IMG/VR virus record: IMGVR_UViG_3300046741_000008
Coordinates: 1 to 56,043 of that record
Length of the DNA stretch: 56,043 bases
From: a virus
Taxonomy: Duplodnaviria; Caudoviricetes
Reading direction: 5' to 3' (one strand)
Shown: positions 1 through 56,043 of the stretch, piece by piece
Layout: each line of letters starts with the position of its first letter
How positions within the stretch are numbered: position 1 is the stretch's first letter
Position numbers and translations under genes: made by a program
Notes under the pieces: generated by a model
What the model saw: only the letters and a program-made list of their open reading frames with translations
Databases searched by the model: none
Told to the model about the DNA's origin: nothing

Positions 1-127
1 CGGCGCTGTAAAGGCCCGTCCGGCTCCACGAGTGGTTGCACACGGTCAGCTTGCCGGCCGCACCTTGGATGTTGGTACTGCTCATCTGGTCACCTCGTCG
101 AGTCGGGTTGCTGGGCGGTGGCGCGGG
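1..127. repeat. Terminal direct repeat, copy 1 (circular contig overlap)
   Basis: Bases 1-127 are identical to 55917-56043 and fall within and between coding sequences; 127 is a common assembler k-mer length. Confidence 0.95.
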
Positions 128-491
128 AGATGGCGTCCAAGGCGAACAGCACGTCGCCAGCCTCACCGCGGCCTGCCGCCTTCTCGCTGGTCCAGAACTC
201 GACTTGGGCGGCGTGCGTCGGGTTGCCGGTCATGGCCTGAGGGATGAGGCTTTGCAGCGCCTTCAGCAAGCACGGCGCGGCGGCGATCAGGCGGGCGTTG
301 GCCAGCAGTTCGTCGCCAACCTTCGAGTGACCGTAGTCATCCATGCGGACGTTGTCCGCGTAGACGCAGGCGTACGTGTCTTTGTGAACGCCACTGTTCG
401 AAGGGAAAGGCCCGATCTTGTGGCAGGTGCCGATGCTGGTTGTCACAGTTTCCAGCGACCACGGGCCCGGTGTGTGCCCGGCGGCGCTCAC
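90..491 (-). CDS. Phage early protein (HTPGPW...ANARLIAAAP family)
   Basis: GTG start overlaps the upstream stop; carries the HTPGPW and ANARLIAAAP motifs common in phage early genes. Confidence 0.75.
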   Translation of the reverse strand: MSAAGHTPGPWSLETVTTSIGTCHKIGPFPSNSGVHKDTYACVYADNVRMDDYGHSKVGDELLANARLIAAAPCLLKALQSLIPQAMTGNPTHAAQVEFWTSEKAAGRGEAGDVLFALDAISRATAQQPDSTR

Positions 492-862
492 AGGCCACCC
501 CGCAGTGCTTCGGCCGCGCCGGTGGATCTGTTGAACGCCGCGATGCGCTGGCTCAGCTCGTCGGCCTGCTGCTCGAAGTCGTCGTCGCCCTTGGCGGCAT
601 CGAACTGCAGCTGCTCGATCCGAGCGCCCTGGGCACGGCTGGCGGCGCGCAGGCGGGTGACTTCGTCGGTCAGGTTCGCGATCGAGCCCTTGGAGCGGTC
701 CAGCTCGGCGCACAGGCCGCGAACGATCTGCTCCAGCAGGCTGACTTGGTAGTCCGTGGCGACGTCTTCGCCGGCGTTCAGGTGCTTGGCGTGAGCCAGC
801 GAGCCGGCCTCTGCGCCTTCGATCAGGCGGTCGGCGCGGGATGCGGTGGCGGCGGCGCTCAT
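488..862 (-). CDS. Hypothetical coiled-coil protein
   Basis: ATGA-coupled to its neighbour; heptad-like C-terminal half. Confidence 0.65.
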   Translation of the reverse strand: MSAAATASRADRLIEGAEAGSLAHAKHLNAGEDVATDYQVSLLEQIVRGLCAELDRSKGSIANLTDEVTRLRAASRAQGARIEQLQFDAAKGDDDFEQQADELSQRIAAFNRSTGAAEALRGGL

Positions 863-1041
863 GCGGCCACCTCGCGAACCATCGTCAGGCCAATGTGGCG
901 TCCGAGGGACGGGGAGAAAACGGTCGTCGCGTAGTCTTCGAAGTGGCGCAGGGCGCCGTCGGCGTCGCGCTCGGTCCATGCGTGCATCAGCTCGCCTGCG
1001 AAGGTTCCGATGACGCGGGACTCGGTAATGGTGGGGTGCAT
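859..1041 (-). CDS. Hypothetical protein, first gene of the leftward operon
   Basis: ATG at 1041 preceded by a CAACACGAGAGAG leader and a promoter. Confidence 0.65.
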   Translation of the reverse strand: MHPTITESRVIGTFAGELMHAWTERDADGALRHFEDYATTVFSPSLGRHIGLTMVREVAA

Positions 1042-1085
1042 TGGGCTCTCTCGTGTTGGGCCGATCGTTTCGTCGGCATGGAGAG

Positions 1086-1125
1086 AGTATTCCAACATCA
1101 GAAAGCTTTGACAAGCACTTTCTGA
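1086..1125 (-). promoter_or_regulatory. Leftward sigma70-like promoter overlapped by an operator-like inverted repeat
   Basis: Minus strand TTGTCA (1114-1109), 17 nt, AATACT (1091-1086); inverted repeat TCAGAAAG-N12-CTTTCTGA at 1098-1125. Confidence 0.55.
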
Positions 1126-1144
1126 GGAATTTTGTAAAGCAGCT

Positions 1145-1354
1145 TCAGCCGCCGTTCTTGGGTGTGATGTCGTTCACGAACTTACGCTTGGCACGCCACA
1201 CCAGCCACTGGTCATGCGGAGGGCTGCGCCACGCTGCTTCCCCCTGGATGTCCTCTATGTCGCGCTGGAGGGCCGCAGCCGCCGACAGGAAGCACTCGTA
1301 CAGCGCGAGGCTGAGTGCCTCACGTGCCCAGTGATCCAGTGCGTGCTTGTCCAT
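1145..1354 (-). CDS. Small hypothetical protein at the position usually held by CI
   Basis: 69-aa ORF divergent from the Cro-like gene; no HTH or S24 motif visible. Confidence 0.45.
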   Translation of the reverse strand: MDKHALDHWAREALSLALYECFLSAAAALQRDIEDIQGEAAWRSPPHDQWLVWRAKRKFVNDITPKNGG

Positions 1355-1414
1355 CCGTCTATTGTCGTCCTTGATGCTCGCGTGGACAATCGCACGCTAA
1401 AACATCAAGTAGTC

Positions 1415-1423
1415 TGATACGAT
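1415..1423 (+). promoter_or_regulatory. Extended -10 promoter for the Cro-like gene, probably leaderless
   Basis: TGaTACGAT 7 nt before ATG 1431; no Shine-Dalgarno. Confidence 0.5.
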
Positions 1424-1430
1424 TGCCCCC

Positions 1431-1661
1431 ATGGACACACTCATCAGCATTCGAGCGGCGATCGGCATGCGGCAGGTCGACCTCGCCAAGGAATTGGGAA
1501 TCAGCCAGGCCATGCTGTCGTACTACGAGAAGGCCGACGGCGACATGCAGCCGAAGGTGGCGCGGGCCATCATCAAGGTGGCAAACGACCGCGGATTCCA
1601 GATCGGGTGGGAGCACATCTACGACGATGTGCCGCTGCCGGAAGCAAAGGACGCGACATGA
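1431..1661 (+). CDS. Cro/XRE-family HTH transcriptional regulator
   Basis: IRAAIGMRQVDLAKELGISQAMLSYYE HTH_3 pattern; 76 aa; first gene of the rightward arm. Confidence 0.9.
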   Translation: MDTLISIRAAIGMRQVDLAKELGISQAMLSYYEKADGDMQPKVARAIIKVANDRGFQIGWEHIYDDVPLPEAKDAT

Positions 1662-2122
1662 AGGCCGCCGATGGGATCGGGATGTTCCCCATGGGAGACG
1701 GCGTCACCTGCTGGCTGTACGCGATAGGGTTTCACGGGGGCTTTACGAAGATGGGCCGAACCACGCGGCCTCGGCAAAGGCTGCGTGAGCTGCGGTACGC
1801 GTATGGCGAAGGAAAGATGGAATGGGCGCACCTGAGCGCGCCGGTTGACGCGTTGATGGCACGCCGGGCCGAATTCATTGCGCTCTGTCGTGGAGGCGAA
1901 GTTGCGACGAGAGTTCAGCGGACGGAGATGTTCAACGGGCTCCCTCGGAAAACGGCAATCGCATGCCTTCGTTATGGGATTTGGTACGCGCCTGTGCAGG
2001 TAGCCTTGTTGGAAAAATGGAAGACTGGACAAGAGGCTGATGCTTTGCTGGCCCCGCCCGATCCTGCCCCCAAGCCCGCCGCGCGCCGCCCTGGCCGGCC
2101 TGTCGTCTATTCGGGGAGCTGA
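1658..2122 (+). CDS. GIY-YIG/T5orf172-like protein
   Basis: WLYAIGF...TKMGRTTRPRQRLREL resembles the T5orf172 motif; ATGA-coupled to the Cro-like gene. Confidence 0.55.
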   Translation: MKAADGIGMFPMGDGVTCWLYAIGFHGGFTKMGRTTRPRQRLRELRYAYGEGKMEWAHLSAPVDALMARRAEFIALCRGGEVATRVQRTEMFNGLPRKTAIACLRYGIWYAPVQVALLEKWKTGQEADALLAPPDPAPKPAARRPGRPVVYSGS

Positions 2123-2124
2123 GC

Positions 2125-3015
2125 GTGCTTAGCTCATCGACGGAACAGCTTCTGTCCATGGTCAAGGCCAACCCGGCCATGGGCGATGACGAGATGCGGC
2201 GCTTGCTGGCCGTCCACAGCGGGCCGAACACCCGCGAGGAGGTCAGGAGCGAAATAAATCGCTTGAAGATGAGCGCGCACCGGAAATTCCTGGTCGTCGA
2301 TGCGCTCAAGGTGGTCGAAGGCTTCGAGTCCGACGAGGCATTGCTGCGGATCGACCGCAACGACTGCTCCAGGCTCCACAAGCTGGAAGAGGCGATGCGC
2401 GCCGGGGATCTTTTCAATGCCGAGGCGCATGATTTCGTAGGCGTTGAAGCGCTGCCGCTTGTGCAGGGCGCTGCCGTGTTCGTGCTCAGCGAGGATTGGG
2501 CAGCTGTCGTCCAGGATATCGGCGAGGTCTCTCTGCCGGCGCCGCACTGCGCCTTCGAGATGGTAATCGGCGGCGTGCCGGTGATCTTCGTCTCGTGCCA
2601 GATCGACACCATCACCGCCTGCCAGGGGTTCGTGCTGGCCGGCGACATGTGGATTGCAATGGGCACCCTTGGCGAGACCTCAAACCTGCTCCAGTACGCC
2701 CGGAATCAGGCTATAGCGGCGCTGATCGCCCTCGATGCAGAGGTAGCTACCCACGAGGTGATTAGGCAGCCAGCGGCGCTCAACGCCAAGCGCGCCAAGA
2801 GCGGAAAGACGCCGCTGTATGACTTCCACGTCGTGAACCTGGCCAAGCGCCATAGAGCCGTGGCAGGGCCAACCGCAGGGCACTCCGGCCGCCACGTGCG
2901 CCTGCACTTCCGCCGCGGGCACTGGCGCCACTTCGAGAGCCACAAGACGTGGATCAAGTGGATGCTTGTCGGTGACCCGGCGCTCGGGGTGGTCGGGAAG
3001 GAATACCGACTGTGA
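2125..3015 (+). CDS. Conserved phage hypothetical protein
   Basis: C-terminal RLHFRRGHWRH...WIKWMLVG motif seen in many phage proteins. Confidence 0.75.
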   Translation: MLSSSTEQLLSMVKANPAMGDDEMRRLLAVHSGPNTREEVRSEINRLKMSAHRKFLVVDALKVVEGFESDEALLRIDRNDCSRLHKLEEAMRAGDLFNAEAHDFVGVEALPLVQGAAVFVLSEDWAAVVQDIGEVSLPAPHCAFEMVIGGVPVIFVSCQIDTITACQGFVLAGDMWIAMGTLGETSNLLQYARNQAIAALIALDAEVATHEVIRQPAALNAKRAKSGKTPLYDFHVVNLAKRHRAVAGPTAGHSGRHVRLHFRRGHWRHFESHKTWIKWMLVGDPALGVVGKEYRL

Positions 3016-3170
3016 GCGTCACCATGCATCTGTTCCGCTGCGGCCAATGCCAGTCCCCGAGCCCGCAGAAGGGCGCCCGGGCGAAGTTCGTGCTCGGGCT
3101 GCGCGTGCGGGTTTGCGCGAAGTGCGCGGAGCGGATGAGAAAGCCGAAGACAGATGGAGATTCGACATGA
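3012..3170 (+). CDS. Small zinc-ribbon protein (not in the ORF track)
   Basis: 52-aa ORF with CGQC...CAKC; GTGA and ATGA overlaps on both sides. Confidence 0.6.
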   Translation: MSVTMHLFRCGQCQSPSPQKGARAKFVLGLRVRVCAKCAERMRKPKTDGDST

Positions 3171-3487
3171 ACACACTTCGCAAGCGGTTGGCGACCATGC
3201 TTGATCCGACTCCAGAAAGGATTGAGCGCGAGCTGTTCGAGCTGACGGTGAAGGCCGGTCGGCGTTGTGCACATGACTTCGAGCATTGCTCGGAGGACAT
3301 CGGCCGGGTCAGCCCTTACATGACTTCGAGCGAGTGGAACGCGCGGGCGCGCGAGTGGCTCCGGATCTTCTATCCAGGCGGCGGCCCAAAGGACTACCGC
3401 GCACGTCTCCACTACGAGATTGACCGCCTCACTGCTCTGCTGGAGCGCAATGGGATAGACCCGCGCGACAGCGACATCCCGTTCTAG
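3167..3487 (+). CDS. Hypothetical protein
   Basis: ATGA-coupled; ends DSDIPF, resembling an SSB-type C-terminal tail. Confidence 0.65.
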   Translation: MNTLRKRLATMLDPTPERIERELFELTVKAGRRCAHDFEHCSEDIGRVSPYMTSSEWNARAREWLRIFYPGGGPKDYRARLHYEIDRLTALLERNGIDPRDSDIPF

Positions 3488-3496
3488 TTCTTGATG

Positions 3497-3525
3497 TTGC
3501 GCCTCATGCGAATGGCGGATAGCAT
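3497..3525 (+). promoter_or_regulatory. Sigma70-like promoter upstream of the replication genes
   Basis: TTGCGC, 17 nt, TAGCAT. Confidence 0.4.
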
Positions 3526-3538
3526 GCGTACCTGGACC

Positions 3539-3622
3539 GGCCTAGGGGGCACCCGAAAAGGCGACTCACTCCCGCCCTGGCCTGCGTCTCTTCTGGAGTG
3601 CCTTTGAGTGAAGGCAGAGTGA
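3539..3622 (+). ncRNA. Candidate structured cis-regulatory leader RNA
   Basis: Three-way junction (GGCC/GGCC closing stem, GGG-GGCA-CCC, GAAAA linker, GGCG...CGCC) whose loop is complementary to the start-codon region. Confidence 0.4.
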
Positions 3623-4374
3623 ACTACTTCGAGCACCACATCGGTGACTACGAGCAGGCAACGTCCCACCTGACAGCTTGCGAGGACGGCATCTACGGCC
3701 GCCTGATCCGCTGGTACATGGCCAGCGAGACACCGATCCCACCAGACCTGAAGGCCGTACAGCGCCGTGTCCGAGCCCGTTCGCGTGACGAGGTCAAGGC
3801 AGTCGAAACCGTGCTGGCCGAGTTCTTCGAGCTGCGCACGGACGGCTGGCATCAGCACCGCTGCGACGAGGAAATCGCACGCTTCAAGGACAAGCAAGCG
3901 AAGGCCAAGCGCAGTGCGGACGCACGTTGGAACGCACACCGTTCGGATAGCGACGGCAATGCGAACGCATCACAGGCAGCAGATGCGGTTGACATGCGAA
4001 CGCATAGCGAAGGCAATGCACCGCGCGCCCGTCCCCAGACACCAGACACCAAGCACCAATCTTCGGATGTAGAACATCCTCAGGTAAAACCCGCATCGAG
4101 ATCAAAAACGCTTGGAGTCGATGACCTCATCGCAGAAGGTGTCGATCCATCCCTCGCAAGGGACTGGGTAGCCGTCAGGAAGGCGAAGAAGGCCGTGCTC
4201 ACGCCCACAGCGTGGGAGGCCGTCAAGCGCGAGGCGGAGGTGGCTGGGCTGACGCCGGCAGAGGCGGTAAAGATCGCTGCTGAGAGTGGCTGGCAGGGGT
4301 TCAAAGCCTCTTGGCTCCAGCGCGACCAGGGCCGCAACGGCGGCCACGACGACATCTTTGCGGGGGCTCGGTGA
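3619..4374 (+). CDS. YdaU/DUF1376-family phage replication initiator
   Basis: NYFEHHIGDY...LTACEDGIYGRLIRWY...ETPIP N-terminal signature; internal iteron-like repeats. Confidence 0.85.
   Translation: MNYFEHHIGDYEQATSHLTACEDGIYGRLIRWYMASETPIPPDLKAVQRRVRARSRDEVKAVETVLAEFFELRTDGWHQHRCDEEIARFKDKQAKAKRSADARWNAHRSDSDGNANASQAADAVDMRTHSEGNAPRARPQTPDTKHQSSDVEHPQVKPASRSKTLGVDDLIAEGVDPSLARDWVAVRKAKKAVLTPTAWEAVKREAEVAGLTPAEAVKIAAESGWQGFKASWLQRDQGRNGGHDDIFAGAR
3914..4019. repeat. Iteron-like repeats, probable replication origin
   Basis: ATGCGAACGCAT at 3959 and 3994; ATAGCGAMGGCAATGC at 3947 and 4004; GTGCGGACGCAC at 3914; all inside the initiator gene, as in lambdoid O genes. Confidence 0.6.
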
Positions 4375-4736
4375 TGCGCGGCTACACCCAACTCCACGCC
4401 ATGCGCAAGCGCGGCCAGCGCCCGAGCTTCGTGAGCATCGATGTCGGTGACAACCCGAAGTGGCTCTGCGACAACTGGCACACGCAGGGCTTGCAGGCTT
4501 ACCTGCTGGTCGAGCCCAGCGACCCAATCGACCGGCTGGACCTCCTGGCTGTCGTTGGCCTGCAGGTGCACGTCAGCGGCCACGTCGACGACCGGGAGCG
4601 CGTGCGCAAGGTCTATGACACCTGCGTCGCAGCTGGCGCCTCTCGCGTCTTCGGCGGCCTTCACACCGTCCGTGCCGGCGAACACACAACCGTCGAGCAC
4701 TTCGACACCGCCGGAGTACTCACATGGCAAGAATGA
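4374..4736 (+). CDS. Hypothetical protein in the replication module
   Basis: TGATG-coupled, between initiator and helicase. Confidence 0.7.
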   Translation: MRGYTQLHAMRKRGQRPSFVSIDVGDNPKWLCDNWHTQGLQAYLLVEPSDPIDRLDLLAVVGLQVHVSGHVDDRERVRKVYDTCVAAGASRVFGGLHTVRAGEHTTVEHFDTAGVLTWQE

Positions 4737-5671
4737 TAGAAAAGGACGACATCGATTTCGCGTTCTACGAAGAATCGACCGAGCCGCGGACCAAGGTGCG
4801 CAAGGCGTCGGTGTTCCGGGAAGACCTGGAACAGACGTTCACGAAGCGTGGCTATGCCGATGCGCTGCCGCACATGAACTCGACGAAGCTCGGCCGCGGG
4901 CTGGAGTTCAGGCCCGGCGAGGTCACCGTCTGGGCCGGCTACAACAAGCACAAGAAGTCGATGTTCACCGGCCAGGTCGCGCTTGACCTGTGCGGGTTCG
5001 GCCGCCGGGTGCTGGTCATCAGCCTGGAAATGCTGGTCACGGCCACCCTGGCCCGCATGGCGCGCCAGGCCATCGCCAAGGAATGGCCGAGCCACGCCGA
5101 GCTGGCTGAGTTCACCGAGTGGACGGACGGGCACCTGTGGATGTTCGACCACGTCGGCAAGCTCACGCCCAGGCGCTGCATCGCCATCCTTCGCTACTTC
5201 GCCAGCGAGTTGAATGGCACCGACGTGTTCATCGACAACCTCATGCGCGTCTGCCAGTCCGAGGAAAGCCTCGACGAGCAGAAGGCGCTGATCTCCGACC
5301 TGATGGACGTGGCCAAGGAAACCGGCTTGCATGTGCACCTCATCGCGCACTGCAAGAAGCCTGCGGGCGGCGACGACAGCAAGCCGCCAACGCGCTACGA
5401 CGTGCGAGGCTCCAGCACCATCAGCGACCTGCCGCACAACGTGGTGCTGGTCTGGGCCAACCGCGGCAAGGCCGAGTCGCTGCGCAAGGACGCGAACAAC
5501 GTCAAGGCCGCGGACGAGCCCGATGCCCTGATCACAGTCGACGCCCAGCGCAGCGGCTCATTCGAGGGCAAGGTCGCGTTGTGGTTCGATCACACGTCCC
5601 TGCGCTTCGTCAACGATCGCATGTCGCGCGTCGAGCCGTACAACATGCAGCGAGAACTGCAGCCGGCATGA
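4724..5671 (+). CDS. DnaB-like (SF4) replicative helicase domain
   Basis: RPGEVTVWAG...KS, VLVISLEM, VFIDNL, HVHLIAH, DVRGSSTISD motifs. Confidence 0.85.
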   Translation: MARMIEKDDIDFAFYEESTEPRTKVRKASVFREDLEQTFTKRGYADALPHMNSTKLGRGLEFRPGEVTVWAGYNKHKKSMFTGQVALDLCGFGRRVLVISLEMLVTATLARMARQAIAKEWPSHAELAEFTEWTDGHLWMFDHVGKLTPRRCIAILRYFASELNGTDVFIDNLMRVCQSEESLDEQKALISDLMDVAKETGLHVHLIAHCKKPAGGDDSKPPTRYDVRGSSTISDLPHNVVLVWANRGKAESLRKDANNVKAADEPDALITVDAQRSGSFEGKVALWFDHTSLRFVNDRMSRVEPYNMQRELQPA

Positions 5672-5711
5672 CACCGCACACCTACACCGAGCAACGAGCA
5701 AAGGCATTCGA

Positions 5712-6032
5712 ATGAGCACGACAAACAACGACATCGAGCTGCTTGAGTTGGCGGCGAAGGCTGCAGGGATCAGGTGGGATCACGAAGAGTGCGGGACGCT
5801 CTATTTGCTTGACCCGTTACGGCCATGGGAACCGATCAACGACGACGGCGACGAGGCGCGGCTTGAGGCAAAGCTGCGCTTGCGGGTCATCTGGTACGGC
5901 AACTGTGTGAGCGTCGGCCATGACGGCTCTGGCGCCATCGAGTTCTTCCAAGACCACGGCGGCGACGAGCAGGCTGCCAGGCGCTATGCCGGCGTCCGCG
6001 CTGCTGCAGCCATCGGGAGCGCGATGCCATGA
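5712..6032 (+). CDS. Conserved phage hypothetical protein
   Basis: ELLELAAKAAG...WEPINDDGD...RAAAAIG motif. Confidence 0.7.
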   Translation: MSTTNNDIELLELAAKAAGIRWDHEECGTLYLLDPLRPWEPINDDGDEARLEAKLRLRVIWYGNCVSVGHDGSGAIEFFQDHGGDEQAARRYAGVRAAAAIGSAMP

Positions 6033-6496
6033 GGGTCCTCGCAATAGACCCCGGCAGTGAAGAAAGCGGCTGGATCCTGTACGAGCCTGGCCACGTCATC
6101 GACAGCGGGACCGGCGACAACCACGACGTTCTGCGCTGGGTAGCGGCCGGCCAGGGCGCTGACGTGCTGGCCATCGAGTTCGCCGAGAGCTTCGGCCAGA
6201 AGGTCTGGAGCCAGGTGTTCACCACCACGCGCTGGGTGGGTCGGTTCCAGCAGGCCTGGCGCGCTCCTGACGAAGTGGTGCTCGTCACGCGGTCGCAGAT
6301 CAAGCTGGAGCTGCTCGGGCGCCGCGCTGGGGCCGACAAGGACATCCGGCAGGCTCTGCTGGATCGCGTCGGCTTGCCTGGCAAGAAGTCGGCGCCGGGC
6401 CCGACCTACGGCGTCACGTCGCACGCCTGGGCCGCGCTGGCGGTCGCCGTGACATACGCGGCGAAGCACTGCCGCACCGACGAACCAGCTTTCTGA
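6029..6496 (+). CDS. RuvC-like Holliday junction resolvase / RNase H-fold nuclease
   Basis: MRVLAIDPG...G W, LAIE, KD and AWAALAVA motifs. Confidence 0.75.
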   Translation: MRVLAIDPGSEESGWILYEPGHVIDSGTGDNHDVLRWVAAGQGADVLAIEFAESFGQKVWSQVFTTTRWVGRFQQAWRAPDEVVLVTRSQIKLELLGRRAGADKDIRQALLDRVGLPGKKSAPGPTYGVTSHAWAALAVAVTYAAKHCRTDEPAF

Positions 6497-6507
6497 GGGA
6501 GAACCCT

Positions 6508-6909
6508 ATGCATGAGCCAACCCTTGGATTCCGCGCCGTGCTCTACACGCCCGCCCTGGAGCCGATCACCGTGCTGCAGCTGACCCCACAGGCAAGGCAC
6601 CACCTGCTCGAATGCGGCATGGTCGTGCTTGCTGTGTACGAGCCGCTAACGGTGGCCGACGTCATGACGTTTGCCGGCGCGCCACTTCAGTCGCTCGCTG
6701 AGCACGCAAAGTGCAGAAGGGTCGTTATTCGGGCCGAAGAGTTCCGTCGCGGCCGACACAGAAGCCTCATGCTGTTCACCGGCGACGAGGAAAACGCGCT
6801 GCTGCTCCAAGCCGCATTTCTCCCTGGGCAGACACGAGAGCTGAACTACCGTCGCGAAGACGACTTCGCCCGCGGCTTCCTGTCGGCAATCGGAGCGCTT
6901 GGACTATGA
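6508..6909 (+). CDS. Hypothetical protein
   Basis: ORF with RBS in the operon. Confidence 0.65.
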   Translation: MHEPTLGFRAVLYTPALEPITVLQLTPQARHHLLECGMVVLAVYEPLTVADVMTFAGAPLQSLAEHAKCRRVVIRAEEFRRGRHRSLMLFTGDEENALLLQAAFLPGQTRELNYRREDDFARGFLSAIGALGL

Positions 6910-7091
6910 AGACCGCCGGAATCACCGTCTTCCTGATGATCGCGTGGCCACCGGTTGCGGCCATCATCCTGTGCCTGTCGGCGCTTGTGTGCGCTGCAGC
7001 ATGGGTTGCCATCCCGCTCTGCCGGTTCAAGCTCGGGGCTGAGCCGGAGATGAGGCCGTTTTGGATCGAGGCTACCGAGGACAGCGAATGA
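6906..7091 (+). CDS. Small membrane protein
   Basis: Hydrophobic N-terminal half; ATGA-coupled. Confidence 0.55.
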   Translation: MKTAGITVFLMIAWPPVAAIILCLSALVCAAAWVAIPLCRFKLGAEPEMRPFWIEATEDSE

Positions 7092-7342
7092 GCAAAGACA
7101 CCATGGAATTGGCCATGCTTGCTTGGCAGCTCGAAGAGGCCAGCAAGATGCTCGACGCTCAGAAGGTGCCGCAGCGAGGCCGCATGGTCTGGGACGGCCA
7201 GCAGATGCACGGCGGCACGGAGAGGCCGGCCGAGGTTGACGCCTACGTCGAGTCTTTGATCGTCGACAACATCAACGCAAGGTTCCGCGGCACATTTCGG
7301 CTGAGTCGACTTGAGCTTGCACTGCGGGCGGCCTACCCATGA
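7088..7342 (+). CDS. Hypothetical protein
   Basis: ATGA-coupled on both sides. Confidence 0.6.
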   Translation: MSKDTMELAMLAWQLEEASKMLDAQKVPQRGRMVWDGQQMHGGTERPAEVDAYVESLIVDNINARFRGTFRLSRLELALRAAYP

Positions 7343-7785
7343 GCCGCAAGCGCTGCAACCGCCGGCCTGTGACGCCGCTTCCGCCGCGAGGCCTGCGCGC
7401 TAAGCTGGACCAGAGCCAACTGCGCGACCTCGGGCTGTGCCACCTGGTGAACCTGGACGCCATCGCCACGGGCACGGCCGACGCTGGCCTGCTCTGGAGC
7501 TTCTGCGGTGGCGTGCTGACCTGGTCGCGTGTAGCCTCGCTGCTCAAGGTGGGTGAGGCCGAGTTGGCCATGCAGCTCGACTTGGCCCTGGCGGTGGTCG
7601 AGCGCTTCAAGCGCACCGGCCGCGTCGGCTTCAGCGGACCCGAGTACCAGCTCGCCAAGGAAGGCATCGGCTACATGGACGACCTCGCGGCCATCGTGGA
7701 CCGGCCGACTGCGATCGCGGCGGCGGAATGGAGCGAGCAGAGATGCAACGAACTGGCGCGAGCGAGCGAAAAGCAAGCGGCATGA
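7339..7785 (+). CDS. Conserved phage hypothetical protein
   Basis: ATGA-coupled; host-like codon usage. Confidence 0.7.
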   Translation: MSRKRCNRRPVTPLPPRGLRAKLDQSQLRDLGLCHLVNLDAIATGTADAGLLWSFCGGVLTWSRVASLLKVGEAELAMQLDLALAVVERFKRTGRVGFSGPEYQLAKEGIGYMDDLAAIVDRPTAIAAAEWSEQRCNELARASEKQAA

Positions 7786-8009
7786 CACTGAGCGAATTCG
7801 ACGAATGGATGCAGGCCCTCGAAGCGGCATCCGATGACCCAGAGGGCGTGCGGTACGACTCGCTGTGGCGGATCGTCAGTGCCAAGGTCGATGAGATGGA
7901 GGCAGGCGAGTACATCGTGTGCCCGGCCGAGCACTACGCCGACGCGATCAAGTGGGCGGCCTTCTGGCTGGCGCTTGGCGCTGTCCTGGTTGCGCTGGTG
8001 CTGCGATGA
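7782..8009 (+). CDS. Small protein with a C-terminal TM helix
   Basis: WAAFWLALGAVLVALVL tail; ATGA-coupled. Confidence 0.6.
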   Translation: MTLSEFDEWMQALEAASDDPEGVRYDSLWRIVSAKVDEMEAGEYIVCPAEHYADAIKWAAFWLALGAVLVALVLR

Positions 8010-8242
8010 GCTGCCCTGACTGCGAAGCCGCCAGCAAGGCGCTGCACCACGGTTTCCACGCATCGTGCCCAGGCTGCGCGGCCCGGGCAGTCAGTCGGGG
8101 GCCGAACTACCGCCGCTGCCTCGCCAACGGCACGCAGGACCGGCTCTACCGCGACGAGCTGGAGCTGCTGAAGGTCACACACCAGGCCGTGCGCGAAGCC
8201 GCGGCGGCCGATCGACTGAACCAATCCGAAAGGACGACATGA
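8006..8242 (+). CDS. Small Zn-binding protein
   Basis: CPDC...CPGC; ATGA-coupled. Confidence 0.6.
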   Translation: MSCPDCEAASKALHHGFHASCPGCAARAVSRGPNYRRCLANGTQDRLYRDELELLKVTHQAVREAAAADRLNQSERTT

Positions 8243-8901
8243 GCACCGCAAACGACCTGACGCCCGAAGAACTCGCGGCCTACAGCGAAGCAAAGCGCCA
8301 AGAAGAGAACCGCCTCGACCAGCGCATCGCCGCCCGCCCGGCGCCCAAGGTCACGCCGGCGGACATCGAGGCGGAGATCGCCAGCGAGCACTACTTCACG
8401 GCAGAGGCTGGTGTCTACGGCATGGCTGCATTCGCGAGCGACAGCGAATTGGCCGTGTCGGAAGTGGAAGCCCACACCCCGTCCGAGCTGGCGCTGCTCA
8501 CCTTCGCCGTCTTGGTCCTGAAAAACGGCTTCACGGTCACCGGCGAGTCGGCCTGCGCCAGCCCGGAGAACTTCGACGCGCAGATCGGGCGCGAGGTGGC
8601 GCGCAAGGCGGCGGTGGCGAAGCTGTGGCCGCTACTTGGGTTCCGCCTTCGTGACCAATTGGCCAATGCGAAGCGGAAGCCGGCTGAAGATCCGATCGAG
8701 ATCGTCAGCACGACGACCATGCTTGATCCGAACGACTTCGGGCACATCGTCACCTACGAAGCAAAGAAGGGCGCCAAGACGGCAAGCGCCAGGCTGCGGA
8801 CCAGCAAGTTCACCTCAACGGCCGCAATGCAAAACGAGGCTTTCCGCCTGTTGCACGAGGAATTCGCGCGGCAAGACGACGACCGCCAGCAGGGCGCCTG
8901 A
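8239..8901 (+). CDS. Gp49/Gp66-family protein (PF13876-like) with a C-terminal extension
   Basis: TPADIEAEIASEHYFTA...LTFAVLVLKNGFTVTGESACASPENFDAQIG...KLWPLLGF signature. Confidence 0.85.
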   Translation: MSTANDLTPEELAAYSEAKRQEENRLDQRIAARPAPKVTPADIEAEIASEHYFTAEAGVYGMAAFASDSELAVSEVEAHTPSELALLTFAVLVLKNGFTVTGESACASPENFDAQIGREVARKAAVAKLWPLLGFRLRDQLANAKRKPAEDPIEIVSTTTMLDPNDFGHIVTYEAKKGAKTASARLRTSKFTSTAAMQNEAFRLLHEEFARQDDDRQQGA

Positions 8902-8931
8902 GCAACCATCCACCAACAGGAGAGCACCACC

Positions 8932-9444
8932 ATGGAAGAACAGAAGCCCGTCACCCACATCGTTCCAAGCGTCGGCCGCGTTGTCTGGTACTGGCCAGGC
9001 GGCGACGACGTTCATACCGACATGATGTGGTCGCCTAATTCTGGGCAGCCGCTGCGGGCCGATATTTGCTACGTGCACGATTGCGGCACGGTCAATCTCA
9101 GCATCAACGACTTGGCCGGGAAGCCGTTCGCGCGCCTTGACGTAACCCTGCACCAAGGCGACGCCGAGGGCTGCAGCCTGCCGCGGCCGTTCGCGACGTG
9201 GATGCCGTACCAGCTCGAAATGGCGCTGAAGCAGTGGATCTCGCAGGACGACGATCGACGGGCCAACGAGCGCCAGGAGCGCTTCACGAAGCCCGACAGT
9301 GAAAGCGACACCGCTGAATTGCAACGGCGCATGCTGGCCGAGCAGTTGCGCGAGCTTCGCCTGCGGAACGACGCGCAGGAGATGACCAACCAGCATCTGA
9401 GCAAACCCCTTCCGGGCATGCCGACGATGCACAAGGACGCCTGA
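8932..9444 (+). CDS. Conserved phage hypothetical protein
   Basis: PSVGRVVWYWP...VNLSI...WMPYQ motif; strong RBS. Confidence 0.75.
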   Translation: MEEQKPVTHIVPSVGRVVWYWPGGDDVHTDMMWSPNSGQPLRADICYVHDCGTVNLSINDLAGKPFARLDVTLHQGDAEGCSLPRPFATWMPYQLEMALKQWISQDDDRRANERQERFTKPDSESDTAELQRRMLAEQLRELRLRNDAQEMTNQHLSKPLPGMPTMHKDA

Positions 9445-9446
9445 GC

Positions 9447-9689
9447 ATGGCTGAACTGCACGTCTTGCGTGAGACGAGCCTGCTCGACATCCCGGCCACG
9501 CTTCGCCGCTGGGCCGACGACATCGAAGCGGGCGAGCATGGGAATGTCAGCGGCTGCGTGATCGTCCTCGACGCCGACAAGCTGGCAGTCGGCTACATGG
9601 GCAGCGGCGAGGCGGCGCCGAATACCTGCCTGCTGATGAACGCGGCGATTGCCTTCATGATCGCGCCAGTGTTGGAGGCCAAAGGGTGA
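9447..9689 (+). CDS. Hypothetical protein
   Basis: DIPATLRRWADDIEAGE motif. Confidence 0.7.
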   Translation: MAELHVLRETSLLDIPATLRRWADDIEAGEHGNVSGCVIVLDADKLAVGYMGSGEAAPNTCLLMNAAIAFMIAPVLEAKG

Positions 9690-9862
9690 TCGAAAACCCG
9701 AACTGGATCCACGTGATGCCGATCGGCGACCTGCGCGAGCACGAGTCGAACATCAGGTGCTTCTGCAAGCCGACCGAGGACGAAGACACGCCCGGAGTGT
9801 GGCTGCACCACGCGCTCGACGGCCGCGAGCAGTACGAAACCGGGGAGCTGAAGCCGCAATGA
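9686..9862 (+). CDS. Small His/Cys metal-binding protein (not in the ORF track)
   Basis: 58 aa, HVMPIGDLREH...CFCKP...HHALDGRE; GTGA and ATGA overlaps. Confidence 0.65.
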   Translation: MIENPNWIHVMPIGDLREHESNIRCFCKPTEDEDTPGVWLHHALDGREQYETGELKPQ

Positions 9863-10095
9863 ACCGCCTTCTGTTCGCGACCGTGCTGCTGGCCGGCTGC
9901 TCCGAACCCCCGGAGCCGATGGCATGGGAGCGCGCCCAGGTTCTCGCCAAGCGCTGCGAGGCCATGGGCCTGAAGCCGGCCTATCAGCGCATGAACCCTC
10001 TTTCCCTCATCCCGGACAAGTCCGGCGGCGCCATCCGCTGGGTGCAATGCATCGACCCGGCGACAGGCGCCCTCTTCAACCAGAGCCAGGAATGA
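9859..10095 (+). CDS. Small lipoprotein
   Basis: MNRLLFATVLLAGC lipobox. Confidence 0.7.
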   Translation: MNRLLFATVLLAGCSEPPEPMAWERAQVLAKRCEAMGLKPAYQRMNPLSLIPDKSGGAIRWVQCIDPATGALFNQSQE

Positions 10096-10772
10096 CAGAC
10101 CGAGCCCCAAAAAAACGCCCAGGCTGGGAGACCGTCTGTTGCATCGCCAGCGGCCCCAGCCTCAACGCCGAGCAGCTGGAGCACGTGCGCAAGGCCCAGC
10201 AGGCCGGCCGCGTGAAGGTCATCGGAGTCAACACGACTTACCAGGCCGCCCCGTGGCTCGACGCGCTGTTCGCATGCGACAGCCAATGGTGGCGCGCATA
10301 CCAGCACGATGGCGCCCACGGCCAGGGCTGGCGCTCGTGGCGAAAGGAACACCCGAACGCCGAGACCGTCACGCAGGACGCCTCGACTTACAAGCAGTTC
10401 GGCCTCGACACGCGACAGCGCGGATCGGCTCGGGACGGGCTCGGAATCGGTGAGCTGCACACAGGGTCCAACGGCGGTCACGCTGCGGTCAACTTGGCAT
10501 TTCTGTGGGGCGCCCGGCGCATCATCCTGCTGGGCTACTGCATGAAGCTCGGGCCGAACGGCGAGAAGCACTTTCATGGCGACCATCCCAAGCCTTGTGT
10601 GCAAAGTCAGTTATTTTCGCAATGGGTTCGCAGATTCGAATCGACCGCAAAGGATTTGAAGAAACTAGGCATTGATGTGGTTAACTGCACTCCTGCGTCA
10701 GCACTTCCATGGTTCAGAAGCGGATTGATTGGCACTGAATTGGAGGCATCAAATGACACCACCGCCGAGTGA
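10092..10772 (+). CDS. Maf/DUF115-like (sialyltransferase-fold) glycosyltransferase
   Basis: CCIASGPSL, VIGVN, LFACD, NGGHAAVNLAFLWGARRIILLGY-M, HFHG and VVNCT motifs. Confidence 0.7.
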   Translation: MTDRAPKKRPGWETVCCIASGPSLNAEQLEHVRKAQQAGRVKVIGVNTTYQAAPWLDALFACDSQWWRAYQHDGAHGQGWRSWRKEHPNAETVTQDASTYKQFGLDTRQRGSARDGLGIGELHTGSNGGHAAVNLAFLWGARRIILLGYCMKLGPNGEKHFHGDHPKPCVQSQLFSQWVRRFESTAKDLKKLGIDVVNCTPASALPWFRSGLIGTELEASNDTTAE

Positions 10773-11265
10773 AGATGTAAGAGATATCGTCGAATATGAC
10801 AAGCAGACCGGAGAACTGCGTTGGAAAGTCGACATGCGCACAGGCAGTGTGCGCCAGGTTGTCTTAGGGAAGGCTGGTGAAGTTGCTGGGACAAAGAACA
10901 AGCACCACGGCTATGTGACGATCAGAATAAATGGAAGGCAATATATAGCCCATCGAGTCGCATGGTGGTTGGCCACTGGTGAATGGCCAATTGCAATTGA
11001 CCACAAAGATGGCGATAGGGCCAACAACAAATTCGAGAACCTTCGCGCGGCGGATTACAAGATAAATAACCAGAACAGGCGACGTGCAATACCAAATTCG
11101 ACAACTGGTTTTCTCGGCGTAACAAGGACCCCAGAAGGGAGATTCGTCGCCAGGATCGGGGTGAATGGAAAGAACCTCTATTTCGGGACGCACGAGACGC
11201 CAGAACAGGCTCACGAGGCCTACCTCGCCGCCAAACGCGAGTTTCACGAAGGCTGCACGATTTGA
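10753..11265 (+). CDS. HNH homing endonuclease with an AP2-like C-terminal domain
   Basis: YIAHRVAW...IDHKDGDRANNKFENLR...N; GFLGV...FVARIGVNGKNLYFGTHETPEQAHEAY; lower GC. Confidence 0.9.
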   Translation: MTPPPSEDVRDIVEYDKQTGELRWKVDMRTGSVRQVVLGKAGEVAGTKNKHHGYVTIRINGRQYIAHRVAWWLATGEWPIAIDHKDGDRANNKFENLRAADYKINNQNRRRAIPNSTTGFLGVTRTPEGRFVARIGVNGKNLYFGTHETPEQAHEAYLAAKREFHEGCTI

Positions 11266-12053
11266 AGCGCGCCCTCGTCACTCTCAAGGCCCAGCCTCAT
11301 TACCGGCGCGAGTCGTTCGAGGCCGGTCTGCGCGCGATCGGCTTCGATGTCGTGAAGCGGCTGGACGACCCGCGGCCCGGGGATTGCCTCATCGTTTGGA
11401 ACCTGCAGGGAGCCACCGAGAAGCTGGCCGACACCTTCAAGGCGCGCGGCGCGCAGGTGCTGGTTTGCGAAAACGGCTACCTGACGCCGCCCGGCCAGCC
11501 CGGCATGTACGCGGTGAGCCTCGGGGCGCACAACGGCGCTGGCCGCATCCCCGCCGGCGACAGCAGCCGCTGGCGGGCGCTGGGCATAGAGCCGAAGCCC
11601 TGGCGCAAGGAGGGCGACCACATCCTGGTCTGCCAGCAGAGGTCGATCGGCTCCAGGCAGATGGCCAGCCCGCACATGTGGCACCAGAAGGCCGTGGAGC
11701 GGCTGAAGCGCTGGACGAAGCGCCCGATCCGTGTGCGGCCTCACCCTGGCAACCGCAGCGGCGGTGTGCCGCTGGAGCGCGACCTGAAAGGCGCATGGGC
11801 CTGCGTGATCTGGGGCTCGGCAGCTGGCGTGCGGTCGCTGGTAGAGGGGGTCCCGGTGTTTTACGAAGCACCCCGATGGATCTGCAGCGACGCCGCGCTG
11901 CCGCTGCGCGACTGGATCGAGCACCCGCTGTGCAACGATGCGTGGCGCGAGAAAGCCCTGCACCGCATGGCCTGGGGCCAGTGGCAATATGCCGAGATCG
12001 CAACCGGCGGCCCTCTCAAGGCCGTTCTTGACTGCAAGGAGTCCGCAGCATGA
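11262..12053 (+). CDS. KpsC/KpsS (Capsule_synth, GT107/GT99)-like glycosyltransferase
   Basis: VLVCENGY, HILVCQQ, IRVRPHP and VIWGSAAGVRSLVEGVPVF motifs. Confidence 0.65.
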   Translation: MKRALVTLKAQPHYRRESFEAGLRAIGFDVVKRLDDPRPGDCLIVWNLQGATEKLADTFKARGAQVLVCENGYLTPPGQPGMYAVSLGAHNGAGRIPAGDSSRWRALGIEPKPWRKEGDHILVCQQRSIGSRQMASPHMWHQKAVERLKRWTKRPIRVRPHPGNRSGGVPLERDLKGAWACVIWGSAAGVRSLVEGVPVFYEAPRWICSDAALPLRDWIEHPLCNDAWREKALHRMAWGQWQYAEIATGGPLKAVLDCKESAA

Positions 12054-12586
12054 CGCCCACCGAGAAATTCCACCGCAAGTTCCGCAAGCCCAAGGAAGGG
12101 GCGACGCTGATCGTCGGCTCGCACATCTACCCCACGCGCGAGGACCGGCGCAAGCTGTACGCGGATGCGGTGGGCGTGGACATGCAGGAAGGGCCGGGGG
12201 TCGATGTCGTGGCCAACCTGGAAGAACCGCTCGACTGGATCCCCGAGGAGTTCCTGTTCGATCACATCGAGTGCCGCAGTGTGCTTGAGCACAGTCGCCG
12301 TCCCTGGCTGCTGGCGGCGAACCTGGAGCGCCTGTTGGTGCCGGGTGGGACGTTGGACATCAGCGTTCCTTTCGTCTGGCGCGTGCACAGCTACCCGTCG
12401 GACTACTGGCGCTTCAGCATCGAGGCCGTGCGCGAGCTCTTCCCCAGCATCCAGTGGCGCGCGCTGCGCTACGTGACACAAAAAAGAATTGAGAAGCCAG
12501 ATGCTCCGACGCAGGGGCTCGTGAACGACTCACAAACGTACTTCGCACGCTCTGAAGTACTCGGATTTGGGACCAAGAAATGCTGA
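12050..12586 (+). CDS. Class I SAM-dependent methyltransferase
   Basis: GVDMQEGPGVDVVANL, FDHIECRSVLEH, LLVPGG and HSYPSDYWRF motifs, typical of glycan-cluster methyltransferases. Confidence 0.85.
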   Translation: MTPTEKFHRKFRKPKEGATLIVGSHIYPTREDRRKLYADAVGVDMQEGPGVDVVANLEEPLDWIPEEFLFDHIECRSVLEHSRRPWLLAANLERLLVPGGTLDISVPFVWRVHSYPSDYWRFSIEAVRELFPSIQWRALRYVTQKRIEKPDAPTQGLVNDSQTYFARSEVLGFGTKKC

Positions 12587-13059
12587 CACAAGCGAGGCTT
12601 CATGAGCTGTTCACGCTGGATGCGGGTAAGTTCAAACGGTTGGTGAGAACGAGCAACCGCATCCGCGTCGGCGACGTTGCTGGATACAAGCGCGATGGCT
12701 ACGTCTTCGTCACCGTAGACGGTAAGGGGTACAGAGCCCATCGGCTCGTCTGGCTGTACATCCACGGCGTCTTGCCGCCGCACGAAGTTGACCACATCAA
12801 CCACATCAAGGACGACAACCGCATTGAGAACCTCAGGCTCGCGACGAAGAGCGAGAACATGCAGAACAGGCGAGGGGCACAAAGCAACAGCAATTCCGGC
12901 GTTCTCGGGGTTTGCTGGTTCAAACCCACGCGACAGTGGGTTTCCCAACTCACTCTCAACGGCAAGCGCGTGCACCATAGTTACCACTACACGTTAGAAG
13001 ACGCCTGTGCCGCCCGGCGCGCCGCTGAGATACGCTTCCACCCATACAGAAGCGCATGA
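12580..13059 (+). CDS. HNH homing endonuclease
   Basis: YRAHRLVWLYIHG...VDHINHIKDDNRIENLRLATKSENMQN; SGVLGV. Confidence 0.9.
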   Translation: MLTQARLHELFTLDAGKFKRLVRTSNRIRVGDVAGYKRDGYVFVTVDGKGYRAHRLVWLYIHGVLPPHEVDHINHIKDDNRIENLRLATKSENMQNRRGAQSNSNSGVLGVCWFKPTRQWVSQLTLNGKRVHHSYHYTLEDACAARRAAEIRFHPYRSA

Positions 13060-13910
13060 GAATCCTCGTTACCGGACGCGGCACCTCCGGCAGCTGGCAG
13101 GTGCGCGGGGTACAACTCGGCAAAGCCATCGGCGCCACGGTGAGCCCGAACGCCAGCGATCTCGAGATCCGTGCCCACGACCTGGTGATCCTGGTCAAGC
13201 GGCCGACACCGCAGCTGCTCGAGCGCATCCACCAGGCGCGCAAGCCGCTGGTGTGGGATCAGGTGGACTCGTGGCCGCAGCCTGAAGGCAACCGCTGGGC
13301 TCGAGGTGAGTGCATGGCGTGGCTCGAGCACCAGGTCAAGACCATCAAGCCGGCCGGCATCGTGGCTGCCACTCAGGAGATGGCCTTCGACTGCGGCTGG
13401 GGCGCGCCTGACCAGACGAAGCTGCTCTGGCTGCCACACCACTCGAGGTCCGGTCAGGACGCGAATCCGATCCGCGAGCAAGTGCAGACCGTTGGATACG
13501 AGGGCGGCTTGCAGTACCTCGAGGGCTGGCTTCCGCACATCGAGCGCCAATGTGCAACTCGAGGCTGGCGGTTCCACGTCGCGCCCAAGCGATTGGCTGA
13601 CCTCGACATCGTGCTGGCGCTGCGAACCGACACCGGGTACGCGCCGCGGAACTGGAAATCAGCGGTCAAGGCCGCAAACGCCATGGGCACCGGCACGCCC
13701 ATCATTGCCTGCCGTGAAGGCGGCTACCTCGAGGTGGACAATGGCGGCATGCGCTGGGCTGACACGCCGCTCGAGCTGTCTCGAGCTTTCGACGAGCTGA
13801 CGCCGAAGGATGCTCGAGCAGCTGCAGCGGCCCGGCTCAAGCTCCAGGCGCCGTTCGTTGCGCTCGATCGGCTGGCCAAGGAATACGCGCGCTGGCTCGA
13901 GACCATATGA
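13056..13910 (+). CDS. GT-B-fold (GT4-like) glycosyltransferase
   Basis: GSWQVRG, DLVILVK, WDQVD, VGYEG and WKSAVKAANAMGTGTPII (K..A.A.G.P.I donor-binding motif). Confidence 0.6.
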   Translation: MRILVTGRGTSGSWQVRGVQLGKAIGATVSPNASDLEIRAHDLVILVKRPTPQLLERIHQARKPLVWDQVDSWPQPEGNRWARGECMAWLEHQVKTIKPAGIVAATQEMAFDCGWGAPDQTKLLWLPHHSRSGQDANPIREQVQTVGYEGGLQYLEGWLPHIERQCATRGWRFHVAPKRLADLDIVLALRTDTGYAPRNWKSAVKAANAMGTGTPIIACREGGYLEVDNGGMRWADTPLELSRAFDELTPKDARAAAAARLKLQAPFVALDRLAKEYARWLETI

Positions 13911-14686
13911 ACCGCGTCGAGTACCTGACCGACCCGGCCCTCGGGACCAAGGCCACAAATTTCATGCAGATCCTGGGCGAGTGCTGCCCGGTGCCGTTTT
14001 CTGCTGTGGAGGCACCAAGCAGTCCCGAGGTGACGCTGATGGTATGCGGCCCAGGCGCCCCCTCACGGCTGGCCATCGCGAACGCCCACCGCGCTAAGGG
14101 CGGCCGGGTGGTGATCTGGGACGGCGGCTACTTCCGGGCACCAGGCTACTGGCGCACCAGCGCCGACCACGAGCACCCACAGCACCTGCTGGACCGCGCG
14201 CCGGCGGACAAGTCGAGATTCGCCGCGCTGAAGATCCAGCTTCGCAACGACTTCAACCCGAAGGGCCACATCATCCTGGTCGGCCTGGGCCCGAAGACCC
14301 GCGACATCATGGACGTGAAGGACTGGGAGGCGCGCAAGCTGTGCGAGCTGCGCCAGCGCTTCCCCAAGGCGAGGATCATCTTCCGACCCAAGCCTAAGAG
14401 GCCGCATCCGGTGCTCAATATTCCGGTCTCCAAAGATGTGCCCATCGAGCAGGTGCTCAGGGGTGCGGCGCTGGTGGTGTGTAAGCATTCAAATTGTGGT
14501 GTCGACGCTGTGGTTGCCGGGATTCCATTCGAGACGGAAGATGGGGCCGCCAAGTGGCTGGATGGCAAGGCCTACACGCCGGCCAATCGCCTGGAGTTCC
14601 TGCAGCGCCTGGCCTGGTTCATGTGGCGTTCGGACGAAGCGCCTCAGGCGTGGACAATGGTGGCCAGAATGTTGGAGACGCCATGA
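13907..14686 (+). CDS. Second KpsC/KpsS-like glycosyltransferase (paralogue of 11262-12053)
   Basis: VIWDGGYF, GHIILVG, IIFRPKP and VCKHSNCGVDAVVAGIP motifs align with the first copy. Confidence 0.65.
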   Translation: MNRVEYLTDPALGTKATNFMQILGECCPVPFSAVEAPSSPEVTLMVCGPGAPSRLAIANAHRAKGGRVVIWDGGYFRAPGYWRTSADHEHPQHLLDRAPADKSRFAALKIQLRNDFNPKGHIILVGLGPKTRDIMDVKDWEARKLCELRQRFPKARIIFRPKPKRPHPVLNIPVSKDVPIEQVLRGAALVVCKHSNCGVDAVVAGIPFETEDGAAKWLDGKAYTPANRLEFLQRLAWFMWRSDEAPQAWTMVARMLETP

Positions 14687-15201
14687 AGGTTCACATTGGA
14701 TGCGGCCGGCACGTTCTCGACGGCTGGGTCAACGTCGACACCCAGCGATCGCCCAAGGCCGCCCGCGCTCCGGACGTGATTGGCGACGCGCTGAGTATCC
14801 CGCTTCCTGACGGGTGTGCATCCGAGGTGATGGCCATTCACCTCCTGGAGCACCTCGCGGCCTGGCAGGTACCAAAGGCCCTGGCCGAGTGGCACCGCCT
14901 GCTCAAGCCTGGCGGCCTGCTGGTATTGGAAATGCCGGATGTCGTGAAGTGCGCCAAAAACCTGGTCAAGCTGATCGAGAAGGGCGACGAGAAGACGCTC
15001 AACTCCCAGGCGATGCACGGCCTCTACGGCGATCCCAGCATGGAAGATCCGTGGATGCTTCACCGGTGGGGGTGGACTCCAAAGACCCTGATACCGGTCC
15101 TGAAGCGCGCCGGCTTCGGACTCTTCAAAGAGCGGCCGACGCAGTGGCATGGCATCGGCAAGGCGCACCGGGATTTCCGCATCGAGTCGAGGAAGGTATG
15201 A
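14683..15201 (+). CDS. Class I SAM-dependent methyltransferase (Methyltransf_11-like)
   Basis: KVHIGCG...GWVNVD, HLLEHL, EWHRLLKPGGLLVLEMPD. Confidence 0.9.
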   Translation: MKVHIGCGRHVLDGWVNVDTQRSPKAARAPDVIGDALSIPLPDGCASEVMAIHLLEHLAAWQVPKALAEWHRLLKPGGLLVLEMPDVVKCAKNLVKLIEKGDEKTLNSQAMHGLYGDPSMEDPWMLHRWGWTPKTLIPVLKRAGFGLFKERPTQWHGIGKAHRDFRIESRKV

Positions 15202-15884
15202 GCCTCCTGAACATCTTTACCGGGCACGAAGACCGCGTCGCAATCGGAACCCACGTCTTCGTGCAGTCGGTGCTGGACCACGCCAAGAGCCCGGTGTCGA
15301 TCGCGCCCATCACTCGCATCGCTACGCCTGGCCACTCCGAGGGCTCGAATGCCTTCACCGCACGCAGGTTCCTGGTGCCCCATGCCATGGGCCGCTGCGG
15401 CTTTGCGCTGTTCTGCGACGGCGCCGACATGCTCGCCCGGGCCGACATCAACGAGGTGCTGCAGTACGCCAGCCACCGGCACGCCGTGATGGTGGTCAAG
15501 CATCACTACAAGACCCGCAACGTCCGCAAGTACCGCGGCACGGCCATGGAATCCGACAACGAGGACTACGAGCGCAAGCAGTGGGCCGCCGTGATGTTGT
15601 TCAACTGCCGTCACCCGGTCTGGATCGACGTGACGCCCGAGTTCGTGAAGAAGACGCCAGTCATCGACCTGCTGCAGTTCCGGTTCCTGCCCGAGGAGCT
15701 GATCGGGGAACTGCCGATGGAGTGGAACTGGCTGGCCGACGAGCACGGCGAGAACCAGGCGGCGAAACTCCTGCACTTCACGGCCGGCGTCCCGGCCATC
15801 CCTGCGCATGCATCCGGGCCGATGGCCGACGAGTGGATCGCCACCCGGGCGCGCGCAATGTCAGCAACAGGAGGCGCATCATGA
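15198..15884 (+). CDS. GT-A nucleotide-diphospho-sugar transferase (GT8/CDI-like)
   Basis: GSNAFTARRFLVP, ALFCDGADML (DxD-like), VMVVKH, RKQWAAVMLFNC, EWNWL and LLHFTAG motifs. Confidence 0.85.
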   Translation: MSLLNIFTGHEDRVAIGTHVFVQSVLDHAKSPVSIAPITRIATPGHSEGSNAFTARRFLVPHAMGRCGFALFCDGADMLARADINEVLQYASHRHAVMVVKHHYKTRNVRKYRGTAMESDNEDYERKQWAAVMLFNCRHPVWIDVTPEFVKKTPVIDLLQFRFLPEELIGELPMEWNWLADEHGENQAAKLLHFTAGVPAIPAHASGPMADEWIATRARAMSATGGAS

Positions 15885-16312
15885 GCTCAACGCAAGAACA
15901 CCCCCGCCCGGCCTGGATCCACCCGGAGCACCCTGGAATCGGCTGCAGCACCAGCCTGAAGCGCCTGGAGGGCACCGAACCAGAGGTCGGCGGCGTGATC
16001 ATCTTCTTCCCCAGCGGCCTGTTCCATGACATCAGCTGGCGCGCCGTGCAGCACATTACCCCAACGAAGGAAGCGGCGGTTCGCTTCGTCGGCCAGATCG
16101 TCGAGGACCTGAACAAGAAGGCAGCTCGAGCAGAAGGCCCAGCCCGCGAAGCCATCGAGCAGGACTTGGCCCGCACGAACTGGGTCAGCGTCACCGCAGC
16201 GGTGCAGCGGGTGATCATGGACTGGAACGACAAGCTGTCCACCGCCATCAGTGCCAAAATGGCCCAGCAGTTCGGCGGCAACCCCTGGCCCCCGAAGCAC
16301 CGAACCCACTGA
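15881..16312 (+). CDS. Hypothetical protein linking the glycan cassette to terS
   Basis: ATGA-coupled to the GT-A gene, with RBS. Confidence 0.65.
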   Translation: MSSTQEHPRPAWIHPEHPGIGCSTSLKRLEGTEPEVGGVIIFFPSGLFHDISWRAVQHITPTKEAAVRFVGQIVEDLNKKAARAEGPAREAIEQDLARTNWVSVTAAVQRVIMDWNDKLSTAISAKMAQQFGGNPWPPKHRTH

Positions 16313-16330
16313 CCTGAGAGGAACCCGGCC

Positions 16331-16864
16331 ATGCCGATCCTGAAGAACGCCAAGCACGAGAGATTCGCCCGCGAGTACGTCACAGACCGCAACGGCACAC
16401 AGGCTGCCATCAGGGCCGGTTACTCGAAGCGGAGCGCAGCCGAGCAGGCTTACGATCTCCTCAGGAACCCTCAGATAGCCTCCAGGGTCGATGAACTGAG
16501 CCAGCGCACCCTGCGCCAAGCTGACATCACAGCCGAACGCGTCATGCTGGAACTGGCACGCCTGGCCTTCGCTGACGAGCGCAAGTTGTTCGACGAGAAG
16601 GGCGTGCTCAAGGCCCCTCACACCCTCGACGACGACACCGCAGCCGCTATCTCATCCATGGAGTTCGCTGAACCGGCGAAGGGTAAGAAGCAGGGCGCTG
16701 TGCGCCGCGTGCGCTTGGCGGGTAAGGAAGCCGCTCTACGCATGCTGGCCCAGCGCTTCAAGCTGATCGGCAGCGAGGCGGACGAGGCGCTGAACAACCT
16801 GGCGATGTCCTTCGCCGAGAAGGTTGCAGCGGCCCGCGCACGCCGCAAGGACGAAAGCAAGTAG
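16331..16864 (+). CDS. terS: Terminase small subunit
   Basis: KHERFAREY...NGTQAAIRAGYSKRSAAEQAYDLLRNPQI (Terminase_2 pattern). Confidence 0.95.
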   Translation: MPILKNAKHERFAREYVTDRNGTQAAIRAGYSKRSAAEQAYDLLRNPQIASRVDELSQRTLRQADITAERVMLELARLAFADERKLFDEKGVLKAPHTLDDDTAAAISSMEFAEPAKGKKQGAVRRVRLAGKEAALRMLAQRFKLIGSEADEALNNLAMSFAEKVAAARARRKDESK

Positions 16865-17039
16865 TCAGAAATCCCGGCCACCACCGACGGCGACGAAAAA
16901 TCACGCAAGTTCACGTGGCAGAAAACCGCGCAGACTCACTACGCGCCGCTGGGCCGAACTGAACAAAGCACCGTCTGAGGCCGAAAAGGCGCGATTGGCA
17001 GACAATCCGACCACCACCAACCGTTCACCCGGAGGCCTC

Positions 17040-17300
17040 ATGAAGCCCACCAAGCCAGGCAACCACCTGATCGACCCGCAGCGCATCCGCGCGCTGGGCA
17101 CCGGCATCGGCCAGAGCCAGCAGCGCAGCAAGACCACCGGCGGCATGCGAGCGCAGAAGGTCGCTGACATGATGACGCCGAAGGTTCGGAGCATCGCCGC
17201 CCCGGGCTACCCGCCCGTCGATCCGATGATGGCCGACATCCGGCAGGACTATCCCGGGCTGGACGCCGCGCTTCCGGTCAACGGCGACGTTCCCTGCTGA
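17040..17300 (+). CDS. Hypothetical protein
   Basis: GGAGG RBS; TGATG overlap with terL. Confidence 0.6.
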   Translation: MKPTKPGNHLIDPQRIRALGTGIGQSQQRSKTTGGMRAQKVADMMTPKVRSIAAPGYPPVDPMMADIRQDYPGLDAALPVNGDVPC

Positions 17301-18838
17301 TGGGAACAGCTGGCGCCCAGGCCAGCGCGCCGATGAGCGAGCGCCAGCAGATTGAGGCCGCGCTCGCGGAGATAGCCGATCGGTTCGTCGAATACGAGTT
17401 CGACCCGCTCGGCTTTGTCATGTGGGCCTTCCCCTGGGGCGTGCCTGGTACTGACCTCGAGGGTGAGGATGGGCCGGAGCAGTGGCAGATCGACCAGCTC
17501 ACCCGCATTGGGGACAAGCTGCGCGCTGGCGCCGACCTCGGGGCGGTGCTCAAAGAGGACATCAGCGCCGGCCACGGCGTCGGCAAGAGCGCCGAGGTTG
17601 CGTGGCTGATCCTCTGGGCCATGTCCCGCGAGGACACCCGAGGCGTCGTGACGGCGACCACGGCCACGCAGCTCAAGACGAAGACCTGGGCCGAGCTGGC
17701 CAAGTGGTATCAGCTCTACGTGGCGAAAGAGCTATTCACGCTCACCACGGAGTCGCTTTACTCGGCTGACCCTGACCACGCCAAGACGTGGCGGATCGAC
17801 GCGGTGCCGTGGTCGGTGTCGAACACCGAGTCGTTCGCCGGCATGCACAACAAGGGCAAGCGCATCCTGCTGATCTTCGACGAGGCCTCAGGCATCGACG
17901 ACAAGATCTGGGAGGTCGCCGAGGGCGCGCTTACCGACGCGAAGACGCAGATCGTCTGGTGCCGCTACGGCAACCCGACGCAGACCACCGGCGAGTTCCA
18001 CAAGCGCTGCACGCGGCCGAAGCCTGGCATCAACGAGTACCACCGGGTCGACAGCCGCACGGTCAGGTTCACGAACAAGAAGCAGATCCAGGCGTGGGTC
18101 GACGAGTACGGCGAGGACAGCGACTTCGTGCGCGTGCGCGTCAAGGGCCAGTTCCCGCGGGCCGGCGCATCCAACTTCATCAGCCCGGAGCTGGTGGAGA
18201 ACGCGCGCCGCCGTCGCGTGCCGCGCATGGCTTGGCAGGCCTATCCCATCATCCTGAGCGTCGACCCGGCTCGCTTCGGCGACGACTGGAGCGTCATCAC
18301 GATACGCCAGGGCCTGAAGGTCCACTACCAGGTGTCGATGTGGGGGTTCGACGGGCCGGAGCTGGCTGGCCGCATCTGGGAGCTGCTCCAGAAGCTGGAG
18401 AACGTTTCGTGCATCGTCTACGACGCCAACGGAAACGGGGCCGACCTCGACAGCGCGCTGAGGCGCATGCCGGGCCTACCGCCGCTCGTGCCGGTGATGT
18501 GGGGCGTGCCGGCCAAGGACGACAAGCAGTATTTCAACCAGCGCAGCGAGTGCTGGGGAAAGATGCGCGACTGGATGAAGGACGGTGAGGTGCCCGACGT
18601 CGACGAGCTGGCCGATGAGCTGACGAGCATGGACTACGGCTACGACGCGCTGTTTCGCATCCAGTTGGTCAGCAAGCAGGACATGAAGCGCGAGGGGAAG
18701 AAGTCGCCCGATCACGCCGACAGCCTGGCGTTGAGCTTCATCCCGGAGCTGATGGATCGCAAGATCGTCTCGGCCAAGGCCAGGCCGGTGCGCAGCCGCA
18801 AAATCGTTTGGTCCGGCAACGGGCTCGGAGTAGGATGA
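17300..18838 (+). CDS. terL: Terminase large subunit
   Basis: Walker A AGHGVGKS, Walker B LIFDEASG, GNPT, nuclease SVDPARFGDD and SPDHADSLAL. Confidence 0.95.
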   Translation: MGTAGAQASAPMSERQQIEAALAEIADRFVEYEFDPLGFVMWAFPWGVPGTDLEGEDGPEQWQIDQLTRIGDKLRAGADLGAVLKEDISAGHGVGKSAEVAWLILWAMSREDTRGVVTATTATQLKTKTWAELAKWYQLYVAKELFTLTTESLYSADPDHAKTWRIDAVPWSVSNTESFAGMHNKGKRILLIFDEASGIDDKIWEVAEGALTDAKTQIVWCRYGNPTQTTGEFHKRCTRPKPGINEYHRVDSRTVRFTNKKQIQAWVDEYGEDSDFVRVRVKGQFPRAGASNFISPELVENARRRRVPRMAWQAYPIILSVDPARFGDDWSVITIRQGLKVHYQVSMWGFDGPELAGRIWELLQKLENVSCIVYDANGNGADLDSALRRMPGLPPLVPVMWGVPAKDDKQYFNQRSECWGKMRDWMKDGEVPDVDELADELTSMDYGYDALFRIQLVSKQDMKREGKKSPDHADSLALSFIPELMDRKIVSAKARPVRSRKIVWSGNGLGVG

Positions 18839-18887
18839 CGGCGCAAGTTGCATGGGTGTTCCTCGCGAAGTTGGCCGCAAGGCCTTG

Positions 18888-18913
18888 GCCCCGCCCCGGC
18901 GGGGTTTCCTTTT
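18888..18913 (+). terminator. Intrinsic terminator after terL
   Basis: GCCCCGC-CCCG-GCGGGGT stem followed by TTCCTTTT. Confidence 0.6.
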
Positions 18914-18927
18914 GGTACGATGGCCGC

Positions 18928-19102
18928 GCTGGTCATGCTGGGCCGATCGGCGGCGAGGATGGTCGAGTGGGTGCGCAACGCCCTGCTGTCCTCGCCGGGG
19001 CCTGGTTGGCTGGCGAAAGGTGACGCTGTCGCCTGGTGTTCGACCATCAAAACGGCAGCCCTGAGACCCGCCACGGAGCAATCCAAGGCGGGTTTCTTGT
19101 TT
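18928..19102 (+). ncRNA. Candidate ~175-nt structured small RNA
   Basis: Preceded by TGgTACGAT (18913-18921); forms a long G-U-rich hairpin; ends in a terminator. Confidence 0.4.
19063..19102 (+). terminator. Intrinsic terminator upstream of the portal gene
   Basis: GAGACCCGCC...GGCGGGTTTC stem followed by TTGTTT. Confidence 0.6.
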
Positions 19103-19191
19103 CAGCCCCGCGCGGGGCACAATTCACCCATGCAGCAAGTCCTGCGGGGTTCCGTCCAGATGCTGCCCGTTGACAACTCCGGGGCATCTCC

Positions 19192-21435
19192 ATGGCATCA
19201 CCTCTTGTTCGCCAACTTGGCCTTCAGGCCCTTCTGAAGCGCGACGCGGCCGAGCCGCCGGCACCACAGGACATCTCGCAGGACGTGTGGCCAGCCCTGG
19301 CCGGGCACGTGCGGGCAGCCTGGGGCCGCAACAAGCTGGCGAAGCAGCAGGTTGATCTGCACTTGCTCGATTGCCTGCGGGCGCGGCGCGCGGTGTACTC
19401 TCCGGCGCAGATCAGCGTGATCCAGCAGGCCGGCGGCGGGGCGAACATCGTCTTTACCAAGCTGACAGAGACGAAGTGCCGAGCCGGCTCCGCGTGGATC
19501 CGAGACATCGTGCTGCCGGTGGGCGAGCGGCCGTGGGGGCTGGAGCCGACGCCGATCTCTGAGCTGCCCAAAGAGCTGATGGACATGATCGCCAACAAGG
19601 CAGAGCAGCAGGCGCAAGAGGTCATGGTTGCTCAGTACCAGCAGGCCCAGCAGCAGACGCCTGACGGGCAGGTGGTGCCAACGCCGGTGATGAGCCCGCA
19701 GGACTTCAAACAGAAGGTTTTCGAGTTGAAGGACAAGCTGCGCACCGAATGCGAGGCCCGCGTCACGAAGCTGGCCGATATCCGCGCTAAGCGCATGGAG
19801 CGCCAGATCGACGACCGGCTGGCCGAGGGTGGCTGGGCTGAGGCTATGGACGCCTTCGTCGAGGACTTCGTGACCTACCCAGCGGCCATCATGAAGGGGC
19901 CGGTGTACCAGCGAGTGCAAACCCTGACGTGGGAATCCGGCTGGGTGCCTAAGGTCAGCAACGACCCGAAACAGTGCTGGGAGCAGGTCAGCCCGTTCGA
20001 TGTCTACCCGGCGCCGAGCGCCAAGGATGCGCAGAAGGGCGACTTCATCGAGCGCATGCGGCTGTGGCGAAACACGCTGTTCGACCTGAAGGGGCTGCCC
20101 GGCTTCCAGGACGATCAGATCGACAAGGCCCTGCGCGACTACAGCGGCGGCCACCTCGAAGGCTGGCTGTGGACCGAGGCCGAACGCCAGCGCTTGACGC
20201 AGGAATCCATGTACATGTGGCTGAGCCCCCCCGGGGTGATCGACGCCCTGAACTACTGGGGCGCGGTGCCGGGCTGGCAACTGATGTCCTGGGGCGTTGA
20301 GGGCATCGACGAGCCGACTCGGGACTACGAGTGCAATGTGATCCTGATCGGGCGATACGTGGTCTATGCCGCGCTGAACAGCGACCCGCTTAGCGCGCGC
20401 CCGTACCGCAAGGCCTGCTACGACGAGATCCCTGGTGCGTTCTGGGGCTGCTCAGTGCCCGACCTGGCCGGAGACTGCCAGAAGTTTTGCAACGCCATCG
20501 CCCGCGCCATGGCCGACAACCTATCGATGGCCAGCGGCCCACAGGTCTGGGTGCACGCCGACCGCTTCGCCGACGGCGAGAACAGCATCGAGCTGTACCC
20601 GTGGAAGGTCTGGCAGCTCAAGAGCGACCCCACGCAGGGCGTGAACCCCGGCATCGGCTTCTTCCAGCCGCCCGACAACAGCGCCAACCTGAACGCGGCC
20701 TATGAGAAATGGGAGATGCGCGCGGACGATGCGACCGGCATCCCTCGCTACACCTACGGCAACGAGCGCGTCGGGGGTGCTGGGGACACGGCCTCGGGCC
20801 TTGCCATGCTGCTCAACAGCGCCGCCAAGGGCCTGCGCCGGGCTATCAGCAACATCGACATGCACGTCATCGGGCCGAACATCTTCTCGACGTTCGTGAA
20901 CGAGATGCTCTACAACCCGGACGAGAGCATCAAGGGCGACTGCAAGGCTGTTCCACGTGGAGCAGCCGCGATCCTGATCAAGGACAGCGCGCAGCAGCGG
21001 CGCATCCAGTTCCTGGGCATGACGGCCAACCCGATCGACATGCAGATCATCGGCGTCAAGGGCCGGGCCGCGGTGCTGCGCGAGGTGGCCAACAGCATGG
21101 AGCTAGACACCGACGCCATCGTGCCGAGCGAGGAGCAGCTTGAGCAGCAGCAGGAGGCGGCGGCACAAGCTCAGGCCCAGCAGCAGCAGGCGATGATGCA
21201 GGCCGAGGGCGCCAAGATGCAGGCCGAGCAGCAGGGCCAGATGGCGATCGAGCAGCAGAAGATCCAGGGGCAGAAGGAAATCGCCCAGATGAAGGGTGGC
21301 GCTGCCCAGCAGGACGTGATGACGACCCTGATCGCCGACATCGTGAAAGCGAATCTCGCCAGCAAGAGCGGGGCGGAGCAGCCACAGGCGATCATGCCGA
21401 AGACCGGTCTTGAGGTCGCCCGCTCGGCGGTCTGA
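19192..21435 (+). CDS. Portal protein (podovirus type)
   Basis: 747 aa after terL; VSPFDVYP, FWGCSVPDL, DNLSMASGP and TASGLAML motifs; Q-rich helical C-terminus. Confidence 0.85.
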   Translation: MASPLVRQLGLQALLKRDAAEPPAPQDISQDVWPALAGHVRAAWGRNKLAKQQVDLHLLDCLRARRAVYSPAQISVIQQAGGGANIVFTKLTETKCRAGSAWIRDIVLPVGERPWGLEPTPISELPKELMDMIANKAEQQAQEVMVAQYQQAQQQTPDGQVVPTPVMSPQDFKQKVFELKDKLRTECEARVTKLADIRAKRMERQIDDRLAEGGWAEAMDAFVEDFVTYPAAIMKGPVYQRVQTLTWESGWVPKVSNDPKQCWEQVSPFDVYPAPSAKDAQKGDFIERMRLWRNTLFDLKGLPGFQDDQIDKALRDYSGGHLEGWLWTEAERQRLTQESMYMWLSPPGVIDALNYWGAVPGWQLMSWGVEGIDEPTRDYECNVILIGRYVVYAALNSDPLSARPYRKACYDEIPGAFWGCSVPDLAGDCQKFCNAIARAMADNLSMASGPQVWVHADRFADGENSIELYPWKVWQLKSDPTQGVNPGIGFFQPPDNSANLNAAYEKWEMRADDATGIPRYTYGNERVGGAGDTASGLAMLLNSAAKGLRRAISNIDMHVIGPNIFSTFVNEMLYNPDESIKGDCKAVPRGAAAILIKDSAQQRRIQFLGMTANPIDMQIIGVKGRAAVLREVANSMELDTDAIVPSEEQLEQQQEAAAQAQAQQQQAMMQAEGAKMQAEQQGQMAIEQQKIQGQKEIAQMKGGAAQQDVMTTLIADIVKANLASKSGAEQPQAIMPKTGLEVARSAV

Positions 21436-21438
21436 CGC

Positions 21439-24400
21439 ATGCCGCACTACGAAGAACTGTTCGCTCAGGTCTACGAACTTGGCGACCCACTGACGGCAGT
21501 CAACTGGGGCGATATCGGCGGCACGCTGTCTGACCAGACGGATCTGCAGGCGGCGCTGAACGCGAAGCTGGACGACAGCCAGGCCGCCGCGTTCGGGCTG
21601 GTGCTGCTGGCCACGGCCACAGCGGCCGACGCTCGCACGGCGCTCGCCTTGGTGCCTGGAACGGACGTGCAGCCGTGGGACGCTGAGCTGACGGCTATCG
21701 CTGGATTGGCCTCTGCCGCTGACACGCTGCCTTATTTCACTGGCTCGGCAACTGCAGCGCTCACCGGATTCACCGCCTTCGCGCGCACTCTGCTTGATGA
21801 CGCTGACGCGCTGACCATGCGCGCAACGCTCGGCCTGGTGATCGGCACCAACGTGCAGGCCTGGGATGCTGAACTGCAGGCCATTGCTGGGCTGGTCAGC
21901 GCCGCAGATCGGCTGCCTTACTTCACCGGCAGCGGGACGGCAGCGCTGGCCACGTTCACGGCAGGCGGGCGGGCCCTGGTCAACAGCGCCGGCACCGCCG
22001 ATACCTTCCCCTACTTCTCGGCGTCAAACACGGTAACGCTTGGCGCGATCACGGCGTTCGGGCGCAGCCTGATCGACGACGCCACGGCGGCCGACGCCCG
22101 CACGACCCTTGGCCTGGGCACTTCCGACTCGCCGACATTCGCGGCCTTGACGGTCACCGGGCTATCCGCGCTGGCTTCCGTGACGGCTTCCAGCACGCTT
22201 GGGGTCACCGGACTGTCGACGCTGGCTACGGCAGTCAATGCTGGCTCGCTGCAGGCCACAAAGACCGGCTCGACGGCGATCACCCCGCAGTGGCAGATGA
22301 ATGGGGCGGGCGTTGTCAATGGCGCGGCCGGGAGCGCCTATGGGCTTAACCGATGGTCAGCCGACACGGGCTCTGCTGGCCTGCTCCTGTCGAAGTCGCG
22401 TGGCGCTACCACCGGCACGCACACGGTGGTGGCCAACGGTGACACGCTGGGGCGCCTGGGGTTCATGGGCAGCGACGGGGCGGCCTTCTTTGAGGCGGCA
22501 CGAATCGACGCAGTCGTCTCTGGCGCTCCGGCTGCCGGCAGCGTGCCTGGCGCACTGGTCTTCTCGACCACCGCTGTTGCCGGCGGCTCCGCGACCACTG
22601 CGCTGACGCTCAACGCCGACCAGAGCGCAGCGTTCGCCGCGCACGTCAACGCGCCGACGACGATGGTGATCGGCAACACCGCGGCCATCCCGGCAAACAC
22701 GCGCGTTCTGATCGACAGGCAGGGGACTGGCACGCTGCCCACGCTCAGTGGCGGCACTGTCCTGACCCTGCAGGGCAACAACGCGGCAAGCAGCGGCGCA
22801 TTCCTGGCGATCATCGCGGGCACCACTGGTGTGGCTGCAGTTCGGTTCGGGGATAGCGGTTCGGCGGTGCAGGGGCGGATCGACTACGACAACTCCACCG
22901 ACATGATGTCGTTTTATGCCAGCAATACGGCATATCTGACGCTCAGCTCGGCCGGGGTCCTGTCGGCAGCTGGTGCGTTCAATGCATCGTCGGGCGCGTT
23001 CAATACCACGACCCTGCGCGCCTTCAACAGCGGTGGCGCTGTTACTCCGGTGCTGCAGGTAAACGGCAATGCTTCGGCCACATCGTCACTTGCGCTCGGG
23101 CGCTGGGGCAGCGCGATCGGCGGCCCGCCCGACATCGTGCTCGGGATCTCGGCGGGCGCAGTCGGCACCCATACCATCGTGGCCAATGCCGACGTGATCG
23201 GCCGGCTGTCGTTCAACGGCAGCGATGGGACCGCCTTCATCGAAGCAGCGCGCATTGAGGCGTTTGTGAACGGCACGCCGGGCACCAACGACATGCCCGG
23301 CGGCCTGCGGTTCTACACCACACCGGATGGCTCGGCTACGCCGGCCGTTGCGCTGACGATCGGGCAGGACAAGGCGGCTGCATTCGCTGGATCGCTCAGC
23401 GTCACCGGGCTGGCGTCTCTTCCGTCATTGACAAGCGGCCCGGCGCTTCAGACATATTTCACGACAGCCGGCGCGGTCCCTAACTGGCAAATGGTCGGGG
23501 CATCAGCCGCCGAGTCTTTCTTGGGCGTCAGCAGATTCGTTGCCGGCGTCGGTGGGCCTGCAATCTTCATGGGCCATTCGCGAGGAGCTGCGGCCGGCAC
23601 GCACACGGTCATTAACTCCGGCGACTCGATGGGAATCATCGGGTTTTTTGGCAGCGATGGGACGCAGTTCAGAGAGGGTGCGCGCATTGCCGCCGATGTC
23701 GACGGCACGCCAGGCACTGGAGATATGCCCGGGCGCCTGCTGCTTATGGTGTCTCCTGACGGCGCAGCGGCACCCGTTGAGGCCTTGCGGCTGTCTCAGG
23801 ACTTGGCGGCGCTATTCGCCGGCTCGGTAACGGCTACAGGGACGCTCGCTGCGTCTGCTGCTGCGACGGTTGGAACCACGCTTGGAGTAACTGGGGCGGC
23901 GACTCTGGCATCGACCCTCGTCGTTGGCGACAACGTCGCAATCCCGAACAATACAAAGGCTTTCATAGACCGCCTCACTGCCTCGCCTCTGCCGGCGCTT
24001 ACGGCTGGCACCGTGCTGACTCTTGCAGGCTCTGTCACGGCCGGCAGTTCGGCGCTCCTGCAGATCATCAGCGGCAACACAGCCACAACTGGGTTGCGAT
24101 TTGGGGATACGGACGACCCGAATCGGGGGCGTGTCGACTACAACCACAACACTGACGCGATGTCGCTAGCCACAGCTGGAACGGCTGCGATCACCATCGA
24201 TTCAACGCAGAACGTGACCGTCGCCGGCGGCATCACTGGCACCAACATTTACAACACCTATACGCCGACGCTGACGGCGATCACCAACGTGGCGGCCAGC
24301 AGCGCCAACGTCTCAGGGTGGATCCGCATCGGCAACGCAGTGCTGGTGTTCGCCCAGATCAGTGTGACGGCAACAGCAGCCGCGGCACTGACGGTGATCG

Positions 24401-24600
24401 ACCTCAGCCTGCCGGTCGCATCTGCGCTGTCCGCGGCCACCCAGTGCGTAGGAACCGGATCGATCCTCACGGCAGGCACTGAGGTCGCCGGGGTGGCTAT
24501 CAGCGCCAACGCAACCAACGACCGTGCCCGTGCGACCTTCGTCTCGACATCGAACGCGGCCCGCACCTACACCTTGGTTTTCGGCTACATCGTCATCTAA
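21439..24600 (+). CDS. Fibre-like virion protein with nested repeats
   Basis: Ala/Thr/Gly/Ser-rich; [14 protein letters not shown]...LPYFTG repeats, three G.LG.F.GSDG..F.EAARI modules, two RFGD...GR.DY modules; fibre-type C-terminal YTPTL...WIRIGN domain. Confidence 0.8.
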
Positions 24601-24625
24601 GCCGGTTCGCCGCATAATCGCGCCC

Positions 24626-24925
24626 ATGGGGCAGCAATCATTGACGGAAACCGACCTCGAATTCCTGCGGCGCTTCTCGCGCTCAGGCGAGGGCAGGCTG
24701 TGGATGGAGCTGCTTCAACGCAACCTCGCCGACACGGACAAGCGCTTGCGCTCGACCGTCGGCGATGACCTGTTGAGGCAACAGGGTCGCGCACAGCTCT
24801 TGGCCGAGCTGATCGACCAGGTTGACAAGGCGGAAGAGCCTTTCAAGCGAAAGGACGTGGCGCGGCGCCCCGTTGCGGGGTTCGGCGTCACACCGGGCGA
24901 ACCCTCGTCGTCGTGGCAGGCGTGA
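24626..24925 (+). CDS. Small head-assembly protein of the kind usually next to the portal
   Basis: LLRQQGRAQLLAELI motif; CATAAT 7 nt before the ATG. Confidence 0.65.
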   Translation: MGQQSLTETDLEFLRRFSRSGEGRLWMELLQRNLADTDKRLRSTVGDDLLRQQGRAQLLAELIDQVDKAEEPFKRKDVARRPVAGFGVTPGEPSSSWQA

Positions 24926-24997
24926 GATCGACCGTTCCTACCGACCCGAACCCCAGTGGCATGGGCCTGATGCCTGGATCGTGGAGACACTGAACAA

Positions 24998-25993
24998 ATG
25001 ACAGCAGCAGCAGCTCTCGACAGAAGCAAGCTCCCCCGGTCGCTTGTGCGCAAGCTCGAAGACATCGAGCGGCGCCATACGGCCAACGCTGACGGCAGCA
25101 CCGAACCGATCGACCCCGCCAACGCCCCGCCAGGCGCCGCGACGGAGACGAACCCGGGCGAGGCCCAGCCGACCGACCCCACGAAGACCGAACCGCAGCT
25201 TGAGCTGCAGCGTCCGGCCGATCCCGGGCCCGACCCGACCGAAACCGCCGCCTACTGGAAGCAACGGTTCTCCGTTGTCCAAGGCATGCAGCGCGAAGAA
25301 CGTCGTAAGGCAGACGCCAGGGAATCCGAGCTGAACGACCGCATTTCGAGTTTGGAATCCGAGATCAAAGCCCTGAAGGCCAGCGCCAACCCGGCACCGG
25401 TCGACCTGAAAGCCGTGTTCACGCCCGAGCAGATCGAAGCGCTCGGAGAGGAGCAGGCCGCCGCCATCGCGCGGGCATCGACGGCAGCTGCACGCCAGCA
25501 TGTCGACGAGACCCTTGCGGAGCGGCAAGCCGCCGAGGAGACTCGCCGGCAGGCCCAGGCCCAGCGTGAGCAGGAGCGCCGCAAGGAAGCGTTTTACGAC
25601 GCCCTCGACGCGGAAGTGCCGGACTGGCGCACGGTCGACGCAAGGCAGGACTGGCGCCAATGGCTCGGCGAAGCCGATCCCCTGACCGGCCAGATGCGAC
25701 AAGGCAGCCTCACGGCGGCCGTCAACTCTGGCGACGTGGCAACGTGTGCCGCGATGTTCGAAGCGTTCCGAAAGACGCTCTCGCGCACCGCAGCGCCGGT
25801 ACCGCCGGTGGCCGCCCCGCGCGCCGCTGGTGCGCCGGCAGCACCGATGCCCGCGCAGGCCGGTGATCGTTCGCAGATGCCGCCGACGAAGGCCGAGATC
25901 GACGATTACTACAAGCGGATGTCGATCAATCGCGGGCGAAGTGTCAGCGCCGAGGAGCGTGCTGAGTTCGAGAAGCGGCTGCAGCTGTTGTGA
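24998..25993 (+). CDS. Capsid scaffolding protein
   Basis: Pro-rich N-terminus and coiled coils; immediately upstream of the coat gene. Confidence 0.75.
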   Translation: MTAAAALDRSKLPRSLVRKLEDIERRHTANADGSTEPIDPANAPPGAATETNPGEAQPTDPTKTEPQLELQRPADPGPDPTETAAYWKQRFSVVQGMQREERRKADARESELNDRISSLESEIKALKASANPAPVDLKAVFTPEQIEALGEEQAAAIARASTAAARQHVDETLAERQAAEETRRQAQAQREQERRKEAFYDALDAEVPDWRTVDARQDWRQWLGEADPLTGQMRQGSLTAAVNSGDVATCAAMFEAFRKTLSRTAAPVPPVAAPRAAGAPAAPMPAQAGDRSQMPPTKAEIDDYYKRMSINRGRSVSAEERAEFEKRLQLL

Positions 25994-26019
25994 GCCCCCG
26001 CTAACCCATTAGGGGGCTC
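25992..26019 (+). promoter_or_regulatory. Hairpin between the scaffold stop and the coat RBS
   Basis: GAGCCCC...GGGGCTC stem with inner CTAA/TTAG pairing. Confidence 0.45.
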
Positions 26020-26037
26020 CGACACTTAGGAGCCATC

Positions 26038-26979
26038 ATGGGCGTTCCACGCGCATCAGGTATCCCGGACTATGGTCCCAGCGGTACCGTCAAATTCCTT
26101 CCCGAGGTCTGGTCGGGCAAGCTGGTCGAGAAGTTCTACAAGACCACGGTCTTCGGTGAAATCGCCAGCACCGACTACGAGGGCGAGATCGCCGGCTTCG
26201 GCGCGAACGTGATCATCCGGACCATTCCGGACATCACGGTCAGCGACTACGTGATCGGCGAGGGGCTGACGCCTCAATACCCGTCGCGAAACTCGGTGAC
26301 GCTGTCGATCGACAAGGCCAAGTCGTTCAACGTGGCGCTGAACACGGTGGATAGCCGTCAATCGGACCTGGACCTCGCGGACGTGTTCGCGAACGACGGT
26401 TCGATGCAGCTGCGCATCGCGGCCGACGCCGACATGCTGGAGACGATCCCGGCGGATGTCAGTGCGGACAACAGCGGCTCCACCGCTGGCGCTGACTCCA
26501 ACGACATCGACCTCGGCACTGCCGCGTCTCCGCGTGCCATCTCGGCCGCCAACGCCGTCGAACTGTTCACTGACATGGGTCAGGTGCTGGACGAGCAGAG
26601 CGTCAGCGACGAAGGCCGTTGGACGGTGATCCCGCCGTGGCTGACCAACCTGATCAAGAACAGCGAGCTGAAGATTGCCAGCCTGGCCGGCGACGGGGTT
26701 TCGATCCTGCGCAATGGCAAGGTTGGCGAGATCGACCGCTTCACGATCTACCAGTCGCGCAACATCCTGCGCCAGACGAGCCCGGCCGTGGCGTCCTACG
26801 TCATGTTCGGTCACTCGGCCGGCCTGACGTTCGCGGCGCAGATCGTCGAGTGCCAGATGATCGACAACCCGAGCGACTTCGGTTACCTCATCCGTGGCCT
26901 GATGGTCTACGGCTTCGAGGTGATCGAGCCGTCGTACGTCGGCACCGCTGTCGTCGCCAAGGCACCGGCCTCGCCGTAA
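26038..26979 (+). CDS. Major capsid protein (P22 coat-like, HK97 fold)
   Basis: FLPEVWSGKLVEKFY...TDYEGEI...LSIDKAKSF...LDEQSV..GRW...IRGLMVYG pattern; strong RBS. Confidence 0.9.
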   Translation: MGVPRASGIPDYGPSGTVKFLPEVWSGKLVEKFYKTTVFGEIASTDYEGEIAGFGANVIIRTIPDITVSDYVIGEGLTPQYPSRNSVTLSIDKAKSFNVALNTVDSRQSDLDLADVFANDGSMQLRIAADADMLETIPADVSADNSGSTAGADSNDIDLGTAASPRAISAANAVELFTDMGQVLDEQSVSDEGRWTVIPPWLTNLIKNSELKIASLAGDGVSILRNGKVGEIDRFTIYQSRNILRQTSPAVASYVMFGHSAGLTFAAQIVECQMIDNPSDFGYLIRGLMVYGFEVIEPSYVGTAVVAKAPASP

Positions 26980-27000
26980 GGCGCTGATCGGCGCACACTG

Positions 27001-27030
27001 AGGGCCTGGGGCAACCTGGGCCCTTCGTTC
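27001..27030 (+). terminator. GNRA hairpin / weak terminator after the coat gene
   Basis: AGGGCCTGGG-GCAA-CCTGGGCCCT followed by TCGTTC. Confidence 0.5.
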
Positions 27031-27053
27031 ACCACACCGAAAGGAGATCCATC

Positions 27054-27260
27054 ATGGGTCTGAAAGTCTCCAACCCATACGGCGCCAACGACACCTACAA
27101 GTCGGGCAGCGCCATCGTCGACGACCAGAACCGCCGGGCATCCAGCAAGGCGAAGGCGCGGTTTCCCGATCCTCCGCTTTCGACCAGCCAAAAGAACGGC
27201 GAGCAAGGGAAAATGAAGCGTCCGGCCTACACGCCGGGCAGCTCACCCGCCGGTTCGTAA
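27054..27260 (+). CDS. Small basic protein in the head region
   Basis: AAAGGAG RBS; 68 aa. Confidence 0.65.
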   Translation: MGLKVSNPYGANDTYKSGSAIVDDQNRRASSKAKARFPDPPLSTSQKNGEQGKMKRPAYTPGSSPAGS

Positions 27261-27334
27261 TCGACATCTGACGGACCGCGAACCCGCCGGCCTTGGGGAA
27301 ACCTGGGGCCGGCGATCAACCTGAAGGAAGCCTG

Positions 27335-27814
27335 ATGAAGATCGACGACAACGCCGAAGAGAAGATCGCCAAAGCCCGCCGTCGCCAGAGCCGGGATTGC
27401 CCGCTTCTGATCAACGAGGAAGGCCGGCTGATCGCCAACATGCCACTGATCGCCAAAAAGCCGAACTGGCGCCCGTACCGCGGCGACCCGAAGGCTTCGC
27501 TGGCCGATCGCTTGCGCTACCTGCAGGGCCTTGGCCAACGCCGCGCCGTTGTCTTCGAGCAGCCGGAAGAGCCGTTCAACCTGGGCACGGCAACGGCCGA
27601 CGAGATTGTCTCGTTCGCCATGGAGCAATACGGCGCCGCGCTCGACGGTGACATTCCGATCGACCAGTTGCGCCAGCGCTGCTTCCAGCTCTCGCAATTG
27701 CCCGAGCAGGAACTGCAGCACGTCGAAGCAGGTCTTCCGCCTCCGTCCGGCATGGCCGAAGCCTCGGCGGGCCGCCCGCGCGGCCGGCGCCGCAGCAACG
27801 CCGAAGAGGCATAA
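27335..27814 (+). CDS. Hypothetical head-region protein
   Basis: RBS plus ATG; host-like codon usage. Confidence 0.7.
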   Translation: MKIDDNAEEKIAKARRRQSRDCPLLINEEGRLIANMPLIAKKPNWRPYRGDPKASLADRLRYLQGLGQRRAVVFEQPEEPFNLGTATADEIVSFAMEQYGAALDGDIPIDQLRQRCFQLSQLPEQELQHVEAGLPPPSGMAEASAGRPRGRRRSNAEEA

Positions 27815-27817
27815 GCC

Positions 27818-28447
27818 GTGACCAGCGCGTCGACCATCCTCGGCCAGGCCCGGGAAACGCTCATCGATGCCGATGCGACCACCTGGTCGGAGGCTGAACT
27901 GCTGGGCTACCTGCGCATGGCCGTGCACAAGGCGTGCGCGCTGCTGCTGGACCTCTACGTGACGGTCGTCGATCACCCGCTCGATGCGGGCCTGCGCCAG
28001 TACCTTCCTGAGGGTGGGTTGGTGCTGATCGACGCCCCGACGAACGGCGATGGCGGCCCGGTCACCCAGCAGGCTCTGACCGAGCTGCAGCGCATTCAGC
28101 GCGAGTGGGGCGCGGCGACACCCGGGCAGCCGGCTTTCTTCGTGTACGACAAGCGGTCTCCGCTCACCTTTCAGGTCTTCCCGCCGGCCTCGTCCGGAGC
28201 GTCGCTTGAGCTGGTGATCGGCGCGCTGCCGCCCGAGTTCACGTCGAGCGAAGAGATCCCCATCTCGCCCTGGTTCGACACCGCCCTCTGGGCCTTCGTG
28301 GTTGGCATGGCGCTGGCCAAGAACACCACCCGGCAGGATCTGACCAAGACGGCGACCTTCATGGGTGTGTTTAATGCCGACATGGCTGCCTGGAAGGCGA
28401 CCAAGGACGCGACGGTCAGCCCGCCCGACAGACAAGGGGTGCACTGA
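27818..28447 (+). CDS. Head-tail adaptor-like protein (DUF6682-like), copy 1
   Basis: ARETLID...WSEAELLGYL...QYLP...F.VFPP pattern. Confidence 0.7.
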   Translation: MTSASTILGQARETLIDADATTWSEAELLGYLRMAVHKACALLLDLYVTVVDHPLDAGLRQYLPEGGLVLIDAPTNGDGGPVTQQALTELQRIQREWGAATPGQPAFFVYDKRSPLTFQVFPPASSGASLELVIGALPPEFTSSEEIPISPWFDTALWAFVVGMALAKNTTRQDLTKTATFMGVFNADMAAWKATKDATVSPPDRQGVH

Positions 28448-29085
28448 TGCTGGTTTCCGCCTACCTGACCACGCTGCGTGATCGGCTGTTCGACCCGGCG
28501 CCTGGCGCTGGCTGGAGCGATGCCGACCTCATCGGCAACCTGAACGAGGCCATTCGGGCGACGTGCTCGATCAAGCCTGACGCTTACACGCTGCAGGCCG
28601 ACATCGCGCTCGTTGCCGGGGTCGTGCAGGCGCTGCCCGCCGACGGCATCGCGCTGTTCGACATCACGCAGAACACGACCAGCGGGCGCATGGTGTCGCA
28701 GGTTGACCGCTCGATGCTCGACGCCGAGAACCGCTTCTGGCCCGGGGCCACGCAAGAGGTCGACGTTCAGCACTTCACGACCGACTCGCTGGCGCCGACG
28801 CGCTACTACGTCACGCCGCCGAACGCCGGCACCGGGTCTGTAAAGGCCCTCTACGGGGCGCTGCCGACGCCGGTGGCCGCCACAACCGACGACGTGCTGC
28901 TCAGCGACGTGTTCCAGCCCGCGCTGCTGGCCTACACACTGTCGCGCGCCTGGATGAAGCCGGGCCCGCGCAAGGATCCGGCGGCCAGTGCCGCGGCCTT
29001 CAGCGAGTGGGGCACCTTGGTCGGTGCCAAGACTAAGGCCCAGATCGAAACTGCGCCGCGCGTGTCGGCACAAAAGGGGATGTGA
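28447..29085 (+). CDS. Head-tail adaptor-like protein (DUF6682-like), copy 2
   Basis: WSDADLIGNLNEA...KPDA...QALPADG...YYVTPP...ALLAYTLSRAWMK; paralogous to the previous gene. Confidence 0.75.
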   Translation: MLVSAYLTTLRDRLFDPAPGAGWSDADLIGNLNEAIRATCSIKPDAYTLQADIALVAGVVQALPADGIALFDITQNTTSGRMVSQVDRSMLDAENRFWPGATQEVDVQHFTTDSLAPTRYYVTPPNAGTGSVKALYGALPTPVAATTDDVLLSDVFQPALLAYTLSRAWMKPGPRKDPAASAAAFSEWGTLVGAKTKAQIETAPRVSAQKGM

Positions 29086-29720
29086 TGGCTCTTGTCCAAG
29101 TGCTCGACATCTCGGCCCGTGTGCTGCAGGTCGCGCGCAAGTGTCCGAACGGCACGGCTCAGCGGGCCATCATCGACGCCGCGCGCAAGTTGCTCAGGGA
29201 ATCCCGCTGGTACCGATCGACGCTTCCAGGTGCGACGGCGGCCGGGACGGTGGCCTACAACATGGGGAGCGACCCCTACGAGGAAATCATCGGCATCCGT
29301 GCGATGAGCTACACGCAGCCCAACGGCCAGATCCAGCCGATCTACGTGAGCGACCCCACGCAGTGGCTTCCGAACATCGGCCAGGGGGCACCGCGGCTCT
29401 ACGCCTACAACCCGGAAGGCCAGTTCGTGCTCTATCCGACGCCGGATGCGGTCTACCCGCTGACGGTCACGATCGTGCTGATTCCGAAGTCGGGGCAGAA
29501 CAAGGTCGAGGAACGCGTGCTGGCCAAGTGGGACCAGACCATCCAGTCCGGCGCGCTGGCGTACCTGCTCAAGCTCAAGGGCGAGCCCTGGTACGACCCC
29601 AACGAGGCCATGGTGCAGGAGAAGTTCTTTCGCTCCGGCATCAGCAACGCCAAGGCTGACGAACAACGGGCCTACCAGCGCGGCAGCCAGAGCGTGACGC
29701 CGCGCGCCATCCTCGTTTGA
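29085..29720 (+). CDS. Adaptor / tail tubular-like virion protein
   Basis: FVLYPTPD...I..GALAYL...PWYDP pattern of podoviral adaptors. Confidence 0.65.
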   Translation: MALVQVLDISARVLQVARKCPNGTAQRAIIDAARKLLRESRWYRSTLPGATAAGTVAYNMGSDPYEEIIGIRAMSYTQPNGQIQPIYVSDPTQWLPNIGQGAPRLYAYNPEGQFVLYPTPDAVYPLTVTIVLIPKSGQNKVEERVLAKWDQTIQSGALAYLLKLKGEPWYDPNEAMVQEKFFRSGISNAKADEQRAYQRGSQSVTPRAILV

Positions 29721-29732
29721 CAGGGAGATTAG

Positions 29733-30401
29733 ATGTCGGCCTTCAGCATCACCCCCGCGACCGACGTGCCGCCGCCGGCCGCCGACGCGTTTCCTAACTT
29801 TCTGACCTTCCAGAACCAGGGAACAGACCTCGGCCTCCCGGACGCCGACACGCTGAACTTCTCGACGGGCCTGACCGCCACGCGCGGCGTCGGCGAGAAC
29901 AGCAACGTCGTGACGGTCACTGGCGCGGGCGCTGCGGCGGCGACATCAGGCGTGATTGCCCTGACGAGCGATGTCGAGGGCGATGGCGCTTTCGATGACA
30001 CGCCGTTCCCATCGGTGTGGACGGCCACGGTTCTGGTGGCCAACGACTCGTGGACATTCGACGGCGACACCACCACGCTGACGTTCGCCGAGACCGGCGT
30101 GTACCGGGTGATCGCGACATGCTCGGCAACGGCCCAGATAGAGGGTTTCGCGTGGCCGGATGGTGAAACGCACTACGGCTCGACGATCGATGGTGTCGAG
30201 AGCCAGCACTACCGAACCAAGGTCGCAGACACCGCGCACACACCGAGATGGACTGACCAAGTCGTGATCCAGGTCGATACCGCCCCCCAGGATGCCGTCA
30301 CTCAGTTGTACGCCCTATCGGTCGATGACACGGGGACCATCATCGGCCGCTGCTCCATGACGCTTACCATCGAACGCCTGGGCGACGCCCCGGCCCCCTG
30401 A
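29733..30401 (+). CDS. Virion structural protein (beta-rich)
   Basis: Thr/Asp-rich; TFAETGVYRV strand pattern; in the tail operon. Confidence 0.6.
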   Translation: MSAFSITPATDVPPPAADAFPNFLTFQNQGTDLGLPDADTLNFSTGLTATRGVGENSNVVTVTGAGAAAATSGVIALTSDVEGDGAFDDTPFPSVWTATVLVANDSWTFDGDTTTLTFAETGVYRVIATCSATAQIEGFAWPDGETHYGSTIDGVESQHYRTKVADTAHTPRWTDQVVIQVDTAPQDAVTQLYALSVDDTGTIIGRCSMTLTIERLGDAPAP

Positions 30402-30403
30402 GC

Positions 30404-33199
30404 ATGCGAGTAGCCCACGAGAGTTTCCGCGGCATGGTGCCGCTGCTTAGCCCCCGGGCGCTGCCTGACAACGGCGCGCAGGTGGCGCTGAACGCGAACA
30501 TGAAGTCGGGCGATCTCGAAGCCTGGATGCGCCCGCTGCTGTCGAAGCAACTGGCCACTCTGGGGTCAGGCCCCGTCGAGACGATCTTCAAGCTGGGCGC
30601 CGACTGGCTGAGTTTCGAGCAGCGTGTCGAGGTGGCCCGTGGGGCGATCCTGGGCGACACCACGAAGCGGACCTACATCACCGGCCTGGAGGGTCTGGGT
30701 CCACGCTGGACGAACGTCGAGCTCGCCACCACAGGTTCGGAGCCATTCCCCGTCGAGACGCGCCCGCTGGGTGTGCCTGCGCCGGAAGTGGCGCCCGAGG
30801 TCGAGGTGAACCCACCTGCGGTCGTCACAGGCGATGTGCCGGTCCAGAACCCTGGCGCCGAGGATGGCGCGCTCGACTGGACATCGCCGACCGGGCTCAC
30901 GCTCGAAGACCACGACAACAGCTCGATCCCTGGCTTCCTGGCCTACGCCGGCACGCACTACTGGTTCGGCGGTGATAACCCGAGCCTGGAGGCCTACCAG
31001 GACATCGACCTGTCGTCGAACGACATCACCGCCGGGCAGACGCTGGCGCTGTTCTGGCAGCAGGCCGCGAACGCTGACGGCGGCAAGGCCGGCCTGGCGC
31101 TGCAGTTCCTGGACGCCGACGACGTCGAGATCCCGGGCACCGAGGTCGCATCCGAGGTCATGACGATCACGCCCATCCTCACCTGGACCGAGCGCAGCAT
31201 CGTGGCCACCGTGCCGGCGGACGCGGTCAGCGTGCGGATCATGCAGACCTACGTGCGCGACGGTGGTGTAGAGCTCGACGCCTTCGTTGACGCGATCCGT
31301 CTGGACCTGCAGAAATACTCACTGAGCTGGGACGGCTCGAGTCTCACCGGATGGACGGTCAGCAGCAACGGGGGGCCGAGCGAGAACCGCTCCAAGTTCC
31401 TGACGATCGATGACACCTTCGGGCAGCCGCCGCCGTCCTTCAAGTTCGACATGGACAGCCGCGTGCCGTTCATGTACCAGAACCTGAAGACCGATGAGGC
31501 GCCCGCGGTGACCGTGGTCTACGACGTCTACTTCAAGCAGCGCAGCGAGGTCTCGCTGTTCGCCTCCAGCACCGGGGCCCGTATCGCCTTCGCCATGTCC
31601 ATCGAAGAGGGGACGGCGATCGAGTACTTCTCGACGTGGGAATCGGCCGGCGACGGCATCACCAAGGAAACGCTGGACGGCGACCTGAAGCCTTCGAGCA
31701 CGTGGCTGACGGTCACCCTGTCGGCGCAGATCAAGTCCCCCACGCTGGCGCGCGTGACCTGCACGGTGGTCGAGAAGGCGACGGGCCTGATCCTGCTGCC
31801 GGCGACGACGGTCGACTGGACGATCGATGGCGGGAACCTAGCGTTCGCCGCCTACGCGACCAGCCGCTCGCGGACCTGCCACTACGACAACATCCGGGTC
31901 CAGATCAGCCCGCCGGTGAGCGACACCGACAACGTCATCGTCTACACGACCTACGTCTACACGTTCGTCAACGACATCGACGAGGAGAGCGCGCCAAGCG
32001 ACCCCAGCGAGACGGTGCAGCGCAACATCAACAGCTCGGTGGTGGTCACCATGCCAACCTCGGTTCCGACCGGGCTGGACGACTACCACATCGAGAAAAA
32101 GCGGCTCTACCGGGCCGTCACCGGCTCGACGGGCACGGTCTTCCGCTTCGTGGCTGAGCTGGACCTCGCGACCGAGGAGTTCGTCGACAACCTGCCCGAC
32201 GAGGAGCTGGGTGAGGTGCTGGAGACAGAAGGGTGGGATCTGCCGCCGTTCGACCTGCGCAATATCCTGGCGCTGCCGAACGGCATCATGGTCGGGTCCG
32301 CCGGCAATCAGCTCTGCTTCAGCGTCAGCGGTCACCCGCACGCGTGGCCGATCACCTACCGGCTGCCGACCGACACCGATATCGTGGCCTTGGGCAACGT
32401 AGACACCACCGTTTTCCTTGGCACCCAGAGTTTCGTCTACACCGCGAGCGGCAACAGCCCGGACGCCTACTCGATGAGCAAGCCGGGCTCGCCGCACTCC
32501 TGCACGTCCAGGCGTTCCCTGGGCTACCTGACCGGCATCGGCGTCGTGTTCGCCGGTCCGGACGGCCTCATGGTGTCCGCCGGCGCGACGCGGGTCGAGA
32601 ACATGACGGCCAACATCTTCACGCGCGAGCAGTGGCAGGCCCTGGATCCGACATCGATCCTCGGCGTCGCCCACGATGAGACCTACTACTTCTTCTACGA
32701 CGACGGCGTCACGAAGGGCGGCTATGCCCTGGAGCCGGGACCGACAGGCTTCGGCCTGATCTCGCTTGGCATGCACGCCTGCGCTGTCTACGCCGACCCG
32801 ATCGAGGACAAGCTGTATCTGGTGCTCGACGAGTACGAGGAGCCCACCGACGAGTTGCTGCCCGAGCAGACCGGGGTAACGCCGATCGAGCCGGACGGGA
32901 CGGCCATTTACATCTGGAACGGCGACAGCGTGGCGATGAACTACCGCTGGCTCGGCAAGCTGTGGCTGTTACCGCTCGAAGCTGCGTTCCAGCAAGCCAA
33001 GGTGAAGGCGGCCGACTACGATGCGTTGGTGCTGCGCCTGTACCGAGATGGCACGTTGCTGATGGAAAAGCGTATCACCAGCAAGGATGGGTTCACGCTG
33101 CCGATGGTTGAGGCCTACGATGCCTTCGAGATGGAGCTGATCGGCACCAGCCGGGTCCGCACCGTCCAGGCGGTCGAGCAGGTCGAGGAGATCCGCTGA
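30404..33199 (+). CDS. Tail nozzle / stabilisation protein with inserted beta-sandwich domains
   Basis: FRGMVP..SPRALP..AQ.A.N N-terminus; YVYTFVN..EESAPS and LPNGIMVG...PHAWP..Y motifs. Confidence 0.75.
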   Translation: MRVAHESFRGMVPLLSPRALPDNGAQVALNANMKSGDLEAWMRPLLSKQLATLGSGPVETIFKLGADWLSFEQRVEVARGAILGDTTKRTYITGLEGLGPRWTNVELATTGSEPFPVETRPLGVPAPEVAPEVEVNPPAVVTGDVPVQNPGAEDGALDWTSPTGLTLEDHDNSSIPGFLAYAGTHYWFGGDNPSLEAYQDIDLSSNDITAGQTLALFWQQAANADGGKAGLALQFLDADDVEIPGTEVASEVMTITPILTWTERSIVATVPADAVSVRIMQTYVRDGGVELDAFVDAIRLDLQKYSLSWDGSSLTGWTVSSNGGPSENRSKFLTIDDTFGQPPPSFKFDMDSRVPFMYQNLKTDEAPAVTVVYDVYFKQRSEVSLFASSTGARIAFAMSIEEGTAIEYFSTWESAGDGITKETLDGDLKPSSTWLTVTLSAQIKSPTLARVTCTVVEKATGLILLPATTVDWTIDGGNLAFAAYATSRSRTCHYDNIRVQISPPVSDTDNVIVYTTYVYTFVNDIDEESAPSDPSETVQRNINSSVVVTMPTSVPTGLDDYHIEKKRLYRAVTGSTGTVFRFVAELDLATEEFVDNLPDEELGEVLETEGWDLPPFDLRNILALPNGIMVGSAGNQLCFSVSGHPHAWPITYRLPTDTDIVALGNVDTTVFLGTQSFVYTASGNSPDAYSMSKPGSPHSCTSRRSLGYLTGIGVVFAGPDGLMVSAGATRVENMTANIFTREQWQALDPTSILGVAHDETYYFFYDDGVTKGGYALEPGPTGFGLISLGMHACAVYADPIEDKLYLVLDEYEEPTDELLPEQTGVTPIEPDGTAIYIWNGDSVAMNYRWLGKLWLLPLEAAFQQAKVKAADYDALVLRLYRDGTLLMEKRITSKDGFTLPMVEAYDAFEMELIGTSRVRTVQAVEQVEEIR

Positions 33200-33624
33200 T
33201 GGCAACCGGCGCGCAGCTCGGCAAGCCAGCGGTCAACGACCCACGCGAGTTCACGCTGCGCGAGGTGCAGCAGGTCGTTGCCAATATCAGGGAGCGCCTT
33301 CGCATCCTTGATTCCACGCTGTCGACGGTGCAGACCCTCCAGCAGGTGGGCGCCCAGACCGCAGCCGTCGACCTGGCATCGCTGCAGCGGCAGATCACCA
33401 ACCTGTCCCAGGCGCTGGCCGCGCTCACGGCGATCGTGGACGGCCTTGAGCTCGGCGGCTTCACCGACCCGCGCACCGAGCAACTGGCCGGCGAGTTGAT
33501 GGCGCTGCAACTGGAGGTGGACAATCTCGGCAGTCCCGACCCTGGCCGGCTGCCGCAGCTTGAAGCCCAGGTTGGCCAGATTCAGCAGCAGGTCGACAGC
33601 AATAACTGCACGTACCTGATCTAA
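33199..33624 (+). CDS. Coiled-coil virion protein
   Basis: Heptad repeats; coupled to the nozzle gene. Confidence 0.65.
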   Translation: MATGAQLGKPAVNDPREFTLREVQQVVANIRERLRILDSTLSTVQTLQQVGAQTAAVDLASLQRQITNLSQALAALTAIVDGLELGGFTDPRTEQLAGELMALQLEVDNLGSPDPGRLPQLEAQVGQIQQQVDSNNCTYLI

Positions 33625-33632
33625 GGACCGCC

Positions 33633-33980
33633 ATGACGACCGCCACGCCTGTAGTTCTGTTCGACACGCAATTCGCCTCGGACACGGACACCGAGATGTT
33701 CGTGAGCCCGGAAGAGGGCGCCGGCACGACGGTCGACAAGTTCACGGCGACCAACACCGACAGCGTGACGCGCACGATCACTGTGCGGCTGGTGCCGCCG
33801 GACGAGACGCCGACCGGGACGGACTTTCTGATCGTCGATGCACAGACGCTCACCACCGGTCAGCGGTACCTCTTCCCAGAGGTGGTGGGCCAGATGCTCG
33901 CGGCGGGCGGCTCGATACGCGTCCAGGCCAGCGCAGCGAACGTGGTCATCATCCGGGCCAACGGTCGCAACTGGACCTGA
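33633..33980 (+). CDS. Small virion protein
   Basis: TVDKFTATNTD...Y.FPE.VGQ.L..GG pattern. Confidence 0.7.
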   Translation: MTTATPVVLFDTQFASDTDTEMFVSPEEGAGTTVDKFTATNTDSVTRTITVRLVPPDETPTGTDFLIVDAQTLTTGQRYLFPEVVGQMLAAGGSIRVQASAANVVIIRANGRNWT

Positions 33981-33984
33981 CGCC

Positions 33985-34428
33985 ATGGGGGTCTGCGGCA
34001 CGCCCTGGGAAGTCGTGGAGGTCGAGACCGTTTGGGAAGCCGTCTCCTGGCGCATCCCTGCCGATACCCCAGACCCGGAAGAGATCCGGCGCGCTTGCGA
34101 GAGCGGCGAGGCCGTCTGCCTTGAATCCCCGGACGGCGTGCTGATCCTCACCATCACCGAGGACGAGCGAAGCCTAGAATCGGAACTGTTCATCCTGCTG
34201 GCGATCGGGTATCGACCCGGCGCCTTCAAGCGACGAGAACCCGACCTCGACAACATCGCGGCCGATCTTGGCGCCTCAGTGATCATCATGTGCCCTCGCC
34301 GCCGCGGCTGGGCCAGGTTGCTGGGGCAGAACTGGGTCAGGCAGGGTGATGTTTTTGCACGAGAGGTCGACTATGGCAGGCAAGAAGGGGTCGGTTGGTC
34401 AAACGCCGCAGCAGCGGGCGCAAGCTGA
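33985..34428 (+). CDS. Hypothetical protein, possibly GNAT-like, before the ejection genes
   Basis: LFILLAIG...PRRRGWARLL pattern; position typical of podoviral GNAT-like genes. Confidence 0.55.
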   Translation: MGVCGTPWEVVEVETVWEAVSWRIPADTPDPEEIRRACESGEAVCLESPDGVLILTITEDERSLESELFILLAIGYRPGAFKRREPDLDNIAADLGASVIIMCPRRRGWARLLGQNWVRQGDVFAREVDYGRQEGVGWSNAAAAGAS

Positions 34429-35062
34429 AGTAGCGATCCAGCAGCTGCAGGACTTCAAGCAGCGTTGGCGGCCGGTTCAGCAGCAGCTGGCCGAAACCAT
34501 CGTCAAGGCCGGTGGGCGCGAGAGCTTCGAGCGCAAGCAGGCGCAGGGCATGGCCACCACCGACACCGCAGCCCAGTTCGGCGACGCTCAAGAGAAGCTG
34601 CGCGCCGGCTCCGAGGCACAGGGCCTGGGCGGCTCCACCAAGCAGAAGCTGGCCATTGCCGGGCTCGGCGACGACGCCGCGGCCTCCAGTGGCCTGGGTG
34701 TAGCTGGGGCTGACCAACGCATCGACGATGCCTACGTGCAGGGCCTGGGCCAGATCATGGCGCTGGGCCGCGGCGAAAAGGCCACGGCCGTGCAGGGCAT
34801 GGGGCAGATGGCCAGGATGAGCGGGCAGCAGGCGGCCAGCGACGCCGCAATGTCGCTGCAACGGCGCGCCGGCGAGGCTCAGGTCGCCGGCCAGGCGCTC
34901 GGCATGGGCCTGTCAGGCGCCTTCGGTGCGCCGCCGGCGCCGAACTTCAACGCCCCGAACGCTGCGGGCGCCTATCCGAACCCGGCCGGTAGTACCTACG
35001 GCTATCAGGGCGCTGAAATGCCCAATTCGCTGCGCGGCGGCGGCATGGGAATGGGGGGCTGA
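34373..35062 (+). CDS. Internal virion / ejection protein
   Basis: Gln/Ala/Gly-rich and helical; starts MAGKKGS. Confidence 0.65.
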   Translation: MAGKKGSVGQTPQQRAQAEVAIQQLQDFKQRWRPVQQQLAETIVKAGGRESFERKQAQGMATTDTAAQFGDAQEKLRAGSEAQGLGGSTKQKLAIAGLGDDAAASSGLGVAGADQRIDDAYVQGLGQIMALGRGEKATAVQGMGQMARMSGQQAASDAAMSLQRRAGEAQVAGQALGMGLSGAFGAPPAPNFNAPNAAGAYPNPAGSTYGYQGAEMPNSLRGGGMGMGG

Positions 35063-35065
35063 TCG

Positions 35066-35581
35066 ATGGCACAAGCAGGCACCACAGGCGCATGGTCGGG
35101 CTGGCTGTTCAACGACTCCAACTCGGTCAGCGCGCCGATCGCGGAAGGCGCCATCGGCTTCAACGCCAACCCGGGCGCGGCCTCGATGGGGCTGAACCCG
35201 AACAGCAAGAACTTCGCGCAGAACGCCTTCGCGGCGATCACCCGGCAGCAGTGGGATGACTACCTGACGAACTACGTCCCCATGGAAAACCGAATGATCG
35301 ACTACGCCACGGACGAGACGAAGCCCCAGGACATGTCCTACCTCGCCGGGCGCGGCGTCGGCGCGGCGTTCGACCAGCAGCGGCAATCTACCGATCGGCG
35401 CTTGGCCGGGATGGGCCTGCAGCTCACCGACGAGGAGCGTGGCGCCGTCGACAAGCAAAGCCGGCTCAGCGAGAGCCTGGCCACGGTCGGGGCGATGAAC
35501 AACGCGCGGGATGCCACGATGCAGCGGCAGCAGTCGATCATGGGCGCTCCGGCGCCGACTCTTCCGAAAGGGGTGCTTTGA
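35066..35581 (+). CDS. Internal virion / ejection protein
   Basis: Position; TRQQWDDY...Y.P.E motif. Confidence 0.6.
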   Translation: MAQAGTTGAWSGWLFNDSNSVSAPIAEGAIGFNANPGAASMGLNPNSKNFAQNAFAAITRQQWDDYLTNYVPMENRMIDYATDETKPQDMSYLAGRGVGAAFDQQRQSTDRRLAGMGLQLTDEERGAVDKQSRLSESLATVGAMNNARDATMQRQQSIMGAPAPTLPKGVL

Positions 35582-35862
35582 TGGCCTCAGGTTATGGCAT
35601 TGGTGGCGGCCTGGCCGGCATGGGCCAGCAGCAGCAGCAGCAGGCAACCGGGATGCTCGGCGACGCCGCGCAGCAGGAAGCCCAGCGCAACGACCAGAAC
35701 GCGCAGATCGAGGCGCAGCGCAAGGCCGGCAACCAGCAGCTCGGCGCCACGCTGGGCACGATGGGTGGCATGGCCGCTGGCGCGCAGATGGGCGCTGCAG
35801 GCGGACCCTGGGGCGCATTAATTGGCGGCTTGGTCGGAGCAGTCGCGGGTTCACTTTTTTAG
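35581..35862 (+). CDS. Glycine-zipper ejection/pilot protein
   Basis: GxxxG-rich C-terminus GAQMGAAGGPWGALIGGLVG. Confidence 0.65.
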   Translation: MASGYGIGGGLAGMGQQQQQQATGMLGDAAQQEAQRNDQNAQIEAQRKAGNQQLGATLGTMGGMAAGAQMGAAGGPWGALIGGLVGAVAGSLF

Positions 35863-35889
35863 CCCATCGGCGAGGTCATCGGAGGAAAC

Positions 35890-37782
35890 ATGGCAAGCAT
35901 CGGAGAAGGCGCGGCGCGAGGTCTTGAGGCCGGCTTCCGCATGGGCCAGGGTTTCATCGACCAGCGCGACCGCGAGGAACAACGCAGGTTGCAGAACGAG
36001 ATGGCGGCGGCCGATCGGCAGGAGCGCAGCGCAGACCGCGATTTCCAGCGCGAGCGTGCGCTGAACCAGGAAGCCCGACTCGGGCGCCAGGACTACCGAC
36101 AGACCCTGCTCGACGAACGCACGCAGAACATGGACGCCGAGCAAGCGCTCGACGCCGAGTTCAAAGACCTGCAGGCTGAGGGGAAAGGGCTGTACGAGCA
36201 GTACGGCGACCAGTCGAAGATCCCGAAGGACTTGGCCGACAGCTACACCCTGAGGGTGAAAGACACGCGCGGCCGACTCACCGAAGCTCGAGCAAAGCGC
36301 TACGCGCCGCTGGTCGAGAAGCAGCGCCAGGAAGCGTCCCAACTGTGGTCGCGCATCCAGACCGGCGAGATTCCGATCGAGCAAGTCCCCGACGATCAGC
36401 TCGTCACCAGCCTGACCGCTCTCACCCGGCGCGACATCCGCGACCTCATGCCCATGGCTGGCGGCGAGAACGGCGGAAAGTCGATGGTCCAGCAGGCTGG
36501 CATGGACTTCATGACCGGCGCCCAGTCCGGCAACGACGAGATGATGCTCGGCGCGGCCAACGTGCTGTTCAAGCCCGAGCTCATGATCGGCGTCGGTGGC
36601 CCCGGGCGCGACGGCAGCGAAATCCTGTCGAAGAAGATCGTGCAACTGATCCCGCACCCGAACGATCCGACGCACTTCACGCCGCTGCTGGAGGTCAAGG
36701 TCCGCCGGGAAGACGGCAAGGTGGGCACCTACCGCGCGCCGGTGACCGAGAACCGCAGCAGCGACCCGAACGACAACATCAAGACCATCTCGATGCAGGA
36801 CGGCCTGGACCGGGTTGGCCAGCTGACGGCTCTGTCCGAGGCGCTGAACCAGCGCGGCATCATCGAGAAGATCGCCAAGGGCATGAACGACGCCGGCGAC
36901 GGCCCGCAGAATTTCCTGGAGGCGTTCTACGCCACAGGGGGCCAGAAGCCGAAGGCCGAGAAGGTCGATATCGGCCACTTCGAAGACTTCGGCGGCTACA
37001 AGATGCACTACCTGCCTGACGGCCGCGAGGTGCGCATCAACAAGACGGCCACGCCGACCAGCGGTGGCGGCGAAGACCCACACGCCAAGAAGCTGCGCGG
37101 CATCGAGGCTGCCCTCAAGAGCGGCGACATCTCTCCAGATGAGGCCAAGGAAGCACGCCGCGGGCTGGTGCTGGCCGGCGGCAAGGGTTCCATGGACACG
37201 CCGAAGGCCCAATTCGACGCCGAGAACAAGCTGCGTGACGAGCATCAGGCGCAGAGCAAGACGTTCGTCAAGGTGCGAGATGCATTCGGCAAGACCCAGG
37301 CAGCGGCTCAGGATCCAACGTCAATGGGTGACATCGCCCTGATCTTCGGCTACATGAAGATGCTGGACCCCGACAGCGTGGTTCGCGAAGGCGAGTTCGC
37401 CACAGCCCAGAACGCCGGCAGCATCCCCGACCGTATCCGCAACGCCTACAACAAGGCAATGGAGGGGACTCGCCTCAACGAGGGTCAGCGCAAGGACATG
37501 ATTTCCCAGGCGCGCAAGGTCTACAACGAGCAGAAGAAGGGGCAGGACAAGCTCGACGGCAAGTATCGCGAGTTATCCAAGAGCTATGGCCTAAACGCAT
37601 CGAACGTCGTCACGGCTTACGACACGGATGGTGAAGGGGTACCAGGGCAGCCAGCGGCAGCCGGCGGCGTTGGCGCACAGAAGCCAGCGGCTCCGCGGCA
37701 GATCACCGATGGCGCGATCATCGTCAACCGCCAAACCGGTCAGCGCATGCAAATGAGGGGTGGCCAATGGCAGCCAATCTGA
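35890..37782 (+). CDS. Ejection (DNA transfer) protein
   Basis: 630 aa, helical; GDIALIFGYMKMLDP.SVVREGEF motif; GGQWQPI terminus. Confidence 0.7.
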   Translation: MASIGEGAARGLEAGFRMGQGFIDQRDREEQRRLQNEMAAADRQERSADRDFQRERALNQEARLGRQDYRQTLLDERTQNMDAEQALDAEFKDLQAEGKGLYEQYGDQSKIPKDLADSYTLRVKDTRGRLTEARAKRYAPLVEKQRQEASQLWSRIQTGEIPIEQVPDDQLVTSLTALTRRDIRDLMPMAGGENGGKSMVQQAGMDFMTGAQSGNDEMMLGAANVLFKPELMIGVGGPGRDGSEILSKKIVQLIPHPNDPTHFTPLLEVKVRREDGKVGTYRAPVTENRSSDPNDNIKTISMQDGLDRVGQLTALSEALNQRGIIEKIAKGMNDAGDGPQNFLEAFYATGGQKPKAEKVDIGHFEDFGGYKMHYLPDGREVRINKTATPTSGGGEDPHAKKLRGIEAALKSGDISPDEAKEARRGLVLAGGKGSMDTPKAQFDAENKLRDEHQAQSKTFVKVRDAFGKTQAAAQDPTSMGDIALIFGYMKMLDPDSVVREGEFATAQNAGSIPDRIRNAYNKAMEGTRLNEGQRKDMISQARKVYNEQKKGQDKLDGKYRELSKSYGLNASNVVTAYDTDGEGVPGQPAAAGGVGAQKPAAPRQITDGAIIVNRQTGQRMQMRGGQWQPI

Positions 37783-40700
37783 GTGCCCCGGCACTTCCGC
37801 CGGGGTTCGAGCTGGAGCCGCAGGGCGTAAGCGCCGGCACGATGCCTGGTGAGGGTGCCGGGCCTGGCCGGGAGGTCGCTGGAAGCCGCGTAGACCCGCG
37901 CCAGGCCATGCGCCAAGCGCCGGCGGTGCCGCAGAACACGCCGCGCATGCCGGCGCAGCAGCAGCCCCAGGCGCCCGCCGCCGCCGCACCTGGTGGCACA
38001 CCAACCCTGCCGCCCGGCTTCGAACTTGAGCAAGCGCCGGCCGCGCCGCCGCCGCGCCAGGTCGGCGTGCTGGAGACTATGGGCCGCACTGCCGCCTCGG
38101 CCGCCATCCCCATCGTGCGATCGATCGACATGGCGGCCGCTGGCCTGGCCGGCATGCTGGCCCCGCTGCTGGGCATGAACGCCGAGCAGGAGCAGGCCAA
38201 GGTCTTCCGCGACTCCGAAGCCCGCAGCGCCCGCATGCGCCAGCAGTACGAGCCACAGGCCGGCGAGCAGATGAGCGGCCCCGGCCAACTGCTGGGCGGC
38301 GTGGCCTCGATGCCGCTGGAGATGGTGGGCGGCATGGGCGCGCAGCGCGGCATCGAGCGTTCAGCCGATGTCCTGCAACGCGGCGGCACCGGAGGAGAGG
38401 CGGCGCTTGCCGGCGCTGTCACTGGCGGCGCGAACGTGGTTGCGAACCTGCTGCCGGTCAAAGCTGGTGGTGTGGTTGGCCGGGCCGTCGAGAGCACCCT
38501 CGCCCGCGGTATCGGCCAGCGCGCGGCGCAGGTTGGCGCTGGCGCGTTGACGGGCGGCGCGATCGGTGCGGCGTCCGATGCTGCTGTGACCGGCGCCTCA
38601 AATGCGGCTCTTCCCGAGGGCGAGGAGTTCGCCGGCCTGCGTCAGGAGTCCGACCCGCTGACCTCGTTTGGCCTCGGTGCGGCGTTCGGTGGCGCTGCGG
38701 GCCGCGCACAGAACCGCGGCGGCCGGAAGGCGGCGCAGGCGGCCGGTGAGCCGATGTCGGCGGCCGAAGCTGCGATCGCGCCGGCCGAGAAGGCGCCGAG
38801 CATCGACCCGGAAACGGTGCGCCTGGCGCAGAAGGCCAGGGCCTACGGCATCCCGCTGCGGCCGGACATGCTCAGCGACAGCAAGATCGCCAAGTACGTC
38901 GGGGACGTGCTGGAGAAGGTACCGCTCGGTGGCTCAAAAGCGCCAGAACGGCAGAAGGCGTTCAACCGGGCGGTGATGGACCAGCTCGGCGCTGACGCCA
39001 AGGCAGAAGCGCTGACGCCCGAGGTCTTCGACGAGGCCATCAGCCGCGCCGGGAAGGAAATCGGCGCCCTCTACGAGAAAACGCCCATCCCGGCCGAATC
39101 GTTCGGCGACCTGAACACCGTAGCGCGCCGCGAGCTGGGCGAAGTGCAGCAGGTGGTGAAGGGGTACGCCGACGACCTGGCCGGCATGGCCGGCGCGGAC
39201 GGCATGGTGCCCGGCGACAAGCTGCGCAAGCTGCGCACCGAGGCCGCGACGCAGGCCAAGAGCACGGCAAACGGGGATCTCCGGAACACGCTCGGCAAGT
39301 TGGTCGATCGCCTGGACGACGCGCTGGAGAAGCACGCCGAAGCCGGCGACATGGAATCCCTGCGCGACGCGCGCCGCCGCTACGCCGTCGCCAAGACGCT
39401 GGAACCGCTGGTCGCGAAGTCGGCAACCGGCGACATCAGCCCGGCTGCGCTCATGAGGATGGTCACGAACAACCGCGCTGGTAAGTCACGCATGGCGCGC
39501 GGGCGCGGCGGTGAGCTTGGAGACCTGGCGCGCATCGGTCAGAAGTTCCTGAAGGAACCGCCCTCGTCAGGCACAGCTGAACGGCTGGCGGCCGGCGGCG
39601 CGGTCGCTGGCGTGGGCACTGGTGCCCTGCTGGCCCCGGGCGCTGCCGCCACCGCCGCCGGCGCGATCGGCGCAGCCAACCTCTACAACCGGCTTGGGCC
39701 CGGCATGGTCGATCGCAAGCTGGCAAAGCTGGCGCCACAGGAGCTCGTCGAGCCTGGTGCGCTGCCAGAAGCGGCTGCAGAACCTGCCGCACCGGTCGAG
39801 GCCGTGGCGCCCAAGGATGCTCGCCTGACCGAGATCGACCGCCTGCGCGCCGGCGCATCGCCGGAGACGCTGAAGGTGCTGGACGAGCACGCGAAGGTGG
39901 TTCAGCAGGACATCAAGGCGCAGGAGGTCAAGGCCCAGCGTGACGCCGAAGCCCTGAAGCTGGAGGCGACGGCGGCCAAGACGACGGACCCCGGCATCAA
40001 GGCGGCGCTGATCGAGCGCGCCAACAAGCTGCGCAGCGAGAAGATCCCTGTGGCCGAAGCTCAAGAGCTGACCTCGATCCCGATCGAGACGACGAAGCAA
40101 GGGCGCATCCCTGCCGGCAAGGCAACCGAGCTGGCCGAGGTTCCAGGCCCATCCGTCCGCGAGCCAAGCAAGCCGCTACCGGTTGGCGCCGCCCGCGAGG
40201 TCACGGTGATCGACCAGCAGCCGGCCGCGCCGATCGAGCCGACACAGATCCCCACCGGCGAAGCCACCGAGCTGACGCCTGAGCAGGTTGAGCCCGCGCC
40301 GCGGCCCACCGAAGCGCCACGCAGCGCCGCCGGCAGCGACACCGAGGCCGAACTGACCATGCTGCAGGAAGGCGCGCCGGCCAAGGGAGCGAAGAAGCAA
40401 GGCAGCATGTTCAAGCTGGTGGGAACCACGCCCGGCCCAAAGAAGAGCATCAGCGACCTTCCGCGAGACATGCGGGAAGAGCTATTCAACTTGCATGCCT
40501 CGTATGTCAACCCAAATGCAACGGAATCACGCTTCTATGCGAAGCGCGTGCCATCAGGCGTCATAAAGCTGGACGGAATCAAGGTGGAACAGATCCCTGA
40601 CGCCCAGTTGAGCCGGTATCAGAAAGTGGAGGCAATGCCGCCAATCGTGATTGCCGATGGGCGTCTGATCGATGGGCAGCACCGCATTGCAGCGGCGCGC

Positions 40701-41456
40701 CGCGACGGCGTCAAAGAGTTGCCATACATCGACCTGACCGGGCTCCTCGACACCAAGGAAGGCGGCTATATCAGCGATCTTCCAAACGCCGATGACCTCA
40801 AAAGAGCAGGCGCGAAAAATGGCATGCCGGCCAAGCCGTTCAAGCAGCGCGCCGAGCTGGAGAACGCACTGCGCGCCAAGCTCGGGCACAAGCTGGTCGA
40901 CGGCCTGCAGAAGCGCAACGTCATCACCATGGGCGACGCGCCGGCGGACGTGCCACGCGACGCGCAGGGGCGGTTCACCGGCAGCACGGTCGAGCTGTTC
41001 CACGACCGCCTGGACGCCGCTACCGCGCCCGGCGTGCTGATGCACGAGGTGGGAATGCACTACGGCATGGAGAAGATGCTCGGGGAGCAGCGCTACGCCG
41101 AACTGCTGAAGGACATCGCCAAGATGCGCCAGCGGCCCGAGGTGGCCAAGGCCTGGCAGGCGGTGAAGGACAACTACGACCTCAAGGAAGGCTCGCCCGA
41201 GTTCGTCAGCGAGGTGGCTGCCCACCTGGTCGAGACGGCGCCAGACCGGCCGATCGTGCGTCGCATGCTGGACGGGCCCCGGGCCTACCTCTACAGCAAC
41301 TTCGGCGTCAACGTCGGTCGCATGGATCCGGGTTTGGTGCAGGCGCTTGCGGTCGGAGCGCTGCGAAAATCAGCCGGCGTCGAAGCTGTCTCCCCGAACC
41401 CGACCGCGCTGGCCACCGCCGGCGCTCGGGAGCAGGAGAAGGCCGAAGCGCAGTGA
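37767..41456 (+). CDS. Large polyvalent ejection protein with ParB-like and zincin-like domains
   Basis: LPPGFELE repeats, glycine zippers, PPIVI...LIDGQHRIAAA, MHEVGMH...SEVAAH. Confidence 0.7.
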   Translation: MAANLSAPALPPGFELEPQGVSAGTMPGEGAGPGREVAGSRVDPRQAMRQAPAVPQNTPRMPAQQQPQAPAAAAPGGTPTLPPGFELEQAPAAPPPRQVGVLETMGRTAASAAIPIVRSIDMAAAGLAGMLAPLLGMNAEQEQAKVFRDSEARSARMRQQYEPQAGEQMSGPGQLLGGVASMPLEMVGGMGAQRGIERSADVLQRGGTGGEAALAGAVTGGANVVANLLPVKAGGVVGRAVESTLARGIGQRAAQVGAGALTGGAIGAASDAAVTGASNAALPEGEEFAGLRQESDPLTSFGLGAAFGGAAGRAQNRGGRKAAQAAGEPMSAAEAAIAPAEKAPSIDPETVRLAQKARAYGIPLRPDMLSDSKIAKYVGDVLEKVPLGGSKAPERQKAFNRAVMDQLGADAKAEALTPEVFDEAISRAGKEIGALYEKTPIPAESFGDLNTVARRELGEVQQVVKGYADDLAGMAGADGMVPGDKLRKLRTEAATQAKSTANGDLRNTLGKLVDRLDDALEKHAEAGDMESLRDARRRYAVAKTLEPLVAKSATGDISPAALMRMVTNNRAGKSRMARGRGGELGDLARIGQKFLKEPPSSGTAERLAAGGAVAGVGTGALLAPGAAATAAGAIGAANLYNRLGPGMVDRKLAKLAPQELVEPGALPEAAAEPAAPVEAVAPKDARLTEIDRLRAGASPETLKVLDEHAKVVQQDIKAQEVKAQRDAEALKLEATAAKTTDPGIKAALIERANKLRSEKIPVAEAQELTSIPIETTKQGRIPAGKATELAEVPGPSVREPSKPLPVGAAREVTVIDQQPAAPIEPTQIPTGEATELTPEQVEPAPRPTEAPRSAAGSDTEAELTMLQEGAPAKGAKKQGSMFKLVGTTPGPKKSISDLPRDMREELFNLHASYVNPNATESRFYAKRVPSGVIKLDGIKVEQIPDAQLSRYQKVEAMPPIVIADGRLIDGQHRIAAARRDGVKELPYIDLTGLLDTKEGGYISDLPNADDLKRAGAKNGMPAKPFKQRAELENALRAKLGHKLVDGLQKRNVITMGDAPADVPRDAQGRFTGSTVELFHDRLDAATAPGVLMHEVGMHYGMEKMLGEQRYAELLKDIAKMRQRPEVAKAWQAVKDNYDLKEGSPEFVSEVAAHLVETAPDRPIVRRMLDGPRAYLYSNFGVNVGRMDPGLVQALAVGALRKSAGVEAVSPNPTALATAGAREQEKAEAQ

Positions 41457-41659
41457 TCAACCAACCGGAGAAGCAGTTGAAGAGTTACAACATCCCTGAT
41501 GGCCTTCTGGCCGCTGTCGTGAACCTGCTGGAGCGCCTACCCGCGCAAAAGGACGTGCGGGCTGTGCTGAACGGCCTGGAAGCCGTCGTGACGCAGCAAA
41601 ATGAGCAGGACGCCCGACCGCTCGGTGGCGGGGGCCCAGGCGACGATAAGAAGGCATGA
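41453..41659 (+). CDS. Small hypothetical protein
   Basis: GTGA/ATGA-coupled. Confidence 0.6.
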   Translation: MINQPEKQLKSYNIPDGLLAAVVNLLERLPAQKDVRAVLNGLEAVVTQQNEQDARPLGGGGPGDDKKA

Positions 41660-42135
41660 AATCACTCGCCGCGCTGCTGCTGGCCCTGATCGCGGTCGTG
41701 CACTATGGCTGCGACCTGCTGGCAGGCCACTACCCTGACCCGGATGTGGCCCGGCGCGGCCTTTACTACACAGCCCGCTCCATAGAGGGCGCGGCCCAAT
41801 ACGCTGTCATCACGCTACTGGCAATTGCCCTGTGGCGTGCGAAGTTTCCGGGGATGAAGGCCAAAGAGCCAGGCTGCCTGAAGGGTGCGGCCGTCCTCAT
41901 GGCGTCGGCCACTGGGCTGACCGTTGTGGTGTGCTGTTGGGGCGCCGTCGAGCATCTGCAGGCAGCAGCCTGTCGAATCAGCATCGGGATCTCCAATAGG
42001 GTGCCACCGGTCCAGCAGTTGGCCGGCATCTGTGACGACCTGGCCGGCGTGCCGCTGTACGCGCTTGGGCTCGGGGTCGTGGCCTTCATCGCCGCTGTCA
42101 TCGCGGCGCACCCTTGGGGAGAAAAACATGCCTGA
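41656..42135 (+). CDS. Multi-pass membrane protein
   Basis: About four hydrophobic segments. Confidence 0.6.
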   Translation: MKSLAALLLALIAVVHYGCDLLAGHYPDPDVARRGLYYTARSIEGAAQYAVITLLAIALWRAKFPGMKAKEPGCLKGAAVLMASATGLTVVVCCWGAVEHLQAAACRISIGISNRVPPVQQLAGICDDLAGVPLYALGLGVVAFIAAVIAAHPWGEKHA

Positions 42136-42547
42136 AGCCGTGTCGTTTGGGACGGTAGCAACCGTCGTTGTCGCCGCCGGAGCTGGGACCGCTGTCGTTG
42201 CTGTGCCGGCGCTGGCAGCGCTGGGCATCGACGGCTACCGGGTCGGCGCCGGCCTGCTGGGCTGCATCGTGGTGCAGCTGTTCGTGCCCCCGGAGGAGCC
42301 CACGCCGTGGCGCATCACGGCGACTGCACTTGGTAGCGTCTTGGTGGCCTCTTTCGGGGCACCATACATCAGCCCCTTGTTCGCGATCAAAGACGTGGTG
42401 CCGGCAGAGCATGCGACTGCCGTGGCATCCGCTTTGCTCGGAGGCTCAGCCAAGCCGATCGTGCTGCTGGGCAAGGCCAGGTTTGAAAAGTGGTTCGCAG
42501 CGTGGCTGCCTGGGGCCGGAAGCAAGAAAGGGCCTGAAGATGCTTGA
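42128..42547 (+). CDS. Holin-like membrane protein
   Basis: Three to four TM segments with a basic C-terminal tail. Confidence 0.55.
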   Translation: MPEAVSFGTVATVVVAAGAGTAVVAVPALAALGIDGYRVGAGLLGCIVVQLFVPPEEPTPWRITATALGSVLVASFGAPYISPLFAIKDVVPAEHATAVASALLGGSAKPIVLLGKARFEKWFAAWLPGAGSKKGPEDA

Positions 42548-42872
42548 TCTTCTGAACTGCATTGCGTGCCTGGTGCTGATGGGCTTCAGCCTGCCGGTGG
42601 CCATGGTGATGGGCAACCGCGGTATGTGGGCGGCCAGGCTGTCCATGATGGCGGTCGTGCTCGGGCTGTTCCTGCAGCTGACCAATCCATGGGTGTCGTG
42701 GGTGCCAGCCGTGTCCTGGACCGGGGTGTACCTGAACACCGCGGCTGCCGTCATGGCCATCATCTGGCGTCGCCGGGGCTGGCTTTTTGTGCGAAGCTAC
42801 CTGACACCAGTCGAAGAGGAAGACTTCCACCTGAAGCGCCGCCGCGGCGACTGGCCTGAACCTCACCTCTGA
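42540..42872 (+). CDS. Three-TM membrane protein
   Basis: Hydrophobic segments; charged tail KRRRGD. Confidence 0.6.
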   Translation: MLDLLNCIACLVLMGFSLPVAMVMGNRGMWAARLSMMAVVLGLFLQLTNPWVSWVPAVSWTGVYLNTAAAVMAIIWRRRGWLFVRSYLTPVEEEDFHLKRRRGDWPEPHL

Positions 42873-42882
42873 AAGGCCTGCC

Positions 42883-43137
42883 ATGAAACCCTGGAAATCG
42901 CTGCTGCTGGTCGTTGTCGCCCTATCGGGTATCGCCTGGGCCGCGCCATCGGATACCAGCTCGATCGCCGCCGCGGAGGCCGCTGAAGACCGCGGCAAGG
43001 CTCACAAGCCGCCCGTGTTCACACCCGACCGCCGCAATCCCGAGCTCGAGTCCCTGCGCGCCGAGGTGAACAAGCTGCGCGCCGAGGCCGAGATGTGCAA
43101 GGCGCAGGTGGCAAAGGTTCCCGTACCGCCCAAATAG
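42883..43137 (+). CDS. Exported or membrane-anchored coiled-coil protein
   Basis: Signal-peptide-like N-terminus ending AWA; C-terminal coiled coil. Confidence 0.55.
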   Translation: MKPWKSLLLVVVALSGIAWAAPSDTSSIAAAEAAEDRGKAHKPPVFTPDRRNPELESLRAEVNKLRAEAEMCKAQVAKVPVPPK

Positions 43138-43146
43138 GGTGGCGTC

Positions 43147-43668
43147 ATGGACGACCTGTTGCTGGAGCTGCTGCCGGCCATCAAGCGCAAGGCCCGCGCG
43201 TTCCACGGCGAAATCTACGCGCTGATTCCAGGCGGCGACTTGACGCAGGCGGCGGCCTTGGCGGCCCTCGAAGGCATCCGAAAAGCCGGCGACCGCGACC
43301 GCGAGACCGTAGCCGGCTACTGCATGGTCAAGGCCGGCTGGTCGATGATTGATTCCCTCAGGCGAGAGCTTGTGCAGGTCGATGGCCGGGTCAACGCCAG
43401 GAGCGTCGACGTCGGCCCAACGTCATGGTGTGGCCGCTACCACGACACGGCCGAATCTGCCGAGGCGCACCACGCCAGGTGGCAACTTGTGGCCAAGGCC
43501 TGCCAAGTGGCTGACAAGCTGCCGCAAGACCAGCGCGAGGTGCTACGCCGGCTCTACGTCGACGATCAGGGCCAGGCCGAAGCCGGCGAGGCCATGGGCG
43601 TGACCCAGTCGCGCATCAGCCAGATCCACAGCAAGGCCATTCGGGCGCTTCGCAGCGCACTGGCCTAA
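43147..43668 (+). CDS. Sigma70-family (FliA/WhiG-like) sigma factor
   Basis: Region 4 LPQDQREVLRRLY...AEAGEAMGVTQSRISQIHSKAIRALR; degenerate region 2 DLTQAA...SMIDSLRR. Confidence 0.75.
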   Translation: MDDLLLELLPAIKRKARAFHGEIYALIPGGDLTQAAALAALEGIRKAGDRDRETVAGYCMVKAGWSMIDSLRRELVQVDGRVNARSVDVGPTSWCGRYHDTAESAEAHHARWQLVAKACQVADKLPQDQREVLRRLYVDDQGQAEAGEAMGVTQSRISQIHSKAIRALRSALA

Positions 43669-43682
43669 CCAAGGGAGCCGTC

Positions 43683-44150
43683 ATGAACTTCGACGAGGCA
43701 TTCGAGCGCGTCATCGGCCACGAGGGTGGCTACGTGAACGATCCGCGCGATCCAGGCGGCCAAACCCACTACGGCATCAGCAAGCGCTCATATCCTGCTG
43801 AGGACATTCCCGGCATGACGCTGGAGCGGGCCAAGACCCTATACAGGCGTGACTTCTGGGGGCCGGCGGGCTGCGATGCAGTGCCTGAAGGCATCCGCTA
43901 CGCCCTGTTCGACACAGCGGTCAATTCGGGCGTCAAACCGGCGATCAAGATGTTGCAGCGGGCCGTCAGCGAGGTTGATGACGGTCTGATTGGCCCGCGC
44001 ACGCTCACGGCGGCTGGTTCGATGCCTTCGCCACGGCTGGTGGCTCGCATGTGCGCCCAGCGGCTGAAGCTATTGACGGACCTGCCGAACTTCGACACCT
44101 ACGGCCGCGGCTGGACTCGCCGCGTGCTCAGCATCTTGCAGGAGGCTTGA
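43683..44150 (+). CDS. Endolysin, glycoside hydrolase family 108 with a PG-binding domain
   Basis: HEGGYVNDPRDPGGQTHYGIS; FDTAVNSG; DGLIGPRT; GWTRRV. Confidence 0.95.
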   Translation: MNFDEAFERVIGHEGGYVNDPRDPGGQTHYGISKRSYPAEDIPGMTLERAKTLYRRDFWGPAGCDAVPEGIRYALFDTAVNSGVKPAIKMLQRAVSEVDDGLIGPRTLTAAGSMPSPRLVARMCAQRLKLLTDLPNFDTYGRGWTRRVLSILQEA

Positions 44151-44152
44151 CC

Positions 44153-44566
44153 ATGTGGCCCGCACTACTACCGATGATCAGCGGCTTGCTAGACAAGCTA
44201 ATCCCTGACCCTCAGGCCGCGGCTGCCGCGAAACTGGAGGCGCTGAAGCTGGCGCAGTCGGGCGAGTTGGCTGAGCTGGATGCGCAGGTGAAACTGGCGC
44301 TGGCCCAGGTGGACGTGAACAAGGCAGACGCCAGCGGCGCGAGCCCGATGCAGCGCAACTGGCGCCCAGCGATCGGCTGGGTATGTGCCGCCGCGCTGGC
44401 TTGGGACACGATCGGCCGACCGGTTGTGACGTATGGGTTAGCCATCTCTGGGCACCAGGTGCCAGCGCTTCCCAGCTTGGCCTCGGAGCAGCTTTACTCG
44501 TTGCTGTTTGGGTTGCTCGGTCTCGGAGCACTCCGCACCGTTGAGAAGGTCAAGGGTGCTGCATAG
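44153..44566 (+). CDS. Holin (3TM / GTA-holin-like family)
   Basis: LLDKLIPDP...WRPAIGWVC...LLGLGALRTVEK. Confidence 0.85.
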   Translation: MWPALLPMISGLLDKLIPDPQAAAAAKLEALKLAQSGELAELDAQVKLALAQVDVNKADASGASPMQRNWRPAIGWVCAAALAWDTIGRPVVTYGLAISGHQVPALPSLASEQLYSLLFGLLGLGALRTVEKVKGAA

Positions 44567-44580
44567 AGCGACTGCAGCGC

Positions 44581-44657
44581 CATAATCCACGCGCCGGGCA
44601 GCTGGCGTACGCATCAAAGCTGGGTACGTGAAGGCGCTGTGTGCTGGTTGCCCGGCG
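44581..44657 (+). promoter_or_regulatory. Promoter -10 plus long leader hairpin
   Basis: CATAAT at 44581; 19-bp stem 44592-44610 / 44639-44657 with five G-U pairs. Confidence 0.5.
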
Positions 44658-44673
44658 ATCACCAGGAGGCACC

Positions 44674-44856
44674 ATGGCACGAAAGTACGGCCCGCTTGCG
44701 GGTAAGAAGGTCGAGAAGGCTCTCAAGGAGGCCAAGGCTGGAACGCTTCACAGCGGCAGCAAGAAGGGGCCCGTCGTCACCGACAAGCGCCAGGCCATCG
44801 CCATCGGCCTGTCGGAGGCCAAGAAGGCCGGCGGCAAGGTACCGAAGAAGCGCTAG
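44674..44856 (+). CDS. DUF6496-like small basic protein
   Basis: KVEKALKEAKAGTLHSGSKKGPVVTDKRQAIAIGLSEA; AGGAGG RBS. Confidence 0.8.
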   Translation: MARKYGPLAGKKVEKALKEAKAGTLHSGSKKGPVVTDKRQAIAIGLSEAKKAGGKVPKKR

Positions 44857-44884
44857 CCCCGCGCGCTGACAGCTCACGCGGGGC
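44856..44884. terminator. Hairpin at the convergence of the two arms
   Basis: GCCCCGCG...CGCGGGGC stem; no clear U-tract. Confidence 0.35.
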
Positions 44885-44890
44885 GGTTGG

Positions 44891-45046
44891 TCAAGGCTGC
44901 TTCGAGATCGGAATGACCTTGCTGCAGCGCTTCGGCGAGCGCGAGAACAGGTTTGTCACGCGGCACATGGTGGCGCGAATCCAACTACCTCGGCAGCTCT
45001 CGCAGTAGCGGTAGGTTCCTCCGCACATGGAGCAAAGAGTCGGCAT
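44891..45046 (-). CDS. Small Cys-rich protein
   Basis: CSMC...CESC; AAAGGA upstream. Confidence 0.45.
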   Translation of the reverse strand: MPTLCSMCGGTYRYCESCRGSWIRATMCRVTNLFSRSPKRCSKVIPISKQP

Positions 45047-45050
45047 GTCT

Positions 45051-45371
45051 TCATCCTTTCGTTGATGGCCCTGGTGATTCGCCGGAGGTCGGGCCGGAGT
45101 GGCCTCCGGTGGAAATCTGCTCATCGAGCGCTGCATCGACGGTTTCGCGGGCGAACTTGACGCCCTTGAACGCCATGCCAACCGACAAGTAGAAGGCGCA
45201 AATGCCGGGTTCACTCACGTCGCGCAGCCACCGGTACCGCTCAGCATCCACGCGATCCCTCTCCGCGCCCTCTATGAACTGGCGCAGCGTGACAAACGGC
45301 GCAGCGGTTTTCGGAAGTATCCAGTACAGGTCTTCCAGCGCCTGTAGCGCGGCTTGCGCTGATGGGTTCAT
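45051..45371 (-). CDS. Phage early protein
   Basis: DAERYRWLRD...VDAALD motif. Confidence 0.7.
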   Translation of the reverse strand: MNPSAQAALQALEDLYWILPKTAAPFVTLRQFIEGAERDRVDAERYRWLRDVSEPGICAFYLSVGMAFKGVKFARETVDAALDEQISTGGHSGPTSGESPGPSTKG

Positions 45372-45373
45372 AC

Positions 45374-45883
45374 CTAATCTCCAACTTGCTCGATGAATGA
45401 GAAGAACCAGCCTTGGTGGCTTCTCTGGTGCCCGTTGCAGGCGAGGGAGATTGATCGCGGCTTGAAGCCATGATCCAGCCCGGCACTCATTGACGGCAGC
45501 ACTTTGCGTTCGCCGGTTGCCATGTTCACAGCAAGGATAGAACGCGAAGCCGGCGGCAGCTCGCGGTGAACTTGTAGGTGGTGCGGTCGACACAGCCAAG
45601 TAACCAGCAACGGCGACGAATAGGCTGGGTGATGCATCTCAGCCTCGGCGCCGCACATGAAACACGGCTCACGGACCAGCAGCCCTTTAGCTAGAGCATC
45701 GCGCGCCATTATTCTGGCCTTATCACGAGCCTGATCTACTGGTGGCCGGCGCTTGTAGCCGTTCTCGGCCCGGCGTTTTGTGGCGCATGTCTTGCACTGA
45801 TGGTGCAGCCCATCTTTCTTGCTGAAGTCACGGTAAAACATGCCACCAGGAAATGATTGCTTGCAGGAAGAACAGATTTTCAT
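45374..45883 (-). CDS. HNH-like zinc-binding endonuclease with a NUMOD-like tail
   Basis: CSSC...FY...DG...CKTC; PCFMCG...HH..YS.PL.V.WLC..HH; C-terminal SISLACNG...HQG; lower GC. Confidence 0.7.
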   Translation of the reverse strand: MKICSSCKQSFPGGMFYRDFSKKDGLHHQCKTCATKRRAENGYKRRPPVDQARDKARIMARDALAKGLLVREPCFMCGAEAEMHHPAYSSPLLVTWLCRPHHLQVHRELPPASRSILAVNMATGERKVLPSMSAGLDHGFKPRSISLACNGHQRSHQGWFFSFIEQVGD

Positions 45884-46173
45884 TGGCCACCCTCGCCGCT
45901 GCCGCGCTGCTGGGCGATGGCTGCGCGACCGGAGTCTGTGATTCGAACGAAGGTGTCCTTTTCGATGGTGATGAACCCCCTCGACTCAAGGTTTTGCAGC
46001 CATCTCGTAGCCGCGCCTTCGGAGAGGAATCCCCAGGAGTAGGCGAAATCGTTCCCGACGTAGTGCGGCAGGCTTCGCTTTTCCTCCATCACCTCGATAA
46101 TCGTGACAGGCCTGTTCGCTACCTCGACCAATTCAAGGAAACGTTGTTGCTTGGCGCTCACGCGGTCACTCAC
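45880..46173 (-). CDS. Winged-helix DNA-binding protein
   Basis: SAKQQRFLE...ATRWLQNLESRGFI...ITDSGRA. Confidence 0.6.
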   Translation of the reverse strand: MSDRVSAKQQRFLELVEVANRPVTIIEVMEEKRSLPHYVGNDFAYSWGFLSEGAATRWLQNLESRGFITIEKDTFVRITDSGRAAIAQQRGSGEGGQ

Positions 46174-47192
46174 GTCTTCTGCTCCTTCGCCTGCTCGGTG
46201 GTGCCAGCCGTTGGCAGCCGCTGGTCCCATGTTTCCGGCGGCAGCTCGCCAACAGCCATCCAGGCGATCACGTCGCTTTCGAAGTTGTCGCGCCAGCCGT
46301 ATCCCGTCTCCATCGTTGGACCGCCCATGCCGGTCGGGTCTTCACTCTGCATCTCCCAGCGGTCGGTGGCGATGAAGGGTGGCCGGTCGAGCGAGTAGCG
46401 CAGGTAGACCACGCAGTCGGTGTCTGGTGCTGGCGCGCGCTCGTGCATCGGTATCCACTGGCTCGCCACCGGCACCGCTTGCTCAGCCTTCGCCATCTCG
46501 GCCGGACGCAGCGCAAGCACCGCGCTGGCCACCTGGAGCACGAACTTCTCCTGGATGTCCTCGCGCCAACGTGGGAACAGCTTCGTCACCGCGTCGAGTA
46601 TTGCGGCCTTGCTCGGTGTCGTCGGCTCAGCCGTCAGCCGAGCCCAGTCAATCGGGCAGTCGTCGCAGCGCTTGGTGCATGGGGCGCAACGGTCGCCAGT
46701 GGTTTCGGTCTTCGCCATCTCCCAGAGGGCATTGGCCTGATCCATGCCTTGCTGGCGGCCGGCTTCGTGGAAGTGTTGCGCAGACAGCAAGGCAACCTCC
46801 TTTGTGAATAGTCCGTCCGGCCGTTCCGCATACCACGCCTCAAACTGCTCTCGCACATCCCCTTGCGCCGCTGCTGGAGCGGCTGCCAGGGCGGCGCGGT
46901 TGGCAGTCCAACCTCCGTTGAACGCCCCCGCAACGTCCGGCACGATGGCGCAGTCATCGCAGTCTTTCAGGTATGCCGCGAACGCTTTGCTGCCAAACGG
47001 GTCGGCCCCCCCCGTCCCGCCGGCCTGCGCTTCGGTGTGCTGGCGTTTGGCCTTTAGGTACTCGGCAAGGGCTTCAAAGGCCGCGGTCCAAAGATGTGGC
47101 TTCTCACGCAACGGAAGGCGCTGGTTGTAGGCGTCGGTCAGATCGGTCAGCGCCTCGACCAGCTTGGCGGTGATGTCGTCAGCCATGGTCAA
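46170..47192 (-). CDS. Mosaic early protein with a C-terminal DUF551-like domain
   Basis: WIPMHERAP...DVIAWMAV. Confidence 0.65.
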   Translation of the reverse strand: MTMADDITAKLVEALTDLTDAYNQRLPLREKPHLWTAAFEALAEYLKAKRQHTEAQAGGTGGADPFGSKAFAAYLKDCDDCAIVPDVAGAFNGGWTANRAALAAAPAAAQGDVREQFEAWYAERPDGLFTKEVALLSAQHFHEAGRQQGMDQANALWEMAKTETTGDRCAPCTKRCDDCPIDWARLTAEPTTPSKAAILDAVTKLFPRWREDIQEKFVLQVASAVLALRPAEMAKAEQAVPVASQWIPMHERAPAPDTDCVVYLRYSLDRPPFIATDRWEMQSEDPTGMGGPTMETGYGWRDNFESDVIAWMAVGELPPETWDQRLPTAGTTEQAKEQKT

Positions 47193-47413
47193 TCCTCCAA
47201 CTCTTGCGCGACCAGCATCGCAGCGAACTCACCCTTGCAGAATTCAGCGTGCTCGACCGGCTGTCTTTCCTTGTCGAACGGACAGGCCTTGAGCCAAGCG
47301 CCTGCTCCGGGCCATTCGCCGTACATGTAGCAGGCATAGCCCTTCATCTCGGACGAAAGCGCGTTGTATTCAGCCTCAGTCATGAGGTGGGTGCCTGCGG
47401 TGGTGTCAGCCAT
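47189..47413 (-). CDS. Hypothetical protein
   Basis: GGAGG RBS; overlaps its neighbours. Confidence 0.6.
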   Translation of the reverse strand: MADTTAGTHLMTEAEYNALSSEMKGYACYMYGEWPGAGAWLKACPFDKERQPVEHAEFCKGEFAAMLVAQELED

Positions 47414-48542
47414 TGGCGCCTCCCGTCTTGGGAGCGGCGGCGAGAAGAGATTGAATGGCGTCGATTGCAGCCAGCCGTCGACCAACGTCGCCAGGCTTGA
47501 ACCACATGCTGCCAGCGTCTTCCAAGGCCACGAGGGCTTGCCGCAACGCCGTCATCATCGTGCCTTCCGCAGGCTCCACCGGCACCAGCACAGGCCCCAC
47601 TGGCGCGGCCGGCTGGGTGGACACGGGGTTCTCAGCGCCGCACCCGAACTCGACCTTGACGCCGAGGTGCTTGGCGAGACTGTTGACCCACGTCTGCACC
47701 TCTTCGGCGTACCAGCCGCCGAAGCCTGACGCCTTTTCGTAGGCGTTCACCGCGCCCATTAGGCCTCGCATGCACCGCAAGGCCTTGTCGTTTGGCGCCT
47801 CCCCTTGCTCCGCCGATGGCGCGGCAGGCGGTGCTTGTGGGGGCTGGGCGGCGAGCGCCTCTTCATGCCGACGAACAGCATCGCCACGCTTCCACCATTG
47901 TTCGAGCCAGTGACCGGCAGGCGCGGGCGCGACGCCCTGGTAGCCCGATGTCAATGCCCCGTCGATCGTGCTGGTGAAAAGCTCTTGCAGACGCGGGTCA
48001 TCAAGGGCCTTGGCGGCCTGAACCGCGAGTGCTGATTTGGCCTTGAGCAACAGCGCACGGCCGGCGTCGGAGAACTGTAGCCGGTCCTGCAACTTGTGGC
48101 CCTTCACATCCATGTTCAGGATCGCCTGCAGCGCTTCCTGGGCTTCCGCCTCCCCCGCCCGAGTGGCGGCCGGCGCATGGTCTCGGCGTTCAGCTTCGTG
48201 GCTGGCCTTGATGGCACCCTTCGCCGTCAGGTGGACGTGAACTGCGGCGCCTTGCTGGTCTTCCAGCAGCATCCACCAGTGGCCGCTGTCCATCTGTTCG
48301 ATGTGGAAGCGGCCGGCGCCAACGATCTCGTCCAGCGCGCCGGAGTCGTTGAGTCGCACTTCCAGCGTCTCCCCACCCTGCTGGCGCTCGGATGCTGAGG
48401 TGCCAAGAGCCTCGGTAACGGCAGTCAGCGCCTCGTGGAAGTCATCGCCATCAAAGCACACATGGCCCTTGTGGGCGTTGTGCATGCAGTTCTCAAGTTC
48501 GCGCTTCGCAAGGTTCAGCGCCGTCTCGGTCTTCAGGTCCAT
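47406..48542 (-). CDS. Mosaic early protein
   Basis: 378-aa ORF with low-complexity Ala/Pro linkers; conserved leader motif. Confidence 0.7.
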   Translation of the reverse strand: MDLKTETALNLAKRELENCMHNAHKGHVCFDGDDFHEALTAVTEALGTSASERQQGGETLEVRLNDSGALDEIVGAGRFHIEQMDSGHWWMLLEDQQGAAVHVHLTAKGAIKASHEAERRDHAPAATRAGEAEAQEALQAILNMDVKGHKLQDRLQFSDAGRALLLKAKSALAVQAAKALDDPRLQELFTSTIDGALTSGYQGVAPAPAGHWLEQWWKRGDAVRRHEEALAAQPPQAPPAAPSAEQGEAPNDKALRCMRGLMGAVNAYEKASGFGGWYAEEVQTWVNSLAKHLGVKVEFGCGAENPVSTQPAAPVGPVLVPVEPAEGTMMTALRQALVALEDAGSMWFKPGDVGRRLAAIDAIQSLLAAAPKTGGANG

Positions 48543-48590
48543 GGTTGGGCTCTCTCGTGTTGCTGGCCTCTTCGTGCCTCGGGTTGGTGA

Positions 48591-49154
48591 TCAGTCCCAA
48601 TAGGCGGCAACGGAGCGCCATTCGGGCTTGTTGGCGTCGAGCCATTCGGTGGCCTTGGCGCCAAGCTCCGACTCCAAGTCAAAGTTCTTGCGGTGCCATT
48701 CGCCAAACTCAGCGACGACTTGGTCGCCGTCCTTGACGACAGCGCGGTAATGGTCCGGCTGCGTTCCTTCCTCGAAGGTAGACGGGTTGAAGCGTCGATT
48801 CATGCGCATGTCGGCGCGGCGATCGTAGAACGCGGCCTTGTAGAAGATGCCGGCGCGCACGCGGCCTTTGTCGTCGACCAGGTCGGAATGCATGCTGTGG
48901 TTAGAGGCGCGCTTGCTCCAGCCGGCCGGCAGCTTGCAGGCGACGAAGAGTTCATCGACATCGGCGCCGAACTCGAAGCCCAGTGCGGTGAGTTGCTCGC
49001 GCGTTGCGCCGATGATTTCCTTCGGGATCTGCTCGCTGGCAACCAGTTGGCGCTGGCCTTGCGCTTCCTGGGCCTCAATGCCACCCGGTGTGCTGGCGGT
49101 CACGAAGTTGTCGATGTCGCCCTTTACGAGGGCCGAGAGTGCTGCGGGGTTCAT
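48591..49154 (-). CDS. Conserved phage hypothetical protein
   Basis: GGIEAQEAQGQ...LPAGWSKR..HSMHS.LVD.KGR.RA.IFYKAAFYDRRA. Confidence 0.8.
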   Translation of the reverse strand: MNPAALSALVKGDIDNFVTASTPGGIEAQEAQGQRQLVASEQIPKEIIGATREQLTALGFEFGADVDELFVACKLPAGWSKRASNHSMHSDLVDDKGRVRAGIFYKAAFYDRRADMRMNRRFNPSTFEEGTQPDHYRAVVKDGDQVVAEFGEWHRKNFDLESELGAKATEWLDANKPEWRSVAAYWD

Positions 49155-49239
49155 GGTGTGCGTTCCTTTTGGTGTTTAGCCGGTTACGCTTCCGGCGCCA
49201 CTCAAGGTGGCCGACCTCTCCACAACCGCCTGAGGCGGA

Positions 49240-49872
49240 TCAGCGCTTGCCGTCGAGGGTGACGACCTTGCCCTTGGCGGACTTCACAAACGCCGTGGTG
49301 GCGTCTTCCGGGGGCACGGCGGGGGCTTTGTTGGGGTCTGTGCCGGCTGTGCCCGGGATCTGCTGTTGGCTCTCGTCGACAACCGGCAACAGCAGCAGCA
49401 TCTCGATCTCGGTGGCCTTGAGCCCGGTCAGCTTGCCGCGGATGTCGTCGGAAAGGGCCGGCGCGTCGATCTTCCACTGCGTCTTTACGCTGCCGGCCTG
49501 CTGGGGCATGAGGACCACACCATGCATGCGGCAGTCATCGAGCGTCAGGTTGCGCTTGCCGCCGAGGCCGCGGTCGACTTCGATTTCGATTCCCGTCTGC
49601 TCGTAGGCCCACGGGATGCGCTTCACGTGCTCGCCGATGGAGGTCAGCTCCGACCCTTCCAGGCCGTCCAGGGCGCTCTGGGCGCTACCGCCGGCCCTGC
49701 GGTACAGCATGCCGGGCAAGAAGCCGTCGAACATCGTCAGCGAGTCCACAGGCAGCGTGGCCTGAAGCAGCAGCTGTGCGCCGGGCGGCTCATCCGGCTT
49801 GCGGTCTTTCGCGGCCAGGGTTCTCACGTCGAGGACGCGGACCTTGGTTTTATTGGGCAGTTCGAATGGCAC
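49240..49872 (-). CDS. Conserved phage hypothetical protein
   Basis: GTG start with AAAGGAG RBS. Confidence 0.65.
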   Translation of the reverse strand: MPFELPNKTKVRVLDVRTLAAKDRKPDEPPGAQLLLQATLPVDSLTMFDGFLPGMLYRRAGGSAQSALDGLEGSELTSIGEHVKRIPWAYEQTGIEIEVDRGLGGKRNLTLDDCRMHGVVLMPQQAGSVKTQWKIDAPALSDDIRGKLTGLKATEIEMLLLLPVVDESQQQIPGTAGTDPNKAPAVPPEDATTAFVKSAKGKVVTLDGKR

Positions 49873-50034
49873 TTCATGGCTCCTTTGGGTTGTCGACGCC
49901 TTCAGGCGCCAGGGTGGGAAGAAAGAGGCCGGCAGGGCGTGATGCCTGCGTCCGTGCGGCAAACCCTGGCCGGAGCGGCCCAGGGCTGGGAGGGTGATGA
50001 GAGAGCAGCCGCACGGTTCGCGACCTGAAACTGT

Positions 50035-50250
50035 TCAGCCGCCGAGCGGCAACTGGTCGGGCTGGGCGTTGATGTCTTCCGGCAGGATCCCGGCCTTGGC
50101 GCACTCGATCAGCTCGTCCTGCGTGGGGATGCTGACCTTGATGAGGCTGCGCGAGACGAAGCTCACGACTGGCCCGGGGTGGCTGGCGCGGACGAGACGC
50201 TTCTTGTCGCCGACGCGTGCAAGGTAAATTCTTGTCGTGGTGGTGGTCAT
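50035..50250 (-). CDS. Small hypothetical protein
   Basis: TRIY...KRLVRA motif; AC-rich leader. Confidence 0.7.
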   Translation of the reverse strand: MTTTTTRIYLARVGDKKRLVRASHPGPVVSFVSRSLIKVSIPTQDELIECAKAGILPEDINAQPDQLPLGG

Positions 50251-50270
50251 GGTGCTCTTTCGGTTGGTGG

Positions 50271-50747
50271 TCAGGTGGGGTCGACCGGGGCATCGCGGCC
50301 CAGGCTGGTGACACTCCATTGCACGCCGCGAGCATCGCCAACGGAATGAATGAAGCTGATGAATGCTCCGTAGAGCCGTTTCGTGAAGCGCTTGGACTCG
50401 ACCGGCGTCAGCACGTAGCCATCGCCGTCGACGAGCGGGACCTGCGTCGGCGCCCGGCCGCGCCAGTCGTTGACGAAGTCGGGGTCGTTTCCGGTCGCCA
50501 GCCAGAAGCTGTATTTGAGCGATTCCTTCCATTCGGCCGCCGTGGCTTGCCTGCCGCCTAGCAGTGCATCACGCGACAGATCGCGGTAGCAGCTGTGACA
50601 CAGGCGCTCTTGCTCGCGCGTCTTGCCGTCGCTGCACTCGCAGTGCATCCGGCTGCCTTCTTCGAGCAGCTGGCGCAGCTTCTTCCAGTAGGCGCGCCAG
50701 GTGATGATGCCGCTGATCGCGTCGCGGAGTTCGAAGCGGAAGATCAT
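50271..50747 (-). CDS. NinB-like protein
   Basis: KTREQERLCH..DLSR...EWK...SKRFTK..Y..FI..I...G..RGVQWS. Confidence 0.65.
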   Translation of the reverse strand: MIFRFELRDAISGIITWRAYWKKLRQLLEEGSRMHCECSDGKTREQERLCHSCYRDLSRDALLGGRQATAAEWKESLKYSFWLATGNDPDFVNDWRGRAPTQVPLVDGDGYVLTPVESKRFTKRLYGAFISFIHSVGDARGVQWSVTSLGRDAPVDPT

Positions 50748-51133
50748 GCCGGCCTCACCAGCCCACGCCTGGCCAGCGCGCGGAGCGTCATCAGGATGGC
50801 CACGTCCAGCGCTTCGCGGCGCTCCTGGCGGGTCATGCCTGCGCCCTGGTCGATCTCCGCGTGGCAGGGCTGGCAAAGGGCCGCGGTGAGGCTGTCATCG
50901 GTCTTGGTGCCCATGCCCTTGCCTTCGTTGCGGTGGGCCGCCTGGCTCTGGCCTTCGATGAAGCAGCGCATGCATGGCAGCGACCGAACCGCCTTCAGCC
51001 ACGCCTCGGAGCGGAACGGCGCATCCTTCACAATCGGCGCCGCGGTGTCGCTGATCACCGCCTCGCGCACGCGCCGGCCCAGGGGCTTCGGCAATGCGGC
51101 CGGCTTGCGCTCGTAGGGTTTGCGCTTGATCAC
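50744..51133 (-). CDS. DUF968-like His-Cys nuclease-domain protein
   Basis: RSEAWLKAVRSLPC..C...QAAH...KGMGTKTDD....LC..CH. Confidence 0.75.
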   Translation of the reverse strand: MIKRKPYERKPAALPKPLGRRVREAVISDTAAPIVKDAPFRSEAWLKAVRSLPCMRCFIEGQSQAAHRNEGKGMGTKTDDSLTAALCQPCHAEIDQGAGMTRQERREALDVAILMTLRALARRGLVRPA

Positions 51134-51630
51134 GCGTCGCTCCAGTCGATTGCGTGGCCTGTTTTCCAGTGACGCTGCCGCGGTGCGCCGTCCCATGGGT
51201 TCATGCCGAACAGCTCGCAGAGCTTGCGATAGTCGGCGAAGGTCAGGCCCTCTTCGCCATTGGTCTTCACGAAGCGCGGGAGTTGCTCGGCCAACATGTC
51301 TCTGTCGTCGTCGACTATCGCGTATTGCTCGACTTCAGGGTGCGCGTCCAGCCACTGTTTGATTTCGCTGCCGCGCGGCCCCATGGATGATGGCGTGCGA
51401 TCGATGATCGGTAAGCCAAGCCCCGGCCCGTATGTCTCCCAGTCCTTGTCATTGCGCCACGACGATGAGAGGACTACCTGAACACCTTGATCGCACAGGC
51501 GCTGAATAAGCCGTATAGCTGCTTGGTCGAATGCGCCGATGTGATCCATGGTGAATGGGTAGCCACCAAACGCGCAGCACGTCTTCGCACTATTGAGCAC
51601 GCCGTCGATGTCGAGGAACAGCACCTTCAT
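51130..51630 (-). CDS. HAD-family phosphatase (Swiss-Army-Knife RNA-repair-like)
   Basis: VLFLDIDGVLN, VLSSSWR, RGSEIKQWL, YAIVDDD. Confidence 0.85.
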   Translation of the reverse strand: MKVLFLDIDGVLNSAKTCCAFGGYPFTMDHIGAFDQAAIRLIQRLCDQGVQVVLSSSWRNDKDWETYGPGLGLPIIDRTPSSMGPRGSEIKQWLDAHPEVEQYAIVDDDRDMLAEQLPRFVKTNGEEGLTFADYRKLCELFGMNPWDGAPRQRHWKTGHAIDWSDA

Positions 51631-51633
51631 GGC

Positions 51634-52401
51634 TCAGGCCCCCTTCGTCTCTTCCGCGCGCTTGGCGTGCGTGCGGTCGAACTCGGCAACGACCTGGCGG
51701 TAGTAGCGCCGGGCTGCGGCCACCTTGTCGGCGATCAGCGCCTCGGCCGCCGGATCGCGCTGGATAGCCCAGGTGGTGACCCGCAGGTGCTCGGGAATGT
51801 GGTCGACGAAGTGCAGGTCGGTCGGTTCGAAGCCGATCAGGTCGTCGGGGGTGCTGACGAGCACGTAGTCGACGCACCAGGTGGTCGCATCCCACAGCCA
51901 TAGATAGCCGCGCATCTGCCATTCGTAGCCGCTGTCGTAGCAGTCGGCCAGCGCGATCGGCATCGTCTCCATGGAGTAGGGCGCCTTCACGTCGCGCCCG
52001 CGGCTCATCTCGGCGTCGAACACGTCGCACTCGCCGCTGATGAGGCCATTGGTGCGGCGCTCGGTGTTCTTCACCAGCGGGCGGTCGGTGAGCCGGGCCA
52101 GCATCTCGATGCACTGGGCCTCGACGGCGATGCCCTTCAGCACCGGCCGCGTCTGGATCTCCGACGGCGTGTAGCCGTAGATTTCCTCTCGCAGCAGCTC
52201 GCGCACGTGGGTCTTGCCGCCGGCGGACAGGCTGTTGCGCCGGGCATGGTCGAGCAGCGCCTTCTCGGCGTCGGTGCGCTTCGTCTTGGCGATGATGGCC
52301 TGCAGCTCGGGCGTGACGTAGCCTGGGTCCAAGTCGTCATTCAGCGGCGTAGCCATCAGGCGTCCGATCGACGAGCAGCGGATGACGAGATCACCGGGCA
52401 T
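51634..52401 (-). CDS. Lambda-exonuclease/YqaJ-like recombination nuclease
   Basis: IRCSSIGRLM...KG..VE...KN.ER..N..ISGECD...DVK...YEWQMRGYLWLW; next to the ERF gene. Confidence 0.75.
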   Translation of the reverse strand: MPGDLVIRCSSIGRLMATPLNDDLDPGYVTPELQAIIAKTKRTDAEKALLDHARRNSLSAGGKTHVRELLREEIYGYTPSEIQTRPVLKGIAVEAQCIEMLARLTDRPLVKNTERRTNGLISGECDVFDAEMSRGRDVKAPYSMETMPIALADCYDSGYEWQMRGYLWLWDATTWCVDYVLVSTPDDLIGFEPTDLHFVDHIPEHLRVTTWAIQRDPAAEALIADKVAAARRYYRQVVAEFDRTHAKRAEETKGA

Positions 52402-53269
52402 TGCGCGCCTCCTGGCTGTGGTCGATCGGAGCATCGTTGGCCGCGGCCGCGCGCTTGAGGGCTCCGAATTCCTTGTTCATCAGGTTGCGCTGCTTGCCGT
52501 CGAGCGTGGCCCACCAGGCGGTGAGGGCCTTGGTGCCGTCGATCGCCGCCGTTTGGCCGGCCGTCAGCAGGTCGTCGAACTCGCCGCGGTCGGCATCCAG
52601 GTTCCCGCGCGCAGCCTTCGACTCGTCGTCTTCGCCGCTGGTCGAGGTGCCGGTGATCGCCAGCAGAGACTGCCGCTTGAGGTAGCTGGCCGTCGACTGC
52701 ATGTTCTGCACCGGGCTGTTGACGCTCTGGTCGTCGGGCGGCCCTTCGAGCTCCAGCTTCTTCGAGAAGCCCTCGCGATGCTCCAGGAAGCAGGTCACCC
52801 ACACCCAGCCGCAGATGGCGTTCGGGTTCTCCGGCGTCGGCCATTCCTTCGTGCTGAACCGCATGTCGTGGCGGAAGCCGAAACCATGCTTGGCCAGGGC
52901 CGGCGCCAGCATGCGGCACACGGTTTCGAACTCGGCCTGCATGAACGAGCCGCCGCGGCCGCGGTTCACGGCCTTCGTGCGCGGGATGATGATGTTCTCG
53001 CCCTTGAAGGCAGCGAAGTCGCGGGCAAAGGCCAACTCGGCCTGCCGCATGCGCTCGCGCTCCTGGCTTTCGAGGTAGCGCTCCTGCATCGCCATCAGGC
53101 GTTCCAGGCGGTCAAGGTCGCCGTCGCCGCGCTCCATAGCGACGCGCAGCAGGTCGGACGGCGTCACAGCCATGGAATGCTGCTGCTGGACCGCTGGCAG
53201 GGCCGCCTCGGGCTTCGGCTGCAGTTCGAGGATGTCGAGTTGCTCGACGGGTTTGGTCGTGGTGGTCAT
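52391..53269 (-). CDS. ERF-family single-strand annealing protein
   Basis: DLDRLERLMAMQER; P.LAKHGF; VTC.LEH..G; VQ...STASYLKRQ.L.AI.G....EDD. Confidence 0.85.
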   Translation of the reverse strand: MTTTTKPVEQLDILELQPKPEAALPAVQQQHSMAVTPSDLLRVAMERGDGDLDRLERLMAMQERYLESQERERMRQAELAFARDFAAFKGENIIIPRTKAVNRGRGGSFMQAEFETVCRMLAPALAKHGFGFRHDMRFSTKEWPTPENPNAICGWVWVTCFLEHREGFSKKLELEGPPDDQSVNSPVQNMQSTASYLKRQSLLAITGTSTSGEDDESKAARGNLDADRGEFDDLLTAGQTAAIDGTKALTAWWATLDGKQRNLMNKEFGALKRAAAANDAPIDHSQEARNAR

Positions 53270-53413
53270 TTCGCTCTCTCTCGTGTTGCTCGGTGTTGTT
53301 GTTGCCTCTCCCCGGATTTCCTTGAGAGGCTCCCCGCAGAGTTGAGGGGCTCGGGCGGCTGTTGCGAAAGGCCTAAAGCCTGAAGAAACAGCCATGTTTG
53401 TGAGTCTGCCGTG

Positions 53414-53602
53414 TCAAGGCCTGCGATAGTGGGTTGACCTCTCTAATTCGCGCTCGATGACATCGCAAGTCATTGTCAGACCAAGCTTTTTGCTGATGCG
53501 CAACGCCTGTTCACGGAATGATGGTGTGCGCTGTGTGGTCATCGCGTGTTCAAGCACCTTCGCCATGAAGGCGCGGAACCGCGGGTCGTTGCTTGTGCGC
53601 AT
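53414..53602 (-). CDS. Small hypothetical protein
   Basis: 62-aa ORF in the operon. Confidence 0.45.
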   Translation of the reverse strand: MRTSNDPRFRAFMAKVLEHAMTTQRTPSFREQALRISKKLGLTMTCDVIERELERSTHYRRP

Positions 53603-53619
53603 GCCGTCGTGGCGGGTGG

Positions 53620-53841
53620 TCAGCGGTCGAGCAAGACAATGATGCCGGAGACCACCAGGCCGATAGCGACGATGGCCAGGACCACGGCCAAGCCGCCCCA
53701 GAACGGCGCCGTGACCCACCACCACGACCACGTGGCCACTTCGGTGAGGCCGAACAGCTTCAGCAGCACGAAGACGACGCCGAGCAGGCCGATTGCGCTG
53801 ATGCCGCTGCTGCTCGCCGAGCTTGAAGATTTCGATTCCAT
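53620..53841 (-). CDS. Conserved small phage membrane protein
   Basis: LLGVVFVLLKLFG....WSWWWVTAPFW. Confidence 0.8.
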   Translation of the reverse strand: MESKSSSSASSSGISAIGLLGVVFVLLKLFGLTEVATWSWWWVTAPFWGGLAVVLAIVAIGLVVSGIIVLLDR

Positions 53842-53865
53842 TGGTGTTCCTTCGTTGGTTGGTGA

Positions 53866-53991
53866 TCAGTCTTCGTCCCACCAGCTGCGGTGGTCGTTGT
53901 GCAGCTTGGCGTCGATGTCGTCAAAGATGTCGCTGACGAACTCGCGGAGCCAGCGCCAGGCTTGCGCGCAAATACCGGCGGCCGTGTCCAT
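53866..53991 (-). CDS. Small hypothetical protein (not in the ORF track)
   Basis: 41 aa; TGATG-coupled to the upstream gene. Confidence 0.45.
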   Translation of the reverse strand: MDTAAGICAQAWRWLREFVSDIFDDIDAKLHNDHRSWWDED

Positions 53992-54380
53992 CAGGCTGGC
54001 TCCGGAGGTGGCGGCAACACTTCCGGCTGCCAATGCGTTGGATCGCAGCGGTCGCCGGTTTCGTTGTTCATCCAGAAGGATTCGGCGTCCACTTGGCCTA
54101 CATAGTGCCCATCACCGTCGCGGTATTCCTTGAACGGGATTTCGATCCAGTAGCCTCGGAAGACTTGGCCATCCTCATGCAGGTAAATCGCCGTTCCATC
54201 TGTCGGCGCTGTATCGATCGGGCGCCACTGCTGAGCCTTCCCGATGATGTCAGCAGCCATTCGCATGGTTTGCCCCGCCAGCGTTTGTTCTCCGACGCCG
54301 GAAATCACCGGATTCCCCATGGCCGTGCGGAGCTGGCTGCACGCCTCGCGGATGTCTTTGTCACGTGCCAGTTCGATCAT
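53991..54380 (-). CDS. DUF551-like protein
   Basis: WRPIDTAPTDGT...PTHWQP. Confidence 0.75.
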   Translation of the reverse strand: MIELARDKDIREACSQLRTAMGNPVISGVGEQTLAGQTMRMAADIIGKAQQWRPIDTAPTDGTAIYLHEDGQVFRGYWIEIPFKEYRDGDGHYVGQVDAESFWMNNETGDRCDPTHWQPEVLPPPPEPA

Positions 54381-54715
54381 TTTCCCCACCCGGCGCTGAA
54401 GCTCGTCAACCACAGCTTGATCCGCAGCCACAGGCTCGGGCCCGGCTGAGCGATCCGGCGCGGCTGCCGCGGCCCACCGTAGGCGTGGGAGCAGTCGCAC
54501 TCGCCCTGATCCGCGCAGGCCGAAGAACAGCCCACGTGCCGGGCCGGCTGGTTGTTCATGGCCCACTCGGCGAGGCTGTCTTGCCAGGCGTGGCGCTCGT
54601 CGAGCACGGCCTTGGAGCAGCTGTTGTGGACCAGCTCCAGCGGCCGGCGCGAGGTGACGCTTAGCAGGATCTCGCGCTCGTCGTCGAGGGCTCCGCGGGG
54701 TGTCAGGCGGGACAT
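54377..54715 (-). CDS. Hypothetical protein
   Basis: RBS; ATGA overlap; Cys cluster. Confidence 0.6.
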   Translation of the reverse strand: MSRLTPRGALDDEREILLSVTSRRPLELVHNSCSKAVLDERHAWQDSLAEWAMNNQPARHVGCSSACADQGECDCSHAYGGPRQPRRIAQPGPSLWLRIKLWLTSFSAGWGK

Positions 54716-54717
54716 GG

Positions 54718-54912
54718 CTACTGCTCCTTTGCGCTGACCGCGCGTTCCAGGGCCGTCAGCATCTCGCCGAACCCGAAGACCCGCCACAGAGTGCGTACCA
54801 TCGAGCTTCGGCGCTTGTAGCCCTCGCCACAGTCGGCCACGATGCGGCCATTGCTGGCCTTCAGGTTCCAGCGCCATTCGCCGGCCTTGTCCTTGTAGAG
54901 GGTGAACTTCAT
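54718..54912 (-). CDS. YegP/DUF1508-family protein
   Basis: KFTLYKDKAGEWRWNLKASNGRIVADCGEGY. Confidence 0.85.
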   Translation of the reverse strand: MKFTLYKDKAGEWRWNLKASNGRIVADCGEGYKRRSSMVRTLWRVFGFGEMLTALERAVSAKEQ

Positions 54913-54913
54913 G

Positions 54914-55021
54914 TCAGGCTCCAATCAGCGTGCCGAAGCACGCCACTGCGAACAGGTAGAGGATCAGCACGATCAGCCAGCCCTCGCCGGCCTTGAACTC
55001 GTCGCTCTTGCGCTTGTCCAT
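54914..55021 (-). CDS. Small membrane peptide
   Basis: 35 aa with one TM helix. Confidence 0.45.
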   Translation of the reverse strand: MDKRKSDEFKAGEGWLIVLILYLFAVACFGTLIGA

Positions 55022-55023
55022 GT

Positions 55024-55122
55024 TCAAAACCCCCCAGCAGCCAAGCTGCCAATTGCGATGGCGATCAGGATCGAGACGACCCAGCAGCCGATGCCGGCGG
55101 CGATGCGCTCGAAGCGGGTCAC
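55024..55122 (-). CDS. Small membrane peptide
   Basis: 32 aa, hydrophobic; GTGA overlap with the upstream gene. Confidence 0.4.
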   Translation of the reverse strand: MTRFERIAAGIGCWVVSILIAIAIGSLAAGGF

Positions 55123-55520
55123 AGCGCACCGCCCTTCACCCGCGCGCCGGGTTTGTGCTCGACCAGCAGGCCGGCATTCGGCAACTCGGGCCGTGCCATG
55201 TCAACGCCGATCCAGCGCGGGAACATCAAAGGGTGCGCGTAGTTCAGGTACGCGACCAGCTCAGCGTTTGACCAGCGCTTGAATCCGGCTTCGTCGCGGT
55301 CCAGCATGCGCATGTTCGCGGCCTGGGCGACCTCTTGCGTCAGCTGCTCGTCTACTTGGGAAAGCAGCTCAAGAGTCCACACCCTACTGGCCTCGTTGTC
55401 GATCATGTTGGCCGCATCCGCAACTTGGCGCGGGCCCCATTTGGCAGCCATCGAATTCATTGCGATAGCCAGTTGGTCGACCGGCAGCGTCGCGGAAATC
55501 ACGTCGTGTCTCATGGTCAT
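55119..55520 (-). CDS. Hypothetical protein
   Basis: GAGGAG RBS. Confidence 0.6.
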   Translation of the reverse strand: MTMRHDVISATLPVDQLAIAMNSMAAKWGPRQVADAANMIDNEASRVWTLELLSQVDEQLTQEVAQAANMRMLDRDEAGFKRWSNAELVAYLNYAHPLMFPRWIGVDMARPELPNAGLLVEHKPGARVKGGAL

Positions 55521-55524
55521 CTCC

Positions 55525-56001
55525 TCAGGTTGCGGGGAAATCGCTCCAGCCAGAAGGCGTTGGCGCCACGCCCGCGCCCTCGATCGCCCGGCGGATCAGC
55601 GGCAGGATCACGGTCGCGCCGGTGCTGCCTGGGTTGCTGCTCAGGCGTTCGAGCAGGTATGTCTCGGTCTTCGCCAGAGCGTCGACCAGGTCTTGCACGC
55701 GCTTGGCTACAGCGTGGATCGCTTCGTCGCGGCCGATCTCTTTCGCCTGCATCAGTGACTCGGCCAAGCCTTGCTCGATGATTTCTGTGGGGAGCGTCAG
55801 GCAGGCGTTCCAGCAGGCGACCAGCCGGCGGGCGTCAGCAGCCATCGCGGCTTCCCACTGGCCCTGCGTTTCCTCGGTGGCATCGCCCTCGATGTCGAGC
55901 ATGGCGACCTGTCGAACGGCGCTGTAAAGGCCCGTCCGGCTCCACGAGTGGTTGCACACGGTCAGCTTGCCGGCCGCACCTTGGATGTTGGTACTGCTCA
56001 T
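55525..56001 (-). CDS. Phage early protein
   Basis: ADARRLVACWNAC motif; GAGG RBS; follows the gene ending at 90 across the circular junction. Confidence 0.7.
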   Translation of the reverse strand: MSSTNIQGAAGKLTVCNHSWSRTGLYSAVRQVAMLDIEGDATEETQGQWEAAMAADARRLVACWNACLTLPTEIIEQGLAESLMQAKEIGRDEAIHAVAKRVQDLVDALAKTETYLLERLSSNPGSTGATVILPLIRRAIEGAGVAPTPSGWSDFPAT

Positions 56002-56043
56002 CTGGTCACCTCGTCGAGTCGGGTTGCTGGGCGGTGGCGCGGG
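55917..56043. repeat. Terminal direct repeat, copy 2 (circular contig overlap)
   Basis: Identical to 1-127. Confidence 0.95.

Follow-up and report, generated by a model that had tools for sequence, protein, structure and literature searches.

The window, by which we mean the whole 56,043-nucleotide stretch of DNA analyzed here, is a complete 56-kb phage genome from a soil metagenome, and the 127-bp direct repeat at its two ends indicates a circular assembly. Twelve of the 17 CTCGAG palindromes in this genome fall within a single gene of 855 bp (gene E), which belongs to a gene module upstream of the terminase genes:

11262..12053, + strand: gene B, conserved module member; none of its five possible CTCGAG positions is used
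12050..12586, + strand: gene C, SAM-methyltransferase-like, of small-molecule type (weak Methyltransf_23, Methyltransf_12 and Methyltransf_11 matches); none of five possible positions used
12580..13059, + strand: gene D, HNH_3 homing-type endonuclease (Pfam HNH_3, 4e-18; phrog_99, 3.5e-62; PADLOC homing endonuclease)
13056..13910, + strand: gene E, GT-B/GT4-like glycosyltransferase of 284 amino acids that carries the 12 sites
13161..13901, no strand: CTCGAG array, 12 exact palindromes at irregular spacings of 10-170 bp in three frames
13907..14686, + strand: gene F, module member; none of five possible positions used, the nearest of them 116 bp past the last site
14623..15201, + strand: gene G, class-I SAM methyltransferase (Methyltransf_11, 2.8e-9; weak MftM-type match); none of three possible positions used
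15197..15884, + strand: gene H; none of three possible positions used
16125..16130, no strand: lone CTCGAG, 201 bp upstream of the TerS start
16331..16864, + strand: small terminase subunit, TerS (Pfam Terminase_2, 4e-30; phrog_51)
17300..18838, + strand: large terminase subunit, TerL (phrog_2, 9e-36), with one CTCGAG at 17456

The order B-C-E-F-G is syntenic in most of 72 loci from relatives, and among these loci gene D lies between C and E only in the present phage. The codon usage of gene D is the most atypical of 38 genes in the window, and its one Leu-Glu (LE) dipeptide is written TTAGAA. Near the module in relatives, tblastn recovered terminases at 0 loci, and phrog_2 matched 0 of 5 records, with no candidates.

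Although the protein encoded by gene E matched nothing in Pfam, PHROG, NCBIfam or PADLOC, its AlphaFold model is predicted with high confidence (pLDDT 96.9) and adopts a two-Rossmann GT-B fold. The best Foldseek matches were HepE (4xsu, E-value 7e-10), a mannosyltransferase (7qsg) and SenB; 475 PDB matches were obtained at E-values up to 0.001, led by HepE, MshA, BshA and SenB, with TMq values of 0.63-0.73 for the closest structures. Homologues number 651, three of which carry a precomputed PF13579 assignment. We take gene E to be a conserved, working glycosyltransferase gene.

Saturation of gene E with CTCGAG

All 12 starts listed in the original prediction were recovered exactly (13161, 13218, 13300, 13323, 13442, 13518, 13558, 13728, 13770, 13780, 13813 and 13896). 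Of the five further sites that it placed by eye, those at 16125, 17456 and 31336 were correct, while the two given as 36286 and 43044 begin one base later, at 36287 and 43045. Its reading of the codons also stood: the sites use all three frames (CTC-GAG at seven, NCT-CGA-G at four and CAC-TCG-AGG at one), and all four NCT-CGA-G sites rest on codons that are rare in this genome (CGA, 9%; NCT, 4-11%).

Codon choice within the gene does not account for this density. When synonymous codons were permuted within gene E, a mean of 3.03 and a maximum of 9 sites resulted, and none of 20,000 shuffles gave 12; when codons were resampled from genome usage, the mean fell to 1.15 and the maximum to 6, again with 0 of 20,000 reaching 12. 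In a scan statistic over all hexamers, CTCGAG scored ~7e-16, compared to 2e-6 for the next unrelated word. Within gene E, every LE dipeptide (7/7) and every [SPTA]R[VADEG] triplet (4/4) is written with CTCGAG, as is one of two xS[SR] triplets. The unused triplet overlaps a site that is used, and since the two cannot coexist, 12 of 12 mutually compatible positions are filled. In the rest of the genome, using a crude gene set, the same words are written as CTCGAG at 2 of 82, 1 of 80 and 1 of 68 opportunities. The array is confined to the open reading frame (ORF) of gene E: none of the 22 possible positions in genes B, C, D, F, G and H is used. Among 7025 ORF-by-palindrome tests covering 592 ORFs, just four reached a saturation of 0.8, this array included, and the words in the other three ORFs are built from preferred GC-rich codons.

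It is the exact word that is enriched. One-mismatch variants of CTCGAG were not enriched in gene E (7 versus 4.2 expected, P = 0.10), and the other AvaI and SmlI variants occur across the genome at an observed/expected ratio (O/E) of ~1 and are scarce in the gene (0 to 0.5 per word). The array is not a tandem repeat, TRF detecting only a 10-bp row of 2.9 copies at 13770-13799, and helical phasing of its sites was not significant (P = 0.079). The mRNA fold of gene E is no more stable than that of shuffled sequences (z = 0.08), Rfam gave 0 matches over 11000-16500 at E-values up to 0.1, and a promoter and terminator scan gave no signal. In general, these observations support selection on the exact DNA hexamer rather than on protein, RNA fold or degenerate variants of the word.

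Saturation appears to have involved the protein as well. Gene E offers 13 potential CTCGAG positions, compared to a mean of 4.8 and a maximum of 10 in 60 homologues; the site-compatible residues are the minority state among these homologues at 11 of the 12 sites and so look derived. Relative to the closest homologue (P0002, 82-83% identical), 12 of 29 site residues differ, versus 39 of 255 others (Fisher's exact test, P = 0.0016). By these sequence comparisons, the sites were apparently created partly through lineage-specific residue replacement, besides synonymous choice. Homologues do not keep them: ~67 distinct homologue loci carry 0-2 sites each.

DNA of close relatives was sought by blastn and tblastn against the phage collection, without a match, and by an IMG/VR scan with the E protein alone, which also returned none; scans with alignments reached identities of at most 64%. 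Contigs from run X2 contain 151-nt pieces that are identical over 13312-13589. Runs X3-X5 hold a ~94% variant in which none of the differences listed (18 in 13373-13481) falls within a site, but the variant has 92 further differences and ~73% of sites would survive by chance at 5% divergence, so their retention says little.

Purge of CTCGAG from the rest of the genome

Outside gene E, five CTCGAG sites were observed where a Markov model expects 26.4 (z = -5.5, O/E 0.19), the second-lowest value among 4096 hexamers. A density like that of the array elsewhere in the genome would have spoken against the original prediction, and it was not found. GACGTC, AAGCTT, AGATCT and GAGCTC are depleted as well; avoidance is reversed locally, in gene E, for the most strongly purged word. 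Sites that remain for the other purged palindromes are not concentrated in the array region, where a general restriction-tolerant zone was sought and not found, and 1113 tests of other palindromes in relatives gave 0 clusters below P = 1e-3. Relatives that lack an array purge CTCGAG too, with one site in the 59.6 kb of G415, two in G416 and none in G417 or G418, which indicates that phages of this kind need no array.

Among the genes of the phage, searches that included Pfam and PADLOC revealed no DNA methylase, endonuclease or other candidate reader of CTCGAG. Of 401 genomes sampled from the likely host order, in which prophages related to the module occur, 15 encode XhoI-family endonucleases.

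Islands on the terminase side in other viral contigs

The last site of the array lies 2430 bp upstream of the TerS start and 3399 bp upstream of TerL, with genes F, G and H in between. Four further CTCGAG islands occur in unrelated viral contigs, 0.6-2.3 kb from TerL, and among the matches listed all five non-repeat islands sit on the 5' side of TerL. The nearest site is 2265 bp upstream of TerL in G001, 1778 bp in G002 (where the island extends over 5 kb) and 1784 bp in G007. The G008 island, 598 bp upstream, abuts the ORF just before TerL and adjoins an anti-restriction gene (phrog_7245, 6.5e-72). This positional rule comprises five picked cases among the matches listed, and accessory DNA may simply tend to insert in the region before the terminase genes. 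A tblastn comparison of window proteins with G001-G003 found, as shared genes, only a marginal 33-residue match to G001 (E-value 7e-4). The G002 island is foreign in composition (GC3 0.74-0.84 versus about 0.5), and the G001 genome writes LE as CTCGAG by default (46/72).

Several candidate analogues were rejected: G003 and the initial part of G006 consist of tandem repeats, and G004, G005, G009, G010 and G419-G428 are CTCGAG-rich genome-wide. A triple scan for GAATTC yielded clusters that are nearly all periodic repeats and no clear analogue.

Discussion

We tentatively read the array as a selected, cis-acting patch of XhoI/PaeR7I-type sites associated with the chromosome's packaging end, a reading that we hold at somewhat less than even confidence. 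Saturation, confinement to one ORF, the derived state, the exactness of the word, the purge elsewhere and a position held in common with four islands are observed; from them we infer what might read the array and how it would work. Selection would have maximized CTCGAG as far as the E protein tolerates, through synonymous choice and through swaps at tolerant residues. In many phages, following the rule known from lambda, DNA immediately ahead of the terminase genes enters the capsid last and the cell first. A strict, hexamer-specific dimeric enzyme would be the likely reader, and the obvious candidates are a host CTCGAG methyltransferase and endonuclease, CTCGAG being reported as the PaeR7/XhoI recognition word. 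A host methylase could mark the patch, and its un-, hemi- or fully methylated state might then be sensed beside the packaging start. Packaging, or else the late transcription that enters the terminase operon, would thereby be coupled to how far the DNA is modified, much as Dam sites do at the pac site of phage P1. When the phage infects a restricting host, the patch would be met before any other target and would be the densest of them.

Several points count against this reading. The array is 740 bp long and lies 2.4 kb away, and the G002 island is 5 kb long, so that both exceed the known size and distance of pac and cos sites. Genes F, G and H stand between the array and TerS without sites. 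Furthermore, carrying 12 sites would be expected to cost the phage dearly wherever the host restricts CTCGAG: for lambda, one PaeR7 site alone is reported to give about 5-fold restriction.

Of the two origins offered in the original prediction, a DNA-level array is upheld in general terms by the exact hexamer, the purge elsewhere and the terminase-side islands, while recent arrival from a CTCGAG-rich donor is not supported, given the native non-site codons, the conserved synteny, the derived look of the site residues and a search that found no donor of such density. With the site codons masked, the log-likelihood per codon of gene E is ordinary for this genome (z = 0.05, rank 18 of 38), as is its dinucleotide signature, and its GC content is 0.66 versus 0.65. 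A search for a CTCGAG-rich source found no contig at 10-15 sites per kb; the richest genomes reach 5.4-5.7 per kb.

A narrower version of this idea, which we consider unlikely, is that gene E gained its sites in an unsampled close relative that favors, or does not purge, CTCGAG, and that the allele then arrived by recombination at its borders; the region before the terminase genes would then be merely a landing place for accessory DNA. Saturation does end at the ORF borders of gene E, and a homing endonuclease gene of HNH type adjoins it. What is apparently one related contig of 46,124 bp is 75% identical in gene C and 83% in gene F but only 67% in gene E; in run X3, the match of the 94% relative's contig ends upstream of 13217, and the pieces from the runs over 13116-13213 are just ~85% alike. 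Elsewhere, the G002 island is plainly foreign by GC3, and G414 is a mosaic with 11 sites in its first 16.4 kb and 0 in the other 32.7 kb. Against import, the non-site codons are native, genes E, B and C are equally far from L051 (64, 64 and 62%), and in run X4 a relative keeps 94-95% identity over C, E and F alike. The sampled homologue loci, with their sparse sites, and the sampled contigs, none of them at the required density, provide no source, and the four NCT-CGA-G sites are beyond the reach of codon bias. Moreover, import would still call for a reason behind selection of the sites, only in another genome.

Alternatively, the array may be a decoy or sink at the entering end that attracts the host endonuclease or methylase specific for CTCGAG to DNA that the phage can spare, buying time for the remaining genome or for an anti-restriction function. 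We judge this quite improbable. The number of sites is maximized, as a sink would need; by analogy with lambda, a pre-terminase position would fit the first-injected end; and the G008 island abuts an anti-restriction gene. However, a cut in the genome is normally lethal, and type II enzymes turn over, which makes titration by 12 sites impossible. A headful series would place the region near an end in the first particle only, genes F, G and H would enter earlier and carry no sites, and gene E, being conserved and functional, is not spare DNA.

Very improbable is a signal at the RNA level, with CUCGAG in the mRNA as the target of an RNA-binding factor, nuclease or small RNA that adjusts E expression within the operon. 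Enrichment is indeed limited to a single ORF of a polycistronic module whose start and stop codons overlap, and toxin cleavage words show gene-specific enrichment among MazF targets, but the fold and Rfam results lend it nothing, and a perfect palindrome purged from genes on both strands elsewhere points to double-stranded DNA.

Returning to a patch tied to the packaging end, its possible generalization is that some phages concentrate a host restriction-modification word just upstream of their terminase genes and purge it elsewhere, as a cis element not previously described that is read by host enzymes; we regard this as doubtful. Such a patch could be a packaging checkpoint for DNA modification or a lightning rod at the entry end, and the word would vary with the host. 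If the array is functional near a packaging start, phages would use host restriction-modification specificity as a signal, beyond evading it, and terminase-side site islands could become a signature for packaging ends and host restriction-modification types in metagenomes. The array is directly testable, since 12 synonymous or conservative changes would delete it without destroying the enzyme.

Comparison with known systems

Loss of restriction sites is what one expects of a phage genome, but CTCGAG has been gained to saturation in gene E, partly by protein change, within a genome that purges it. Depletion of restriction sites in phages has been reviewed, the chance of escape growing with each site removed (PMC12707154): the rest of the present genome follows this avoidance, whereas gene E inverts it. 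In the accessible portion of that review, 'decoy' and 'site avoidance' occur 0 times, and its two 'clustered' passages concern clusters of genes, not sites. Among the papers listed by our literature search, none deals with a restriction site enriched within a single gene.

Two groups of known arrays invite comparison. SopC, parC and the stoperators of mycobacteriophages consist of many copies of a short binding word, sometimes within genes, but these words are longer, mismatch-tolerant and often periodic, with a cognate binding-protein gene alongside. The word in gene E is an exact, aperiodic 6-mer whose near-matches are not enriched, and no partner gene was recognized. At oriC (SeqA), P1 oriR, Mu mom and the P22 gtr operon, local clusters of methylase palindromes report their methylation state to a DNA-binding protein, and those of Mu mom and P22 gtr control phage-borne modification or glycosyltransferase genes. 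With 3-11 sites, these clusters lie in non-coding DNA or at origins and depend on the solitary methylase Dam; to our knowledge, none of them saturates a coding sequence or uses the word of a restriction system that its genome avoids.

The pac site of phage P1 has seven TGATCA/G hexamers in 162 bp. It is short and lies inside the terminase gene pacA, whereas the 12 sites of the array span 740 bp of a glycosyltransferase gene and end 2.4 kb short of TerS: the array shows the cluster of methylase-target hexamers of a P1-type pac but not its location at the small terminase gene. P1 also encodes its own Dam, while no DNA methylase was found in the present phage, and GATC is not purged from P1, as CTCGAG is here. 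According to the accessible portion of the review cited above, which refers to Sternberg and Coulby (1990), Dam methylation at pac is needed for proper packaging of P1 (PMC12707154). What the array has in common with pac is a cluster of methylase-target palindromic hexamers inside protein-coding phage DNA, next to the genes for packaging, with an action in our case that would likewise be exerted at the level of DNA.

Site saturation within one gene

The array lies in gene E, a glycosyltransferase gene among the following features:
11262..12053 (+), gene B, unknown
12050..12586 (+), gene C, SAM-methyltransferase-like
12580..13059 (+), gene D, HNH_3
13056..13910 (+), gene E, 284-aa GT-B/GT4-like glycosyltransferase
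13907..14686 (+), gene F, unknown
14623..15201 (+), gene G, SAM methyltransferase
15197..15884 (+), gene H
16331..16864 (+), small terminase subunit gene, TerS
17300..18838 (+), large terminase subunit gene, TerL

CTCGAG occurs 17 times in the window, and 12 of these sites, all within E, lie between 13161 and 13901, exactly where the original prediction had placed them. A dinucleotide-shuffled genome contains 26.5 in total, or about 0.35 per stretch of this size. The codon-shuffled null proposed in that prediction never reproduced about 12 sites: permuting synonymous codons within E gave a mean of 3.03 (maximum 9 in 20000 trials), and drawing codons from genome usage gave a mean of 1.15 (maximum 6). 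In a scan of all hexamers, CTCGAG reached about 7e-16 and the next unrelated word 2e-6.

The E protein permits the word at 13 positions (opportunities), namely seven LE dipeptides, four [SPTA]R[VADEG] triplets and two xS[SR] triplets, of which 7/7, 4/4 and 1/2 are written as CTCGAG. Since the sole unused opportunity, LSR at 13778, overlaps a used SRA with which it cannot coexist, compatible opportunities are used in full (12/12), even rare codons making up the four NCT-CGA-G sites (CGA 9%, NCT 4-11% in genome usage). Elsewhere in the window, ORFs of a crude gene set use the same three kinds of position at 2/82, 1/80 and 1/68, and spell LE as CTCGAA 18 times and as CTCGAG twice. None of the 22 opportunities in the neighbours B, C, D, F, G and H is used, including those 116 and 161 bp past the last site and 167 bp ahead of the first. 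As a control, 592 ORFs from the window genome and the loci of 72 relatives were scored for all 64 palindromic hexamers (7025 tests, each with at least 6 possible positions); saturation of at least 0.8 occurred in 4/7025, namely CTCGAG in E and three cases of GCCGGC or GCGCGC, words composed of preferred codons.

The protein sequence has also shifted toward the word. Sixty aligned homologues average 4.8 opportunities (maximum 10), and site-compatible residues are the minority state at 11 of the 12 sites (0 to 11 of 60 homologues), LE225 being the only common site-compatible state (31/60). P0002, the closest homologue at 82% identity, differs from E at 12 of the 29 residues that form sites and at 39 of the 255 others (Fisher 0.0016). 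Retention of the family's invariant residues, together with a confident structure model (pLDDT 96.9), indicates that the enzyme was preserved while tolerant positions were rewritten. E had no match in Pfam, PHROGs, NCBIfam or PADLOC; its predicted model has a GT-B fold, nearest to the GT4-type enzymes HepE, methylmannose-polysaccharide mannosyltransferase, SenB, BshA and MshA. Most of 72 loci, drawn from viral contigs, metagenomes, and prophages of Variovorax, Curvibacter and other bacteria, keep the syntenic order B-C-E-F-G, a module that, judging from fold matches and a weak MftM-type match, most likely acts in the synthesis or modification of a methylated sugar polymer.

The enrichment is of the exact CTCGAG word, since one-mismatch words are not raised in E (7 versus 4.2, P 0.10; frequency as elsewhere). 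Other AvaI (CYCGRG) and SmlI (CTYRAG) words occur in the genome about as often as expected (observed/expected about 1) and hardly at all in E (0 to 0.5 per word), TCGA does not rise outside the sites, the array has no repeat unit, and helical phasing is not significant. We take it as established that E carries a positively selected, exact-word DNA array.

The genome and its probable restriction history

An exact 127-bp direct repeat (1-127 and 55917-56043) in this 56,043-base record, covered here in its entirety, indicates a circular assembly and a complete genome of about 55.9 kb. The best match to the window was a soil metagenome run, its probable source; identical 151-nt pieces occur in an independent rhizosphere run, and a variant of about 94% identity is present in three further runs. 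The genome encodes a tailed-phage set (TerS, TerL, SU10-type portal and adaptors, major head protein, ejection proteins, endolysin) and a lambda-like replication and recombination set (O-like initiator, DnaB-type helicase, exonuclease, Erf-like annealing protein, NinB, resolvase).

Outside E, the scarcity of CTCGAG noticed earlier by eye is real: 5 sites against 26.4 expected (Markov), making it the second most under-represented hexamer there. Depletion across the whole window of GACGTC (6 observed, 20 expected), AAGCTT (2, 12), AGATCT (1, 8) and GAGCTC (9, 21) suggests that the host range includes several restriction systems; the sites of these four words that remain show no concentration around E. 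When a strict hexamer palindrome is removed from one part of a genome and packed into another, as here, the pattern points to a restriction-modification type of reader. PaeR7 and XhoI recognise this same word and cut phage DNA in vivo (PMC545071), and XhoI-family endonucleases (PF04555) occur in 15/401 sampled genomes of the order containing Variovorax sp. JS1663, which carries a related prophage.

Homologues and the question of import

Homologues do not keep the sites, a check that the original prediction had proposed: across 70 scored loci, about 67 of them distinct and none more than 64% identical, the E homologue carries only 0-2 CTCGAG, and no other palindrome clusters there. Strong purging occurs without an array in four relatives (G415, 1 site in 59.6 kb; G416, 2; G417 and G418, 0). 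Another relative of 49 kb (G414, locus L041) has 11/11 CTCGAG in its first 16.4 kb and 0 in the remaining 32.7 kb, and looks like a mosaic of segments differing in restriction history.

Recent import from a CTCGAG-rich donor, as first proposed, is not supported. With its 29 site codons masked, E has codon usage typical of the genome (z 0.05, rank 18 of 38), and its identity to the related locus L051 (64%) is the same as that of B (64%) and C (62%). Import of an already saturated E allele is likewise unlikely given this native codon usage and a relative in run X4 that is 94-95% identical over C, E and F alike. It would, however, fit the proteins P0376, P0004 and P0273, which probably lie on one 46,124-bp Logan contig and to which C, E and F (window 12050-14686) are 75%, 67% and 83% identical; usually E shows the strongest conservation among these three. 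By these identities, E may have had its own history or have changed faster, and the mismatch, together with the grouping of the window's E with P0002 alone, makes an allele exchange confined to E possible. Such an exchange would leave the origin of the sites unexplained.

Gene D, a homing-type endonuclease gene, is placed precisely between C and E, to which overlapping stop and start codons join it, and has the most atypical codon usage among the window's 38 genes. HNH homologues (38-41%) occur elsewhere in the module in five relatives' loci (including L005, L011, L013 and L028), and in none of the relatives' loci examined does an HNH gene lie between C and E. Runs with the 94% variant have no depth over 12505-12706; these are contigs only, so the gap proves nothing.

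Islands in other viral contigs

IMG/VR was scanned twice for three CTCGAG within short gaps, each scan being a sample of matches. Dense matches among those listed were mostly tandem repeats (G003; the start of G006) or genomes rich in CTCGAG throughout, and at least four were non-repeat islands. In G002 (36.3 kb), 49/57 sites fall within 21-26 kb, where LE is written as the site 27/29 times (3/42 in the rest of the genome) and is 3.6 times commoner than elsewhere. G007 (64.9 kb) has 10 sites in 660 bp and 22/36 in 4.6 kb (11116-15717), with two small ORFs writing LE as the site 3/3 and 4/4 times, while the 5.75-kb fragment G008 has 8/8 within 560 bp (1002-1559), seven inside 200 bp. In the provirus G001 (35.1 kb), a sliding-clamp (DnaN-like) gene at 5169-6362 has 18 LE in 397 aa, 17 as CTCGAG (4.5 LE per 100 aa versus 0.76 in the rest of the provirus); because this genome writes LE as CTCGAG by default (46/72), only the LE count is unusual there. 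The only gene sharing between the window and G001-G003 was a marginal 33-residue match to G001 (E-value 7e-4).

The G002 island (21200-26100, 5 kb) is foreign in GC3 (0.74-0.84 versus about 0.5) and contains an AAA_5 ATPase; this phage encodes WhiB. In the 65.6-kb provirus G003, 37/37 CTCGAG lie inside two 23-nt tandem-repeat arrays (16405-18774 and 23954-24633), with 0 in the other ~60 kb and no GAGCTC whatever. CTCGAG outnumbers GAGCTC 318 to 0 in the 110 kb of G006, which opens with a 15-bp tandem array carrying the site, 100 to 1 in G421 and 98 to 5 in G424.

Relative to the direction of TerL transcription, all five islands (the window's and the four described above) lie 5' of that gene.

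Distance from the nearest CTCGAG site of each island to the terminase genes
Window: 2430 bp to TerS, 3399 bp to TerL
G002: 1778 bp to TerL
G001: 2265 bp to TerL; three more sites in a small DNA-binding ORF just before TerL
G007: 1784 bp to TerL (7446-9332, minus strand)
G008: 598 bp to TerL, at the start of the ORF preceding TerL

By rough post hoc arithmetic (2.5 kb over each record length, multiplied), the chance that all four long records have an island edge in the 2.5 kb preceding the first terminase gene is ~1e-5.

A possible role at the packaging end

We infer that the array is part of the chromosome's packaging end and that its readers are CTCGAG-specific restriction-modification enzymes. 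Tentatively, the methylation state of the patch may be coupled to packaging, or to late transcription into the terminase operon. Several observations weigh against the packaging reading. Annotation of the whole genome recognised neither a DNA methylase nor a restriction enzyme, a known anti-restriction gene or a candidate reader. Three genes free of sites separate the array from TerS, 2.4 kb away; patch sizes of 0.7-5 kb are large; and site-purging relatives lack an array. Furthermore, a restricting host should make twelve additional sites costly, and the region ahead of the terminase genes may simply collect accessory DNA.

Alternatively, the array could be a decoy at the entry end, consistent with the divergent anti-restriction protein gene (phrog_7245, 6.5e-72) on the other side of the G008 island, but the absence of sites from F, G and H, between array and TerS, makes this rather improbable. 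A signal at the RNA level is very improbable, as the E mRNA folds ordinarily (z 0.08) and an Rfam search found nothing; with RNA fold and near-match words excluded, the original suggestion of a DNA-level array holds in general.

Among the papers listed in literature searches, none deals with a phage restriction site enriched within a single gene. In the accessible part of a 2025 review of host-dependent restriction-modification (PMC12707154), the terms "decoy" and "site avoidance" appear 0 times, and both passages with "clustered" are about clusters of genes rather than of sites. If the patch proves to be a general strategy, it would represent a new kind of element. We rate the array as allied to methylase-site clusters acting in cis. 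At the P1 pac site, the Dam targets are clustered hexamers. This site is the nearest precedent for the array, in that packaging depends on methylation of such a cluster; the same review, citing Sternberg and Coulby 1990, describes Dam methylation at pac as required for proper P1 packaging.
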